A stretch of 60,140 nt of DNA, filler included, from Hausera hauseri (Eukaryota), in NCBI GenBank assembly GCA_046269625.1. It is 11 parts of 11 records of this genome, joined end to end, with 100 filler letters (N's around TTAATTAATTAA, not from the genome) between each part and the next. Parts side by side here need not be neighbours in the genome. Positions count along the whole stretch, not along the records: positions 1 to 7,578 come from JBJURY010005790.1; 10 more parts are not named here. One strand, written 5' to 3'. Position 1 is the stretch's first letter, and the number at the start of each line of letters is the position of its first letter. This document shows, one piece after another, positions 1 through 60,140 of this stretch. The position numbers and the translations under genes were made by a program. Under the pieces are notes generated by a model. It was not told the DNA's origin, made no database searches, and was given only the letters and a program-made list of their open reading frames with translations.

Positions 1-246
1 CCGTGCATTTCTTGGCTTTCGCATTGTATATAATTGAACCAGTCGATTTTCTTTTAAACCCCATTTCAATCCATTTGGTATTTTACTCTCTTTGTCTATT
101 TCTACATAACTTTTATTCTTTAAATTCTCTCCGATCTGGCGATACAAACTCTTGTATAGTAGCTTTAGAACTGTCACACGCTGTTGTAGGAATTCGTCGA
201 TGTCGTATCCGGAACTGGTTGCGGAATTTTTTGCCGTTTCGGCCAT
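1..246 (-). CDS. Partial ORF of unknown function running off the window edge
   Basis: ATG at 246 opens 82 stop-free codons (MAETAKNSATSSGYDIDEFLQQRVTVLKLLYK...). No recognisable motif. Confidence 0.3.
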   Translation of the reverse strand, partial: MAETAKNSATSSGYDIDEFLQQRVTVLKLLYKSLYRQIGENLKNKSYVEIDKESKIPNGLKWGLKENRLVQLYTMRKPRNAR

Positions 247-384
247 ACTTACTCCGCTAAAATAAAAATAATGGTCAGTCCTAATACAGATCATCGTTTT
301 GAAACAAAATATTTTCTTTGTCTGATGATAGGATAAACCGATCTGTAATTGTCAGGTTATGCTATCATAAAGTTCGTCTCGGTG

Positions 385-1655
385 TCATTTATCGCCCTTC
401 CGATTTTTACTGCGCTTATTACAATTTTTGGAAACTAGAGAAATCATCGCCGTTAATATGACAAGAACGAAAATTGACAAACTTGATAGAACTATCGTCG
501 GTAAACCGCTTGGCTCAATAGAACTTTTTGTGGTAAACGTATTTTGAGTACTAATATCTTTATGCCGCATTACCTCAATTTTGTTGTCAAGAGTTCGGAC
601 TGTGAAAGTTTTAGGATTTTCACCCTTCGCGGTAATTCGGAATATGTAATTATGTTGCGGTCGTAATCACTCGCATTCGGTTTCCTGATTATTCTTTCTC
701 AGGACCACGACATGGTGGTGTGCAGGGTGGGACATTCAATTTTGATGTTTAGATTTATCGTTTCTTTAGCGTAAAATAGAATTTTATCACTTTTTGCCAA
801 AATCTTAACTGGTATACGTTCTAGTTCTTTTTCAAGCAGTTCCTTCGAAGTGGCGATCACCGTTGTGGCAGTTGTACTTGAAACTGTAAACAGTTTTCTC
901 GTAGTAGTTGGGAACTGAAGTTTCCATATTCCGATTTTTGGACGGTATCCCCTTAAATACGTGCTTCGCTCTCCGGTGTACGTATTGTACAAATCAAGTT
1001 GCAACTGATACCCTTGTCCTAGTTGTAGTACACAGCACACAGTAGGCTGCCGTCATGCGAGATAACAATACTCCGGGATAGGAATCGAGGCATTCAGTGG
1101 TATAAATCGGACAGAAATTTGTCTGTCTTCAGGCAGTTCCACCTTGGTTTTAATTCGAATACATTGGTTTTTTAAGTACTTGGAAATCCCAATAATGTTA
1201 TAGTCTAAGGGCTTTTTGAATGGGTCAGTGTTTTGGATTATTTCATCCGTCTGGGCTAAATTCGTGTCATTTTGTTGAGGATTTCTTATTGAAAATTCAG
1301 TGATTATGTAGGCTTGATCTCCGGGTTGATTATAATAGAAAATTTGAAATATGCATCCGCAGGCTTGTCCAAAATCTAATTTACAACATTTTCTCTGAGC
1401 TCCGTATGGAAAATCGCATGTTCTCACCGCAGATACAGTTACTAATATTATTTAAAATTTTACATAATTCTGAATAGGTTCGCTTGCTTCAAACCTTGCA
1501 CATGGTTTGCTCCAATCCATATCGTGTACTCTGAGTGACTGTAAGTTCTGGATATCCTTTCGTCTTGCCGCATATTGTAACTTTTCGGTTTGACTTATCG
1601 ATTTTACCTTCGGTATGTACGAAGCGATTAACGATAAGGCGAGGACTATTTGCAC
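385..1655 (-). pseudogene. Putative second type I membrane protein downstream of integrase
   Basis: ORFs 1655-1452, 1427-1053 and 1040-699 share one frame. It starts with hydrophobic VQIVLALSLIASY and has a Cys-rich middle. ORF 570-385 supplies a TM (IVLSSLSIFVLVILTAMISLV) and a basic tail after a frameshift. Confidence 0.6.
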
Positions 1656-1668
1656 ATACGTTATCGGT

Positions 1669-4600
1669 CTAGCCGCTATGGACGATGTTTTTTTTTCTGT
1701 TTGTATGCTTTGATTTTGCTCTGCTAGAACGTAGACTGTAACGTTTACTTGGTCTTATTTCCATTTTAACTACTCTTTGAATCGATATGACCTCCTTTTT
1801 GCCGTTTTTATTTATATAAACAGTGGACGGCGTAGTCTTGGTAACTTTATAAAGTCCTCTACCGGTTCTAGTAATTTTGAGAGATGTGCCTTTCTTGGCC
1901 ACTGATAGTGCATGTAAAACCAATTTCGTGGTTCTAGATTGTATGGTTTAGCCTTTGTGTTATATTGCCTCTTTAATTGTTCCTGGTATTCTTTAGATAA
2001 ATCCTTGGCTATTTCCCAACATTTTTGTAATTTCAATTGTAATACCTCGACAAAATTCTGTTTTAGGTCTTCCGTTCTTGTTGAGTAGGGAATCAACCCT
2101 AAATCTGTGGGTAGTACAGATTCTCTGCCGTAGATTATAAAAACCGGAGTGAATCCTGTTGCGGTATGTGGAATATATTAATGGCAAAATGTGTATCTTC
2201 TAAGAACTCATTCCAATCTTTCTGGTCTTTTGCGACTACTGTCGATAAGATTCGTATAACTGTCGCGTTCATTCGTTCAACCATTCTATTACATTGGGGA
2301 TGATAAGCTGTGGTAGTTAATCGTTCCATTTCGAAAATTTTGGTAATTTTATCGAACACTTCGCTCGTAAAGTTTCTCCCTCGATCTGTAAAAATTTGTT
2401 CAGGTGGCCCGTATCTGCAAATAATCTTCCGAACCACTACTTCTTCCAAGGTCTCAGCCTTTTGGTCTACTAACGCTACAAACTCGATGAAATGAGTCAA
2501 TCGGTCTACACAGGTCAAAATATATTTGTTGTTCTTGTGAGTCGTATGTAATGGTCCTACAATATCCATAAAGATTGCTTGCATTGGTCTATCGGGAACG
2601 TTAATAAGTTTAAGCTCCGCGATGTAGTTTTTCGCTTTTCTTTGTTTGGTGACGCATACTTCACACGCATTCACTTAATTTTTCACGTCGATGTATATGC
2701 TCGGCCAATAATATTTATCTGATATTTTTTCCAATGTCTATTTTCATGACATGTGTCCGGCCAGATATGAATTGTGATTGGCCATGAGCACTCCTGCTTG
2801 TAATCCTTTTGGTATGGCGACTAATTTTTGTCCTTTGCGTTCGTAGTACAACACATTTTCAACGTCTCAACGACGCAGTATTTGTGACAATATCGTCTTT
2901 TCTTTGTTCAGCAGAAATTCTCAATGTCTTATCTAGTCTGTGAGTCTATTGTCTCTATACTAAGTCTTCGAGGTGGGCTTTCCTCATTACCGTAACTGCG
3001 CTTGACTTAGGTTTAAGTCTTGACAATGCATCGGCATCGACATGTTTATTTCCAGGTTTGTACTGGAATTTGATATTATATCGTGAGATTTCCCATATCC
3101 ATCTGTTAAGTCTACAGGTTGGATTATTCGCCCTACACTTTAAGGTTGTAACTGTCTTATGATCATTAACTATTACAATCTTTTGTCCATAGACATACAC
3201 GTTGAAGTGTCGCAGTGCTTCTTTCACTTCAGTCGGGTGTTCCAACTCTTCGTCTTTTCGTTTTTGGGCCAGTTCATATTCGATACCTTCCTTACTGGCG
3301 TCCGTTTTGATTATGAATAGTAGGTTAAAGTCGGGATACATTAAAACGGGCTCACTAGATAGGATCTTTTTTATTTTATCAAAAGCTTTCTGTTCGACAT
3401 CGGTCCATTTCCATATGATCCCTTTTTTAAGTAAGCGGTACAAGGGTGCGTTTATCTCTGAATTGTCCGGCACGTTGGTAGAATAATACCCCATGCAATC
3501 CCATATCTTAATTAATAATGATTTATCTGGCTGCGATCCTCCTTTTCCAACTATATGTGCAAGGTACGACACAGCATTCTAAGCCAATTTGCACTTCTTG
3601 GGATTCAGTTTCAATCCAGCCTGCACCAGTCTCATGAGTGTACCCTCAATGTCCTTCAAATGATCCTCTTCCGTTTTTGATGCAATCATGACGTCGTCCA
3701 AGTAGGCGAATGCGTGTTCCAGTCCCATCAGCATCTTGTTCATCATGCGGGTAAAGATGACTGGTCCGGTAGTTATTCCAAATGGCATAACATTAAATTC
3801 GTATATACCGTTGTGTGTCTTAAACGCCGTCTTATACCGATCTTCCTCCTCTATCTCTACTTGCCAATATCAGGACTGTAAATTAAGGGTGGTGAACCAT
3901 TTAGCTCCAGAGAGTCTATCCAAAGCTTCCTTTACTGATGGTAACGGAAAGGAGTCCTTCATCATAAGTGTACTTAACGCTTGATAGTCGATACAAAATT
4001 GGTGCTTAGTGGTACCTTTTTCCTTAACCATGAGTATCGGTGAATACCAAGATTTGTAGCTTGGTCTAATTATGTCGACCTTTAACATCCGTTCAACTTC
4101 CTTAGTTATTTCTGGCCTTAACGATTGTTAAGGAGGGTACCATTTAGGCATTTTTGATCCTCCAAATTTATTTCGTCGTTCGATCCAGGCCTTTTCTTAA
4201 GTAGGATCGTGAGTCTTATGGTTTTGGTTCGCCCAATATCTTCTTCATCTTTCGCGATAATCGAGCTATAACGACAAAATAAGTCGTAAAATCGGCAATT
4301 TGATTTCGGTGAGAATTTAGTCTCGACGTGGGGCGGAAATTTGGCACCATTATATGGTTTCTTTTCAATGGTAATTGATGATACTCTATACGTGTGTCCC
4401 AAAGTGGTATTGGCATAGAGCTTGATTGGGGTTGGTGCATTATGTGCAATTCTGATTGGCACGCGGCCAGTTGATACTCTGGTCAAGATGTTGCTGTGTG
4501 CAATGTTCGGATTGAGTGATTCTCTCGGCCCGAAATATACCGGCTGGTCGTCATCTTGATGTATTTGGGCGTATATTAATATTTCAATCCTGGGCGGTAT

Positions 4601-5000
4601 AGTTTCATCCACGGGAATCCATACTTTTCCAAATTTTCTGTCTTTAGTGATTTTAACTCCTTTTATTGGGCCAAGTTCTATCAGTTTCCCTGCACTGAAA
4701 TCTATCGCTACGTTTGGCAGTTATCTCAATAGATCACAACCTAATACTACGTCATCCGCTAATTGCTCCATTACTGAGAATTCATGATGAAAAGATTGTC
4801 CCATTATGTGAATTTCCGGTTTCCATCGGAATTTTCTTTTAGACGATTGTCCGAAAACTCCGATACTTCCTGGGTCTGTTGCGGAAGGCGGATATAATTG
4901 TTTTCGTAGGAATTGCCGTATTGAATCATATTTTATCAGTTATATTTCGGATCCTGTGTCTATCAGCGCATAAACTTTCCAATCCTCCAATCGAATTTTT
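1669..5000 (-). pseudogene. pol: pol: aspartic protease, RT, RNase H, integrase (disrupted)
   Basis: ORF fragments 4612-4118 (PR-RT linker), 4088-3579 (RT), 3572-2955 (RT thumb/RNase H), 2674-2135 (integrase core), 2096-1669 (integrase C-terminus). The PR-RT-RH-IN order and motifs are Ty3/Gypsy-like. Confidence 0.93.
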
Positions 5001-5649
5001 GCAAAAGGCCACATGAGGGTGTTGGATCGTGGTCACTTTGTAACTGTTAATGGTAACCTTCGTATTTCCAACGGGTTGGTCGATTAACTGTCTCAGTTCT
5101 CCCATTGTGTACAATTCATTATTCGTACCATTTGTGTTTTCCATTCCTTAATTTTTAACTGGTGGCTGAACATCTTGGTTCTGGAGATTGTGTGCCTCAC
5201 TGCTTCTGTTAAATATTGATTGCGTTTCGTTTGGTCTAGGTACTCTAGGTGAATAGATTATACCGTGATCGTCGATCGTGGGATAAACGGTTTTCCTACC
5301 TTACACAACACCGCATAGTGCTTCGTTCCTTCGTAAGGATCCTTTAAACTAAACGGCTTCCGATAAACGTTTGTCTGGCACGAGCTCATAGTTTGTTTCT
5401 CGCAATCATCATATATAGGTGCCGTTGGCGGCAGTATCGGTAATGGTAGTTTCATAACAGAGTAATTTTTGTGCCTGTGTGACCTAGAGATGACGTCTCC
5501 TGCCTTAAGCTTGTTATTGTCAGAATTATTTCTTCGTGTCTTACTATCTATGTATTTTTGCCCGTAATGGAATATGCGTTTTTTACGTTTTCGATTATGG
5601 TACCCAACGTGTCGTTCCACATCTGGTTTCTATTTACTCTCTTCATAAG

Positions 5650-7578
5650 CCTTTAAGAATTTGCCGAAAGGTGTAATAATAGCCGTTAGAATTTTGCACG
5701 AAAATTCTGTCAAAGTAAATATCTCATATTTATTGATGATTGCTTAAATTATAGATTTTACCAGTTGAATTAAAAAGTATATCGCTAGAATTCCTGACGC
5801 GGCTTGTCCGAATATCAGAAATCTTCCCATATTTTGTACAATATTTCAGCCGTTACCTTTTTATAATAGCCAACACCGGGTAATGACTCCCATTTCGCTT
5901 GTTCTCGCGAATCCTCTAATATTGTGTGCATTGCTCGATTCAGTTTGTGCGTACGCTGACGAGGGAAGGCGAGAAATTGTCTGAACGCCTCTACTCCTTT
6001 TGGTCGGAAAATTCCTTTGGCGACTGTATCTTGAAATTTATCATCAGTTATTCCTTTTATTAAGTTTGTCCCTGTTAATTTGGTAGGTAATATGATAATG
6101 TCGCCGTTTGGTAAACTTACCCAGTCGGTTTCTCTTCGCCTGAACATAGGCTCGCATAAACTGGTTTTACAGTCTTTTAAGATTATCGGTTGAGTAGAAT
6201 TAGCCAATAGTACTCTGGTAATTGGTGTTACTAGACTCGGTACGTCCTGGTATATTACTGGAAGTTCTTGTATACACCTCTTTTCTGACACATTAATAGG
6301 TACGTCCTTCTTTTCACATTCGCAGGTCAATAAAACTTCTCTGGTTACCCGTTCAAAAACACCTACCTTTATTGCAATTATTGGTAATGCTAACTTTGGA
6401 TTGAAATATATTAGGGCCAGCTTAGTTCTCATGATTTCCAAATCCAACTTGCAGTCGTTCGTTATCATTTTATGATATAGTTCGGCTATTCCTGATTGTC
6501 CTTTATAGTAGAAATAGTTGTCTCTGTTTTTCAAGTAATCTTTAATCCGGATGTCCTGAGTAACTAGCTTCAACTATCTGACGTTTATTTCCGTTTCCGC
6601 GACGAAAAATACTTAATAGTTAGTAGCGTACATTATAACGTCACATCTTGTAAGTACATCTTTCTTCACAAACTTTAGTCCGTGGGTATCAGAGATCTGT
6701 ATCGTTGGCGTGGACTGTTCGGCTACATCTTCTCGTGTTTTAGAATGAGTTTTTGTGCTACTTATGTACCGTTTTCCTATCGTCTCAGTGAACTTAAGTT
6801 CTTTAATTCTGATAAAGTTGCAATCGGTCTTGGCTGGGGGTTCCAAAATCACTACAGAACTAGGGAACGGGCATGTGCCATCTTGAATGTGGCAATTATG
6901 GTTCTTGGTGTAAAGTTTAGTAACACTATGGAACATCACCGTTTGTATGCCCATTTCAGTTTCGTAAAAATCTACTACTACGATGTTTGACTCCAATCCT
7001 TTTCCCGTGTCGTATTTTGCACCATGACAATGCCCGGTGTGCATGTCTAGTCTTTCTGCCGCCACTTTATACAATCTTATTATCTTCCCTTGTTGCATTT
7101 CCAGTTTCATGCCGTTCCATTTTATTCTCCCCGTTTTTCTAGCTCGCTTACAATGCCGTCGTTCTAAATTCATTGAATTTGGCTGGGTCGTTGGCTTGAT
7201 TATTAACGAGTGTCCATGTACCCGTCCACAATTAAAAATGCTTTGAGATCGCCACAGCATACATTCTACTCTATCCAACGTGACTAGTTCGCATTGTTGA
7301 TATATGACGTAACTTTTTTCTTTTGTTTCTAATTTGTGTGGTCTCGCATCTTCGCACATTTCCAAGTCCATTAATGGATATTTTTGGCCAAGTCTAAATT
7401 TATCACAATCATATACCGTAACCACACACATTTGTCTGATCAACATCATCACCGTCAAAAAGTTGATTAGCCAGTTCGACTCATTTCCTCTAGGATTTCC
7501 GGTTACATTTCGTAGTAGATCCTTGAATTTATTGTTACCGCAGAAGATTCTATTTTGATCTTCTTCTTGTCTTTCGAA
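5650..7578 (-). pseudogene. Chuvirus/Jingchuvirales-like (class III-type) fusion glycoprotein with internal signal peptide and C-terminal TM
   Basis: ORFs 7458-6613 and 6573-5815 are in one frame with a premature stop. Motifs VYDC..YPLMDLEMC, C...SQSIFNCG..HGHS, CKRARKTG, CHGAKY, LYHKMITNDCKL, CIQELPVIY..TPITRVL. TM segment (G)RFLIFGQAASGILAIYFLIQLVKSII follows a 1-nt frameshift near 5826. Confidence 0.85.
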
Positions 7579-7678
7579 NNNNNNNNNNNNNNNNNNNNNN
7601 NNNNNNNNNNNNNNNNNNNNNNTTAATTAATTAANNNNNNNNNNNNNNNNNNNNNNNNNNNNNNNNNNNNNNNNNNNN
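7579..7678. other. Artificial contig spacer (N44-TTAATTAATTAA-N44)
   Basis: The identical 100-bp spacer recurs at 12109, 16285, 22212, 28516, 34354, 40715, 45934, 50323 and 55165. The 12-mer contains stops in all six frames. Confidence 0.98.

Positions 7679-7753
<75 letters not shown>
7679..7753 (+). repeat. (GAT)25 microsatellite
   Basis: Perfect trinucleotide repeat at the contig start. Confidence 0.97.
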
Positions 7754-7855
7754 ATCTTATTTAAAAAATGTTTTTGGAAAACAATTTATAGGTGACAATT
7801 CCATTAGTCGCTCAAAAGTTCAAAGTGCAGAGAATATTCGCTCAAAAATTCCCGG

Positions 7856-8233
7856 TTGTATAATGTTTACAACTTACATTATCTACGCAACGCTATTGAA
7901 TTGCCATTGATGGAAACGATCAGAATCAAACCGGTGAAATATGGTGTATTGGTGAAAAAGCTCGGCGGCGATGATTTGGACACAATGGAATACACAATTA
8001 AAAAAATTGGCAATGATTTGGCATTGAGTAACGATATCCGAGACACACCGTCGATTTTTCTGAAAGGAAATATGGCGAAAAATGTCAGTTCAAATGGCAG
8101 AGAAACCGCAGTAGCAGCAGTTTTTCCACCGGAATGAGATAAAGGCTACCTGACACTGAAGGTCAAAGAATTCAAGGAAAGGAGCGGCGTCAAATCCCCA
8201 GTATGGAACATGGGGAAGTTTACTATGATTTAA
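7856..8233 (+). pseudogene. Small Polinton-associated gene convergent with pPolB (copy A)
   Basis: IKPVKYGVLVKKLGGDDLD..KGNMAKNVS continues past a stop into GYLTLKVKEFKERSGVKSPVWNMGKFTMI. Homologous to 46500-46922. Confidence 0.6.
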
Positions 8234-8449
8234 CTGACTTACTTTGTGTGTTTTGTGATTTCAGATTTTCTACGATCAATAAATAAACGTATTCGTGTTA
8301 CATGTTTTGTTTTCTCGTACAAGGTTATTGTTTTCCCAACAATAATAGGTTAAGTACGTAATAGAAAACAAAACACAAAAGACAATGAACAAAGTACATT
8401 ATTAACATTGAAATAAAACAATGTACGAAAGATAATTGTAAATAATTGT

Positions 8450-11400
8450 CACATTATCCGGACGAGGTTGAATTGCCTGTATTTGTTCTGATCTGAACGT
8501 GTTTTATTTCAACCGCCAATGTCCATACGCCACACTTACTTTCGCTTATTTTCGTTATATGACAAAGTGACTTTCGCACTAGTTATTGTATACAGCTGGT
8601 GCTCAATTGATCGGATGATCGTTTGAAACACAACAGTCACTGATTTTCCTACTTCTGCTGCTGCTGCTGCTGATACTCCATATATACGGTCATAATCACC
8701 GTGGCTGATTCACGTCTGTGTCAGATGGACCCATTTTGCCCGCAATTTCGGTCCACAATCCATCAGAAGACTGTAGCACTTTAGACGTAGAAATATCCAT
8801 TCCCGATACCGGACACGACCTTCACTTTCACCCTTGAAGCGGTCGATTTTATTGGCGATCGCACTGCTGTACAACGGGTAATTCGGTGAGTAGTTGGACG
8901 TGTCCAGTAATCCATATACTGCATTTGCTGCAGTGGTTGTTTGCGATTGACGTTTCTCAGCCGCAGGAAAAACTGTCTGTGTCACCGGCAATTATACTAA
9001 TGTCACAGCCGTCAAACATTTGACGGTAACATGTCACGTCGCGATACTCTAGCTCATACATCCGCAACTTCCTCAGGTCCACTACCATTTGTCCAATGTA
9101 ATTTGGCCGGTCCAGAACGACTTCTTCCCTGTTTAACAGCACCGAAAACAATCCATCTGCAATGTACATTGACCGCCGAAACTATGCCTTGCTAGTATAC
9201 GTAACCAGTCGCTTTTTCGAGTTACATAGAGGCATATAGATCCGCTTTTTCAGATTTTCCACTGTTTTTCCGTACAGGGAATTGTTTTTAAGCTTGTAGT
9301 AGCCCTTTTAGAACTTTATGAAAGCTGCGGCTCGTCTCTCCAAATTTTCATCTATGTACGCCTTGAATATAGGAGCCTGAGGAGATCGGATTTCACGATG
9401 CAGTTGTGTAACGCTTATAGCGAGCTGCATGTAGAACTGTAGCAGATGCCAATGGACCACGTAATTCAACTTCGGTTCATGCGTCATGAGCAGTTTCTTC
9501 ACTTTTGAGCCTGGCGGATATTGGTTAAATGGTGCGACCGATAAATCGTCGAAAACGTCATGCAGCTCATCTGGTACCACAAGATCGAACTTCATCAGGA
9601 TTCCGACTGCGCCTGCCATGTCTGCTCGTGGTAGGTTGACCATTATATCGTCCAGATCTTCTCTGTCGACAGCCCATTGGAATGAACCGTACGACAAGGA
9701 TCGCAAAAGCGCCCAGCTATACGGGTTATTAATATCAATATAAAGCATTGATGTGGTATCGGTAGCACGGACCTAATGCTTGTTGAAAAATGTCATGCCG
9801 TCGCGAATACCAACATCAAACAGCCGGTACATTTCCGGGTCTTGCAGCAGCTCAATGTCTCTATCCAGTGACATTAGAGCCGACGCCCAACCCATTCCCG
9901 GTATGGAATAAAAGTTGAGTGGCTCTAACTTATCTTCGCCAGCGCTTTGGTCCGAAATGCTTCGAAGACGTCGGCTAATAAGTAGACGTCCAGTTTAAAA
10001 TACTGGATCATGTACTCCAACATGTTTCGACAGCCCAGTTCTGTCCACGATTCTTGTGCTCTCCGATATTCGTCTTCTGCGATACCCGTCCATCGCGGCG
10101 GTAATTCCTCTGCAGTACGGAGTCGCTCATATGATGTTGCAAAGTTATACGGAAATATGCCTTTGCGGCGTGAAATATGTGCAGGGAACTGCATCAGTGC
10201 TATCGGCACATCTAGCAATGCATTTACCAGCTTTGCCAATGATTCATTGAGAAATTGCAATGAATCAAGGAAACGTATCTAGAATCGGTTTACACGTGCC
10301 GACAGCGATAGGTATTTTTCCATTCTCGTTGGGATTATGGAGAGTTTCTAGCACGGAAAGCCGTTAATGGTCCATTTGAGAATATGGTGACAGTGATAAC
10401 CTCGGGAATTATGAAAGATCATCGGCAAGAATGGTCGCATTCGCTCTGCTAAATTGAATGAATTGCATGCTGCTCCCAAGTACCGATCGGTGACATGGTT
10501 GTGATCTGGTATGAGCCATTACTGTGCACAAACGGTATTATTTTGTGGCACAGATATCATTCATCGGTTACAGCGAAAAGCAACGGTTGTTATTCGTTTG
10601 CCCAAATCAATGGCTTATTGCAATTGTTGAGATACCATGGCGCCATTTCCGTTTTCACTATAGTTTTCAACTGCTGCAAGAAATTATGTACACAGTTATA
10701 GCCATGGGAAACGTAATACTGCGGTTGTCAGGCGGCTTTTATTGGTACTAGCAACATATCTACGTCAATATGAACGTGCTTTTAATTGTATACACTGTGT
10801 CGTAGTAGAATTGATTTGATATCGGCATACACTACATATGCAGGACTGTCCGCTTTTGACCAGTTACTGAATCTTAACTACTTTTTTACTGGCATACCAT
10901 ACATTGCGGTACCTGAAGAAGTTTGCCTGCACAGCGCCACATGCTTTTCCTATGTCTCATTTGACCTGGATACATGCAGACACACGGGACACCATTTGCA
11001 CCGTATATGCTTTTTGATGAACTGATTATGCACCATGTTCAACAATCTGTCCAAATTGGTCACGACCGTGCAATGAAACTTTTCTTCATTCTGCAACAGC
11101 AACAAATTTACTGGGCAACCAATTGAATTTCGACTGCGGTAAATTATATCCACGTGAGGATTATTGTAAATTTCCTCATTTACCGGTATCTCTACGATTG
11201 TGGTGAACCGGAACACGTTGATTGCCAGTGTCGGTTTACGCCGTTAAAAAGCCAGAATGGTTTTGCATTTTATCGGCATCCAACACTCGTCGTAGTCCAA
11301 TCCTGAGAAATACTTATTGTACTGCTTTGGACAATTTGCATGGTGTCTAGACTCTTGATTATATTTCAATATGGCCAGAATGCTGTAAATAAAGCAGTAT

Positions 11401-11900
11401 TCATCGTTAGTATTTTACACATTCAATACCAACAAAGACTGCTTTAAGAATACAGGTGTCGGTATCAATGAACATCCGGACAGGTATATCATGTCACTCG
11501 TCTTGGACAGAATAAAGCCGAGAGTGACAATCTTTACAATTCGCCAACCACTGCCCTTTTTGATGTAGTTTGCGATTTTTTTGTCAAGCTTTCTACCTAC
11601 ATCAGCAATAAAATCCTCATAGTATTGCATGGATCGATTTGACAGGTACTATTGATTCCTGTCACCCTGCATATTTTCAAATTCTGAAAGTGCATAATAT
11701 TGCACTTGGCAGTGGTGTTGTTGGAATTTGACCACCTCTGATTCCAACGGGTTACGCACATTGGCGGGTATATCGTTCAGTTGCGTTGCTGTATTCGTCG
11801 ACATGCCCACATTCATGTCCACATACGATCTGTTCAAGTCGTATTTGACAGTAACGGGTAGTTCACACTCCTGCTTCTGTTGCTTCTGATTTTTGTTGTT
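8450..11900 (-). mobile_element. Polinton/Maverick-type protein-primed DNA polymerase B, degraded (copy A)
   Basis: KGSGW, endonuclease-VII-like DH.....YLGAAC, exonuclease FHNSRGY, KGIFPY, DVYLLADVFEAFR, YIDINNPY, YYKLKNNSLYGKTVEN, IAGDTDSF. Boundaries approximate. Confidence 0.9.
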
Positions 11901-12208
11901 TTGAAAGTATTCGTCAAGGCTTGCTGATGATTAACGTTTTCTGCTGATTCTTGCTGCGTCCATTAACATTTTCTTTTTGGACCTCTGAAATTGGTTCAAG
12001 TGCTCCTTGTGAATGTTGTAGAATTGTTCGTAGTTGTAGAACAATCGGGACATTCATAGGCCCGTTTACCTTGCACCATTGTGGTTGTTGTTGTAAAATA
12101 GTACTTCTNNNNNNNNNNNNNNNNNNNNNNNNNNNNNNNNNNNNNNNNNNNNTTAATTAATTAANNNNNNNNNNNNNNNNNNNNNNNNNNNNNNNNNNNN
12201 NNNNNNNN

Positions 12209-15200
12209 CTTCTCATGTTTGATTCGTACAGTTTCTTCACTGACCTTAGGCTTCGTTATGTTCTTAATTCCATCTGTATCTTGCTGCTTCTGTGTGTCTT
12301 CCTCTTTTCTATTATTTATCACTTGGTTCAACTGCTCAATAGTTACTTCTCACATTCCTTCGACTGCTTCAGTAACTCTCTTATATACTCCTCTTTTTCA
12401 TGTACTTTCTCTTTCATTTCTTTCATATTATCTACAACTTGTCGTCGGGATTCTATTAATGCTGCTATTAGCTTCTTGATATCTTCTATTTCTCTATCTT
12501 TCTGCTTGGTAACAGTATGGATTTCTTGAATCTTTGCTTCTATGGCTGCTTCGACTTCTCTTTGTTTCTCCCTTATTTCTTGTACCTGTTTGTCTGTCCT
12601 TATTCCCTCAGCTGTGACTTCCCTAGTGATCAAATTTGTAACTATGTTCTGATCTTCTTCTGACAATATCTCAGGACTTCTTATTCTGATTACATTCATT
12701 CGACAGTTTCACATGGGCATTTCCATGGCCATAATCTGTTTATCGTCGCCCTAATTGTTTTTCTTCAGTACCAACAATTCTTTGCTATTCCATTTGATTA
12801 TTTTCCTGCACTTTCTTCTTTCGCTTCTGTCGTAACGTGGCATGTCTTGCTATTTTTCGTTTTTGGTTCTTGGTCAGCCGAGGTATTTGAGTCTCTAAGT
12901 CTGTTCAGTCTTCGAACCATTTCTTCCATATCCGATGATTCTGAGTCTGCCTCATCTACGTCACAACTTTCCTGTTCTTTCTGTGTGCCTTGGTCATTTT
13001 CTTTGCTGCTGTAACTGACGTTCTCGATATTCTAACCTTTTCTTTCTTTCTAGTAACGGAAGACCACTCTCATTTGATGAGCTACTTATCGTGTTTCTTC
13101 TACTTTTCAACTGTTATTTCCTGGTTTCTTCAAATCTTTTTCTGGCTGCTGCTCTAGTTTTCTGGTACGGGGCTTTAGTTTCTGTTCGTGTCTGTTGACT
13201 CTCTATGTTGGACTCGCTCTCTGTTCTGAACTCTGTTTTTCGTGTGCCCTTTGGTAAGACTAGCGGTGGTATGCATAATTTGTATCTGGAGTCGCTCTCA
13301 GTATTGTCGGATAATTCCGTTCTACTTGCTTCGTTTAACCCTTCAGTATCAGTGTTCTCAGGTGGTATGACATATCTAGACCTTCGTATTCTACCTGTAG
13401 TTTCTGGCTGTCATTCTTTAGTAAAAGACCTGTCTTCTCTTCGTAACTGAGTCATTGTAACTTTCGCTGTTTGTCCTGTAAGTTGGTTGGAAATGCGATT
13501 TGACATTTTTCTATGATGTTATAACCAGGAATCCATTTGTTTTGCATTTTAGAACTCCTTTGATGTTGTCGATAACATACTTTATCTCCAGTTTCAAACT
13601 CTTGATAGACAGCTTTGTTATCACTTCTCTCTTTTCTATTCTGGAAGGACTTTCTAACGTTTCGACTCACTTTCATGGTGATTTCATGGAGCTTCTGAAG
13701 TAAATATTGATGGAAATCGACTCCGTGATATTGGACTCTTGGTCGTAATAACATATCCACCGGGAGTATGGGTTCTCTGCCAAAAATCATCTCATAAGGT
13801 GAGAATTTCCTGCTCCCATTTTCCATCATGAGTAGCGTCATGGCAGCCTGATTCAGATCCCATTCGGCTATTTGATCATTTGCGTATTTTGTTATAACGT
13901 CATATACCACTTTGTGTTGGCGTTCATTTACACCATTAGCACCTGGGTTATAGTATGCAGTAGTTATGTGTTTAATCTTTAACTCCTTCAAGGTGTCTAT
14001 CATCGCTTTGTTCACAATTTCGGTGCCGTTATCCGTAATAATTTCTAAAGGGCATACAAAAACAGGTATACATTTTCCCAATAAGATATCTATGATATTC
14101 TCCGATGCTTTATTCCGTAGTGGGTGCAATTCTGTCCAACAACTGTAAATATCGACAATTTGAAGGATGTAGACATTTCCTGATGCAGTTAAAGGGTGTG
14201 GTCCCGATAGATCTAGACTTACTTTCTCGAATGGAAAATGTGCCTGCGTAGGTTCCTGCATGTGGTGTCTTAATATTTCCATATTTCTTAGACAGTTTGT
14301 GATATATTCAGCGATGGTTTTCTGCATTGTTATCTCTGCTATTTCGTTACTTGCTTTCCGTTTCCAAGAACCTTCCTTTATGTCTTGTAGAACCTTCTGT
14401 CTGTGTATATATATTTGTTCTCGTGCGTCCATGTGGGTCATGCGTTTTTCATTTGCTTGCATTTCACCACTCTCTACCAATCTTTGACTCGACTCTGTAG
14501 ACGCTTTCGGTCTTTCTGATTTGGCAACAATGTATCCTTTTTTCAGCGTGATTATCTTTCCAGTGTGGTTAACTACCATGACTGGGATTTCCCACTTTGT
14601 ATTTAACTGCACTATGCCGTGTACGATTTAGAGACCTGGTTCATCTATGACTGTATCGTCTAATGGTTCTACGTTTAGTACGACACCGTCTTTCCAATAT
14701 TCGCTTCGCTTAATACCAGCCATAATGAGGTTGAATTGGGCTTAAGAACTGCCTGCTGTTCGACCCTTATAATGGAAGCAATATGTATATCATCTTGAAG
14801 ATCCACATACTCATCGTTAATTTTTATTTTCTTTAAGTCAAAATATATTTGAGCGATGATAGCACTCCGAAACATATTTTTGACAATAACGAAGGTGTGT
14901 TTCATCGTGTTTTTCCCTATTCTGACTTCAAGAGTGGCTTTTCCTAAAACATGTAAAGTGCTTCTCGAAACGGAACGAAGGTCGATGTCATAAGGCATTA
15001 ATTTTCATTTATTCTTCAGCAATTTATACACTTAATATTGTAATCTGCGCACCCGTGTCTACAAGGCCTCTGGCGCGTGTTTTATCAAAATATACAATGT
15101 AGGAACTTGGATCTGAGGTATAATTGATTTCATAAGTTCTTTTCTTCATAGTCTGAGGAGTATTAGCTCGTTTGATCTTGAATAGATCAGACGAAGTATG

Positions 15201-16284
15201 ATGGTGTAGGATTCGTGCTTGAGTATTTCCGGATTCGTAACAACTTTATTATCTGTGCTCTGTCTTCTTTCTTGTTGACTATATGCTTGGGAGGGGAATC
15301 CTTGAGTTGGTAGATATTAGGTTTTGGCAATCTGGAACTTATTAGTAATGGGTGGGACATTTCATTTTGCTGTGTTCGTCTTTGTCACTCGATAGTCATG
15401 AACCGTCTTTGTCGTAACCGAAGTGGATTCTCCAACTTACACAGATGCTTCCCGTGTTTTGACATCCTCATTCTTACTCTTCTTTTTTGCTATACCATTT
15501 TCTCTGTTATCGTTCTTCTACTGGAGCTATGGTTTGCGTAATTTCTGACTAGAGGTTGTTGTTCTTTCTTCCGAACACTATCCGCATCTGAATATCGACC
15601 CTGTTTGAACACTATCCGCTTATCCCGTTGAGATGACCTTGCTGTATTTCGCTTTCTTTGACATTCCTGACGTATCTTAGCATCTTTCATTTTGTGGACT
15701 TCCTCCTTTCGTGTCCCAATCTGCCAGAGGTTTACTTCGGAGAGGGTCTCTCGTTGCCAGATCTCGCTTGATCTCTATCTTCCGGTATTGGCACAACATT
15801 GTTTACCTTGCAAAACTTCGCAAAGTGTCCACTATTACCACACCTAAAACAGTTTCTCGATTTGACCACGCTCCTTTCGGATTCATTGGTCTGCTCTCGT
15901 CCGGTTCTGCAATTTCTGGCCATGTGACCATAATATCCGCATCTGTAACATTGTATGTCTCTCAGAACTTCGAAAACCATTCTATGACCATGCGCTGGTT
16001 TCACTCTATATCTATCTCGCTCGTGTGTTCTATCATTCTGTTTATGTCTCAGCTGGTCGACTTCCATAGGATCTTCCTGTCTTTCTTCAACCCTATCTCG
16101 CCCCATCCACAAGTTAACTCGCTTTGAAAAGTTTTCTTCGTCCACGGCAATGTGTATGGCTGCATATATGGAAATGGGTTCGTCTTTCATTAATTTTATG
16201 CGTGTCCGCTTACTTCTTTGACCATCCGTGAAAATGGGTATCAATGCTTTGCCTATAGTTTTCGATGTGATATCTTGTGTGTCA
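12209..16284 (-). mobile_element. Ty3/Gypsy derivative with gag, protease and integrase but no RT/RNase H
   Basis: Two CCHC knuckles in 16244-15732, protease GLVDTGA near 15050-15068, PR-RT linker fused to integrase (SLDLSGP, TDNGTE, AYYNPGANGVNER) in ORF 14612-13452, and downstream coiled-coil ORF 12699-12343. Confidence 0.85.
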
Positions 16285-16384
16285 NNNNNNNNNNNNNNNN
16301 NNNNNNNNNNNNNNNNNNNNNNNNNNNNTTAATTAATTAANNNNNNNNNNNNNNNNNNNNNNNNNNNNNNNNNNNNNNNNNNNN

Positions 16385-17068
16385 TGCATCATGTTGTGCG
16401 TAGTTAGACATTTAGTGCAGAGCTCCCTGAGGTGGATGTGCTGCCTTTCCAACCATGTCAGTGTGTGTGACCATCAGCAAACCTCAACATGTAACGTGCC
16501 AGTGTCGAAGTGTTTTTATTTCTTACTCTGTATTAAAGAAATTACTCTGTATTGTTCTGTATTCTGATGTTTTATGATCTCATTGTATTACATGTATATG
16601 TGAAGCTGACATTTCAATGACCTGATGTACTCTGTAACTATGTGACAAGGTTCGCTTGCATGCACTTGTTTAACATAACAGGAAACATCTGTCGATACCA
16701 GGGTCCAGTCCCACGGTACCTTCTGCAAGAAACTAAGAAGTAATAACTTAAAATGTCAAGATGTTTCCACCACCAACGCATATATTGTTAAGTTTAACCT
16801 GTCCCTATGGAATAGTCACAGTTAAAGTGTCAACTGAAATGTCAATCTTTGAATATGCCCACATCTGCGCATGTGTATAAAAGATGTATGAATGTTTGTG
16901 TGCTTCAGACCAACTTCTCCTGTCTGCAAGAACAGGTCTCTCTTTTGCAAAAGATCATTAAATCAAGCGCTTACTTTAACTAAATGGACTCTATCATTTT
17001 TTACTTAAATATCGTGTTATTTCTTAAACCTTTTTAATATCGTTTTAAAATTACCAACTTCTAAAATT
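16385..17068 (+). repeat. Putative 5' LTR of the ERV (left boundary uncertain)
   Basis: TATAAAA at 16876-16882 and ATTAAA at 16957-16962, immediately followed by the PBS. Confidence 0.65.
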
Positions 17069-17086
17069 TGGCGTCACGAACAGGAT
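17069..17086 (+). promoter_or_regulatory. Primer binding site, tRNA-Ser(CGA)-like
   Basis: TGGCGTCACGAACAGGAT is complementary to ATCCTGTTCGTGACG-CCA, the 3' end of vertebrate tRNA-Ser(CGA) as recalled. Confidence 0.85.
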
Positions 17087-17775
17087 CCATTGAGAGTCCG
17101 TCCGATCCGGCGAGGAATTTTGGACGTCGGCTGATCACCGGGGATTAGTTCCCCCCTCCAACCCTCCGGAGTCATCTTAGGAGTGGGAGGACGTTCTGAT
17201 TCATCACGGAAAGGATCTACTCCACTTGGATTTCGGACAAAAAACAACGTATGTAAAGCCGCTTGACTTTTAATATTTTTTACTTTCACTTTAAACTTTT
17301 GTAAATTCTGAACGAACGAAACAGAATTGAGAAATAAAAATACTGTCATTAACACCGTCGGGGGTTAGATAAAGTGCGACAAACGCGAAAAAAACAAACT
17401 TTAAACAAATAAAAATTAGGTTTTCGTAAGTCAGGGACGATCGCACAAGAATAACACAGACAGTGTAAATTCGCCTAATAAACAGGGGATTGAGAGTAAA
17501 TTAGTCTGAAAAAGACAATTGAGCGTAAGTTCTACTGAACTGAGTGTAAGTTTTTCTAAATGAGGGTAAACTCGAGCAGTTGAGTGTAAGCGTGTTTATG
17601 TGAAGGTGGTGTAGACTCGTTCACGACGTGTTGAGGTAGGTTTGTTCACAGAATAGCTGAAGAGTAAGTTTTTTTAAGAAACTGAGGGTAAATTTGCTTG
17701 AATAAAGGGAATTGAGGGTGATCACGAGGAATAAAACAGATTTAAAAACAGATTAAAAAAAACAACTTAATAACC

Positions 17776-19881
17776 ATGGGAGGAAAAAATAGTATACCAA
17801 CATACATTCCGGTCGGACCGATCGCGGACAAAATGAAAAGATTATACGGTGACTCCTGTATCAGTCTTGTGTCTCAGTGGCATCACAGATTTGGGTTTCC
17901 AGAACATGGATCATTAGATCCTGAGGACATTTTAAACCTTGAATCAGAATTACTTAAACAAAAGCAACTCATGATGAATCAAAATCAAATACCAAAAGAA
18001 CAAATTGTAACAATGAACAAACATGAAGAAATATTTAAGATGTGGAAAACAGAATCACAAAAACTTTTTAATAAAACAGAATCTAAGATCTTACAAATGA
18101 CCCAGAAACTGGAACAGCTCACCGCACAAACTGACAAGGTGTGTAAGAAAAACAAACAGATTAAAACAAATAAAACTGAACATCAGGACTTGTCTTCACC
18201 CATGTCTGTTTCTTCTGTTTTTTCCACATGTACGCCTGAGCCTCGAGGACCCACTCATCCGACTGTTCCACCAGTTTCACTGTATCCTTCACTCACAAAC
18301 TTGAATCCTCCTCCTTATTATCAAAACAAATTGTCACCCTGGACTGTAACTGCTGACGACGATTATCCATTCAGACCAAACAATCCATTCGTGCAGGGGC
18401 CGGGGCCGCAGAATGTGTTGGTCCAAGACCCACCGCCCCCTCCTCCACCCAGGGCCTCTCTCCAAGCGCCTGACACTACCACACTCTCCCTTGGGGCCAC
18501 TCCAAAAAAACGCTCCTCACAACGATTAGAAAGGAAAGAACAAGACAAGGAAATCAAACGCCTTGAAAAAGAAGTATTCAAAAGAACAACAGAGCTGAAG
18601 ATACTTCAAGAACAACATCAAGACTCATCCACTGACTCAGGTGACGATGAAAACAACACCTCATTCTCCTCCTCATGTCCCACTTCTTTTCACTCACCAG
18701 GTGCAGGCCCCATCATCAACATGCCGATGATGGAAGTGGCTGGACCGGATGGAGCGCAGTTAGTGTTCAGAACTTGGCCACTCACAGACTTGAAGGACCT
18801 GGCCAAACAACACCTGCCGGACCAGGCTGCAGGAGGACAAGAGATAAGTACTGCACTTACAGTTCTTGTACAGACTTTACGTCCCACCCTCACCGAGCTA
18901 AAACTGATGTTGTCAACTGTCTACGGAGTGACATTTGTGTCACGCGTGGGAGGACACTTGTTTGACACACCAGCTGCTCAGCGGCTGCTGAGAGTTGACT
19001 ACACTCACGCAGACAACCAACCATATCAACAAGCCATCACTGCTATTTGTCGAAAAATTCAGCAGGTGTACCCACCACGTCCAACATATAGCAAAATAGT
19101 TGACACAAAGCAAGAGACACAAGAATCACCTCAAGACTACTTGGAGCGATTGCTCCCAGTTTTCCGTGCACACTCTGGCATTGTTCCTCCACGAGAGGAT
19201 AATTGGAGAGAAGAGGCACAAGCCACAGCCTATGAGACTATGCTGTGTCAGAACTTTATCACAGGCCTCTTGCCTTCAGTGCGCGCTCTTGTACAAAAGT
19301 CATATGTTGGGCTTGAGGACGAACTCCGCCTCAATGAACTTTTACGCCACGCCCGACACGCTTGGCGTCACAGACCTGCTGAAAACACTCTACAGAAAAA
19401 GAACAAAAGTGACACTGGTCCACTCACCATGCTACACACCACTCCAGCACCACCACCTCGCCCTGCTCCTGCCATCACAGTCACACCTCTTTCACCAACA
19501 CAGTATGGCCCACCCATACCACCGACCCAGTCACAAGCTTGTTTTATTTGTGGAGGTTTTGACCACTGGGCACGTGACTGCCCAGCCAAAAGAGCCAACA
19601 GACAGATGCGAGGACATGATGGCCCACGCAGAGGTGCTTACAACCCCCCTCGCTACCTTGTCCCATCACAAGCCCATTATCAACCCCCACTACCCCCACC
19701 ACCTCCTCCGCCCCCATATCCCCAACAATTTCAACCCATTTCTCTACAATATATGCCACAACCATCTCACTATGGCCCTACCTATGCCCTACCTGCTGGT
19801 CCACCCCCCCATCAGCAGTATGCCCCACCAAGACAGGGCCCACCCAGAGGCAGAGGTGGCCACAGAAATCAGTCCACCTGA
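17776..19881 (+). CDS. gag: Retroviral Gag polyprotein
   Basis: 701 aa intact ORF: MGG N-terminus, PPPY motifs, major homology region KQETQESPQDYLERL, CFICGGFDHWARDC knuckle, Pro-rich tail. Confidence 0.93.
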   Translation: MGGKNSIPTYIPVGPIADKMKRLYGDSCISLVSQWHHRFGFPEHGSLDPEDILNLESELLKQKQLMMNQNQIPKEQIVTMNKHEEIFKMWKTESQKLFNKTESKILQMTQKLEQLTAQTDKVCKKNKQIKTNKTEHQDLSSPMSVSSVFSTCTPEPRGPTHPTVPPVSLYPSLTNLNPPPYYQNKLSPWTVTADDDYPFRPNNPFVQGPGPQNVLVQDPPPPPPPRASLQAPDTTTLSLGATPKKRSSQRLERKEQDKEIKRLEKEVFKRTTELKILQEQHQDSSTDSGDDENNTSFSSSCPTSFHSPGAGPIINMPMMEVAGPDGAQLVFRTWPLTDLKDLAKQHLPDQAAGGQEISTALTVLVQTLRPTLTELKLMLSTVYGVTFVSRVGGHLFDTPAAQRLLRVDYTHADNQPYQQAITAICRKIQQVYPPRPTYSKIVDTKQETQESPQDYLERLLPVFRAHSGIVPPREDNWREEAQATAYETMLCQNFITGLLPSVRALVQKSYVGLEDELRLNELLRHARHAWRHRPAENTLQKKNKSDTGPLTMLHTTPAPPPRPAPAITVTPLSPTQYGPPIPPTQSQACFICGGFDHWARDCPAKRANRQMRGHDGPRRGAYNPPRYLVPSQAHYQPPLPPPPPPPPYPQQFQPISLQYMPQPSHYGPTYALPAGPPPHQQYAPPRQGPPRGRGGHRNQST

Positions 19882-22211
19882 CTAGAAACAGGGAGTGATG
19901 AGGATGGGTCCCGAGGTCAACTCCCAGGTGTACACACACTGACACCTCCTGACACACCCATACCGCCCACACACACCTACTTTAAATACACCCAAGCACC
20001 GCACAGGAAGCAAACTTTGCTGGCAGTCACAGTCGAGGGAGTCCCACTGGACTTCCTTGTTGACTCAGGAGCCACACAGTCTCTGATACAGTATGCCTGT
20101 CTTCCCCATGCTCCTTCTAGTGGACAGACTGTCCGCTCTACAGGTGCATCTGGAACAACTGTCATAGAATGTGTCACTGCCCCTTTAACACTTACAGACC
20201 CTTTCAGTTATGACACTCTGAAACACCAGTTCTTACATTCAAGATCATGTCCTGTTAATCTTTTAGCACGCGATCTGATTCTGAAAATGAACCTGACCAT
20301 TTCATGTTCACCTGAGGGACTCGTGGTCTCGAGGAACGTTGACACTATGTTCTCTGACGGCCCTGATGTCCTTTACGTGTATGAATGGTTATTGACTGAC
20401 CAAGACTTAAACAAACATCTTATCCAACAGGCAGTACAGAGGGTGTCACCCACCCACACTGTCATGTTCCCTGAACGGCTCCACTGCACAGCACATGTGG
20501 CTCCCAACACCACTGATGACTTAGGCAGTTGGTTTATGCAGACAACACCCACTGGACTACAGATTACAGACATTTGTTGGACTAACACTTGCTGTTTTCT
20601 TCTTGTAGAACTAACCACTGAACAACACGAAGCCTTTACTGTTGAAGGCTCATTTCCACATGTTTCCTTGACACGCTTATCAGATGTCCAGTGGTCACAC
20701 CTAGGTACATCAGCATTGTCTGCCAAAGATGCTTCAGATTGGCAACAAGTTTTTCCAGGCTGTCAGTTCTCTCCTTCTCTCGCCATGTACAAACAGCCAT
20801 TGCATTTCTTCACTCCTACAGCACCACACCTTGAAGTGATTGACAAAACCCCTCTCTGACAACACATGACACTGTTGGCTTTAGACGACTCTCGTTTATC
20901 AGCTGTTCCTACTACACTCTGGGCAAAAACAAAATATGACGTAGGTTTAATACAACATCAAGAACCAATCCACATCACACCCAAATCATCTTATCGCCCA
21001 AAGATAGCACAGTACCCCCTAAAACCAGAAGCAGTGGAAGGAATCACACCTGTTTTTCATTCCTTGTTGGAAGCAGGCGTGATCGTTCCCTGCCCCACTT
21101 CCCCTGTCAGGACCTCCATTTTCCCCGTTAAAAAGATCCGCCCAACACCACCCGATGAATGGCGTTTTGTCCAAGACTTGAGAGCTGTTAACGCAGCTGT
21201 CCAGGCTAGAGCACCGATTGTTCCAAATCCCTATGTCATCTTGTCACAAATTCCGACAGGTTCTACCTATTTCTCAGTTATTGACTTGGCAAATGCTTTC
21301 TTTTCAGTTCCTGTCCACGAGGATAGTCAGTTTTGGTTTGCTTTTGAGTTTTTAGGTAAGTCCTACACTTTCACCCGCCTCTGCCAAGGCTACTGCGAAT
21401 CTCCAACAATCTTTCATGCTGCTCTAAATGACATCTTAGAAAAGTTCACTTTACCACCCACCTGTGCATTGTTACAATATGTTGATGACTTACTTCTGGC
21501 AACGCCAGACCAACACACTTGCGAAACACAAACAATCCGCCTCCTGCAGTTTCTAGCTCAGGAAGGCCACAAAACATCTTTGTCCAAACTGCAGTTTGTT
21601 TTGCCTGAGGTCACTTTTCTGGGACACAAGATCACCGCTAATGGTAGGGAACTTGCTAATACTCGCGTTGCAGCCATCGTTTCCTTGCCTCTGCCAGTCA
21701 CTAAAAAACAGCTAATGTCTTTCTTAGGACTTTGTGGCTATTGCAGACATTTCATTCCAAACTATGCAGAACTAGAGGGTCCGCTTAGATCCATCTGTCA
21801 TGAAAAAGGCCTTCAAATGAGCTCCAAAGTTACCTGGTCTGACTCAGCAGCCTCTGCTTTTGAGACTCTGAAAAGACAACTACAAACAGCACCTACCCTG
21901 GGCATTCCAGATCCACACCGTCCTTTTATCCAGACAGTGGATGAAAAGGGAGGTTGCATGACTTCAGTTTTGCTACAAAAACATGGTGACCGGCTCAAAC
22001 CAGTTGCATATTTTTCAGCAAAACTTGATCCAGTCGCAGCAGGTTTACCTTTATGTTTGCGCGCTGTGGCTGCCGCAGAAAAATCAGTTTTGGCCAGTAG
22101 AGACATTGTGGGATACTCTGATTTGACCTTGCTGGTACCACACTCTGTCACACACATTCTAAACGAACAAAAGACAGCTCACCTGTCTACTGCGCGATGG
22201 TTAAGGTACCA
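19882..22211 (+). CDS. pol: Retroviral Pol (protease, 2H phosphoesterase, RT, connection), truncated by contig end, one internal TGA at 20857
   Basis: Same frame as gag. FLVDSGA, VNLLARDL, LHCT/PHVSL, WRFVQDLRAVN, IDLANAFFS, YVDD. Confidence 0.9.
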
Positions 22212-22311
22212 NNNNNNNNNNNNNNNNNNNNNNNNNNNNNNNNNNNNNNNNNNNNTTAATTAATTAANNNNNNNNNNNNNNNNNNNNNNNNNNNNNNNNN
22301 NNNNNNNNNNN

Positions 22312-24830
22312 AACCTAGCTTCCTCAAAGTTTCGAGATCTTGAATTGAGATTTCGTCAATAGGTTTAGCCGTTAAATATTGGACTCCTTCTAGTCGGATA
22401 TTTAATAATCTAGGGTAAAAATTACAAGTCACAATTCGCTTTTTTGTAATGTTTATTCAATTATTTTATATATTTCTTTCAATATCACCGTTTTTTGTTT
22501 TCTTTTCATAAAATTTATTTGCCGTAATGTGTCGAATTGAGTCCGGATATCTACTTCCGCTCTCATTGTATCGAAGTTACGTGCACTTTCCTCTAATTGT
22601 CTCTTAATCGTAGGTTTGCTTTCTGGAAATTCCTTGATACGGTTTTTCACTAATTTGCTTAGTTTCGATATTAATTAGGACCATTCATGCGATTGGTTAG
22701 CTATTATAGGTTTTGTTAATTTCGCCTAGTGTAACATTTTATAAGCATCCTTTAATTCATCGTCTGGACCTTTTATGAATTTCATAATCCGGCTGGCATA
22801 ATTGAACTCATTTTTATATTCATCGAATTCTATGATGCAATTTTTTATTACATATCTAGTTTCTTCGTTATTCATAAACGTAATTCGATTTCTCAAACTA
22901 CCTATCTGTGATCTCTTTTCATTCTCCATTTTAATATGATTCTCTAAATTCGTATATTGTTTAGGTACGGCGAAGGCAATTTTTGTCATCTCCGTTAAGG
23001 GAGGAATGTCTGCAGGGTCTATACCCAATATTTCTAAATTGATATCCCTTCGATTGCTAACCGTTTCTTCCCTAAGTAGATTTTCGAATTTCATCCATCA
23101 TGCGTTCTAAATTACGGACTACTCTCTTCAATTTGGGATTAGCTTCTAATGTAGATAATAACGCTTGAGCTTTAGCTACCTTTACATCAACACTGTCTTC
23201 ATTTTTACTTCCTCCTTCCGAGAACTCAATTCCACTTTTAATCCATGATTATAATTCACGTTTCTATTTTATTACCGTTTCAGGTGGCCCCTCTTCAGGT
23301 TGTCTTAAGTCGATTGCTTCATCGACATTTCCTTCACTACATAATTTCAAACTTTTATATAACCTTACCGCAAACTGTTGCTTTTTACCGGATATATCTA
23401 CTTTTTCACTAATCTGCTTAAGCCCTTCCAAATTCTGCTGCAGTATTTCTGGATCGTGGCATCTAATTCTCATTTTCTTTAATTCATCGTCATTTTTCCA
23501 CGAACGTCGGACTTTCCATTTCTCCCTTTTTCTGGTTTCTTTCTTACTAGCTAAAAGTGGGCAAACCTCATTAATCTCATCAATCGACTCTGTAGTCTTG
23601 TCCACCTTGATGGGTGTAAATTGACCAATTTCCGGTGTATTCAAGCTAAATTCTACGTCACTGTCTATAACGATTTTCGTATACTTCATTTCTTCTGATT
23701 TTTCTCTAGTTACGTGATATCGCGAACGACTTCTACGTTTTTGTTTAAGTGAAGGGCCACGGCCTCTGTTTTTCGTAATTTTAAGTATTATTGGTTCCAT
23801 AAATTCCTTTTCTGCTATCTCATCATCAGTAATTTTGTCTACTTTGTCAACCGTGAACTCAAGCTCTGCATCTAAGTCGACTTCTGTCGAAGATCCTGGT
23901 TTATCTATCGTTTTATTAATTATCGGAATACTCTTACCGCGTCATATCAATTCGTTTTGGTGCTATAGAATGCTCATATTCAGTTTCTGGTTCTGCTAAG
24001 TCATGATACACTTCTAATAATCTTAGCTTATCTCCGTATTCTTTTCTGGACATGAGAATCTGTGGATTACTTGTCTCAGGCTGAGAATATAAAAGTTTTC
24101 GCAAATCCTCTATGTCGATAATAGTACCTTTGTCTCCACAAACACCATATTTCGCTTCTAAGTTCTCGTTGACTTTAATCATACTAGTCTTGTTAGGCTC
24201 GGTGAATGAGATTCTCCGCGGGTTGGGACATGACCTTGAAATGTGTCCCTCTTTACCGCAAATAAAACAAACTAAATTTCCATTCCTTCCGACTCTGTCG
24301 ACCGTCCTCATTTACAGGGGACTTAAATCTATTTGTGCTTCTATTGTACTGGTTCGGCGAACTTTGTGTACTATCTACATTTCGTCGACTATCATTATTT
24401 CGATTATCATCGTAACGATTTTGATAGTTGCAGCTTTTGTAGTTTCCTCGATTTTTATGCGTACTTGGATTCGACTTATTCATATTTCTATCGCTAGCAT
24501 AATTATTGTTTCGACTATTCGTGTAGTCGTTATTACTATTTCTACTTTCATAATTTCTATTAAATCGTCTATCACCTCTTCAGCGATTATCATTCCGATT
24601 CCTATCGCTATGATCATTCCAGTTATTATTTCTATCATTTCTATCATTGTGTCTGGCATATCTATCGAGTACGATTTCTAAATCTTGGGCCAATTTAAAC
24701 TCCTTTCAAAATTCTGAGGTCTAGCCAAAATCAACTGTTTTACTAAATCTCGGGTCCAAATTAATTGCGTCGTCATCATGACATCCAAGTCTGGAGGGGT
24801 TGCCTTTTCTGCGATATTCCTGAGATATTC
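22312..24830 (-). mobile_element. Degenerate retrotransposon gag with long C-terminal extension (copy X)
   Basis: AEKATPPDLDVMMTT, N/R/D-rich low complexity, CFICGKEGHISRSC, then ORFs 23800-22453 homologous to 30307-28616. Confidence 0.8.
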
Positions 24831-25702
24831 CGATGTTTGATTCTGGATCCTTCGATGGTGATTTCCGATTCGCCTTTAACAAAACCGTCTTTTTAATGTG
24901 ACTTGCGAATAGATACTCGACGGCTAGGACAAATTTCCAAAAAATCACTATAAATGTCGTGGGTTCGAAATATTCCATGGTTTTCCCTTTCGGAATAAAT
25001 TCGTTAGTCCGCGTTCCGCTGATAATGTGGATCCCCACATGGGAAGATTGGTCATCTTTTGAATAAACCGGAAATCGGTTAGCAAATCCTTACATTCCGT
25101 ATAGTTTGAAAATGAGCAGACGTTTTCGCTTGTATATTGGGATTTCGTTTTACACCCGATTGCGTAGGATGATAACAAAGACTTATGATACTTTCGCCAA
25201 GTTTACCTATAGCGTTACATCGCTGACTATTCGTATCGAGCCTGTTGAGACTGTTTGGGTTCATTGGAATGTTTCCAATAAAACTATCGGTCAGCTTTCT
25301 TTGTTTGGGATCCGTCATTCTGCTTTTCTTGATCAGTGGATTTAAACAAATAGAATTAAATTGCCATTTGTTTATAATTCATTTCTGTCAAGAGTTGGCT
25401 AACATCACTATTGTTGCCTAATTTCGGCGTGTATAATTTTTGTTTTGTTTTGGGAACTTATAAAATTACCCACACAACTAGGTGCTTTTTAATAGTATTT
25501 ATTCAATCACTGCAGTGTTATTTAACACGTTGACGCCAGCGCGAAATTTTCTGCAATCATATATGTACCACCGGTGGTTCATGCAGACGTCAGTGTTAAG
25601 AAAATTAAGAATTTTAACTTTTATTTTGACCAACATTGTGAATTTAATATTATCCATTATTGTTTTATTTTTATTTTAGATTCAGTTGTTGACTAACGAA
25701 TA

Positions 25703-27223
25703 ATGTTACAAGTTATCAACAAACGACTGATCATCATATACATCATTATCTTTACAACTGTTTTTCAAGATGGAGTTTTATTACAAATGCGTATGTTCAT
25801 TTATTATCCACTGAAACACAAATGCGTAGCTCCGAACGTCACCGGAATTACCATATCTGAAGATCAATGTCATTATTTTCATAACGAAACCAAAATCCAA
25901 TGCAACAATTGGACATTTCACGACCCTTGGATAACATCCACTATTGTTTCGGAAATGCAACTGGTTTGTCAATATCGGCCATTGCAATTGATATTGGCTC
26001 CGTTGTTTAATTTAATAGGATCAGCTGGGTTTCTGATTGGTGTTTTTTCAGATTTGTTTGGGAGAAAAATTGTCTTTATAATCGTCGCAATAAGTGATAG
26101 TATCTTGTGGATAATACTGGGTATTATTCCAACTAGCTATATTGCACATGTTTTCGTTATGGGAGTTAAGTATCTATTTATGACAAACACATGTGTCGGT
26201 TTTGTATTTGTGTCTGAAATAACACCATTAAAGTATCGAAACTTTGTAGCACTCAACTACTGGGTATTGTATGGCGTTGGTATTGCTGTTTCATCCGGTT
26301 ATATGAAAGCAACATCACATTGGAGAAGTGCATGGTTAATTTCAGGAGCACCAACAGTCATTTATTTGTTAGGTCCATTCTTTCTTCTGGAAACACCGAA
26401 ATGGTTGCTGATTAACAATCGGTATGACCAGGCTAAAGAAACCTTGAAAAGACTCGGTCAGTATTCGTGTGATGAAGATATGGATAATATTATTAATGAA
26501 ATTGTCAGAAGTGAAGACCGTAAAGTTGGAAAAGAATTGAAGAACTACTGTGCATCGTATGTCCTTGTATTGAGATTATTTATCATAATATTCGCGTCTT
26601 TCTCAATTAACGCAGCTTACCAAGGAGTAGCAACAAATCTCAAATTTGGTGGGTCGGATATTTATTTAAATGTACTTTTTTTGGGCCTAATGGAGTGTCC
26701 TGCTGGGCCATTGGGTTCTTTGGGATACAAGTATATTGGAGGTGTTAGAACAGTTGTTATATGTTTAGTCATCGCATTGGTGTCGTATTCAACAAGCCCT
26801 ACTATGTGGAAACCATCATTAGCGGGCAATGTAGGCGTTGATGCTGTCAGCATGAGTTTGGCATGCATTGCTAAAATAGGTATAACGACCGCTTGGAATA
26901 TTATATATCTGTTTTACGTTTCTCTAAATCCAACAAATGTCAGAAACCTCATGGCAAATATTGGTAACTGTAGTGGTATTATTGGAGGTGCATTCGGTTC
27001 ATTCTTGGGATATTATTTTTTGACCAAAGTATTTGTTGCAAATTTGACATACAGTTCGTTTCTGTTATTGTCTGCTGTATTGATTGGATTATTTATTCCC
27101 TCGGTACAGGAAGGTGAACTACCAGATACCGTTGATGATTGCAAAGATATTCCAAATACGTTTATCTGTTGTAAAACCGACCGTGAACTCGATAAAACCT
27201 CATATGAGAAATTACATGAATGA
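25703..27223 (+). CDS. SLC22/organic cation transporter-like MFS protein
   Basis: 506 aa with about 12 hydrophobic segments; TIVSEMQLVC, SDLFGRK, ETPKWLL, PTNVRN, LPDT motifs. A possible acceptor ttttag near 25679 suggests an upstream exon. Confidence 0.9.
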   Translation: MLQVINKRLIIIYIIIFTTVFQDGVLLQMRMFIYYPLKHKCVAPNVTGITISEDQCHYFHNETKIQCNNWTFHDPWITSTIVSEMQLVCQYRPLQLILAPLFNLIGSAGFLIGVFSDLFGRKIVFIIVAISDSILWIILGIIPTSYIAHVFVMGVKYLFMTNTCVGFVFVSEITPLKYRNFVALNYWVLYGVGIAVSSGYMKATSHWRSAWLISGAPTVIYLLGPFFLLETPKWLLINNRYDQAKETLKRLGQYSCDEDMDNIINEIVRSEDRKVGKELKNYCASYVLVLRLFIIIFASFSINAAYQGVATNLKFGGSDIYLNVLFLGLMECPAGPLGSLGYKYIGGVRTVVICLVIALVSYSTSPTMWKPSLAGNVGVDAVSMSLACIAKIGITTAWNIIYLFYVSLNPTNVRNLMANIGNCSGIIGGAFGSFLGYYFLTKVFVANLTYSSFLLLSAVLIGLFIPSVQEGELPDTVDDCKDIPNTFICCKTDRELDKTSYEKLHE

Positions 27224-28044
27224 CTCGGAATATCCTGTTGTATATTCATTTGAAAATAATTTATCAATAATAATAATTCATAAATAATTTCAAAATTAGG
27301 ATTACTTTTTGTGATCTCTGTTTTGTGTTGCCAATTGGAAAAAATGCTTTGATTCATAAATGCAAAATGCACGTAGTTCAATAAATAATTTGTCTTTTCA
27401 CAATTGTTAAATTTAAAGATATAATTACCCAATTTACGTAAGAGTACAAATCATTTTTGTTATGTTGCTGTGAAAATCGATCTAGTTATGCACTAGTTAT
27501 CAATATTTTAAGAATCCTTCCAAAATTTAGCGGTAATTCATTTATAGTCAAGAAGATTTGAATTTTAATAGACAACGGTGTACGATGTGGCGCCCCATTC
27601 ATGTCAGGAAGGTTTTTATGTATGCGGAATCCGATGGAATGGTCAGATGAAATGAATAACATACGGTTTACTGAGTTTTCGAGTTCAAATTGAGAATTAT
27701 TCGGCGCGTAAACTTGTTTTTGAATGTCTGACACCGGATTCTGATTCTCCATATATGGTTTTCTATCTGTCTACGGTTAACGATTTTACGATTTTTGATT
27801 CGTTGGAGAGGAAAAAACTATGCTGCTTCTATACCATCAACTATGATTCGATATTATTCGATTATCAATAGACCGATTTAAAAACGGTTTGCAAAGTTAG
27901 ATAGAGCACACTTAATTTTATCGATTTTACTTGTTCTCAAGTTCGAATCATAGATATTGGAGTTATCGGAAAATGAATATTATTGATTTTCACCCATTTG
28001 GAATAGTGCACCAAATGTTTCAAATGCACAGATTGAAGAGCATG

Positions 28045-28515
28045 AGTAGTGAGAAAATGTGCTTTCGGTCTATCCCCGGGGAAGGGGAGTAATCGATAAA
28101 TCGATTTTGCACATGTTCCGATCGATTGTGCACACAGTGCACCATCGATCCACAAAGTGCCTAGCAACGGTGCCGCTAGGTACCGTTGCTAAGGGCACCT
28201 TTGCACTTTTCACATATCGATCGCTGCACAGCGCAGTATTGATTGAATCAATTGGGACAAAATGCTAATCTATAGAGCACATCAAGGCGCATCGATTGGT
28301 GCACAGTGCAAGGGTGCAGCACATGTGCAAATGTGCAAAAATCAATAATATTGGATTTTCAAGTTTTCAAAAATCGATCTTTGGGGCTCAAGACCGGGTG
28401 CAATCGCAAGTGCACTTGATGTTGTATATGTTTGTGCTGTTAGAATTTAAATCGATTGATTGGTTTTCGAATAATTCGCAAGTGGGCCAGAACCGCCATA
28501 GGCCTTTCCGGTATA
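28045..28515. repeat. Palindrome-rich interspersed repeat family (ATCGAT/GTGCAC-rich)
   Basis: Shares gtgcaaaaatcaataatat and caacggtg..caccgttg cores with 36355-37161 and 40815-41571. Confidence 0.8.
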
Positions 28516-28615
28516 NNNNNNNNNNNNNNNNNNNNNNNNNNNNNNNNNNNNNNNNNNNNTTAATTAATTAANNNNNNNNNNNNNNNNNNNNNNNNNNNNN
28601 NNNNNNNNNNNNNNN

Positions 28616-31556
28616 TTCTATTAGGGCTGCTCTATGTTCTGGACAAATACTTAGGGTTTCGATATCCTGGATTGAAATCTCGTCGATAGGTTTCTCTGTT
28701 AAATGTTGGATTCCTTCTTGTCGGATACTTCTTAACTTGGAGTAAAAATTGCAAGTCATATTCCGCTTTTCTGTAAAGTTCGTTTCTTCGATAATTTTAT
28801 AGATTTCTTCCAATATTGTCATTTCTTTCTTCTTCTTCATGAAATTTAACTGTCGTAATGATTCGAACCGTATCCGGATGTCTATTTCTGCTTGTATGGT
28901 GTTTAAGTTACGTGCACTTCTTCTAGTTGTTTTTTCACCGATGGTTCACTTTCCGCGAATTCTTTCTTGCGGTCTTCTATTAATTTACTTAATCTCGTTA
29001 TTAATTCGGACCATTCCGACAATTAGTTGGCGATTATCGGCTTCGCTAATATTGCCTTGTCTAACATTTTATATGCATCTTTCAATTCACCATCTGGACC
29101 TTTTGTGAAATTCATAATTTGGCTAAAATAGTTGAACTCGTCCTTATATTCTTCGATTTCTATAATACAAGCTTTTATTATATATTTGGTTTCTTCATTA
29201 CTCATAAACATGATTCGATTTCTTAAACTACTGATCTGTGATCTTTTTTCATTCTCCATTTTAATGCGACTCTAAGTGCGCACATCGTCTGGTTTCGGCA
29301 AAGGCAATTTTTATCATTTCCATTAACGAAGGAATATCTATCGGGTCTATACCCAATATTTCCAAGTCGATATCTCTTCGATTGCTAACCGGTTTTTCCC
29401 TAAGCCGGTTGATCATGGCATAACGGATTTCATCAATTTTACGTTCTAAGTTACGAGCTACTCTCTTCAACTTGGGATTCGCTTATACAGTGGATAGTAA
29501 TGTTTGTGCTTCAGCGACTTTTACGCCGACATTATCTTCGTCCTTACTCCATCCATCCAAAAATTCGACTTCACTTTCAATCCATGACTCTAATTCATGG
29601 TTCCATTTCGTCAACATCTCTTGCGGCACCTCTTCCGGTTGTCTTACTTCAATTGCTTCATCAAGTTTCCCTTCACTACATAATTTTAAACTCTTGTATA
29701 ATTTTTCCGCAAATTGCTCTTCTTTACCAGATATATTGGTTTGTTTACTGATCTGTTCAAGCCTTTCGAGATTATGTCGGAGTATCTCTGGATCGTGACA
29801 TCTAATTCTCATTCTCTTTAATTCGTCGGCATTCTCCCATGAACGTCGGACCTTCCATTTTCTCACATCCAGATCATTATTATCTATTTCATTAATTTCA
29901 TCATTAATATTTACTATCTCCGGTGTTTTCGACGTTTCTACAGTCCTTTCGGACGTATCTAAGGGCGAGTCGTCTCTGAGCATAGCAGTATAGAAGTCTC
30001 CTTTTTCTTCCGCGTCTTTATTTATGGGAGATCTTGAGCGAGTCTTGGATCTTGTCTTAGGCGATGGGCTTCTGCCTCTGTTTTTTGTTATTTTGAGGAC
30101 TAAAGGTTCCATAAATTCGTCTTCAACTTCATCTGTTATTTTGTCTGTTATTTCTGCGTCTAAATCTACGTTTTGAGATGTTGATGGTTTCTCTGACTGA
30201 GCTATTCCTTGGGGAATAGGTTTCTTGCGCGCCATATTGACATTGTTCGGTGTCAGTGCATATTCCTCTTCAGTTTGTGGCTCTCTTAATCCATGATAAA
30301 CTTCCATTAATCGTAATTTTTCCTAATATTCTTTTCTAGCCTTCATTACTTGAGGATTTGTAGTTTCGCTCAGATTCCTTACAGATCTACGTAGATCTTG
30401 CATTTCAATAATCAAGCTTATATCCCGTCGTTTGTCGTAGATGGCTCCTAAGTTATTTCTAATCATACTTGTTTTGTTCGGTTCTGTGAATGTGACGTTT
30501 CCAGAATTCGGACATGATCGGGCAATGTGCCCTTCTTTTCCACACATAAAACAAATTAAATTCCCATTTCGACCAATCCTTTGTCTGCCATCATCATTTA
30601 CGGGTGATTTTGATCTGTTTGTATTCTTATTCTGGCTCTGTGATATTTGTCTGTGGTCTCCGTCATATCTGTTATCATTATTACGATTATCCGTATATTT
30701 AACATTGGGCCGGTAACCACCTTGGTTTCTATCTGGATTGTAACTTGATTTATGATACAATTTGTATGTATTCCAATTATTACTAGAACTTCTATCGTTT
30801 CTTTGATTCTTATCGTAAGCGTTTTAATTTCTATTATCAAAACCTCGGTTTCGGTTATTATCGCTAAATCGTCTGTTGTATTAATTATCGTTTCTATTCC
30901 GATTGTTGCGGTCATTATTCCTTTCATATTTGTCACCATGCTGCGCATATTTCTAATGCCATTTCTAAGTCTTGGGCTAATTGTAACGTCCTTTCAAAAT
31001 TATCTGGTCTGGCCAAAATTAATTGTGTAAATAGATCTCTTGACCATATGCCATTTATTAACTAAGTTGTCATCATAACATCTAAATCTGGCGGTGTCGC
31101 TTTTTCCGCAGCGTCACGTTCTGCGTCTGTCTTAGCTTTCGTTACGTTAGCTATTCTCAAGGTACTTACATAACTATTAGCGAGTTTCTTCAATGCAAAT
31201 GCAAACTGGGTTACCGATTCACCCTTTTGTTGTACTCTATTTTGAAATGCCATAAGTTTTTGTTGCGGCGTCACTGTTGGCAATAATTTACGGTTTAATG
31301 CTCCTACCAAGAAGGACCAAGATTTCTTTTCATCTTTGCTAAGCTCACTATAAGCATCGGCAGTTAAATTCTTTAGATACAGTGATAAACGTTTTATCGT
31401 TACTTCAGGAGTGAGACTAGCACCTTCTGCGTGCAACTTATAAGTTCTCAAAAAATAGTTTAATTCGTCCGGATCACCATCGTATGCCGGCAGATTCAAA
31501 GAATCTAATGTAAAAATGTCGAGCTTCTGTGCTACGGCTAAATTATCTGCTGCCAT
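28616..31556 (-). pseudogene. gag: Ty3/Gypsy gag with zinc knuckle and long extension (copy Y)
   Basis: LPAYDGDPDELNYFLRTY capsid start, MHR-like RVQQKGESVTQFAFALKKLA, CFMCGKEGHIARSC, then about 1.9 kb of coding fragments without a protease motif. Confidence 0.85.
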
Positions 31557-31865
31557 ATCTGTCTTATTCTTGTAAGATTTATTTTCAAGTTGAGGAAGTT
31601 TAAACTTACCGTTTGGTTCGACGTTAGTTATTTTAACTCTAGTTTCCGAATTTGCTCTGTATATAACTCTACGTGTCTGACGTATAGGTGATTTATCCTT
31701 ACCGTTTATTTGGTTGTCAGTATTCGTACTGAATTATCCCTTTAAATTTAAGTCTGATAACTTATATCCCAAAATTTAAAATTTCTCACAATTACTTGGT
31801 GTAGGTGGCGCTGATCGACGGTATGTCGTTACTTGACTCTAATAGTATCTAGCTAGGCACAAACT

Positions 31866-31883
31866 GTCCTGCTGGGGTCGCCA
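31866..31883 (-). promoter_or_regulatory. Primer binding site of the gag copy Y element (tRNA-Arg or -Ser type, uncertain)
   Basis: Minus strand reads ...ATAACA-TT-TGGCGACCCCAGCAGGAC: LTR end CA, 2 nt, then a TGG-initiated 18-mer. Confidence 0.8.
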
Positions 31884-31885
31884 AA

Positions 31886-32490
31886 TGTTATATATTAGGG
31901 TGGCCCTTATCACTGCCCTCTAGATATAACGTAGTTTACAGATTCGGTTTAACGTTCTCGTTAAACGAATGTGCCAAATATTGAAATATTACGTAAATGC
32001 AATGAATGGATGCCGTGTCCTGTGCGTATGTTAGCAGATCTGGTACATATATAAGTTACGTAAAAATTTTAATACTTAGTGTAAAGTTAATCAGCTTTAC
32101 GAGCCGATGTGAAACTATTCAGAAAAGTTTTTAAAAAATTATAAACGAATATATTAACACAATTTACCCAAAAAATGATCACCAGATTAGTAATAAGTCT
32201 AATAATTGATCTGGACCAACTGAAGTACGATTACGTCTCCTCGATTAGTTTTCGCAGTGAAGTTTCAAATTCAAGTCGTTTTCGCTCTAATCGACTCTAC
32301 AGTCGATGTCAAAAATTCTTTTCTCCTACCAATTTAGCTGCGTCTTATATACAAATCAGTTCAAGGTGGGCGTTGTTTAATTTCAATTTCGCATGTGGTC
32401 CAATGATTGATTTCAATTTCGCGACATTTGTTTAATTTTTCTTTCAATTTAAAATTTACCATCTGCTACTTTCTAATTTGTTTAACACAT
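31886..32490 (-). repeat. Putative 5' LTR (far boundary uncertain)
   Basis: Ends in ATAACA next to the PBS; TATA-like TATATAAG on minus near 32344-32351. Confidence 0.5.
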
Positions 32491-32649
32491 TATTAATTAT
32501 AAACCTATCCATTTCATAAGTAATTCTAAAAAATTTCTAAACTAATATGTACAAATAAACAGCTGTCTCCACAATGATCAATATTCTAATTGCTATTTAC
32601 AACATGCTTTTATGTATTCATAAAGCCAGTATTTTTAATTTTTATTAAC

Positions 32650-34353
32650 TGTTTCAGTCACGAATCACCCATCATGTATTGCAATTGATGTACATAAGAA
32701 AAACACTGGAATCTTATTTCACATTTTTCTATTGCATTTTCCGACTTCCGTTGAAAAATATTGTTTTGCACTTTTGTCCACACATTCATCCTAGTAAATT
32801 CCATCACCTGAATCAATTTCCAACCCCTGCTCAACTTTTCTGTTTTTCTTTCTATTACTTTCTTGCTTCCGTCATTCATTTTTCATTTATTCTGACTGCA
32901 CCATTCGACTCACGAACATTCCGCGAGTCGGAAACATTCACCAACGTCTGTACTTAATCTTCTCCTAGTCTCAAGACAATGCTGGATCTCGCCCACTTTT
33001 TTGACCGATTTTCCTGCTTCACCCATTTACCCAACCGCCTTAGTCCCCAAATTATTCGAACACCCGTACTCTATTCTACAAATCCACACATCTATTACTG
33101 CTCAGTTTTTGCTTGTGAAAGAAGTTGCTTTTTTCTTTGGCATTTCCTGAATTCCCTTAAGGAATACTGCTGCGTGCTGCTCATCAATGAATTTCCCGTG
33201 GTGGAATTGACCAGAAACTGTTCATTTTCCAGCAGCAATGGTTCTATTTCCCGTGTTTCTCCCCCCTCTGGATGAGATCCAGAATATCTACTTACCGATA
33301 GCTAAAAATTCTTTCTCCACAATTGAATGTTTGTTTTGTTCTTGACAACTTGCGACTTAAGAAGCATACAGATTTTTCTCGTCCATTAAGAATTTGAGTT
33401 AGTGCCGCTGAAATTCCATATCCTGATGCATCGGTCGTGGTAATTGTTGAGATATTAAAATCTACATTAGAAAGTCAGAGGAATGCAGTTAATCAATGCT
33501 CGTTTTTCCGTGTCAACCGTGTTTGTTTCCTTCGTAGTCCAGTCGAACGGCACATGATTTTTGAATAATTCGAATAAAGTAGACGTTAATTGTGAGAAAT
33601 CACGAATGAATGAATAACATATGACAAATAATCAATACTTTCAATTATATCTTGTCGCAATAATCTAGTTATTTAGTCTTCGAACTTAATTTCTACTGCG
33701 AAAGGAATTCGTCTTCGTTTTTTGAATTAACATTTCTGGACTTCCGGGTTTCAATTTAGCAAAAAATCGAAATCCTTATATTGCTGGAAGTAGTTCTAAA
33801 TTCCACATTTCAGTAGTTTCTTCTTTCGTATTAATTGTTCCTTCATGATTTACATCTAGTTCATTCACCTATCCAAATGAATTGNNNNNNNNNNAGGATA
33901 GAAATGACATACATTCCCAAAACTGCCTTATTTGTATCCGTAATGAGGAATTCAATTACCCAGTGATTTTCCACTAAAACTGCATTTGATATCTGGTATC
34001 CAGTCTCTCATTTTTATTTCCGTCCCATCAAAATTTTTGCATTTTAAATACCCAATTTTCTGTTATGCTGTTGGAAAATATGCACTATATTTCTGTTCAA
34101 GTACAATTGATACATCCGGGCCAGTATCTATTAAGAATTTTCATGTTTTGATTCCTTTATCCGTCTGTAGTGTAATATCCGCGGTTGGTTTTGTGACTTT
34201 CTGTAGCACACTTTTAGATAATTCTTGATTTATTGTATAGATTTTTGATTCGAGCACTTAGCTTGTCACGTTTTCTTTGCCGACAAACATTTGATATGTG
34301 ACCTTGCTTTTTACAGACTGAACATATCGCATTTCGCGTAGGACAATGAGATT
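32650..34353 (-). mobile_element. Highly degraded Ty3/Gypsy pol remnant
   Basis: Protease FLIDTGPDVSIV near 34103-34138 and RNase H TTDASGYGISAALTQ near 33397-33441; RT largely missing. Confidence 0.7.
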
Positions 34354-34453
34354 NNNNNNNNNNNNNNNNNNNNNNNNNNNNNNNNNNNNNNNNNNNNTTA
34401 ATTAATTAANNNNNNNNNNNNNNNNNNNNNNNNNNNNNNNNNNNNNNNNNNNN

Positions 34454-34575
34454 GTCTTATCGTTTATTAAAATATTTACAATGAACGGCATCTTACTTCT
34501 GTTCAGATTTTTGCAAGCCCTATACGATCTATAGGCACCAAATTTTATGTTCGTTAATAATATAAAAAGAAATTT
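34454..34575. repeat. 122-bp inverted repeat arm; partner at 38249-38370
   Basis: Reverse complement matches 38249-38370 with one visible mismatch; truncated by the contig start. Confidence 0.9.
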
Positions 34576-35819
34576 CGTGGAGCACTTTGTACTTTTGCAA
34601 AAATCCACCGATCCAATAAATTAAAATCAGGACTATATGCTTCTTCTTTTAGAAGGTATCACCATGATTATTCAAAAATCTTGTGACCTTGAACGCTGAA
34701 TGTGGTACGGCACTGTCATGCATAATGACAATGTTGTTCCACTGTATCGGATTCCTCACATGCTTGAAGAAATTGTGCTATATCTTTTTTAAAAATCCAA
34801 ATAAATATGAGATGTTACTCAAGAACCTCGGGGCAAGACATGTACACAATGAGAGGCAGAAAAATTCTTCCTCTTATGCTGTTTTCGTCGACGCATAGTT
34901 GAAGGGCATTCTTGTAGATTTTCACTGCTTACCAAACTGCATTGATCTACTGATCTATGAAACATCGACTTTTCGTGAAATGATTACTAATCTTTCTTTA
35001 CCATGAGGATGTCTGTGGAGGAAATAGATGATGTTTTATTGTGGAAGCAAATTCCGAAACGATAATGGCAAACAGTATATAAACTATTACCAAACAATAC
35101 AATTAACTTACTTCTATCTTAACAGTACCATGCAATTCAAAATTTCAACGAAGATTTTAAGATAATTTGATTTAAGGTTTTGATCCTCGAATTCAGTGAT
35201 TTTAGTCAACGATGCACATATAACTCACAATTAACTCATAAAAATTCTACGATAGAAGTTTAGTGAAAAAATTTTCTACGTTTGACAAACGCTACGATAT
35301 TATTGTTACTATCAGACGCTCAACAACAATAATTTGCTGACGAATTGTTAATTAATTCCTACGAAGTGAAATTCCCCTACTTGTCTGAGTTACAAATTCA
35401 ATCCTTGACGATTATCGAAATCTACGGACATAAATACGCCAATTTGCTATTAACTTACTCCGATTCACCCACGAAATCAATATGAATGAACAAAACCCCT
35501 TAAGTGGACGAAATTATCGAGATTCTCAGACTGAACAAGAAGAAACGTCAAATAGTTCACAGAGTAAATAATTTGTCATTATTACCATATTTTGTTGAAT
35601 AAGAATTACTGAATCAAAATTTTGTGGTTATATTTTTGTTCAAAGGCTATTGATTTTAGTTGAATAAAAGAGAGCAAGTATTGCTTGGCAGATTTTGTAA
35701 GAAGACAAGTGTAGGTCAGTACAAGACTTAATCAGACCACCACTGAGAAGTCTACGATCAAGATATTACAGAAGCGCAACAATAGAAAGCCAAAAAGCCA
35801 CATTGGAAGAAGTTTCATC

Positions 35820-36225
35820 CCACTGAGATCAAAGAAGTGGTATTTTAGAATTTTCTGCCACTTGGTTGATGTTGCGACCATAAACGCATGGTTACTCTAT
35901 CGGTGTTCACTTGATCAGAAACAAGTTCCCACTTGAGCAAAGGTAGCAAAATGATTGTGCTTCATAGATGCCCCACAAAGTAGAAGAAGAGGAAGGCCTA
36001 GTGATATTGAGGTGCAACTTTAGGTCTAGAGACACCGGGGTCCAGCTTCACAAGTTCCTCTCCTTAATGTCAGAACGGATCAAGTCGTCCATTGGCCTGA
36101 ACATGACTCACCATGACAGCGGTGCAAATGTCCAAGGTGCTCTGGCTAAATATATTTCAAGTGTTCCAAGTATGAGGTATACTTTTGTCTAACCAAGGAC
36201 AAAAATTTTGCAAAATTTCATGTAT
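35820..36225 (+). mobile_element. piggyBac transposase C-terminal remnant
   Basis: LRSKKWYFRIFCHLVDVATINAWLLYR at 35823-35903 and Cys-rich tail RCKCPRC..FKCSKYEVYFCLTKDKNF..FH at about 36120-36221. Confidence 0.8.
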
Positions 36226-36354
36226 TTATAAGAAGTATGTGACGTCATAGTATGACCATTTCATGATGTTGCAAATTTGCAACACTTCCTATATTTGAAT
36301 AAAATATATGACATATGTCTAAATAAAAAGAAAAATTGATAAAATCGATACTAA

Positions 36355-37161
36355 CAATTGGGAAATGCTCGGGACAACGGTACCATTGGGCACCGTTGCC
36401 AGGGAACTTTTGAACTTTTCACATATTTGTCGCAGTACGGCCCAGAAAATGGTCGAATAGATTATGACCAAGTGCTGGTGGATAGAGCATGTCGTGGTGC
36501 ATCGAGCTGTGCTCGGAGAAAATCATCTGCACATGTGCGAGGGTGCAAAAATCAATAATATCGGTTTCCGATCAATCCTAGGCTGTACAGCTACAAGAAT
36601 GTAAAAATGTAAAAGTGCCATGGCAACGGTGTGTAAAGGCACCTCCGCCTTGAGAATTTTCCGATTTGTAGTGCACCGCATGTGACATGACTATTTTATC
36701 AATTTAATCAAGTCTGCACCATCTGGCATTTATTTGAAAACCAATCGATCGATTTAAATTCTAACTACACATTCGCATAGAGAATCGATTTTGTACTCGA
36801 TTGCACACGGTACCCTGCGCCAATCATCAATATTGTAATTATCGGAAAACCGATATTATTGATTTTTGCACACTTGCACATGTACAGTGCACCTGTACTG
36901 TGAACCCGTCGATGTGCACTAATGTGCACTATCGATTAGCACTTTGTGCTAATAGAATCGATCCCTACTGCAGTGTGCAGCGATCGATAAGCGAAATGTG
37001 GAAAGTGTGGTTAGTAACGGTGCGTAAAGGCACCGTTGCCTGGCACATTACCGATCAATAGTGCACCGAGTGCACTATCGATTGGCACATGTACAAAATT
37101 GATTCAACCATTAGCAGTTTCTGCGGGGGAGGTGAGGGAGAATCCCCATTTTTCCCATACT
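36355..37161. repeat. Palindrome-rich repeat family, two units in inverted orientation
   Basis: 36365-36572 aligns to the reverse complement of 36841-37050. Confidence 0.8.
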
Positions 37162-38567
37162 GACCGCAACGTCTTCAAGGCTGGTGTCTCCATTTTTAAA
37201 TTTTTTATACCAGTAGTAAGCCACATCCCTCCTCACCATACAATGACCTTCCACTTCAGATATGGCTTTAAAGGCTTACCTTTTTCCAGAAAAAACGCAG
37301 AAACACTCGATTTGTATATTTTTCTTCAAACATCTAGAAGGTGTTTTGTTATATTAGTAAGCAATTTGTAAACTTGCAATAATTATTAATTAATTATTGG
37401 ATTTTGTAAGCAGTACGAATTTAAATGAAATTTCGAAACTTACATTGGTCAACGTTGCCAGAAGTGAGTTAATGATCATTAACCCTATCAGTAAAATATA
37501 GGATATACTGGTTTGCAAGAACATGTGAAATTGAAATAATTGACGACCATGAATGTTTTGACCAGACTAGTTCTTTCGAAACTCAAACTATCAAAAGGAA
37601 TATTCTGGATTCCAAGTATATAACAAAACTAACGATGGATATTGATTCACAAAACAAAACAAAGTTTTTCCGTTAAGGAAAATAAAGACTCAATGTCTAA
37701 TTCTGTGGACCAAACATCATAAATCGAAATTTAATTTATTTCTGATAAATGTTTACAAAATATAGATTCGAAGAAAAAATTAGTTATGATAAAAGATGAA
37801 GAAAATTAACCTTTTGAATGTGTACAAGTGGATTGTATTTATACGTTTATATTCAAAGGAATTTATTAAGCAGTGTTCAATACTGATAATATATTTAAAG
37901 TCAATTTCGATGATTCAGAGAATTGAGGAAAAGCTGATAAGAGCAATTCTGAGATTCAACTTGTCAAATTGTTATTGGCTGTTACAAATATCAGCAAAAC
38001 ATCTACAACTTCAATGTCTGTAATAACTTCACTTTGTAACTACATTGTATAATATGAATGTAAATTTTAAATATATTACACAATCGCCTTGTGATATACT
38101 TGTGACAGAATTTTTGGTATGACCTGAGTATTTTGACATGACATGAACGATAAACCGGAAATCCGACATTCTTATTAGAAAAATTAAGGAACAGCAAAAT
38201 GACACAACATTTAGAAGTCCATATTGCATAATCATAGCTTTGTTTGCAAAATTTCTTTTTATATTATTAACGAACATAAAATTTGGTGCCTACAGATCGT
38301 ATAGGGCTTGCAAAAATCTGAACAGAAGTAAGATGCCGTTCATTGTAAATATTTTAATAAACGATAAGACAAAAATGTACATAATTAAAGGCAAAATATT
38401 TTCGTCAAAAAATGAATCAATGATATTTGGATGAATTTTCATGCGTATATTTATTCGAAATATTCAATTAATTAAAATTTAAGGAAATTTTATTATTGTT
38501 GTCAATATATTCCTAGAATTATCAAATTTGTTTTTTAATACTTATTTTTATTCATACGACTTACCAA

Positions 38568-39029
38568 ATGCCCAAACCATCTCGTATCTTTTTAATTAGA
38601 ATAAAGAAAGAATTGGAATGGCTCAATGAAGACAAAGATTCGTTAGTCAGTGCAACTCCAGATGAAAAAGATATGACCAAATGGACCGCAGTTATTCAAG
38701 GTCCTCCAGGTACTCCATATGAAGGAGGAAAATTCAAACTTCTACTAACATTGCCAGACAACTATCCGTTTAAACCACCAAAAGTTGAAGTCCAAACAAA
38801 AATATTTCATCCAAATATTAAAGGAAATCGTATTTGCCTTGATGTGCTACAGGACCAATGGACTGCTGGATTGAATATTCAGAAAATTTTGCTTTCAATT
38901 CTATCATTATTGACTGATCCAAATCCATCCAGTCCGTTAAATGGGGAAGCAGCTACATTGTATCAATCAAACAAAGAAGCATACAATCGAACGGTTAAAG
39001 AGTGGATTATAAAAAATGAATCCCAGTAA
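38568..39029 (+). CDS. Ubiquitin-conjugating enzyme E2, UBC4/5 (UBE2D)-like, intronless
   Basis: RIKKEL, GPPGTPYEGGKF, YPFKPPKV, FHPNI..GNRICLDVL (catalytic Cys), PNPSSPLN. Confidence 0.95.
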   Translation: MPKPSRIFLIRIKKELEWLNEDKDSLVSATPDEKDMTKWTAVIQGPPGTPYEGGKFKLLLTLPDNYPFKPPKVEVQTKIFHPNIKGNRICLDVLQDQWTAGLNIQKILLSILSLLTDPNPSSPLNGEAATLYQSNKEAYNRTVKEWIIKNESQ

Positions 39030-40114
39030 CGTAGAAATAAATTTACTTTTTAGAAATACCATGTTTTTAATGTTATCTTTTCTACAATTTGTAAAAATTT
39101 ATAAATTTTTTATTATTGTTCTATTGTCAAATTTTTGATAATAAACTTTGGTTGTCTTATGTAAGAAAAATGTGCGAATTTATGAAATGAATTTGAAATA
39201 TTAAGATGGTCATTTTATTAATGATTTAATCATAAGTCAGGAAACAATGAAAAAAATGTTTATATTATGTTTGATGAAAACGATAATACTGAGAAAACTA
39301 TCGAACATTAAGCACTCCACTATATTGTTCATGAAACCAAAATGAAAATATTTATCAAATTAGGAACATTGAAAATTAGTGAAATCAAGTAAAATATACA
39401 TAATATAACTGTGCCTTCATTACCAATATTCAAAACCGTTTTCAAATAGCAATATTTGCCATTATTATAACGTTCAAGATATCATAATGTTTACCCCTAA
39501 AATAATCTGACATGATATTAGTATGTGTGTGTCTGAATATCAAATGTACTGCGGATGTTGGCGTGTGTGTATTTATTGAATAATGTAAACTACAACGAAA
39601 CGGATTTGCTGTATATATGGGCCTTTTATAACGAATAGTCAAAGACATGTAAAATATAATGCTGATTAATAATATGCAAAAAACGTTCTCCGAACGAAAT
39701 CAAAAGAAAGAAATTGGAGATTTTAAACTTGATAGTATTTCGAACTTGTCCTTAAGCTAATGATCTTTTTAATAATCGATTTATAGTGTTTCATGGAAGT
39801 TCCGCCAATCTAAAACGGATTTGTCGATTTAATAATCGCATATTTTCACATATAATTTTTAGCTAGACACATTAGTGGCCATAGACTGTAGGTCGAATAT
39901 TCGATGGATATGATTAAAAAATCTGAAACAATCTGAGTGAAAACCAACTTAAGTGAGTAAACAACGAACTGAAAAAAAATATATAACGTGATGGTGATTG
40001 ATTTATATTGTGTGAAGTTTTCTTAACTAACTGTCAAAGCTTGATGACATGTCGTTCAGTGGAAGCCGAAATACAACGCATTAAGTGACAGTTGTTTTAG
40101 CGCATCAGTCGAAA

Positions 40115-40714
40115 AATGTATAAAGGGCAATGAATCAATATTACATTTAGTTTTAAAATTGGTAAAAGTGCTACGGAAACGTTTGAATTGCTGAAAAAGT
40201 TTATGGTGATAATTGTTTATCCAAAACACAAGTGTATGAGTGGTTCCGATGATTCAAGGAAGACAGGGAAGATTTGGATGACGTAAACATACAGGTCGCC
40301 CATCTGATGTGATTACCGAAGAAAACATCGATGAAGTACGTGATTTCATTAAAGTTTCCAAGAAATCTTCAGTGAGATTAATGGAAATGGAGCTTAACAT
40401 ACGGGAAACAACAAGTTATCGTATTTTAATTGAAAAACTTGGTGTAAGGAAATTGAATTCAAAGTTTGTTCCGCGTCAACTGAATGGTGACCAAAAATCG
40501 AACCGAATTGAATATTGCAAAGACATCGTTAAACATGCTCGGAATAACGAAAACTTCTTAAAAACTATTGTAACTGGTGATGAAACATGGTGTTTGGAAT
40601 ACGAATAAGAAACAAAGCGCCAGAGTGCTGAATGACGGTCTCTAGATGAAGGAAATCCAAAAAATCAAAACAATGCTCATCTGTTTTTTTTTTTATTTTC
40701 AGAGAATTATCCAC
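40115..40714 (+). mobile_element. Mariner transposase remnant (5' part)
   Basis: GKSATETFELLKK, YEWF..FK, GRP, KFVPRQL, IVTGDETW; several stops; truncated by spacer. Confidence 0.88.
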
Positions 40715-40814
40715 NNNNNNNNNNNNNNNNNNNNNNNNNNNNNNNNNNNNNNNNNNNNTTAATTAATTAANNNNNNNNNNNNNNNNNNNNNNNNNNNNNN
40801 NNNNNNNNNNNNNN

Positions 40815-41571
40815 CCCGGTCACATGTCCTAATCATCAATATTGGAAATATCGGAAATCCGATATTATTGATTTTTGCACACTTGCACGTGCTACGCACC
40901 TGCACAATATATATCAAGGTGCATCTCGATGTGCTCTATCTACCTGCACTTGACCCCAATAGATTCCATCACTCCTACGCTGCACAGTGACCAATATGTG
41001 GAAAGTGAAAGTGCCTTGGCAACCGTATCCAAGAGCACACTTAGTCGCGTATTTCACTGAACGATAGTACATCAAGTACTCTACCCGCCAGTATGTGCCA
41101 TATTCATATTATTGATTTTCAATTTATAGCAGAAAGGCCTATGGAAAGTCTGTCCCACTTGGCAATTATTCGAAAACCAATCAGTATATTTAAATTCTAA
41201 CTGCACATACACAGTGTATCATGTGTGCTTTCGATTGCACCTAGTGCCGTGCCCTAATAATCAATATTGGGATTATCGGAAATCCGATATTATTGATTTT
41301 TTCACACTTGCATATATGCTGCACACCTGCACAGTGTACTAATCGATGCCCACAAATGTGCACTATCGGTTAACACTTTTTCCAGATCGATTCGATCAAT
41401 ACTGCATTGTGCAGCGATCGATTTGTGAAGTGTGGAAAAATGTGCTTAGCAACGATGCCTAGCTGCACCGTCGCCTAGCACTCTACGGATCGATAGTGCA
41501 CAGTGCCCACTATCGATTTATCGACGCGCACACCCCCGAGGGTGAGGGAGAACGCTCATTTTTCCCCTACT
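40815..41571. repeat. Palindrome-rich repeat family, tandem units of about 425 bp
   Basis: atcggaaatccgatattattgattttt recurs at about 40850 and 41275; ends in catttttcccctact. Confidence 0.8.
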
Positions 41572-41599
41572 TAAGGAGGGTGAGGCAGGAGCTCCCAAT

Positions 41600-41950
41600 T
41601 TAAGTCCTTTCTTTTTTGAAGTGGGATGCGCGCGGTATGGGTCCTAACGTCATCGTAATGGTCTAAAACTTGTTTAATATTCACCAATCTGCGACGTTCT
41701 TTAATTATTTTGTCATTCAAAGGACATAACTGTTGTCGGTAGATGTCTGCAGTGGTCGTTTGATTTGGTAGTAACAGCTCAAAGAATTACTCAATGTTTA
41801 TCCCACCAAATAGACAGGAGTGCCCTTTTTGGATGCAATTCTATTTTTGCCGTTCGTAAGGGCATTTTATCCTAATCAATCCATTGTCTTTTTCTGTTTA
41901 TGTTATGATACAATATCCCTTTTTCATCTCAGGTAACAATGCGAAATAAA
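41600..41950 (-). mobile_element. Degraded mariner fragment
   Basis: Minus strand LLSIWWD near 41800-41820 and HYDDVRTHTAR (decayed HHDNARPHTA) near 41628-41660. Confidence 0.65.
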
Positions 41951-42249
41951 AATAAATTGTGTTCAAAGCATATTAGTAAACAAGTGCAGNNNNNNNNNNT
42001 GAGGTACCAACTTCCCAAGCCAGGATACTTTTCCTATCTCTTTTAGTTGACGAAATATTGTTCCGTTAGCAAAGTAAACAGGACCGCCAGAACGGGGTTT
42101 ATCATCAACACTTTTGTTTATTCACGAATTTTTACACAACCCCTCAACAATCTTGCACTTATAATGGTCTCATTATGAACACTATTTTATTTGCAGTGGA
42201 TCTATAATTTTTATCACTTAAGAATAAAAAGTATAAAACATATCGTTTG

Positions 42250-43571
42250 TATTGATTGAAGTCTGCCTTTTTGATGTCACTTTTCAAAAGATAAATACTG
42301 TTATACACAACTAAGTTCGATATGCTCTCCTGTGATCATATCGAGCCTTTCCTTAATCGTTTGTTGACTTGTGATGAAAAAAATGTGCATCAATGACCTG
42401 TTCCCATTTTGTTACTAGCTTCTCTATCCCCCTCTTATAGAAGTCCGTGGTTTTTGAGGAAAAGAAAGTCTCAAGTGCATCTTGAACCTGCTGGTCACTT
42501 TTAAAGTCCTTTCCACGCAGATAATTGTCAAGATCAAGGAATATATGAAAATCGGAAGGAGAGATATCCGATGAATAAGGTGGATGACACAAAGCCTCCT
42601 ACTGAAGGTGCTTCATTGAATTTCGGACAACGTTAGAGGTATGGGGGCGGGCATTGTCCTGAATAAACAGCACTGCTTTGTGATTGATAAGAACTGCTTC
42701 CTTCTGTTGCAATACACGGTGAACACGTTTAAGCTGCTTTGAATAAAAGTCACCGGTGATGGTTTGGCCAGGTCTCAGTAGCTCAAAATGGACAATTCCG
42801 CGCATTGTCCACCATATACAGAGGAGCACCTTACGTTGATTCAATGGTTGTTTTGCGGTTTGTGGAGCAGGGTCAGAGGTGGAGAGCCAATGTCGTTTCC
42901 TGATAGGATTGTTGTATTGGATCCATTTTTATCACAAGTCAACAAACGATTAAGGAAAGGCTCGATATGGTGACGGGAAAGCAGGGCAAAGCAAGGCGTC
43001 ATACGTTGTTTCTTGTTGACATCAGACAACGCATGTGGGACCCACTTGCTCAACTTGTACATTTTGCCTATTTTGTGCAGATGATCTCGGATAGTCTCAT
43101 CATTAACATGGAACATCAGCGCAAATTCCTACAGGTTAGACTACTATCCCCTTCAATGGCAGTTGTCAGGGTATCATTGTCAATAATCACGGGACGTCCA
43201 CTGCGGAGTACATCTTCAAGTGATTCATCTCCAGCTTTAAATCTCTCAAACCACTTTCTTGCTGTTTGCTCCTTTACAGCATTATTTTCAAATGCTGTAC
43301 ACATTTTTCTAGTGGCCTCTGCAGCCAAACTCCCAAGTTTGAACTCAAACAAAACACCTCTGATGAGCTGTGATTGCATCTCGTATTAAATGTGTACCTT
43401 GAAAATACAGCACAGATAATGTTAAGCAATTAATATAGTAAAACAAATTTAGAGGCTTCATAGTAATATTTGAATAGTATGTGATTAATTGAAGCTGTTA
43501 TTTAATACGAATATAATAGCCATTGTTACATAGTGCAAAAAACGGCAGACTTTTCTGGTTACAGATCAATA
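42250..43571 (-). mobile_element. Near full-length mariner (DD34D) element, inactivated
   Basis: Transposase fragments 43379-42353 (WFERFKAG, WVPHAL, LTCD, QDNARPH, HPPYSSDISPSDF). TIR remnants TATTGAT..AAGTCTGCC at 42250 and inverted at about 43537-43571. Confidence 0.9.
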
Positions 43572-44267
43572 ACATAATAAAGTAAATTATTTGATGAATA
43601 CGACTATGTAACAAATTACATTCTCATTTGCAGCTACTAAACTTTTTGGGACATACGATGAAATTTAAATTTCTAATTTTGCCGCGGGTGTTACTTACCG
43701 GATATCCTATACCATAGATACATGCAAACAATATCAAGGTAGTAGAACAAATACAATACGTCATACTTAAATGATATCAATTTCAACAAACCAATAAATT
43801 GTATTATTGATTTTTAATTATAGAAAATATTCAATTAGATATGCAGAAGTATGAATATTTTTGTCATTGAATTTTTATGATGCAAATTAAACATTAAAAA
43901 CAATAAACTTATACATGGAATTAAATGCAAGTTTTGTTACAATTTTGTGAAACTGAAATATTTTGATTGGCTAATTTTAGTATGACATAGAGATATGTGA
44001 AACTATTTGGTAGATGTCATTTTCATTCCAGTTGACATCGTTTAATGTTTCTATTTGCTCTGACTATTAAATGAAATAACAACTATTTTTGATTGGCTAA
44101 TTGAATTTTTCATCGAATATTTTCTATTATGATTTTATATAATAAAATTACATCGAAATTCAATAAAAACAACATAAATATACTCCGAATATCGACAGTA
44201 AACCATAATCAAACGAAGTGATATGCTACAAAAATATCATTACTCAGTCAAATAGTATTTCTGAACT

Positions 44268-45690
44268 CTAATCAAATTGTTTGTTGCTCATCAGAATCGA
44301 TTCCAGCAAATGATTCGACAGAAGTTTGAGCGAATTACTTCGAGCTTGTGATTCGATGGGACTCAAAGTTTCACCGGCATTTTTCTCTGGTGAATTTGCA
44401 TTATCAGTTAATGTTGTCCGGTTGTCGAGTTGTTCAAGTTCTATGGTAGACGTTCGAACTACAATGGTGGTCTCCTTTCGTGGATACTCTGGTTGGTCGA
44501 CTGTCTTCTCAGTGTTCTCTGCTTTAATGGTTTCGGGAGATTTTGAATGATCTGGACTTGGGGATTGTTTCTGTTGGATAGTATTAGCATATGGTTCATG
44601 TTCGGTGGATCGTCTACGTTGTGTGCCTGTGGAATCTTTCTTTGGATTCGTGTTAGTAATCACAGATTCTCCTTTCTCAGCTTCGTTTAATTTCGGTGGA
44701 TTTTTCTGATTAGCACTTTCTGCATTCTTCCGATTGTCCATTAACATTTGATGTTCCGTAGATAGTCTACGTTGTGTGCCTGTGGATTCTTTCTTCAGAG
44801 TCGTGTTAGTAATCACAGATTCTCCTTTCTCAGCTTCGTTTAATTTCGGTGGATTTTTCTGCATAGCACTTTCTACATTCTTCTGATTGTCCATTAACAT
44901 TTGATGTTCCGTGGATAGTCTACGTTGTGTGCTTGTGGAATCTTTCTTCAGAGTCGTGTTAGTAATCACAGATTCTCCTTTCTCATCTTCGTTTAATTTC
45001 GGTGGATTTTTCTGCATAGCACTTTCTACATTCTTCTGATTGTCCATTAACATTTGATGTTCGTCTACTCGGCTAATGCTACCTGCATTGTTATCAACAG
45101 CAACTTGATCCTCTTTACTAAACTGCTCCACACTTTTTGCTCTCAAATTTTCTAACTCATTTGTCAGAATCCCCGCTACAAAACTGTCAACAAATATTTC
45201 AAGTGAATGACGTTTATCCCTCAGAATACGAGACGACGTTTGGTCAACATCTGCACATTGATTGCCTTCTTTCTCAGCTGTTTCTTCTTTGGGATTTCTG
45301 TTGAAATCCTCCGTATTGTTTGTGTTGTCTGTGTCGATTTCATTGGGGTTATTTCGGTTGTCCATAACATTTTGTCCATTCTCATTCTCAATTATTGTAG
45401 TCGTTTGTAGATCATGAAGGAACCCACCAATTGTTGATGTTATTGACTCATTGGAATCATGACGAGTTACCAAAATAAAGTCTGTCTCCTTCTGCTGGTC
45501 CTCTCCATTAGAATGGACAGACTGATTGGATACTTCATCATTAGCGTTTTCATTGTTGCTTGTTGTTGGTTTGTCTTTATCTTCTGTGTACGTTGTTACT
45601 GCTGTTGTTAAACTGTTCTTTCTTGGTTTGTTTTGATTGGGCTTTTTACTTTTAGAGGAGATGGATTTTGATGACTTCTCACGTTGTTGT
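44268..45690 (-). CDS. Large terminal exon of an unknown low-complexity protein with 51-aa repeats
   Basis: Open frame of more than 470 codons; probable acceptor ttttcag at about 45691. The ORF extension to 45899 runs into repeat sequence. Confidence 0.65.
44598..45063 (-). repeat. Three tandem 153-bp coding repeats
   Basis: aacatttgatgttc at 44743, 44896 and 45049; unit EHQMLMDNQKNVESAMQKNPPKLNE.EKGESVITNTTLKKDST.TQRRLST. Confidence 0.95.
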
Positions 45691-46499
45691 CTGAAAATAT
45701 ATAACAGGAGAAAGGAACGAGTTATCACATGTATACTAATTAATGCACGAATTTTGCTTATCATTAGTTGTCGCTTTTGTCGCAGACTCTGCCACTCCGC
45801 AATAAGGAGACATATTAGTAGGGGAAAAAAGAGCGTTCTGGAACAAGGGGGGGGGAGGTCCACCCACGCACCAATTGACCAATCACAAGCGTCTCGCATG
45901 CTGATTGGTTAATTCGACAACGGCGAGTTCAGTNNNNNNNNNNNNNNNNNNNNNNNNNNNNNNNNNNNNNNNNNNNNTTAATTAATTAANNNNNNNNNNN
46001 NNNNNNNNNNNNNNNNNNNNNNNNNNNNNNNNNAATAGTTAATCAGTTGAAGAAATTGCAAAATTTTGATGGATTATCAATTTCAGACTTTGTACGATGG
46101 TGGTAAGTACATAATAGTGATTTGGTTGCGAGAGCAGCAGGAGCATTTACTATGAATGACTTTTAATACAGACGGCGTCACGGGTGTTACTGACCGTTTT
46201 AATGAAAGCAAACCGGTTGGAATAAATTTGGTCACTGGCTTCATTGACCGTTTTTCTATTGCTACGATGACAGTAAACCGGTTAGTACATATTTGGTCCA
46301 TTGTTTACAACGAAAATAAACCGATTTGAACAAATTTTGTATAAATATGGATGTCTTTTCATTTCAGTTTGTCTATAAAATGTCTGCACAACAAAACAAC
46401 AGCATCTACAGCAGCAAAAACAACAACAATACCGACAGTTCAATTGTGTCAGATTTCAGTAAGTTCATTTCAATTTTACTTTTTGCCCTTAATATGAAT

Positions 46500-46922
46500 T
46501 TAGAAAGCAACAATGAGTCCAAGTGCGGCTCGTATTCCCTCAGAAAGTCCAGAGTGTACAACTGGTACAGTCTACACTTCCTGCAAACCCCAATTCTAGT
46601 TCAATTATCAACACCGATCAAAATGAAGCATGTAAAATATGGCCTGTTGGCAAAGAAAATCGGTGACAGTGAATTGGATGCATTTGAGGAAACGATGAAG
46701 AAAGTGGAAAATGATTTGATGTTGTCCAATGATATTCTAGACATATCCTCGCTTTTTTATAAAGGCAACATGGCGAAAATTGTGAGTGCAAGTGGACAAA
46801 CAGCAGTTTTGCCAATGTAAGGGGTAAAATGACACCTGACAATGAAGCTGAAAGGATATAAGGAAGTGCGCGGTATTAAATCGTTAATGTGGAAGTTGGG
46901 AAAGTTTACCCTAATGAATTGA
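46500..46922 (+). pseudogene. Small Polinton-associated gene convergent with pPolB (copy B)
   Basis: MKHVKYGLLAKKIGDSELD..KGNMAKIVS, then past stops HLTMKLKGYKEVRGIKSLMWKLGKFTLMN; homologous to 7856-8233. Confidence 0.6.
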
Positions 46923-47169
46923 CTTGAAATACTATTTTTAGTTTTTGGTGTTGTTAGTTTATGATTTATTTTAAAATTTATTTAAGTTTTTGGTGTTGTG
47001 CTTTAGATTAGTAATGAAAAGTATGAGTTTTTGAGTAATGAGATTTTAAAATTTATTTTCGATAACCAAAACTTAAGCTCTATTTTCTTGTTATAAAACA
47101 GAATACAAAAAGTAGTGTACACATACGTTACTGATCATATATAACAAAACATGGGCAGCAGATAAATGT

Positions 47170-50100
47170 AAAATAAAGATCACAAATGTCAACGATCTAG
47201 TTGGACTGAATTGCATGTTTGCACTGATCTGTTTGTGAACACTAAAAGTGTGTTATCTCAAACGCCAGTGTCCGTACCCCAAACTCTTATTTCGTCCCAC
47301 CCACTTTCGCTTATCATCATTGCATGATAAAACGACTTTTGTGTTGGTCACCATATACAGATAATGCTCAATTGATCAGATGATCGTTTGAGATGCAACA
47401 GCCTTTGACTGTCCTTCTTCTTTATAGATACTGCGATAATCACCGTGATTTATTTCCGTCTGGGCCAAATGAACTCCTTTGGCGCGAATTTTCGGTCCAC
47501 ATTCAGTTAAAAGGCTATAACCTTTTGGCCGTAGAAATACCCATTCCCACAGTGAAGCCGACCTTCACTTCCATCCTTGAATCAGACGATTTGGTTTACG
47601 ATGGCGTTGGTGTACAACGGATGATTCTGTGGGTAATTTGACGCCCAGTAATCCGTCTGCCATCATTTGCCGCAGTAGTTGTTCGCGATTGATGTTTCCA
47701 ATTCCAAAAAAAACTGTCTGTATCATCGGCAGTTATATTGATCCTGCATCCGCCACCGCCGAACATTTGCCGGTAACGTGCCAAATCGCGATACTGCAGC
47801 TCATACATCCGCAACTTGCTTAGGTCCAATACCACTTGTCTTACATAACTTGGTCGGTCCAGTACGACTTCTTCCTTGCTTAAAAGCACGCCAACTAATC
47901 CATCAGCAGTGTGCATTGATCGCCTGAACTGTGCCTTGCTCATGTACATGACAAACCGCTTTTCGCTACTCTATAGGTGTACACTGAGCTGCTTTTTCAG
48001 ATTCTCTACTGTTTTTCCGTAGGGCGAATTGTTTTTCAGTTTGTAATAGTCTTTTTCAAACTTTGTACAAGCTGCAGCTCGTTTTTCCGAATTCCGACTG
48101 ATGTACGGCTTGAATATCGGAGCCAGTGCGAATCGGACTGCTCGATGTAGCCGTGTGACGCGTACACCCAATTGCATGTAAAATTGCAACATACGCCAAT
48201 GACCTATGTAATTTTACTTGGGTTCATGCGTCACAAGGAGCTTCTTCAATTTTGAGCCCGGCGGACTTATGCTAACTGGTGCGCCCGGCAGTTCATCCAG
48301 AAAGTTATGCAGCTCATATGATACCACGAGATAGACTTCCATAAGGTATCCGATTCAGCTGTTTTCTGTTATCTAGCCTGCTCTCGACAGATTTTCCAGT
48401 GTTGTATCCAGGTCCTGTTTGTCAACTACCCATTTGAATGAACCCATACGGCAAGGGTTGCGAAAGCGCCCAGCCGTACAGGTTATTAATGTCGATATAC
48501 AACAGTGATATGGTATCATCACTGGTTACATAATGCTTGTTGACAAATGTCATGCCGCCACAAATACAAACATCAAACATTCGGTACATTTCAGGGTCTT
48601 GCAACAGCTCGATATCCCGATCCAGTGATATCAGAGCTGATGCCCAACTCATTTCGTATTTTGAGTAAAAGTTGATTGGCTCCAGCCTATCTTTTGCCAA
48701 CGCGTTAGCTCGAAATGTCTAAAACACATCGGCTAAAATGTACACGTCCAATTTCAGATCCTGAAGCATGTACTCCAACAGGTTTCTGCAGCCAAGCTCT
48801 GCCAAAAACAATTGTGCTTTGTGATGTTGGTCTTCTGTGATACCGGGCCATTGCGGTGGTAATTTGTCTATCGTCTGGAGCCGCTCGTATGATATCGCAA
48901 AGTCATACGGGAATATGCCTTTTCTACGTGCAATGCGTGGGGAACTGAGTCAATGTTAGCGGCACATCTGGCAAGGCATTTACCAGCTTTGCCAGAGATT
49001 CATTGAGAAATTGCAATAAGTCGATGAAGCGTACATGGAATCGGTTAATACGAGCAGACAGTGACAGGTATTTCTCCATCGTATGCGGAATTATGGATAG
49101 TGCCCACTGTGGAAATCCGTTTATGGCCCATTTTAAAATATGGTGACAATCATAACTCCGAAAGTTATGAAAAATTACCGGCAGGAATGGCCGCACACGC
49201 CTTGCCAAATTGCACTAATTGCATGCTGCTCCGAGATATCGACCAGTAAAATGGTCATGATCCGATACGAGCCGTTCCTGTGCATCAAACGGGAATATTT
49301 TATGGCACAGGTAACATTCGTCTGTGACTGAAAACGTCAGGCGTTCATCTTTATCTGTCCGCATCAGAAGTTTATTACTATTTCTACTGTACCAGCTTGC
49401 GATTCCCGTTTCTATTATTGTTTCTATCAGCTGCAGGAAATCACGTACACAGTTCCAGCCATGAAAACATAATATCGTGGATGACCTGCGACTTTTATTG
49501 GGACAACCAACATACCGACGGCGATTGGAACATGTTTTTGGTCATATATGTTATGCCGTGGTAAGAGCTTCGATATCGTCATATGCTACACATGCCGGGC
49601 TGTCTGTTTTTGACCAATCAGTGAATCTCAGTTCCTTTTTGTCAGGCATGACAAACATTGTTGTTCCCGATGACTTTTGTCTGCATAGTGTCACATATTT
49701 CTCCCATGTTCTTTCCGACCTGAATCCATGCAGACATACAGGACACCATTTACAATGTATCCATTTTGGAGGAAATGGTCATGCTCAATGTTCAGTAATC
49801 TGTCAAAATTTGTCACTGCATCGTAATGGTACTTTTCTTTTCGTTCCAGTAGCAACAAATTTACTGAGTGGAGGCCATTTTGGTTCCGATTGCGATAGAT
49901 TATATTCACATGACGATTTTTATAAATTTCTTCATCCGCTGGTATTTCTACGATTGTGTTGCGCCGAAACACGTTGAATGCCAGTGTAGGATTACTCCGT
50001 TCAAAAGCCGAAATAGTTTTGAGTTTCATTGGCATCCAGCTTTCATCGAAATCCAATTCGGAAAATATTTCCGATAATGTTTTGGACGAGATGCATTATG

Positions 50101-50322
50101 TTTGTCCACTTTGTCATATTTCAATACCGACAGAATACTGTAAAGAAAACAGTATTCATCGTTAGTATTTTTTACATTCACTACCTCCAGAGACTGCTAT
50201 AGAGCTACAAGTATCGGTATGAATAATATCCCAGACAAATATAATATGTTAATCGACTTTGTTATGATAAAGCAGAGGGTGAAAATTTGTATAATTCGCC
50301 ATCCACTACCATTTTCCGTGTA
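47170..50322 (-). mobile_element. Polinton/Maverick-type pPolB, degraded (copy B)
   Basis: FHNFRSYDCH, YIDINNLYGWAL, YYKLKNNSPYGKTVEN, ADDTDSF, HDHFTGRYLGAACN. Colinear with copy A. Confidence 0.9.
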
Positions 50323-52222
50323 NNNNNNNNNNNNNNNNNNNNNNNNNNNNNNNNNNNNNNNNNNNNTTAATTAATTAANNNNNNNNNNNNNNNNNNNNNN
50401 NNNNNNNNNNNNNNNNNNNNNNCAAATGGACCAAAGGGCGCCGGCCGCTGTGGGCACCACAAGCAATTTCTTGCGCTATCAGTTTTCCGGTTAATTTTAC
50501 GCAACTTTTATACATCTCCGTACATATTTATGGTAGGCTTATCAGAGCATTGGTAGGCAGTTAGCACTTGATATGGATTGTGTCCTCAATTATTATTGCA
50601 TTGCATGGAAGAAGTAATATCATAATGATGAACGGCTCGGACGTAAGTTCATAAGAATCGTGTCGGGTTGAGATGGAAGTTGGTCATACAAAACTCGTTG
50701 TAAATTGTGTTGTTGCGTCTGTTTGAAGGTTACCATATGCTAATTTGGAGTGGATGTAAAATTTCTGGAGACATTACCGTACAGTTTCTGGATAATAACA
50801 ACTATCGGGACAAAGAATTGTCATGTTAATGAAATTGTTGTCGATAATGAATATTTTAATGTTTATTTTGTGATGGCAAATGGACAAAAAAATTGAAATG
50901 AACAAATTGAGTTATAGATCCGGTTTTTAAAAATTCAGTATATTGTTAGATACAATTGGACAAAATTCACTGAAGAAGTCAACGAGTGGTTTCAGTCTGG
51001 ATGGATAAAGATATAGTGAAATGTTTGAAGGATTATCAAATTATTGGCTATCGCGAATTAAATCAGTATATATCATGTGATACCACGGGTAGCGAAATAT
51101 GCAGTGGAAAGATCAGAAGTTGGAGACGAAGAGGACAGAATTTAATAATTCTAGATTTTAGAATGAAGTATTTGAAAATTCATGTAGCGGAGTGCATGTG
51201 GAAGTATCAGGGGATTGATTCTGATTAACGCCTTTGGGTTTCGAGCTAAATATGGCTCCCATAATAATGACGTAAATTGCCAAAATGGTATTGTTAAAGG
51301 AACACGCAAGTATGTTCAGGAACGGACTCATATAGACGATATTTTCAAATTCTGTCAGTGTGAAGCAAGTCCAGGATGTGTTAGAAAGTTTGGTCTGATA
51401 ATAAAGGACACCATTCTTTTTACTAATGGCGGCGTTTTGATGTTACATGTGATGGATACTTAGGGTAAGTTGTGTTGAACTCGAGGAAACAACCTTCCCT
51501 CAATTACCGAGCGTTTGATAAAGAAGTTGATATTTTTAGTCTACGTTAAATTACTTGATCACACTCCTATTTACGGGATGGTTGAGGCCTGCTTGCAGCT
51601 TAGTAAAACGCAGTCAAAATGATAAGAATTGGATGGACCATGCAGATGCAGAAACAATTTAAATAATTACTGATATTTTAGCACGAGTTCGAAGAGAAGA
51701 CTCATCACGAAGAAAGTGTGCAATACCAGAGGTCGCCAAAGGGAAGATATGAAGCGATGCAGGCAGCTTGGTAATAGACATACATGAGGAAATTGAATGC
51801 TAGATAGTCGAAGATGCATGTCGGTTGAAAAAAGAAAATGATTCATCGCACAAGTGTTGCTCAACTAGAGGGTTTGTTAAAAAGTGTGAATTTGTCAATT
51901 AAATGGGACCTAACAGACATTAAGTTAATCACAGACTCCATAACTGTGTTTAATTGGGTATCATCGAAGATTTCAAGAGATCAGTGAGTGAGAATCACAG
52001 ATTAAATGAATGATGATAGTTGATTTCATCAGATCCGACATGAACAATGCTGACAAATTAACTAGAGTTCTACAGAAATGTCTATATTCAGGAACATCTG
52101 TTGCAAAAGATGAAATACAAGAAGTTCGTTTAAAAATCCAGTTGGGTATAAACAGAACATTGTATATTGTTTGAAAATGTTACCTTTAGGGGTGCTGGCC
52201 TTGATGAAACACTCCACTCTGT

Positions 52223-52963
52223 TCATAACGCCGTGGCAACAGAACAATAAAATAAAACGGAAGCGAAAAAACGAAGGAGTAAAACTGGATAATATTCGCA
52301 ACGTTTATTGTTACTATAATCACCGTCTGCTAAAACGTACGAGTTCTCGGTAGGGGATCGAGACAATTTGAGGCTGCGAAGTCGTTGAGGAGGGATTTGC
52401 ATTTCGTTCGAGCTGGAGCTCGACGCCCTTGTCCGCCACGTGTCGGTGGTTCGGCGACCCGGAATCAACTGGCTCTCTGGTGGAACCAGCGATTCGAAAA
52501 GGCAGTCTGTAGTCGCCATCAGTCTTATGAAGATTGATAGGAAAACCGACGAATCAAAAAGTCGTCGATTCTCCCCGTCGTTGTAGAACTGGTCGAGGGT
52601 AGCAATCGGAAGAGAGTAAGGATCGTCATCCCTCAAACTGGTAAAATGCCGTACGAAACGGCTGTGAAGTAGAAACTCCCGTGCCGTTTGATAATCCCAG
52701 TCGGATCGACACGGAGCTTGTCGTCCTGACGGACGTCTGTGGGATCGCCTCCAGACTTTATCCTTTACTCGACGCTCAGGTAAGTGAGCGGAGTCCTGCA
52801 GGTTTTCCTCCGCGTCGGTTTGATGCTCTGTCGTATGGGGTCGTGGGATGTGATATCCCGCTGCCATTGTGACCCCGCTCCTTGTGATGGGGTCACCGGG
52901 TCTTATAGTGTTGGTGGCCGTCGTCTGCGTTGTTTGTGGTATTAATTGTACAAGCGAAATCAA
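52223..52963 (-). CDS. ORFan, paralog 1
   Basis: 246 aa GC-rich ORF; its core SRFVRH..DPY.LP...FY.DG..RRLFDSS.FL..FIRLMA.TD.LFESLVP.ESQLIP is shared with 54167-54619. Confidence 0.55.
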   Translation of the reverse strand: MISLVQLIPQTTQTTATNTIRPGDPITRSGVTMAAGYHIPRPHTTEHQTDAEENLQDSAHLPERRVKDKVWRRSHRRPSGRQAPCRSDWDYQTAREFLLHSRFVRHFTSLRDDDPYSLPIATLDQFYNDGENRRLFDSSVFLSIFIRLMATTDCLFESLVPPESQLIPGRRTTDTWRTRASSSSSNEMQIPPQRLRSLKLSRSPTENSYVLADGDYSNNKRCEYYPVLLLRFFASVLFYCSVATAL

Positions 52964-54166
52964 GACATTGCTTTGTTCGTTTCACGATAAAAAGTAAACC
53001 AAATGCACATAACATAGCTCCGAATAAACTTGCCGCAAGTAGAATTTTTCCTTTGATTTTAAATTCGGTCACTAAAAACATTGAATCAAGTTAAATTTGA
53101 TAGCCAAAAAAATAATCCAAAATTTCCGTTATTGTGCAAATTGGCGCGTAATAAATGGATTGCATGCATAAAATCTGAGAAATAATTAAAATAGGATCCC
53201 ATACAAAACTTCTAAATCCACTCATGTAAACAGACTGAATATTAAAATGAATGCAAATTCTAATGGAAACTACTAAATTCAAATGGTAAACGTAATTTAT
53301 TTATTTAAAATAACTTTTAGAAAGCCAGTAATAAACGCTAATAAAACATTCTCAATTTTGCTTAACTTTCCGATATAGTTCATCTGTATTTGTGACATTC
53401 GTTCAATTCTAAACAAAGACAAATGTAACGACGTACAAGCAAAATCTTTCAATGTACAATAGAATGTTTTCTGTTTTTTTACACAATCTACACAGAAACA
53501 AAATAAAATTAAACACAAAAAACAAGACAATATTCGTACAAAACTAGACGTGACGTAACATTTTTTATTTTGAGTTTTCGTGGAATCGGATGCTGAAATA
53601 AATTGGTAATTGATTTGTTTTTGTTCATCTTTAAGAAGTCTTTGGCTACTCGTTGTCTGATTCGGATGTTTATTGGTTGATTTCAATGTCTTTACCGTTT
53701 CAACATTGGGATTCATAGTTCTGATTAGAATTTGCTAGGCTGAATCCGGGATGATTATTGGAAAGGGTTTGGATGTAATGGGACCTGATTTGAATGGGTA
53801 TGTATTTTGCATCGTTCATCATCATTAGATGCGTGTAATGGTTTTTGTTTGACTTCTCTGGAGACATAGACAGTTCCGAGTTGATCTTGTTGAAATCGTC
53901 TTGTGCATCGATATTATCCGCATTCAGAGTTTCACATTTGTAATTAATAGGGATATCTTTGTAGAAATTGTTCAGCTCCTTTTCTTGATGTTGTTTTGAA
54001 GCTGTTCCTCTGCTGAATTTCTTTGACATACGTGTACAACAAAACCAGTAATACAATGAGAAAGACCACTTTAGTGCATTTACATTTTATAAAACGGTCG
54101 AGCAAAACCAACGGGTACAACGTCAAACAGTAAACAAAAAACAAACAAAGGTTGAAAAATTTATTT

Positions 54167-55076
54167 TTATACGCAATCGATTCGTCCGCCGAGGCGTACG
54201 AGTCCTCGGTAGAGGAGAGGACCGGGTGTATCCCGGGCTTCGGCGCGGACGAGTCGGATTGTCGTCCGAAATGGACTCATTGGATGTTTGGCCAAGTCTT
54301 GGCGGCTCCAACCGGCGTCGACTGGTGATATAAGCACTTCGCCCGGGCTTGAGCTCACTGTCATAACCAGCCGCTTGTCAGCGGTTCGAAGGTTAGGAAT
54401 CAACTGGCTCTCCGATGGAACCAGTGACTCGAAAAGCTGATCGGTTGCTGCCATCAGTCTTATAAAGACTGGTAAGAAGGCGGAGGAATCGAACAACCGT
54501 CGGTGGTCTCCATCGGCGTAGAACCGTCGAAGATATCCCCTTGGGAGGCAGTACGGGTCGTTCTCAAGCAGCCTGCTGAGGTGCCGCACGAATCGGCTCC
54601 GCTGCAGCAGCTCTCGCACCGTCTAATATTCCGAATACAAACGGCACGGAGCTTGATGGTCCCTGATACGATGTCGCTTTCCGAGGGAGAGGGCGTCTAG
54701 CCGGGATGTGTCTCCGATCTTCGGAGCGGGTTTGCTCCGTTAAGACGGCACGCCCGTCGGTTTCATTTTCCGCACCGGCGTGTGTTGGTCAGGGTACTTT
54801 GGGAATGCGGTACCCCGTAAACGGAACAGTCTTTTTTCCGTTCGCCGTGGTATCTGGTTGGCCTGGCTCATCAACAATGTGGACCTTGGCGGCTTCTCGA
54901 ATGATTGGTTTGCCTGGTTTCGTGATTGTTTTCGTCCTGTTCGCTGTTGAATTTTCCTTGGTGAGTGTTTCACCCTGTCGCAAGTTTGAAACTGGTTTAA
55001 TCGGCATAATTTCAGTGTTTTTTGGATGATTCCCTTTTTTGAATAACAGTGATCTTAAAACTGTGGATTCAAACAA
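54167..55076 (-). pseudogene. ORFan, paralog 2 (disrupted)
   Basis: GYRIPKVP matches GYHIPRP of paralog 1; stops and a frameshift lie between 54789 and 54620; conserved core in 54619-54380. Confidence 0.55.
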
Positions 55077-55264
55077 ATGAGTTTAAATCCATAGCTTTAT
55101 CTTGTAATATTTTTGTTGGCTACAAGTGCTGATAGCCCAATCACTTGCATTCCCCAACTTGCTTNNNNNNNNNNNNNNNNNNNNNNNNNNNNNNNNNNNN
55201 NNNNNNNNTTAATTAATTAANNNNNNNNNNNNNNNNNNNNNNNNNNNNNNNNNNNNNNNNNNNN

Positions 55265-58200
55265 CATTTCCATTTAATTCCCTTCTTAAGTAACCGATAT
55301 AAAGGTGCATTTATTTTTGAATTAGCTGACACATAAGTTACATAATATCCTCATAATCCTAGACAGTGCCTTAATTCTTTCAGGTTTTGTGGTTCCATGC
55401 AATCTGATATCTTGTTCAATAATGATTTATCTGGTTTCGATTTTCCTTCCCCAACTATATGGCCAAGGTAGGATACTGAGTTCTGAGCCCATTTTCATTT
55501 CTTTGGATTCAGCTTCAATCCGGCTTGTTCCAGTCTCATTAATGTGTATTCCATATCCTTTAAGTGTTCCTCTTCGGTCCTTAATGTTATCATTACGTCG
55601 TCTAAGTACGCAAAAGCATGGTCCAGTCCCATTAGCATTTTATTCATCATTCTCGTAAATATGGCTGGTCCAGTAGTAATACCGAACGGCATGACGTTAA
55701 ATTTATAAACACCATCGTGTGTTTTGGATGCTATCTTATAACGGTCTTCGTCCTCAATTTTCACCTGCCAATATCCGGATTGTAAGTCCAGAGTGGTAAA
55801 CCATTTTGCTCCTCAGAGTCGGTTTACAGCCTCCTTTACTGACGGTAGTGGTAAGGAATCTTTCATTATAAGATTATTTAAGGCTCTGTAATCGATACAA
55901 AATCGATGTTTTGTGGTACCTTTTTTCTTAACCATCAGGATTGGTGAATACCAAGATCTATAGCTGGGCCTAATTATGTCGGCCTTAAGCATTCGTTCGA
56001 CTTCCGTCGTTATTTCGGGCCTTAGCGAATGTGGCGGAGGGTACCATTTTGGCATTTTCTGATCATCTAAGTCTATTTCTTCATTCGAACCCGGCCTTTT
56101 TTTGAGCGGAATAATTAGCCTTAACGCTTTTGCTCTCCCAATATCTTCTTCGTCCTTGGCAATAATCGATTTGTAACGGCATAATAATTCGTAAAATCGA
56201 CAGTAAAATTCGGGGAAGAACTTAGTTTCGACGTGAGGTGGGAATTCGGCATACTTATAAGGCCTTTCTTCGATAGTTATCGACGACACTATACGTATCT
56301 CTTAGAGTCGTATAAGCGCGAAGCTTGACGGGAGTCTGCGCATTTTTTGCTATTCTGATCGGTACACGACCGGAGTGTACCCTTGTCAGTATGTTATTAA
56401 GTATTATATTCGGATTTAATGTCTCCTTGGTTCGAAATATACCGGTTGATCGTCATCTTGCTGAATTTGTGCGTAAATTATTAATTCTCTTCTTGGTGGA
56501 ATACTTTCATCTACTGGTATCCGTACTTATCCAAATTTTCTATCCTTAGCGTTTTTCACCTTTATTTGGTCTGATTTCTATTAACTTTCCTGTTTGTAGA
56601 TCAATTGCTATATTTGGTAGTCTCTTCAATAGATCGCATCCTAAGACGACGTCGTCGGTTCATTGTTCCATAACTGCAAATTTATGACGAAATTTTTGTT
56701 CAACTATTTGGACTTCTTGGTTCCATTTAAACGTCGGTTTTGACATTTGACCAAAAGCTCCTGTACTTCCTAGGTCTTTTGTAGGTGGTGGATATAATTG
56801 TCCTTTCGGCGTTTGAGGTATTGAATCATTCTTAATGTAAGACATTTCGAATCCTGCATCGATTAAGGCATAAACGTCCCGATCTTCGCTAATGATTTTC
56901 GTGAAGGGTCTTCCTTCTATTATTGTTCCGAAACAGTTTGTTGCTACTTTTGGACGTTTAGTCGCCGATATTTTATGTCCATTGATTCGGGCAATTGTTT
57001 GTCTTAATTCTTCGTTTGGCTTTAACTCGTTGTTTTCAATGCTTAATTTTTCCGTTTCATGTGTACTAATTAATGGTTTTCGATTGTCAGTGTGTAGTTC
57101 GGTATTCTGGAAGGTTTTTAACCTTGGATTGTCCCAAACCGTTGATCTAGTTTTTATATTCCGAGGTTCTCTCGGAGAATACAACATTTTGGGACCATTT
57201 GTGGATTGTCGGTGACACATTTTCCGTAGGACTTTATAGCGTTTCGTTCCTTTATAAGGATCTTGTACATAACTGTAATTTTATAGATTTCCGTCTGATA
57301 TGAACTCATTGACCGTTTATCCAAGTCTTCGTAGACCGGAGCGGTAGGAGGTAGCATAGGCAATGGTGCTTTGATGAGAGTACGTCTTGTGTCTGTTTAT
57401 TCTTGAAAGTACTTCGCCTCCCTTAGGCTCGTCATCATCTGAATTATTTCTTCGTGTATTAGGTTTTGTAAAGTTCTGCTTTCGCAAGAATATAGGCCTT
57501 CCTTTTCGCTTACGATTATAGTAACCGACATGGCGTTTTACATCCGATTTCTATCTATTCTATTCGTATGCCTTTAAGGATTTTCCAAAGGGCGTTATGA
57601 TTGCCGTCAGTATTTTACATGAAAATCCAGTCAACTTAAATATCTCTTATCCATTTATTACTTCTTGGATAACTGCCTTAATCATTTGTATCAAGAAATA
57701 TATCGTCAAAAATCCATATGCGGATTGAACTTAGATCAAAAATCTTCCCCAAATTTTGTATAGTATTTCCGTGGTTACTCGCTGATAATGGTTTACGCCA
57801 AGTAATGATTCCTATTTAGCCTGATATCGGGTATCGTCTACTACAGAAGCCATGGTCCGGTTTAATTCATGTGTCTGCTGTCTAAGTGTGAACATGGGTT
57901 CTCCTAAGCTTGCCTTACAATTCTTAAGAATGGTTGGTTGTGTCGCGTTATCCAACAACACTCTCATTAATGGTCTAGCTAATCTTGGGGTATTCTGATA
58001 AATAACAGGGAGTTCCTGAATGCAGCGTTTTTCCTCCACGTTGATAGATACATCTCTTTTCGCATTCGTAAGTTAACAGTACTTCGCCTGTAACCCGACC
58101 GAAAATTCCTTCTCTCACGGGAATTATTGGAGAAGCCAGTTCTGGGTTGGCATATATCAGAGCCAATTTTGTCCTCATGATTTCGGTATCTAATTTACAG

Positions 58201-60140
58201 TCGTTAGTTATTATTTTGTGGTACAATTCGGCTATTCCGACTTGCCCTTTGTAGTAGAAGTAATCGTCGCTGTTTTTTACATAATCCTTGATTCGGACAT
58301 CCTGCGTTTCTAATTTGTAAGTTTTTGCATTTATTTTCGTTTCTGCGACGAAAAATGCTTTGTAGTTAGTGACGAATATCACTACATCACAACGTGAGAT
58401 CATCTCCTTTTTAATAAATTTCAACTTATACTGATTTGAGATTAATATAGTGGGTGTAGGATGTTCTGATACGTCCTCACGTGTCCTTGAGTTGGCATCC
58501 GATTTATCCACATGTCTTTTTCCTGTAGTCTCATTAAACTTCAGTTCTTTAATTTTAATAAAATTACAACTTATTCCAGAAGGCGGTTCCCATATTATAA
58601 CAGAACTTCTAAAAGCACAGGTTCCGTCTTGTAAATGACACTTCTAATTTTCAGTTTATAACTTGGTGACACTATGGAACATTACTTTCTGTGATCGCAT
58701 TTCCGATTCGTAGAAATCCACGACTACCACATTCGATTGTAATCCCTTTCCAGTATCATATTCTGCTCCGTAACAATGTCCGCTATGCATGTCTAACCTT
58801 CCGGCCACTATCTTGTATGCCCTAATTATCTTTCCGGGTTGCATTTCTAAATCCATATTTTCCCACTGTACCCTTCCAGTCTCCTTAGCTTGTTTGCAAT
58901 GCTGGCGTTCTAAATTCATTGGGATAAGCGGAGTTGTTGGCTTGATTATAGAGGAATGTCCGTGTACTAATCCACAGTGAAAAATGCTACGTGATCGTCT
59001 CAGCATTCATTCCATCTCATCCAACGATATCAGTTCTTGTTGTTGGTACAAGAAATAATTTTTCTCTCTTGTTTCTAACTTGTGTCGTCTGGCATCTTTG
59101 CACACTTCTAAGTCCATCAGGGAATATCTCTGTCCTAATTTAAATTTTTCGCAGTCGTAGACGGTAGCAGCGCTTATATGCTTTACTAACATCATCAAGG
59201 TGAGTAGGCTGATTAACCAATTTGATTCATTTTTCCGGTAGCCAACATCCTCCGTTGTTAGATTACGTAACATATCATCGAGTTTATTACTGGTCTGTCT
59301 ACCTTCTTCCTTGTCGAACAGTCTTGACCAATTTATTTTGCAGGGCAATCTTCTCGCTGCTTTTTGTACTAAACTTATAACTTTATTAATCTCATTCTCT
59401 CGATTAGAGTTGATCTTAATAGCTAAGTATAGTAATACTTTTCTCAATTCCTCGTTGGTGTTCTCTATTCTTTCTCTATCTTTTCGATTACTGATTCATC
59501 GGTTAAGTTACTTTTCGATAGTTTAAAACGTGAACTTCTCATCATACTAGCTGCATAGAAAATTATCTTTTCTCTGTCATCTAGTGTATCACCTCGAAGG
59601 CTCGAATAATTTACAATTCGTATCAAATTCTTCATTAACTCACTTAATTCTTCATTATCTGTGCTGAAAGTCGGAATTAACATTTTTCTTAGTTTTCTAA
59701 TCAATTCTCCATTATAGTCTACTTCTCGCGTTTTCTTATGCCTTCCAACTAGACGTTTTGGCCTTGGCCTTTGGTGGTTATTTCACTCAATGGTACTAAA
59801 TCTATATCGTATTGTTCCTTATCTTTGTCTGTTCGTAAATATTCGAAATACATTGCAGCGTCTCGGACTCCCATAATTTGTCCTACGCATTGTTCCGTCT
59901 TGGCTTTGCGTTTGGCTTCTTCTTTTGTCTGTTCGTTAGCTATTATTGCCACTATTCGATTCGTTTCGTCGGGGATAATCCCGACGTCTATTAATTGTTC
60001 TAAATCATCGAGTATTTTACCTCTAAAGTAAAATCTATAATTTAGCTCGTTTGTTCCGCCATTGTTTAATAATTAGTCTCTTAGATCTTTTACATAGGAA
60101 TGTGTAGTTAACTCCATTCTTTTTCGTCCATCCATTCGGA
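55265..60140 (-). mobile_element. Chuvirus-glycoprotein Ty3/Gypsy element, copy 2
   Basis: Same order as copy 1: upstream coding region, signal peptide plus VYDC (in ORF 59447-59007), glycoprotein fragments to about 57580, PPTAP, protease LIDAG, RT (FCIDYRALN, MPFG, YLDD). Confidence 0.92.
59940..60138 (-). pseudogene. Ubiquitin-like domain within the retroelement's upstream coding region
   Basis: Manual translation RMDGRKRMELTTHSYVKDLRD*LLNNGGTNELNYRFYFRGKILDDLEQLIDVGIIPDETNRIVAII, in frame with ORF 59952-59749. Confidence 0.65.

Follow-up and report, generated by a model that had tools for sequence, protein, structure and literature searches.

A decayed Ty3/gypsy element of Hausera hauseri with a chuvirus-type glycoprotein ahead of pol and a second predicted membrane protein behind integrase

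In a 60,140-nucleotide stretch of the Hausera hauseri assembly GCA_046269625.1 (the window; 11 contig parts joined by filler that is counted in its length), the first contig, positions 1-7578, holds a retroelement copy on the minus strand. This copy A carries a chuvirus-type env 5' of Ty3/gypsy protease, RT, RNase H and integrase, and proceeds past the integrase into a second membrane protein (1697-1, minus strand), predicted to be of type I and absent from an earlier note on this DNA. With a probability of roughly 0.78, we interpret copy A as the decayed remnant of a Ty3/gypsy retroelement that belongs with the Burro-like gag-env-pol elements of flatworm type and likely made enveloped particles from a polyprotein crossing the ER membrane twice; in its intact relatives, a single reading frame covers gag, the chuvirus-type env, pol and another predicted membrane protein. 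Domain order, coding signal, selection and the one-ORF relatives are direct observations. The env layout is real but already published; the second surface protein is under-described.

All features given below lie on the minus strand. Copy A is broken by stops at 6615, 6576, 5746, 5632, 4942, 4723, 3872, 3581, 2746, 2740 and 2677 and by several frame changes. The earlier note had placed the element at 2135..7578; an element is present there, and its left limit has to be given up, as the element continues to base 1. A candidate LTR start near base 386 was rejected because the reading frame remains open to base 1 and no long repeat is present; neither a long repeat nor an LTR was detected in contig 1-7578. 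A second, diverged copy (copy B, 55265..60140) shows 69-74% nucleotide identity to copy A. Each of the two contigs breaks off within the element, and neither an intact copy nor a gag or an LTR was found in the window. Uninterrupted ORFs are the inclusion rule in PMC13524379; in both copies the ORFs are broken by stops and frame changes, which characterizes these two copies rather than the family.

The env ectodomain (5818..7416) matched PF24664 (Monjiviricetes_fusion) in a Pfam search at E 2.3e-27 over profile positions 6-542, and 14 of 14 family cysteines are kept. Its frame holds two in-frame stops, 6615 and 6576, in 587 codons versus 35.9 after base shuffling, taking the best of three frames; none of 2000 shuffles had so few. 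The motifs VYDC (7416-7405), CIQELPVIY (6276-6250) and PITRVL (6225-6208) were located in the translated frame. A TM helix (placed at 5809-5759 and at about 5791-5735) and a weaker amphipathic segment (hydropathy 2.32 and 1.35) follow at 5633..5830 in another frame than the ectodomain; this piece, interrupted by the stop at 5746, matches PF24664 542-610 at E 6e-10. Conserved cysteines, signal peptide and TM, the features of gB/chuvirus-type env proteins, are all found in copy A. The earlier description of a glycoprotein on the same strand 5' of pol, with YDC start, cysteine pattern, ELPV and TRVL motifs and TM, could be traced in full on the minus strand, and the PF24664 match together with the cysteines supports its assignment to the Jingchuvirales or chuvirus type. 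Assignment to the class III fusogens appears probable from PF24664 and from AlphaFold work on Smed_errantivirus_3 in PMC13524379.

Directly before the ectodomain, a signal-peptide-like segment (7417..7476, NWLINFLTVMMLI at 7476-7438; hydropathy 2.45 over 11 aa) lies internally in the frame. Upstream of NWLINF, 34 codons without a Met (7477..7578) run to the contig limit; the frame is open as had been claimed, the length of 40 codons given for it is not correct, and the limit at 7578 is a spacer joining 11 unrelated contigs. Copy B and the 14 relatives in which the YDC start was located have this segment too, likewise within the frame, which bears out the proposal of an internal env signal peptide.

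An exhaustive homologue search with env returned 250 matches, among them the Hardyhead chuvirus glycoprotein (E 1e-11, 23% identity); no sequence relative of env was found in the PDB. Searches by word index, whether started from env, from the protein behind the integrase or, for longer proteins, from an env alignment, found no homologue; these blanks are weak because the exhaustive search gave its 250 matches. Scanning DNA for the env-type element yielded nothing in viral or prokaryote contigs and at least one locus in metagenome contigs.

Between env and the protease lies a linker (5010..5632) with a PTAP at 5428-5417. The earlier note had put env directly 5' of the DTG; the order is right, and the two are not adjacent, being about 220 codons apart. 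The aspartic protease (4652..5008; LIDTG 4966-4952, DTG at 4960) was identified by RVP (E 9e-4) and by tblastn to relatives. It is followed by a spacer (4200..4650) with 24-26% identity to the same spacer in relatives P0004, P0005 and P0153 and no match in a Pfam search; this slot between PR and RT has been called dUTPase-like in Burro (PMC6431247). RT and RNase H of the Ty3/gypsy type occupy 2958..4127 (YLDD 3704-3693; RVT_1, RT_RNaseH), and the integrase 1729..2863 (rve E 1e-12), with an H..H/C..C finger at 2776-2654, a core reaching to about 2180 and a C-terminal part ending RYSLR (RYPLR or similar in relatives). The best PDB match of the RT was Ty3 RT (E 3e-56) versus retroviral RT at E 7e-19, and caulimovirus RTs were also far weaker. 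The order PR-RT-RH-IN and the Ty3 match uphold, by domain order and sequence comparison, the earlier classification of pol as Ty3/gypsy; a BEL/Pao pol is not what copy A carries. In an RT tree of 11 rows without named references, the pair from the window grouped with no relative.

Copy B repeats this organization, in the order ubiquitin-like domain, helical region, signal peptide, env, TM, PTAP, protease, RT. Its ubiquitin-like domain (about 60120-59950) reached a profile E of 0.0016, the best of 2004 tiles, and E 0.027 with Pfam ubiquitin; the helical region before env compared with a Bcl-2-like profile at E 6-10, which is not significant. Between the copies, dN/dS is 0.06 for RT, 0.15 for PR and 0.10 for TM plus tail, values indicating purifying selection in the comparison that the earlier note had proposed, and env shows pN 0.17 and pS 0.81. 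The order of env before pol in both copies is one that has been under purifying selection.

We examined 21 rows of relatives, namely the 18 best matches, two cluster members and one locus (two pairs share a 90% cluster). Intact relatives have one ORF of the form gag-signal peptide-env-TM-PR-RT-RH-IN. Env and protease share an ORF in 14 of the 21 rows, the other seven ending earlier; the ORF includes RT in 8/21, a gag CCHC knuckle precedes env in 7/21, and gag through integrase is found in one ORF in three (P0005, P0020 and L001). A Bcl-2-like domain before env is clear in P0003, P0006, P0016 and P0019 (Pfam Bcl-2 E 1e-3 in P0006), and ankyrin was seen in P0153 alone. Translation as one polyprotein, suggested in the earlier note, is thus directly visible in intact relatives and would extend to the window's family. 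In an IQ-TREE analysis of 25 of 44 env rows (three fragments and 16 stand-alone proteins left out), the window env fell into a clade of 15 (98/98) together with 14 envs taken from retroelement ORFs, separate from chuvirus-like G proteins that stand alone and from a BEL/Pao env; FastTree recovered the same clade from all 44 rows (support 0.986). The BEL-type match P0053 (DUF5641 then env) lies outside it. The window env sits on a long branch, with 29% identity to its nearest database relative.

These data bear on the reading that a chuvirus glycoprotein was inserted as an endogenous viral element beside an ordinary gypsy element. Such insertions are common in animal genomes (PMC7642597), and no LTR is visible in contig 1-7578. 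However, the same env-pol junction occurs in two diverged copies under selection, no repeat bounds env, and the window env clusters among envs that are part of polyproteins and away from stand-alone G. Since relatives hold env and pol in one ORF, the separate-insertion reading is refuted and we consider it extremely improbable; as the earlier note had assumed, env is part of the element.

Copies A and B share a TAG at the same codon after env (5632-5630) while being about 30% apart in DNA, and conserved coding sequence follows behind it. Env could accordingly end at a real stop, with pol made by stop-codon readthrough as in gammaretroviruses. We rejected this very improbable scenario: the codon is a sense codon in 11,467 of 11,566 depth (99%; 65 contigs, run X1), which refutes readthrough for the bulk of the family, and the frame of relatives continues past the env end into the protease. 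The stop common to both copies is decay.

The PTAP in the linker is also present in copy B, and YPx[LI] occurs in 5 of 11 env-protease linkers of relatives versus 0.48 by shuffling, in a post hoc test on related rows (11 of 21 rows, each with TM and protease both located, after removal of two cluster duplicates). From their sequence, the PTAP and YPxL motifs between env and protease may be regarded as late-domain-like, while the YP motifs could instead be Tyr-Pro protease sites.

Behind the integrase and a frame change near 1690, a second signal-peptide-like segment (1608..1664; hydropathy 2.55) opens a Cys-rich ectodomain (499..1607) with stops at 1454, 1055, 701 and 669 and one frame change. 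A TM helix followed by basic residues (433..498; hydropathy 2.55 over 19 aa) leads into a predicted cytoplasmic tail (1..432) with an acidic Tyr motif at 375-358, which is interrupted by stops at 387 and 354 and otherwise stays open as far as the contig end, with no LTR reached. The ectodomain frame has three stops in 357 codons versus 19.4 expected, and frame 666-1 two in 222 versus 12.8 expected (0 of 2000 shuffles as low in either case). In 6/6 relatives that run past the integrase, a signal-peptide-like segment stands at this same position and is followed later by another hydrophobic segment.

The second protein of copy A gave no Pfam match, no homologue and no significant similarity to the second proteins of relatives. 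An FN3-like motif, C..L.P...Y.F at about 678-640, is not significant alone (E 1.9); C..L.P.T.Y occurs in four of the six relatives' second proteins and is missing from L001 and P0014. A profile from four relatives, aligned around a motif picked by eye, gave the FN3 domains of EphA2 and Tie2 as its first matches (E 0.034 and 0.16), and leave-one-out profiles recovered the left-out relative at E 0.0003-0.05. Atlas features were all fn3 at 0.87, below 0.9. AlphaFold models of two relatives' post-integrase ectodomains had pLDDT values of 34 and 37, and a fold search with them found no match at E 0.001. Sequence comparison thus weakly suggests a fast-changing, FN3-like ectodomain, and the protein is likely placed on the particle or cell surface.

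Rather than serving attachment of the particle, the post-integrase protein might be cargo, captured to act on the host cell by mimicking a receptor or as a signalling decoy, or it might be exchanged between lineages; to this possibility we give somewhat less than even odds. The ectodomains of relatives are barely alignable, their tails (66-115 aa) have Tyr motifs and in P0153 and P0160 end in T-x-V, and these elements gather ubiquitin-like, Bcl-2-like and ankyrin cargo. On the other hand, position and topology are fixed in 6/6 relatives, C..L.P.T.Y is common to four, and a single ORF means that the protein is made one-to-one with env and integrase. No published description of the second protein or of the late-domain motifs was found in the literature, where figures, supplements or original element records may hold one.

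We infer topology, cleavage, particles and the role of the second protein as follows. Gag and accessory domains would remain cytosolic. Env would enter the lumen by way of the first internal signal peptide, and its single TM would bring the chain back to the cytosolic side, leaving protease, RT, RNase H and integrase attached to the env tail until the element's protease cuts the pol enzymes free. The second signal peptide would then open a type I surface protein whose ectodomain is fast-changing and probably FN3-like; its most likely role is that of a partner to the fusogen, for attachment or as a receptor mimic, and PTAP/YPxL between env and protease may recruit ESCRT for budding. A further-reaching proposal, which we advance as speculative and rather unlikely in its entirety, would make these elements retrovirus-like agents whose envelope combines a class III fusogen with a separate, fast-evolving attachment protein of FN3 type. 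They would use a flavivirus-style single polyprotein with two internal signal peptides, package pol via the env tail and carry the late-domain signal in the env-protease linker rather than in Gag. A fixed second surface protein with interchangeable PTAP/YPxL would imply a fusion-plus-attachment pair in LTR retroelements, like that of paramyxoviruses or herpesviruses, and would bear on how flatworm-type elements build and aim a particle.

The idea of an undescribed, independently evolved lineage is not supported by comparison with the literature: the layout is already found in PMC6431247 and PMC13524379, and the window env groups with proteins of that type. The planarian giant gypsy elements Burro/GYPSM1 were described in 2019 (PMC6431247) as encoding a single polyprotein in which env lies in frame after gag and before pol, as in P0005, P0020 and L001; for the window, we infer this from the junction, the sense codon in run X1 and selection. 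Burro, with a size of 25-30 kb, has ubiquitin- and BCL2-like domains before env, a PR-RT spacer and BIR, MATH and ankyrin cargo; the ubiquitin-like domain recurs in copy B and ankyrin in P0153. Its env was linked to gypsy Env by HHpred, with mononegavirus fusion protein hits, whereas env here is of the PF24664 chuvirus type; either a different fusogen may occupy this position or the two annotations disagree. A second membrane protein is not mentioned for Burro in PMC6431247.

Chary and Hayashi (eLife, PMC13524379) catalogued Ty3/gypsy elements of gag-env-pol order with a gB/chuvirus-type env from flatworms, bryozoans and nematodes. Errantivirus group C1a of Platyhelminthes (Smed_errantivirus_1-6) likewise joins Ty3/gypsy pol to a preceding gB/chuvirus-type env, and the six Smed env rows in supplement 2 resemble the window's top matches by eye (Smed_3 and P0023, Smed_6 and P0012). 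In contrast to these elements, the window copy is broken, and its env has only about 29% identity to its nearest database relative. In the main text of PMC13524379, terms for a fused polyprotein or same-ORF translation and the word fibronectin do not occur, and neither translation from one ORF nor a membrane protein behind the integrase is discussed there. Nematode non-canonical ERVs (Sacco et al. 2022, as cited in PMC13524379) are, by that citation, a metavirus with env before pol. The mosquito Anakin elements (PMC7642597) also hold a chuvirus-derived glycoprotein in an LTR retroelement, there with a BEL/Pao pol. The copies in the window are dead, and what they contribute to the group is a single divergent branch; a laboratory planarian carries intact, multicopy relatives.

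Both copies of the element lie in a window made up of 11 short contigs with a 100-base spacer at each join. Copy A, where the env-pol finding sits, occupies the contig at 1-7578 on the minus strand, and copy B, on the last contig (55265-60140), shows the same env-to-RT order at 69-74% DNA identity to copy A. All motifs listed in the earlier note were found where it had placed them. The env frame of copy A (587 codons, with X at two stops) matches the PF24664 Monjiviricetes_fusion profile (E 2.3e-27), and the env TM piece, lying in the next frame over, carries on this profile. The frame holds 2 stops vs 35.9 by chance, and 14 of 14 env cysteines are kept, a set conserved in 17 retroelement-type and 26 other glycoproteins. 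Pol is of the Ty3/gypsy type, with PR, RT carrying YLDD, RNase H, H2C2 finger and integrase core; its closest solved structure is Ty3 RT. The earlier note had placed the glycoprotein directly 5' of the DTG protease, with an internal signal peptide in a frame open for 40 codons upstream. Both the order and the internal signal peptide hold, but about 220 codons lie between env and protease, and the upstream frame is open for 34.

The env belongs to the element. Between copies A and B, a comparison the earlier note had proposed, RT has a dN/dS of 0.06, protease of 0.15 and the env TM plus tail of 0.10; for env itself, synonymous sites are saturated, with a pN of 0.17 and a pS of 0.81. An exhaustive protein search of 1.84 billion sequences returned 250 matches, the top ones being long ORFs that enclose env. 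We inspected 21 rows: the 18 best of these 250 matches, plus two longer members of the clusters and a single locus from a metagenome. Env and protease share a single ORF in 14 of the 21 rows, the ORF extends to RT in 8, a gag zinc knuckle lies ahead of env in 7, and gag through integrase forms one ORF in 3; the remaining rows end early. The YDC start was located in 14 rows at residue 149 to 1365, always after a hydrophobic segment, and the env signal peptide is thus internal throughout. In the env tree, the window env and 14 envs from retroelement ORFs form one clade (support 98/98), within which the window env has a long branch and is 29% identical to its nearest relative. Chuvirus-like glycoproteins that stand alone fall outside this clade, as does a BEL/Pao env.

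The layout, which the earlier note read as an independently evolved lineage, is already in print: the accessible text of PMC13524379, for example, describes GAG-ENV-POL elements of nematodes, bryozoans and flatworms whose env is of the gB/chuvirus type. The six Schmidtea env rows of that paper resemble, by eye, the top matches of the window env. Anakin elements are treated in the accessible text of PMC7642597. The window element is real, and is a broken, divergent new member of the described group. In X1, a public sequencing run, 13,945 contig pieces together span copy A, leaving none of its 30 bins empty; since most are less than 95% alike, the family comprises many diverged copies in this run.

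A TAG immediately behind the env tail is common to copies A and B, raising the idea of stop-codon readthrough, but X1 shows a sense codon there in 11,467 of 11,566 depth, so that the TAG reflects decay. Because the shared stop is decay, the window's family most likely ran through env into pol in frame, like its relatives.

Upstream of env, copy A retains only its 34 codons and copy B about 300, and both contigs end before gag is reached. Copy B carries a ubiquitin-like domain (E 0.0016 with a five-relative profile, the best among 2004 tiles; E 0.027 with Pfam ubiquitin). It is followed by a helical region at the position of a Bcl-2-like domain in four relatives, for which the match to the Bcl-2-like profile was not significant. 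Two related minus-strand contigs (22312-24300 and 28616-31733) hold gag with a CCHC knuckle and then a long helical broken ORF, at 55-74% protein identity to each other over several segments. This pair may represent the absent 5' region of the present element or of a related giant one.

The linker between env and protease keeps PTAP in both copies. YPx[LI], P[TS]AP and PPxY are the three retroviral late-domain types, and Tyr-Pro is also typical of retroviral protease sites. YPx[LI] occurs in the linker of 5 of 11 relatives vs 0.48 expected, and any of the three types in 6 of 11 vs 0.77 expected (0/5000 shuffles), in a post hoc test on rows related to one another. Judged by these motifs, the linker possibly harbors late domains.

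The earlier note overlooked a second predicted membrane protein 3' of integrase (1697-1, minus strand, as are its parts below). Coding signal persists past the RYSLR that closes integrase (1743-1729) as far as base 1, comprising a second signal-peptide-like segment (1664-1608), a Cys-rich ectodomain of about 370 codons, and a TM helix (498-433) followed by a tail. Its frames hold 3 stops in 357 codons vs 19.4 expected and 2 in 222 vs 12.8 (0/2000 shuffles each). The same kind of module is found in frame in all six relatives running past integrase (P0004, P0005, P0014, P0153, P0160 and the metagenome locus L001); its last hydrophobic segment is weaker in P0014, and in L001 it lies at the terminus. 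A T-x-V C-terminal end is present in 2 of the 6; the copy A contig stops before the protein's end. Over the ectodomain at 507-1518, summed X1 contig depth is 574-915 vs about 2,000-38,000 in other bins, so the ectodomain may be more variable between copies, contig depth being a poor measure.

The ectodomains of the relatives are barely alignable. Four share a C..L.P.T.Y motif, and a leave-one-out profile recovers each (E 0.0003-0.05). The first PDB matches of the four-relative profile are FN3 domains of EphA2 (E 0.034) and Tie2 (E 0.16), and Atlas features of protein P0159 give fn3 at 0.87, a lead only. An FN3-like ectodomain is therefore likely in these four. The window motif, just before the TM at a place matching the relatives and split by a break, scores E 1.9, and the ectodomain of the window protein is a candidate FN3-like one. 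Fibronectin is not mentioned in the accessible text of PMC6431247 or PMC13524379. A literature search for a second protein or late domains in such elements found no description, which figures, supplements or Repbase entries may hold. The second surface protein fixed 3' of integrase, together with possible late domains 3' of env, is worth pursuing family-wide.

We infer the following topology, cleavage and stoichiometry for the polyprotein. After the env ectodomain there is a single strongly hydrophobic segment (1.9-2.5 over 19 residues; next best 0.3-1.6), so the chain would re-enter the cytosol once. Gag and its cargo would be cytosolic and env lumenal; the linker and pol would again be cytosolic after the chain's return through the env TM, and the second protein would be lumenal and separately anchored. 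Env and the second protein would be cut loose by signal peptidase and the enzymes by the element's protease, and each chain would yield one Gag, one env, one pol and one second protein.

Among the relatives, P0153 (4844 aa) and P0008 contain up to six protease-like motifs, ankyrin repeats and C2H2 fingers, with an additional hydrophobic pair ahead of the last pre-RT protease. The P0005 entry (HBK71150.1) covers a complete gag-env-pol-second-protein ORF, yet is labeled as hypothetical and assigned to a Flavobacteriaceae MAG. The sequence probably stems from animal DNA that went into a bacterial bin.

Elsewhere in the window, 12209-16284 (minus) encodes gag with two CCHC knuckles, protease, a spacer and then directly an integrase core (13452-14627, rve E 3e-11). 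No RT lies between spacer and core and none was seen after the core, reflecting either an integrase-before-RT order or an internal deletion. One frame at 17746-22211 (plus) encodes gag, pro and pol of retrovirus-like type, with single stops between them and a GC of 0.46-0.49, above the rest of the window. It resembles a vertebrate (fish-type) retrovirus, which suggests DNA of a second organism. Two related decayed elements (7679-12108 and 46034-50322; 50-70% protein identity) with protein-primed polymerase-like text are presumably Polinton or adintovirus-like. A 546-codon ORF at 44268-45908 (minus), without a Pfam match, contains three tandem 153-base units, 95% alike, at 44598-45062. Two other ORFs, both intron-free, resemble, by eye, a ubiquitin-conjugating enzyme (38517-39029, plus) and a membrane transporter (25697-27223, minus).

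Follow-up and report, generated by a model that had tools for sequence, protein, structure and literature searches.

An env gene in frame between gag and pol has already been published from flatworms and roundworms (PMC6431247; PMC13524379), and the env-before-pol arrangement considered here, which is the Burro or GAG-ENV-POL layout of those accounts, is not new. As described in PMC6431247, Burro/GYPSM1 is a giant planarian Ty3/gypsy element in which an Env related to mononegavirus fusion proteins lies in frame between gag and protease, with a ubiquitin-like stretch upstream of env, a Bcl-2-like domain just before env, a dUTPase-like region between protease and RT, high apparent abundance and a single ORF of 4,873 aa. 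The two copies reported here resemble it in the kind of glycoprotein, in an env in frame with protease, in high apparent abundance and, possibly, in a weak ubiquitin-like stretch seen in copy 2. They differ from Burro, compared by its published description, in sharing a stop after the env tail and in having no detected Bcl-2-like domain, and gag, LTRs, accessory domains and overall size cannot be read from the contigs here (PMC6431247).

The GAG-ENV-POL errantiviruses of Chary and Hayashi (PMC13524379) are described from Nematoda, Bryozoa and Platyhelminthes with an HSV/gB-type ENV. They have in common with the present copies a gypsy pol, a gB-type env before pol and an ectodomain between signal peptide and transmembrane (TM) segment, and the cysteine and motif pattern resembles, by eye only, six Schmidtea ENV rows in supplement 2 of that paper; however, they are intact, with gag and often LTRs, whereas the copies here are decayed fragments. 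Non-canonical nematode ERVs with env before pol in a metavirus are cited in the same source (Sacco et al. 2022, cited in PMC13524379), in the main text of which neither 'readthrough' nor 'read-through' occurs. The Anakin elements of mosquitoes likewise carry a chuvirus-type glycoprotein on an LTR retrotransposon, although their pol is of BEL/Pao type whilst that found here resembles Ty3/gypsy (PMC7642597). In-frame stops followed by same-frame coding sequence, as here, are described for MuLV (gag-pol), SIRE1 (pol-env) and Tca2 (gag-pol), but in none of these three does the stop separate env from pol (PMC2194720).

Two copies on separate contigs

The window, a 60,140-nucleotide stretch of Hausera hauseri DNA, is a chain of short contigs with N spacers between them, in which copy 1 occupies positions 1-7578 and copy 2 positions 55265-60140. 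The initial annotation had described independent contigs with the same gene order, diverged nucleotides and different lesions, and all of this was confirmed. Both copies lie on the minus strand and run from an internal signal peptide through a glycoprotein, TM segment and linker to a protease and reverse transcriptase (RT) in Ty3/gypsy order, with Pfam matches to PF24664, RVP and RVT_1 for the glycoprotein, protease and RT respectively. By blastn they are 69% identical in the glycoprotein and 74% identical from protease to RT. The interval 55265..59447 previously assigned to copy 2 does contain the element, but the element continues past 59447 to the window end, and both contigs terminate within it.

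In copy 1 (all features on the minus strand) a signal-peptide-like segment detected by hydropathy window (7414..7470) is followed by the glycoprotein ectodomain (5829..7413; PF24664, E=2e-27), which contains two stops and a frameshift at its end. The TM segment and tail (5633..5827; PF24664 positions 543-609) carry one private stop and are followed by a TAG common to both copies (5630..5632, placed by codon alignment), a linker (5009..5629) with a PTAP motif at 5417-5428, and an aspartic protease (4718..5008) which retains its DTG motif but matches Pfam RVP below cut-off (E=0.0016). RT and RNase H (3078..4001; RVT_1 E=6e-31, RT_RNaseH_2 E=1e-16) precede the integrase zinc finger and core in gypsy order (2297..2815; Integrase_H2C2 E=9e-17, rve E=5e-12).

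Copy 2, also on the minus strand throughout, has a weak ubiquitin-like stretch upstream of env (59968..60117; Pfam ubiquitin E=0.0095, 16 bits against a cut-off of 25.4) that also weakly matches the equivalent region of relative P0003 (E=0.004). Its signal-peptide-like hydrophobic segment (59160..59216, hydropathy window) sits within a longer chain, since from 59495 there is an open frame upstream of it. The ectodomain (57751..59159) matches PF24664 in two pieces, is 67% identical to that of copy 1 and is broken by four stops, one frameshift and a 174-base deletion, and the TM segment and short tail (57554..57748; PF24664 positions 547-604) contain three private stops. Behind the common TAG (57551..57553) translation gives a basic, proline-rich linker in the env frame (56915..57550; PTAP motif at 57337-57348), then a protease with an altered active-site motif (56672..56914; RVP E=0.0035, below cut-off) that aligns with the copy 1 protease, and RT (55453..55932; RVT_1 E=5e-35). 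At 55265, where RNase H begins, the contig breaks off, and the pol order protease-RT-RNase H-integrase is thus complete in copy 1 and followed in copy 2 as far as the contig extends.

No gag, LTR or primer site is seen on either contig, and the element is therefore seen only in part; 1-2200 contains no long repeat, and the approximately 900 bases upstream of env in copy 2 gave no match to gag. Elsewhere in the window the contigs at 22312-28515 and 28616-34353 are gag-like and are candidates for the missing 5' half. Upstream of env in copy 2 there was no Atlas or Pfam match to a Bcl-2-like domain, the hhalign probability was 0.5%, and against a profile of four relatives the copy 2 segment ranked 23rd among itself and 500 shuffles, although a decayed domain may be missed because this region is frameshifted. 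The region between protease and RT gave no Pfam match to a dUTPase but matches the equivalent region in five env-pol relatives (E 1e-12 to 1e-6).

The best RT matches are 38-48% identical and have gypsy-type Pfam sets, those named including 297-like and Ty3-I pol. RT trees, constructed with no BEL/Pao or copia outgroup, grouped the copies with env-pol relatives weakly (SH-aLRT 74-80, bootstrap 29), and the two subgroups of relatives seen with env recurred. For the second tree one badly framed row of the first was dropped and 30 of the 120 non-env matches were used, 'no env' meaning no env within the same protein rather than within the whole element. Among the RTs compared, those of gypsy elements are the closest.

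Predicted glycoprotein fold and relatives

Among viral proteins, the predicted monomer structure of the copy 1 ectodomain (pLDDT 85) came closest to the glycoprotein of a chu-related virus (E=3e-34, TM-score 0.67), and the 40 matches listed from the PDB were all herpesvirus gB (best E=1e-13). Env is accordingly modelled as a class III, gB/chuvirus-type ectodomain between signal peptide and TM segment. By sequence, no relative was found in the PDB and word-index protein searches with env returned no match, whilst a full HMMER search gave 246 proteins at E<=0.001; among the 150 of these listed, no long match exceeds 34% identity. Pfam scans of 22 relatives identified a protease after the glycoprotein within a single protein in ten, RT as well in five, and CCHC or Retrotrans_gag upstream of env in three, with RT or integrase before the glycoprotein in none. 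Two cluster members, 3003 and 4844 aa long, comprise the entire env-PR-RT-RH-IN series, and relatives P0005, P0018 and P0021 end in or just past the TM region, where true stops, lesions and contig ends are indistinguishable. In the env tree both copies nest among env-pol polyproteins (an 18-row group, SH-aLRT 97) and 25 stand-alone glycoproteins form a separate group (SH-aLRT 94).

Scanning metagenome contigs, viral contigs and prokaryote genomes at the DNA level revealed no further loci. A search of public runs gave one matching run (share 0.18) and no RNA run among the matches listed; in one public run, which may be the window's own source, 13,945 contigs aligned on copy 1 across all 30 bins, half of them less than 90% alike. 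The 40 of 1737 run-alignment rows listed include none on the shared TAG and carry no weight either way.

Lesions, selection and the shared TAG

Over 1204 aligned codons there were nine in-frame stops in copy 1 and twelve in copy 2, a background of about 1% per codon, with exactly one stop in common, and no frameshift was common to both copies. Excluded from these counts were six short blocks of the alignment, located at the 5' end and in the linker, another two that span 16-19 bases, and a linker block of 139 bases whose frame was ambiguous; the omega and simulation analyses additionally omitted a block of 55 bases. Copy 2 had been reported to read through a copy 1 stop and to keep a base lost from copy 1, and it is indeed open at 6613-6615, with a one-base gap in copy 1 relative to copy 2 at 5829/5828, but copy 2 is itself broken by a frameshift at 58055/58054, as well as by its in-frame 174-base deletion (57881/57880) and by additional stops, which fall in the ectodomain and the TM region. 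The proposal that ectodomain, TM and linker once shared a single frame stands to the extent that, wherever two aligned blocks meet, at least one copy retains the frame; however, the TAG that separates the TM tail from the RHVGY linker is in frame in both copies, and one frame alone does not therefore mean one uninterrupted ORF. This shared TAG does not feature in the initial annotation.

Differences between the two ectodomains at first, second and third codon positions numbered 115/71/280 in 487 codons. The dN/dS comparison of glycoprotein and RT proposed earlier gave a maximum likelihood omega of 0.039 (0.024-0.060) for the ectodomain, far below 1 (omega=1 rejected, p ~1e-91), and 0.062 for RT, values which cannot be ranked because dS is saturated; omega was 0.060 for the TM region and 0.088 for the 96 alignable codons of the post-TAG linker. 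A duplicated dead insertion would be expected to differ evenly over the three codon positions, and strong purifying selection speaks against that. The copies are therefore diverged members of two old subfamilies, not sister copies arising by segmental duplication or from a one-off viral insertion, and each is estimated to have decayed independently at approximately 4-8% of sites. Together with same-order relatives outside this genome, these data uphold the earlier view of a heritable arrangement under protein-level constraint.

The meaning of the shared TAG is less clear-cut. There is about an even chance that it is a coincidence of decay in a frame that was formerly continuously open, as it is in Burro and in the relatives identified, for a stop shared somewhere arose in 20-27% of simulations, only two copies (2/2 with the stop) are readable at this codon, copy 2 bears another TAG of its own three codons before it, and at least 10 of the 22 relatives cross the region as one ORF. 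The nematode ERVs of Sacco and colleagues are reportedly also one continuous gag-env-pro-pol ORF. Recoding in such elements normally takes place between gag and pol. A more tentative reading is that the TAG is the real env stop, a leaky amber codon with Pol made by occasional readthrough, in which case the switch setting the gag/pol ratio would have moved behind the envelope gene. The TAG is the only lesion common to both copies, occupies the same codon just past the membrane tail and falls at the end of the glycoprotein family match; sharing by chance has a probability of approximately 0.6% within 15 codons of it and 2% across tail and alignable linker, the place having been picked post hoc. 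Furthermore, the 16 codons after the TAG, counted by eye, contain nine third-, three first- and no second-position differences, a pattern indicating that the frame is translated immediately behind it, and in-frame stops at gag/pol or pol/env are described for MuLV, SIRE1 and Tca2 (PMC2194720). Against readthrough, and unlike the signals of stop-separated ORFs, no CARYYA motif is present at the TAG, where third positions are free to vary, and no pseudoknot-like signal or stable 3' structure was found (z -1.3 to 0.0, with a folding tool that does not model pseudoknots). Production of Pol from a separate or spliced RNA, by an internal promoter or AG acceptor, is improbable: the Tca2 gag/pol stop is described as not necessarily read through, with promoter activity at the junction (PMC2194720), and an in-frame methionine codon lies approximately 70 codons downstream of the TAG in both copies, but protein-level constraint starts directly after the TAG, ahead of that methionine, and the bases upstream, rich in purines and including several AG, do not resemble an acceptor.

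Nature of the elements and significance

Taken as a whole, the two copies are very probably decayed members of Ty3/gypsy subfamilies with a class III fusion gene before, and in frame with, protease and RT, and likely enveloped in a Burro-like manner. The data show the order of the domains, the frame they share, purifying selection acting on both env and pol, and the kinship of env to env-pol polyproteins elsewhere, and a gB/chuvirus-type fold is predicted by modelling. One transcript would be translated from an upstream gag/accessory region, the internal signal peptide would direct the ectodomain into the ER, and at the TM segment the chain would cross back to the cytosol; by this topology linker, protease, RT, RNase H and integrase would be made tethered to the env anchor and later freed by the element's own protease. 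Particles budding with their own fusogen could then pass between cells, and each copy would then have decayed independently. At odds with this account are the shared TAG, where a continuous ORF is supposed, the weak RT-tree grouping and the failure of searches in copy 2 to detect, ahead of env, the Bcl-2-like domain that Burro has. It is most unlikely that the arrangement instead goes back to a single insertion of a viral glycoprotein into a dead gypsy element, with later duplication of the region, or that the join was created by misassembly. Chuviruses and their relatives do have glycoproteins of this family, such inserts are described near gypsy fragments in arthropods (PMC10084718), and contigs ending inside the element put the flanks beyond comparison, but the codon-position pattern, omega values that stay far below 1 from env through TM to linker, the identical join on two separate contigs and an env whose nearest relatives are env-pol polyproteins rather than stand-alone glycoproteins are all contrary to it. 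The codon pattern and omega, the two-contig alignment and the env tree led us to reject a segmental duplication, a single viral insertion and a misassembly.

The layout confirms published work and adds to the env-before-pol gypsy elements another lineage on a long branch, for which the codon comparison is direct evidence that selection has maintained the fusogen. In the literature searched we found neither an answer to how such elements avoid making Pol 1:1 with Gag and Env nor stop-based recoding between env and pol. If the TAG is a leaky stop, it would yield abundant Gag and Env with little membrane-tethered Env-Pol; conservation of such a stop would answer the Pol-ratio question for one lineage, and would point to capture of env at a site ahead of the old gag/pol switch.

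Layout, frame and constraint of the two element copies

The window consists of 11 short contigs chained with N spacers at the joins, and two of these, at 1–7578 (copy 1) and 55265–60140 (copy 2), matched on the minus strand a signal-like hydrophobic segment followed by a glycoprotein (env), assigned in both copies from its Pfam domain (PF24664, Monjiviricetes_fusion), a transmembrane segment (TM), a linker, an aspartic protease (PR) and reverse transcriptase (RT). These domain matches confirm the initial annotation, in which an independent contig was said to carry the same order. In copy 1, RNase H (RH) and then integrase (IN) follow RT in gypsy order. Downstream of this integrase a decayed frame of approximately 400 codons (678–1877, minus strand), with no match to Pfam or to the relatives of the element, is possibly an accessory domain. 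Nucleotide identity between the copies was 69% in env and 74% in protease-RT, consistent with the clear divergence previously noted. The stop at 6613–6615 was confined to copy 1, and the base reported as lost from copy 1 near 5826 and kept in copy 2 corresponds to a one-base gap at 5829/5828, whilst copy 2 has private breaks that include a 174-base deletion preserving the frame and a shift of frame at 58055/58054. From signal peptide through RT, each aligned-block junction was in frame in at least one copy and hence no frameshift was common to both, which bears out the proposal that ectodomain, TM and linker were ancestrally in one frame.

Block-by-block codon-pair counts between the copies gave pN 0.17 and pS 0.83 for the ectodomain and pN 0.09 and pS 0.67 for RT. 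Under a codon model omega was 0.039 (0.024–0.060) for the ectodomain (487 codons), 0.060 for TM plus tail, 0.088 for the linker (96 codons) and 0.062 for RT (244 codons), with omega = 1 rejected for all four. The dN/dS values that the initial annotation had wanted compared, glycoprotein versus RT, are thus both far below 1, but as synonymous sites are saturated they show strong constraint only and do not rank env against RT. Private stops indicated neutral change of about 4–8% per site since the death of each copy, decay that would by itself suffice for much of the RT amino-acid difference. The copies thus represent two old subfamilies, each of which retained an env of working type for as long as it was mobile. 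Neither an assembly error nor the segmental duplication of an insertion already dead fits these results; the earlier view that the arrangement was copied under protein-level constraint, rather than arising by a one-off insertion or misassembly, is upheld.

Glycoprotein relatives and other contigs

A structure model of the copy 1 ectodomain, with X placed at its two stops, had a mean pLDDT of 85 and matched best to chuvirus-type glycoproteins (E=3e-34, TM-score 0.67) and, among solved structures, to herpesvirus gB (E=1e-13), predicting a class III fusion fold. At E<=0.001, 246 env relatives were recovered with HMMER in a full search. Amongst 22 scanned, protease followed the glycoprotein in the same protein in 10, with RT as well in 5, and RT or integrase preceded it in none; two cluster members of 3003 and 4844 aa contained complete env-PR-RT-RH-IN chains. 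The env tree (46 rows) nested both copies within the env-pol polyproteins at an SH-aLRT of 97 and separated them from 25 stand-alone glycoproteins, and RT trees placed both beside the same env-pol elements with weak support (SH-aLRT 74–80, bootstrap 29). In one public run 13,945 contigs, half of them less than 90% alike, mapped across the whole of copy 1, which points to a large family but gives no copy number; the window itself may derive from this run. Seven relatives (P0002, P0006, P0007, P0010, P0014, P0152 and P0155) have two or three consecutive aspartic protease domains after env, unlike the window copies, which show a single one. The polyprotein P0003, with the complete env-PR-RT-RH-IN series, is assigned to a Flavobacteriaceae MAG under the label hypothetical protein and likely stems from a wrongly binned eukaryotic contig.

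Two other contigs (22329–24812 and 28656–31109; 69% identity to each other) carry a CCHC gag (gag-like part 30323–31733), the beginning of which matched N-terminal sequence of relatives with an env (E=5e-14 against P0015), and may represent the missing 5' half of such an env-before-pol element. An animal SLC22-like transporter (25697–27223) and a ubiquitin-conjugating enzyme (38517–39029), each a single uninterrupted frame, may be retrocopies; a repeat of approximately 380 bases is present on their contigs (28121–28515, 36710–37083), with a third copy at 41125–41517. A further contig pair has 3.1 kb in common at 73% identity (8493–11560 and 47242–50315), and three 153-base tandem units (44595–45062) lie within a 546-codon frame without a Pfam match.

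An in-frame TAG between env and the linker

Over 1204 aligned codons, nine in-frame stops were present in copy 1 and 12 in copy 2, exactly one being common to both: a TAG (5630–5632 in copy 1, 57551–57553 in copy 2) at the end of the glycoprotein family match, just ahead of the K.DV.RHVGY.NRKRK linker. The lesions, initially described as different, are so in that each copy has private breaks, but not at this codon. Across the 16 codons past the TAG the copies differ at nine third, three first and no second positions, indicating protein constraint directly behind it. In chance simulations weighting each codon by its ease of becoming a stop, a shared stop arose anywhere in 20–27% of simulations, in 2% when only the tail and the alignable linker were counted, and in 0.6% at a distance of 15 codons or less from the TAG, the last two regions both having been picked after the TAG was seen.

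Judged from two copies readable at that codon, an ancestral stop is a possibility slightly short of evenly balanced, the remaining probability lying with coincidence of separate decay. That Pol was produced by readthrough of an ancestral stop is a more tentative proposal, favoured by this being the sole common stop, at the same codon and with a constrained coding frame right behind, and by the rarity of a chance match so close to a site that was, however, chosen afterwards. Against a programmed stop, neither a folding signal nor a CARYYA motif was found at the TAG, copy 2 has an additional private TAG three codons upstream, and at least 10 of 22 relatives have a continuous ORF over the env-pol region. 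Three relatives, from protein records alone, terminate in or soon after the TM region. An ancestral stop with Pol made from a separate RNA appears improbable. Stops in frame are on record at gag/pol and pol/env boundaries (PMC2194720); one between env and pol was not found in the literature searched, which covered few subscription journals.

Proposed working and comparison with known elements

A single RNA would be translated from an upstream gag/accessory region into the internal signal peptide, directing the ectodomain into the ER, with the TM returning the chain to the cytosol; there the linker and Pol would follow in frame until freed by the element's protease. Pol would thereby be held at the membrane where particles would bud, and a leaky stop at the shared TAG would add ratio control. 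Both linkers retain a PPTAP(I/V)Y motif (5417–5428 and 57337–57348, minus strand), which resembles the PTAP motif that enveloped viruses use in budding and is a candidate for that role. In 11 relatives with a located linker, PSAP occurred in one, YPxL-like motifs in four and PPxY in two, as raw counts.

Planarian Burro elements are described as having env placed between gag and pol in the same reading frame, with ubiquitin-like and Bcl-2-like domains upstream of env (PMC6431247), and gypsy GAG-ENV-POL elements with gB-type env are described in nematodes, bryozoans and flatworms (PMC13524379). Copy 2 has a weak ubiquitin-like stretch ahead of env, although no Bcl-2-like domain was detected upstream of env in this copy. 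Four of 16 relatives (P0004, P0005, P0015 and P0018) have a Bcl-2-type GGW motif shortly before the env signal peptide, placed as PMC6431247 describes for Burro. On these grounds the element is classed as a GAG-ENV-POL-type gypsy element, Burro-like in its proposed working, and is not named a Burro. The env-before-pol architecture is already published, and the shared TAG is the point that the initial annotation lacked.

Follow-up and report, generated by a model that had tools for sequence, protein, structure and literature searches.

The window, that is, the whole stretch of DNA analysed (60,140 nucleotides from Hausera hauseri), consists of unrelated contigs joined by spacers, each made of 44 N, a 12-base linker with stops in all frames and another 44 N. 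Because the contigs are unrelated and merely joined by the spacers, the neighbourhood of two features across a spacer means nothing. The contig that carries the ubiquitin-like (UBL) segment extends from the spacer at about 55265 to the end of the window and encodes the components of a retroelement on its minus strand. A second copy of the element, called copy 1 below, is found on another of the joined contigs. The features are as follows; Burro, to which some of them are compared, is a giant gypsy element of planarians.

59941..60138, minus: putative ubiquitin-like segment, truncated where the window stops, with an in-frame stop at 60073-60075 (PF00240 E=0.0032; alignment to ubiquitin 23-70; third-position bias among relatives)
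59749..59940, minus: charged linker in which the UBL frame continues, ending at a stop that is absent from most relatives
59468..59782, minus: four-helix region in a second frame, where Burro has a BCL2-like domain (model pLDDT 60, four helices)
59169..59495, minus: remaining part of the leader, read in a third frame (98 codons free of stops)
57690..59168, minus: class III fusion glycoprotein (Env) of the gB/chuvirus type, interrupted by stops and shifts of frame (PF24664 Monjiviricetes_fusion, E=2.5e-8 and 1.3e-12)
57337..57348, minus: PTAP motif resembling a late domain, located between the membrane segment of Env and the protease
56660..56914, minus: retropepsin protease (PR), decayed (PF00077 RVP, E=0.0035)
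56255..56659, minus: PR-RT spacer, at the place of the dUTPase-like domain of Burro (67% identical to copy 1 over 51 aa)
55495..55812, minus: reverse transcriptase (RT) core, a fragment (PF00078, E=6.4e-25)
1..7578, minus: second copy (copy 1), on another joined contig, with Env, PTAP, PR, RT, RNase H and integrase, 69-74% identical
7579-7678, 12109-12208, 16285-16384, 22212-22311, 28516-28615: spacers
34354-34453, 40715-40814, 45934-46033, 50323-50422, 55165-55264: spacers

The order of the components is UBL segment, helical region, Env, PTAP motif, PR and RT. Being broken, the genomic copy at 55265-60140 does not give rise to an intact protein. Copy 1 starts downstream of the UBL segment and, therefore, provides no test of it.

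The other contigs carry a variety of genes. Two Gag-like ORFs (22312-24812 and 28656-31733, minus), 69% identical to each other, contain a CCHC knuckle and are extended by a long region that is charged and coiled-coil-like. They could represent the 5' half of the same family as the UBL element; tblastn gave no link between the Gag-bearing segments and the leader that connects the UBL segment to Env. A GC-richer, nearly unbroken gag-pro-pol at 17746-22211 (plus) has an N-terminal MG, PPPY motifs and a CCHC knuckle. We take it to resemble a vertebrate-type retrovirus more than the surrounding gypsy elements, and it could be a contamination or a different class of element. Two decayed copies, 73% identical (8493-11560 and 47242-50315, minus), presumably represent a region of a protein-primed DNA polymerase B, and three pieces of them had no match in Pfam. 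An intronless ORF for a ubiquitin-conjugating enzyme (38517-39029, plus; PF00179 E=3e-47) is located on a contig other than that of the UBL element; the first 122 bases of this contig (34454-34575) recur in inverted orientation at 38249-38370. Host-like sequences comprise an intronless sugar/organic-ion transporter (25697-27223, plus; PF00083), exons of SYS1 (52854-53300, minus; PF09801) and a DUF7047 fragment (51540-51737, plus).

Leader, envelope and polymerase regions

The leader between the UBL segment and Env is composed of pieces in different frames, each of which is open in the frame that it occupies, the alternative frames being rich in stops. The frame of the linker has 0 stops in the 53 codons over 59782-59940, and the linker (59749..59940) matches no known family and nothing in Pfam. 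The helical region is of a size that fits the BCL2-like domain of Burro, but it is split over two frames. Bcl-2 was absent from the best 50 structure matches of the helical-region pieces, the best of which was generic with a Z of 6.6, and this result excludes nothing; in the Atlas, the matches of the region are under 0.9, and the two ORFs neighbouring the UBL frame have matches only under 0.9, or none. The leader ends in a hydrophobic, signal- or anchor-like stretch, which starts at 59219, just before the YDC motif of Env, and has a counterpart in copy 1 at 7473. We infer that this stretch acts as a signal or an anchor.

The C-terminal membrane segment of Env is located near 57712, as judged by hydropathy. 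The PTAP motif follows within a proline-rich stretch, which the two copies share with a DNA identity of about 69%, and the motif itself is found in copy 1 at 5417-5428 (minus). The late motif is thus placed behind Env rather than in Gag, and the literature searched yielded no description of a PTAP in this position. The motif at 57337..57348 would be an ESCRT recruitment motif and is a more direct candidate for this role than the UBL segment.

Env is located directly upstream of PR (PF24664 at 59006-57978, RVP at 56914-56672), and the pieces scanned showed no match to Gag between the two. The PR-RT spacer gave no dUTPase match in Pfam, NCBIfam or PDB sequence searches; NCBIfam matched 0 of 4 queries. 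The order of the Pol domains, PR-RT-RNase H-integrase, is assembled from PR and RT of this copy and from RT, RNase H and integrase of copy 1. Behind the integrase, copy 1 contains a cysteine-rich ORF with a hydrophobic start (700-1451, minus). It is possibly a second surface protein and has no match in Pfam.

The ubiquitin-like segment

The residues in which an earlier, sequence-only reading of this DNA had recognized a ubiquitin pattern are those of the minus-frame translation from 60138. This translation contains one stop, at 60073-60075, and its IVAII stretch ends at 59941. The same reading had described the domain as devoid of a C-terminal GG, and this is correct: the sole GG of the 129-residue frame (residues 27-28) lies inside the fold and none follows the domain. 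The 59941..60138 segment, therefore, lacks the Gly-Gly after the last strand that characterizes a conjugatable (type I) ubiquitin-like modifier. The domain had also been placed upstream of the glycoprotein. It is indeed upstream, but not adjacent, being separated from the predicted mature start of Env by about 770 bases (about 257 codons). The window end cuts the domain, so its first strand is out of sight. Near 60114, six contigs that account for about half the depth of coverage are of a different length from the window, and the first eight or so of the residues quoted (DGRKRM) may therefore be outside the frame of the family.

Ubiquitin (PF00240) is the best Pfam family for the 66-residue read, in which the stop was replaced with X (E=0.0032, 17.6 bits). 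The match extends over profile positions 13-62 of 72 and is centred on positions 38-62; the part after the stop alone gives E=0.047. The score, obtained on a domain cut by the window end and read with one X, is nonetheless under the curated cut-off of 25.4 bits, so that the profile supports ubiquitin as the best family but not strict membership. PF11976, the family reported for Burro, is not among the Pfam matches listed at E<=1 for this read. The matches to the glucocorticoid receptor, PTase_Orf2 and XRCC4 were dropped as weaker and devoid of motif support. As a control, 100 random 66-residue reads with one stop were drawn from the window and scanned against Pfam. None of the 100 matched ubiquitin and seven matched some family at E<=0.01. 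Six of these seven fall in real coding frames and the seventh (DUF992, E=0.0059) looks like a chance match. The PF00240 match is weak, yet, as a sequence match, it is unlike typical noise.

A sequence search of the PDB put polyubiquitins on top, with scores that are summed over the repeats and to which each repeat contributes only 2.6 bits. In the PDB alignment to ubiquitin 23-70, which is free of gaps, 12 residues of 48 (25%) were counted as identical. The residues at ubiquitin core positions 23, 26, 30, 43, 45, 50, 56, 59 and 61 are all hydrophobic in the segment and in register, and R42, G47, K48, D52 and D58 are identical. The segment thus shares with ubiquitin and with integral UBLs the spacing of the hydrophobic core and the R-x-x-F-x-G-K-x-L-x-D stretch. 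It is unlike ubiquitin in the missing terminal GG, in the low identity over the 48 residues, in belonging to a retroelement polyprotein and in having a Tyr at the Ile44 position, which argues against plain mimicry of ubiquitin.

A single-sequence model of the segment is of poor quality, with a pLDDT of 50.6, and no beta-grasp is seen in it. When this model was used in Foldseek, ubiquitin chains occupied ranks 1-3, but with E of 1.2-3.0 and TM of 0.25. The parallel to ubiquitin drawn by the sequence-only reading holds for the core spacing and for the best profile match, while the fold receives no support from the model. Searches of protein and contig collections found no relatives. None came up among 1.84 billion representatives, and of the pattern matches, 23 viral and 195 from metagenomes, none was confirmed. 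Among proteins of up to 2,000 residues, there were 0 homologues in 235 candidates for the UBL frame, 0 in 2646 for the N-terminal part of Env and 0 in 603 for its C-terminal part. These negatives are weak, because polyproteins of 4,000-5,000 residues exceed the 2,000-residue limit of the search. As regards the proposed capture of the domain from a host, the searches of the protein collections yielded no donor. Taken as a sequence, the segment is probably an integral ubiquitin-like domain, without a terminal GG.

Conservation among relatives

Relatives of the element are the contigs of one public DNA run of unknown kind (share 0.45), which may be the source of the window itself; no RNA run is among the listed runs that carry the region. 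The contigs were recruited at 80% likeness and their summed depth is not taken as copy number. There are 3885 contigs on 59000-60140 and 858 on 59900-60140. Since the contigs are many and most of them are less than 95% identical to the window, they represent a repeated family with diverged members. The expectation that other members of the family carry the UBL segment is borne out by the 858 contigs that cover it.

Two stop-codon positions differ from the window in 1501 of 1521 and 1417 of 1521 of the summed depth (50 and 46 contigs, respectively). As the stop codon is missing from nearly all relatives, it is private to this copy or to a few. The substitution statistics were obtained with 38 of the 48 variant rows, 40 of which were listed, two within the stop codon being left out. 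In this subset, third codon positions account for 25 of 34 variable sites (p=1.9e-6), and silent changes for 28 of 38 against an expected fraction of 0.28 (p=7e-9). The same variants bring 6 and 2 stops into the remaining two minus frames. The third-position bias and the absence of the stop strongly indicate that the UBL frame was under purifying selection. The antisense frame, which shares the third positions, has 26 of 38 changes silent as well. Because it scores nearly equal, selection alone is insufficient to define the strand, which was assigned from the ubiquitin match and from the direction in which Env and Pol are encoded.

The interval 59082-60114 is covered by a series of overlapping contigs from diverged relatives. 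At both frame switches the contigs of some relatives differ from the window in length and are compatible with one frame, the length evidence at the first switch being one or two contigs only. The continuity of the frame into the glycoprotein, therefore, agrees with the lengths of the relatives, but no single contig spans the stretch from the UBL segment to Env. To judge from these sequences, the UBL segment is probably in frame with the glycoprotein in the relatives. Purifying selection across a high-copy family implies that the segment is working cargo and not a passenger.

Comparison with Burro and possible role of the domain

According to the Burro section of PMC6431247, the polyproteins of Burro and GYPSM1 have a Ubi2/SUMO-like domain (PF11976) flanked by MATH and BCL-2. 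Env is placed after BCL2 in the same frame and precedes PR, and a dUTPase-like domain separates PR from RT; the UBL domain of Burro sits among apoptosis and ubiquitination cargo (PMC6431247). The element described here has in common with Burro a ubiquitin/SUMO-like domain upstream of Env, an Env of the mononegavirus-fusion-like kind directly before PR, an extra spacer between PR and RT, and copies decayed by stops and frameshifts (PMC6431247). The best family of its UBL segment is PF00240, whereas that of Burro is PF11976, and the searches gave no match to the BCL2-like and dUTPase-like domains that Burro possesses (PMC6431247). The Gag, MATH, BIR and ankyrin domains, the LTRs and the overall size reported for Burro concern parts outside the window, and the PTAP motif behind Env is without mention in the Burro section (PMC6431247). 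Eight features were listed for a Burro-type element. Three of them were found, namely the order of the Pol domains, the Env directly upstream of PR and a putative UBL upstream of Env, the last recognized by a weak PF00240 match and conserved in relatives; none of the eight was contradicted.

GAG-ENV-POL elements with gB-type Env occur in nematodes, bryozoans and flatworms (PMC13524379). Smed_errantivirus_1-6, which are errantiviruses of the HSV/gB type, share with the present element a gB-type Env located before Pol (PMC13524379). In a comparison by eye with the six Schmidtea C1a rows of supplement file 3 of that paper, the cysteine pattern and the closing TNY motif of Env match, and the long insertion before the threonine-proline strand is also present, most clearly in rows 4-6 (PMC13524379). 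The leader of Smed_errantivirus is left unannotated there, the word 'ubiquitin' being absent from the text as well as from 7 supplement files (PMC13524379). The Anakin elements with chuvirus glycoproteins have a glycoprotein of the same class, PF24664 (PMC7642597, PMC12440569). They belong to BEL/Pao, whereas the element described here fits the gypsy-type layout with Env before PR.

The sequence-only reading did not know the domain as a standard one of Ty3/Gypsy elements. The novelty that this implies is not supported, because a UBL ahead of an in-frame Env is already published for Burro/GYPSM1 (PMC6431247). A keyword search of the literature for a ubiquitin-like domain in retrotransposon polyproteins had no match, although more on the domain may be found in Grohme 2018 and Sacco 2022. 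The layout shared with Burro suggests that the element works like a Burro-type element.

We consider it likely that the segment is a conserved part of a much-repeated gypsy-type retroelement, an integral UBL in a Burro-type polyprotein that docks host ubiquitin-system proteins, the host partner being the least certain step. Intact copies would encode one continuous polyprotein with the predicted order Gag-...-UBL-helical-Env-PR-RT-RNaseH-IN. The UBL would reside in a cytosolic accessory block, and the hydrophobic stretch at 59219 may anchor the upstream part on the cytosol side. Signal peptidase would cut just before the YDC motif of Env. Env would then cross the membrane, placing the PTAP tail and Pol back in the cytosol, where the protease would free the enzymes. 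Having no GG, the UBL would be neither conjugated nor clipped by deubiquitinases and would form a fixed docking or interaction module. Integral UBLs of host adaptors act as such fixed interaction modules. The UBL of the element would probably tune the turnover of the accessory block or host cell-death/ubiquitin pathways, as proposed for the Burro cargo, and ESCRT would be recruited mainly by the PTAP motif behind Env. Partners from the host ubiquitin system are favoured because of the kind of cargo that accompanies the UBL in Burro.

Other explanations deserve consideration. A host ubiquitin-family gene fragment or pseudogene might adjoin one insertion by chance, and the end of the window at this place, with the upstream context out of view, would permit this. 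Such an origin is largely refuted and can practically be dismissed, since the segment is covered by 858 contigs, most of them below 95% identity, and contigs that have diverged connect it with the leader and, beyond that, with Env. A real coding part of the polyprotein that is not a beta-grasp, and whose likeness to ubiquitin is a chance match to a motif of 25 residues, would account for a score under the Pfam cut-off with its signal at profile positions 38-62, for a poor model with Foldseek E>1, which gives no support to the fold, and for the absence of relatives among 1.84 billion representatives. It has, nevertheless, only a slim chance of being right, because nine core positions are correctly spaced and ungapped over 48 residues, the controls gave 0/100 and a UBL is published at the same place in related elements (PMC6431247).

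If the segment is a UBL, its partner may be sought elsewhere than in the favoured reading. The domain might act only within the element, as a folding spacer or a scaffold that keeps the polyprotein in order or binds Gag, and have no partner in the host. The strong conservation of the core residues suits such a structural role equally well, and the UBLs of coronavirus nsp3, which bind a viral partner, provide a parallel. We regard this purely internal role as unlikely, as the neighbouring cargo of Burro is host-directed (PMC6431247). The sequence-only reading suggested that the domain perhaps assists ESCRT-dependent budding or proteasome interaction. For budding, the polyprotein would carry its own mimic of ubiquitin, to which ubiquitin-binding components of ESCRT are recruited and which drives the release of particles together with PTAP. 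This proposal is in line with the promotion of Tsg101/ALIX-dependent budding by ubiquitin fused to foamy virus Gag (PMC2958808), with the retention of PTAP in both copies and with the predicted cytosolic location of the domain. The changed Ile44 position, in a domain with only 12/48 residues identical to ubiquitin, and the presence of a dedicated, direct late motif in PTAP make it improbable, and the UBL of Burro sits among apoptosis and ubiquitination cargo (PMC6431247). Quite improbable, too, is a split late-domain system in one polyprotein, in which the UBL mimic and the PTAP of the Env tail would recruit ESCRT without host ubiquitin ligases; if true, this would be the natural counterpart of a synergy between ubiquitin and PSAP that has been engineered in the Gag of foamy virus.

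The favoured reading, thus, remains that of an integral UBL that docks host ubiquitin-system proteins from within a Burro-type polyprotein. As the layout is already published, the presence of the domain in itself adds little. The additions are the purifying selection on the UBL segment across a high-copy family and the conserved PTAP motif behind Env. A host partner of the UBL would reveal how Burro-type elements handle the ubiquitin system.
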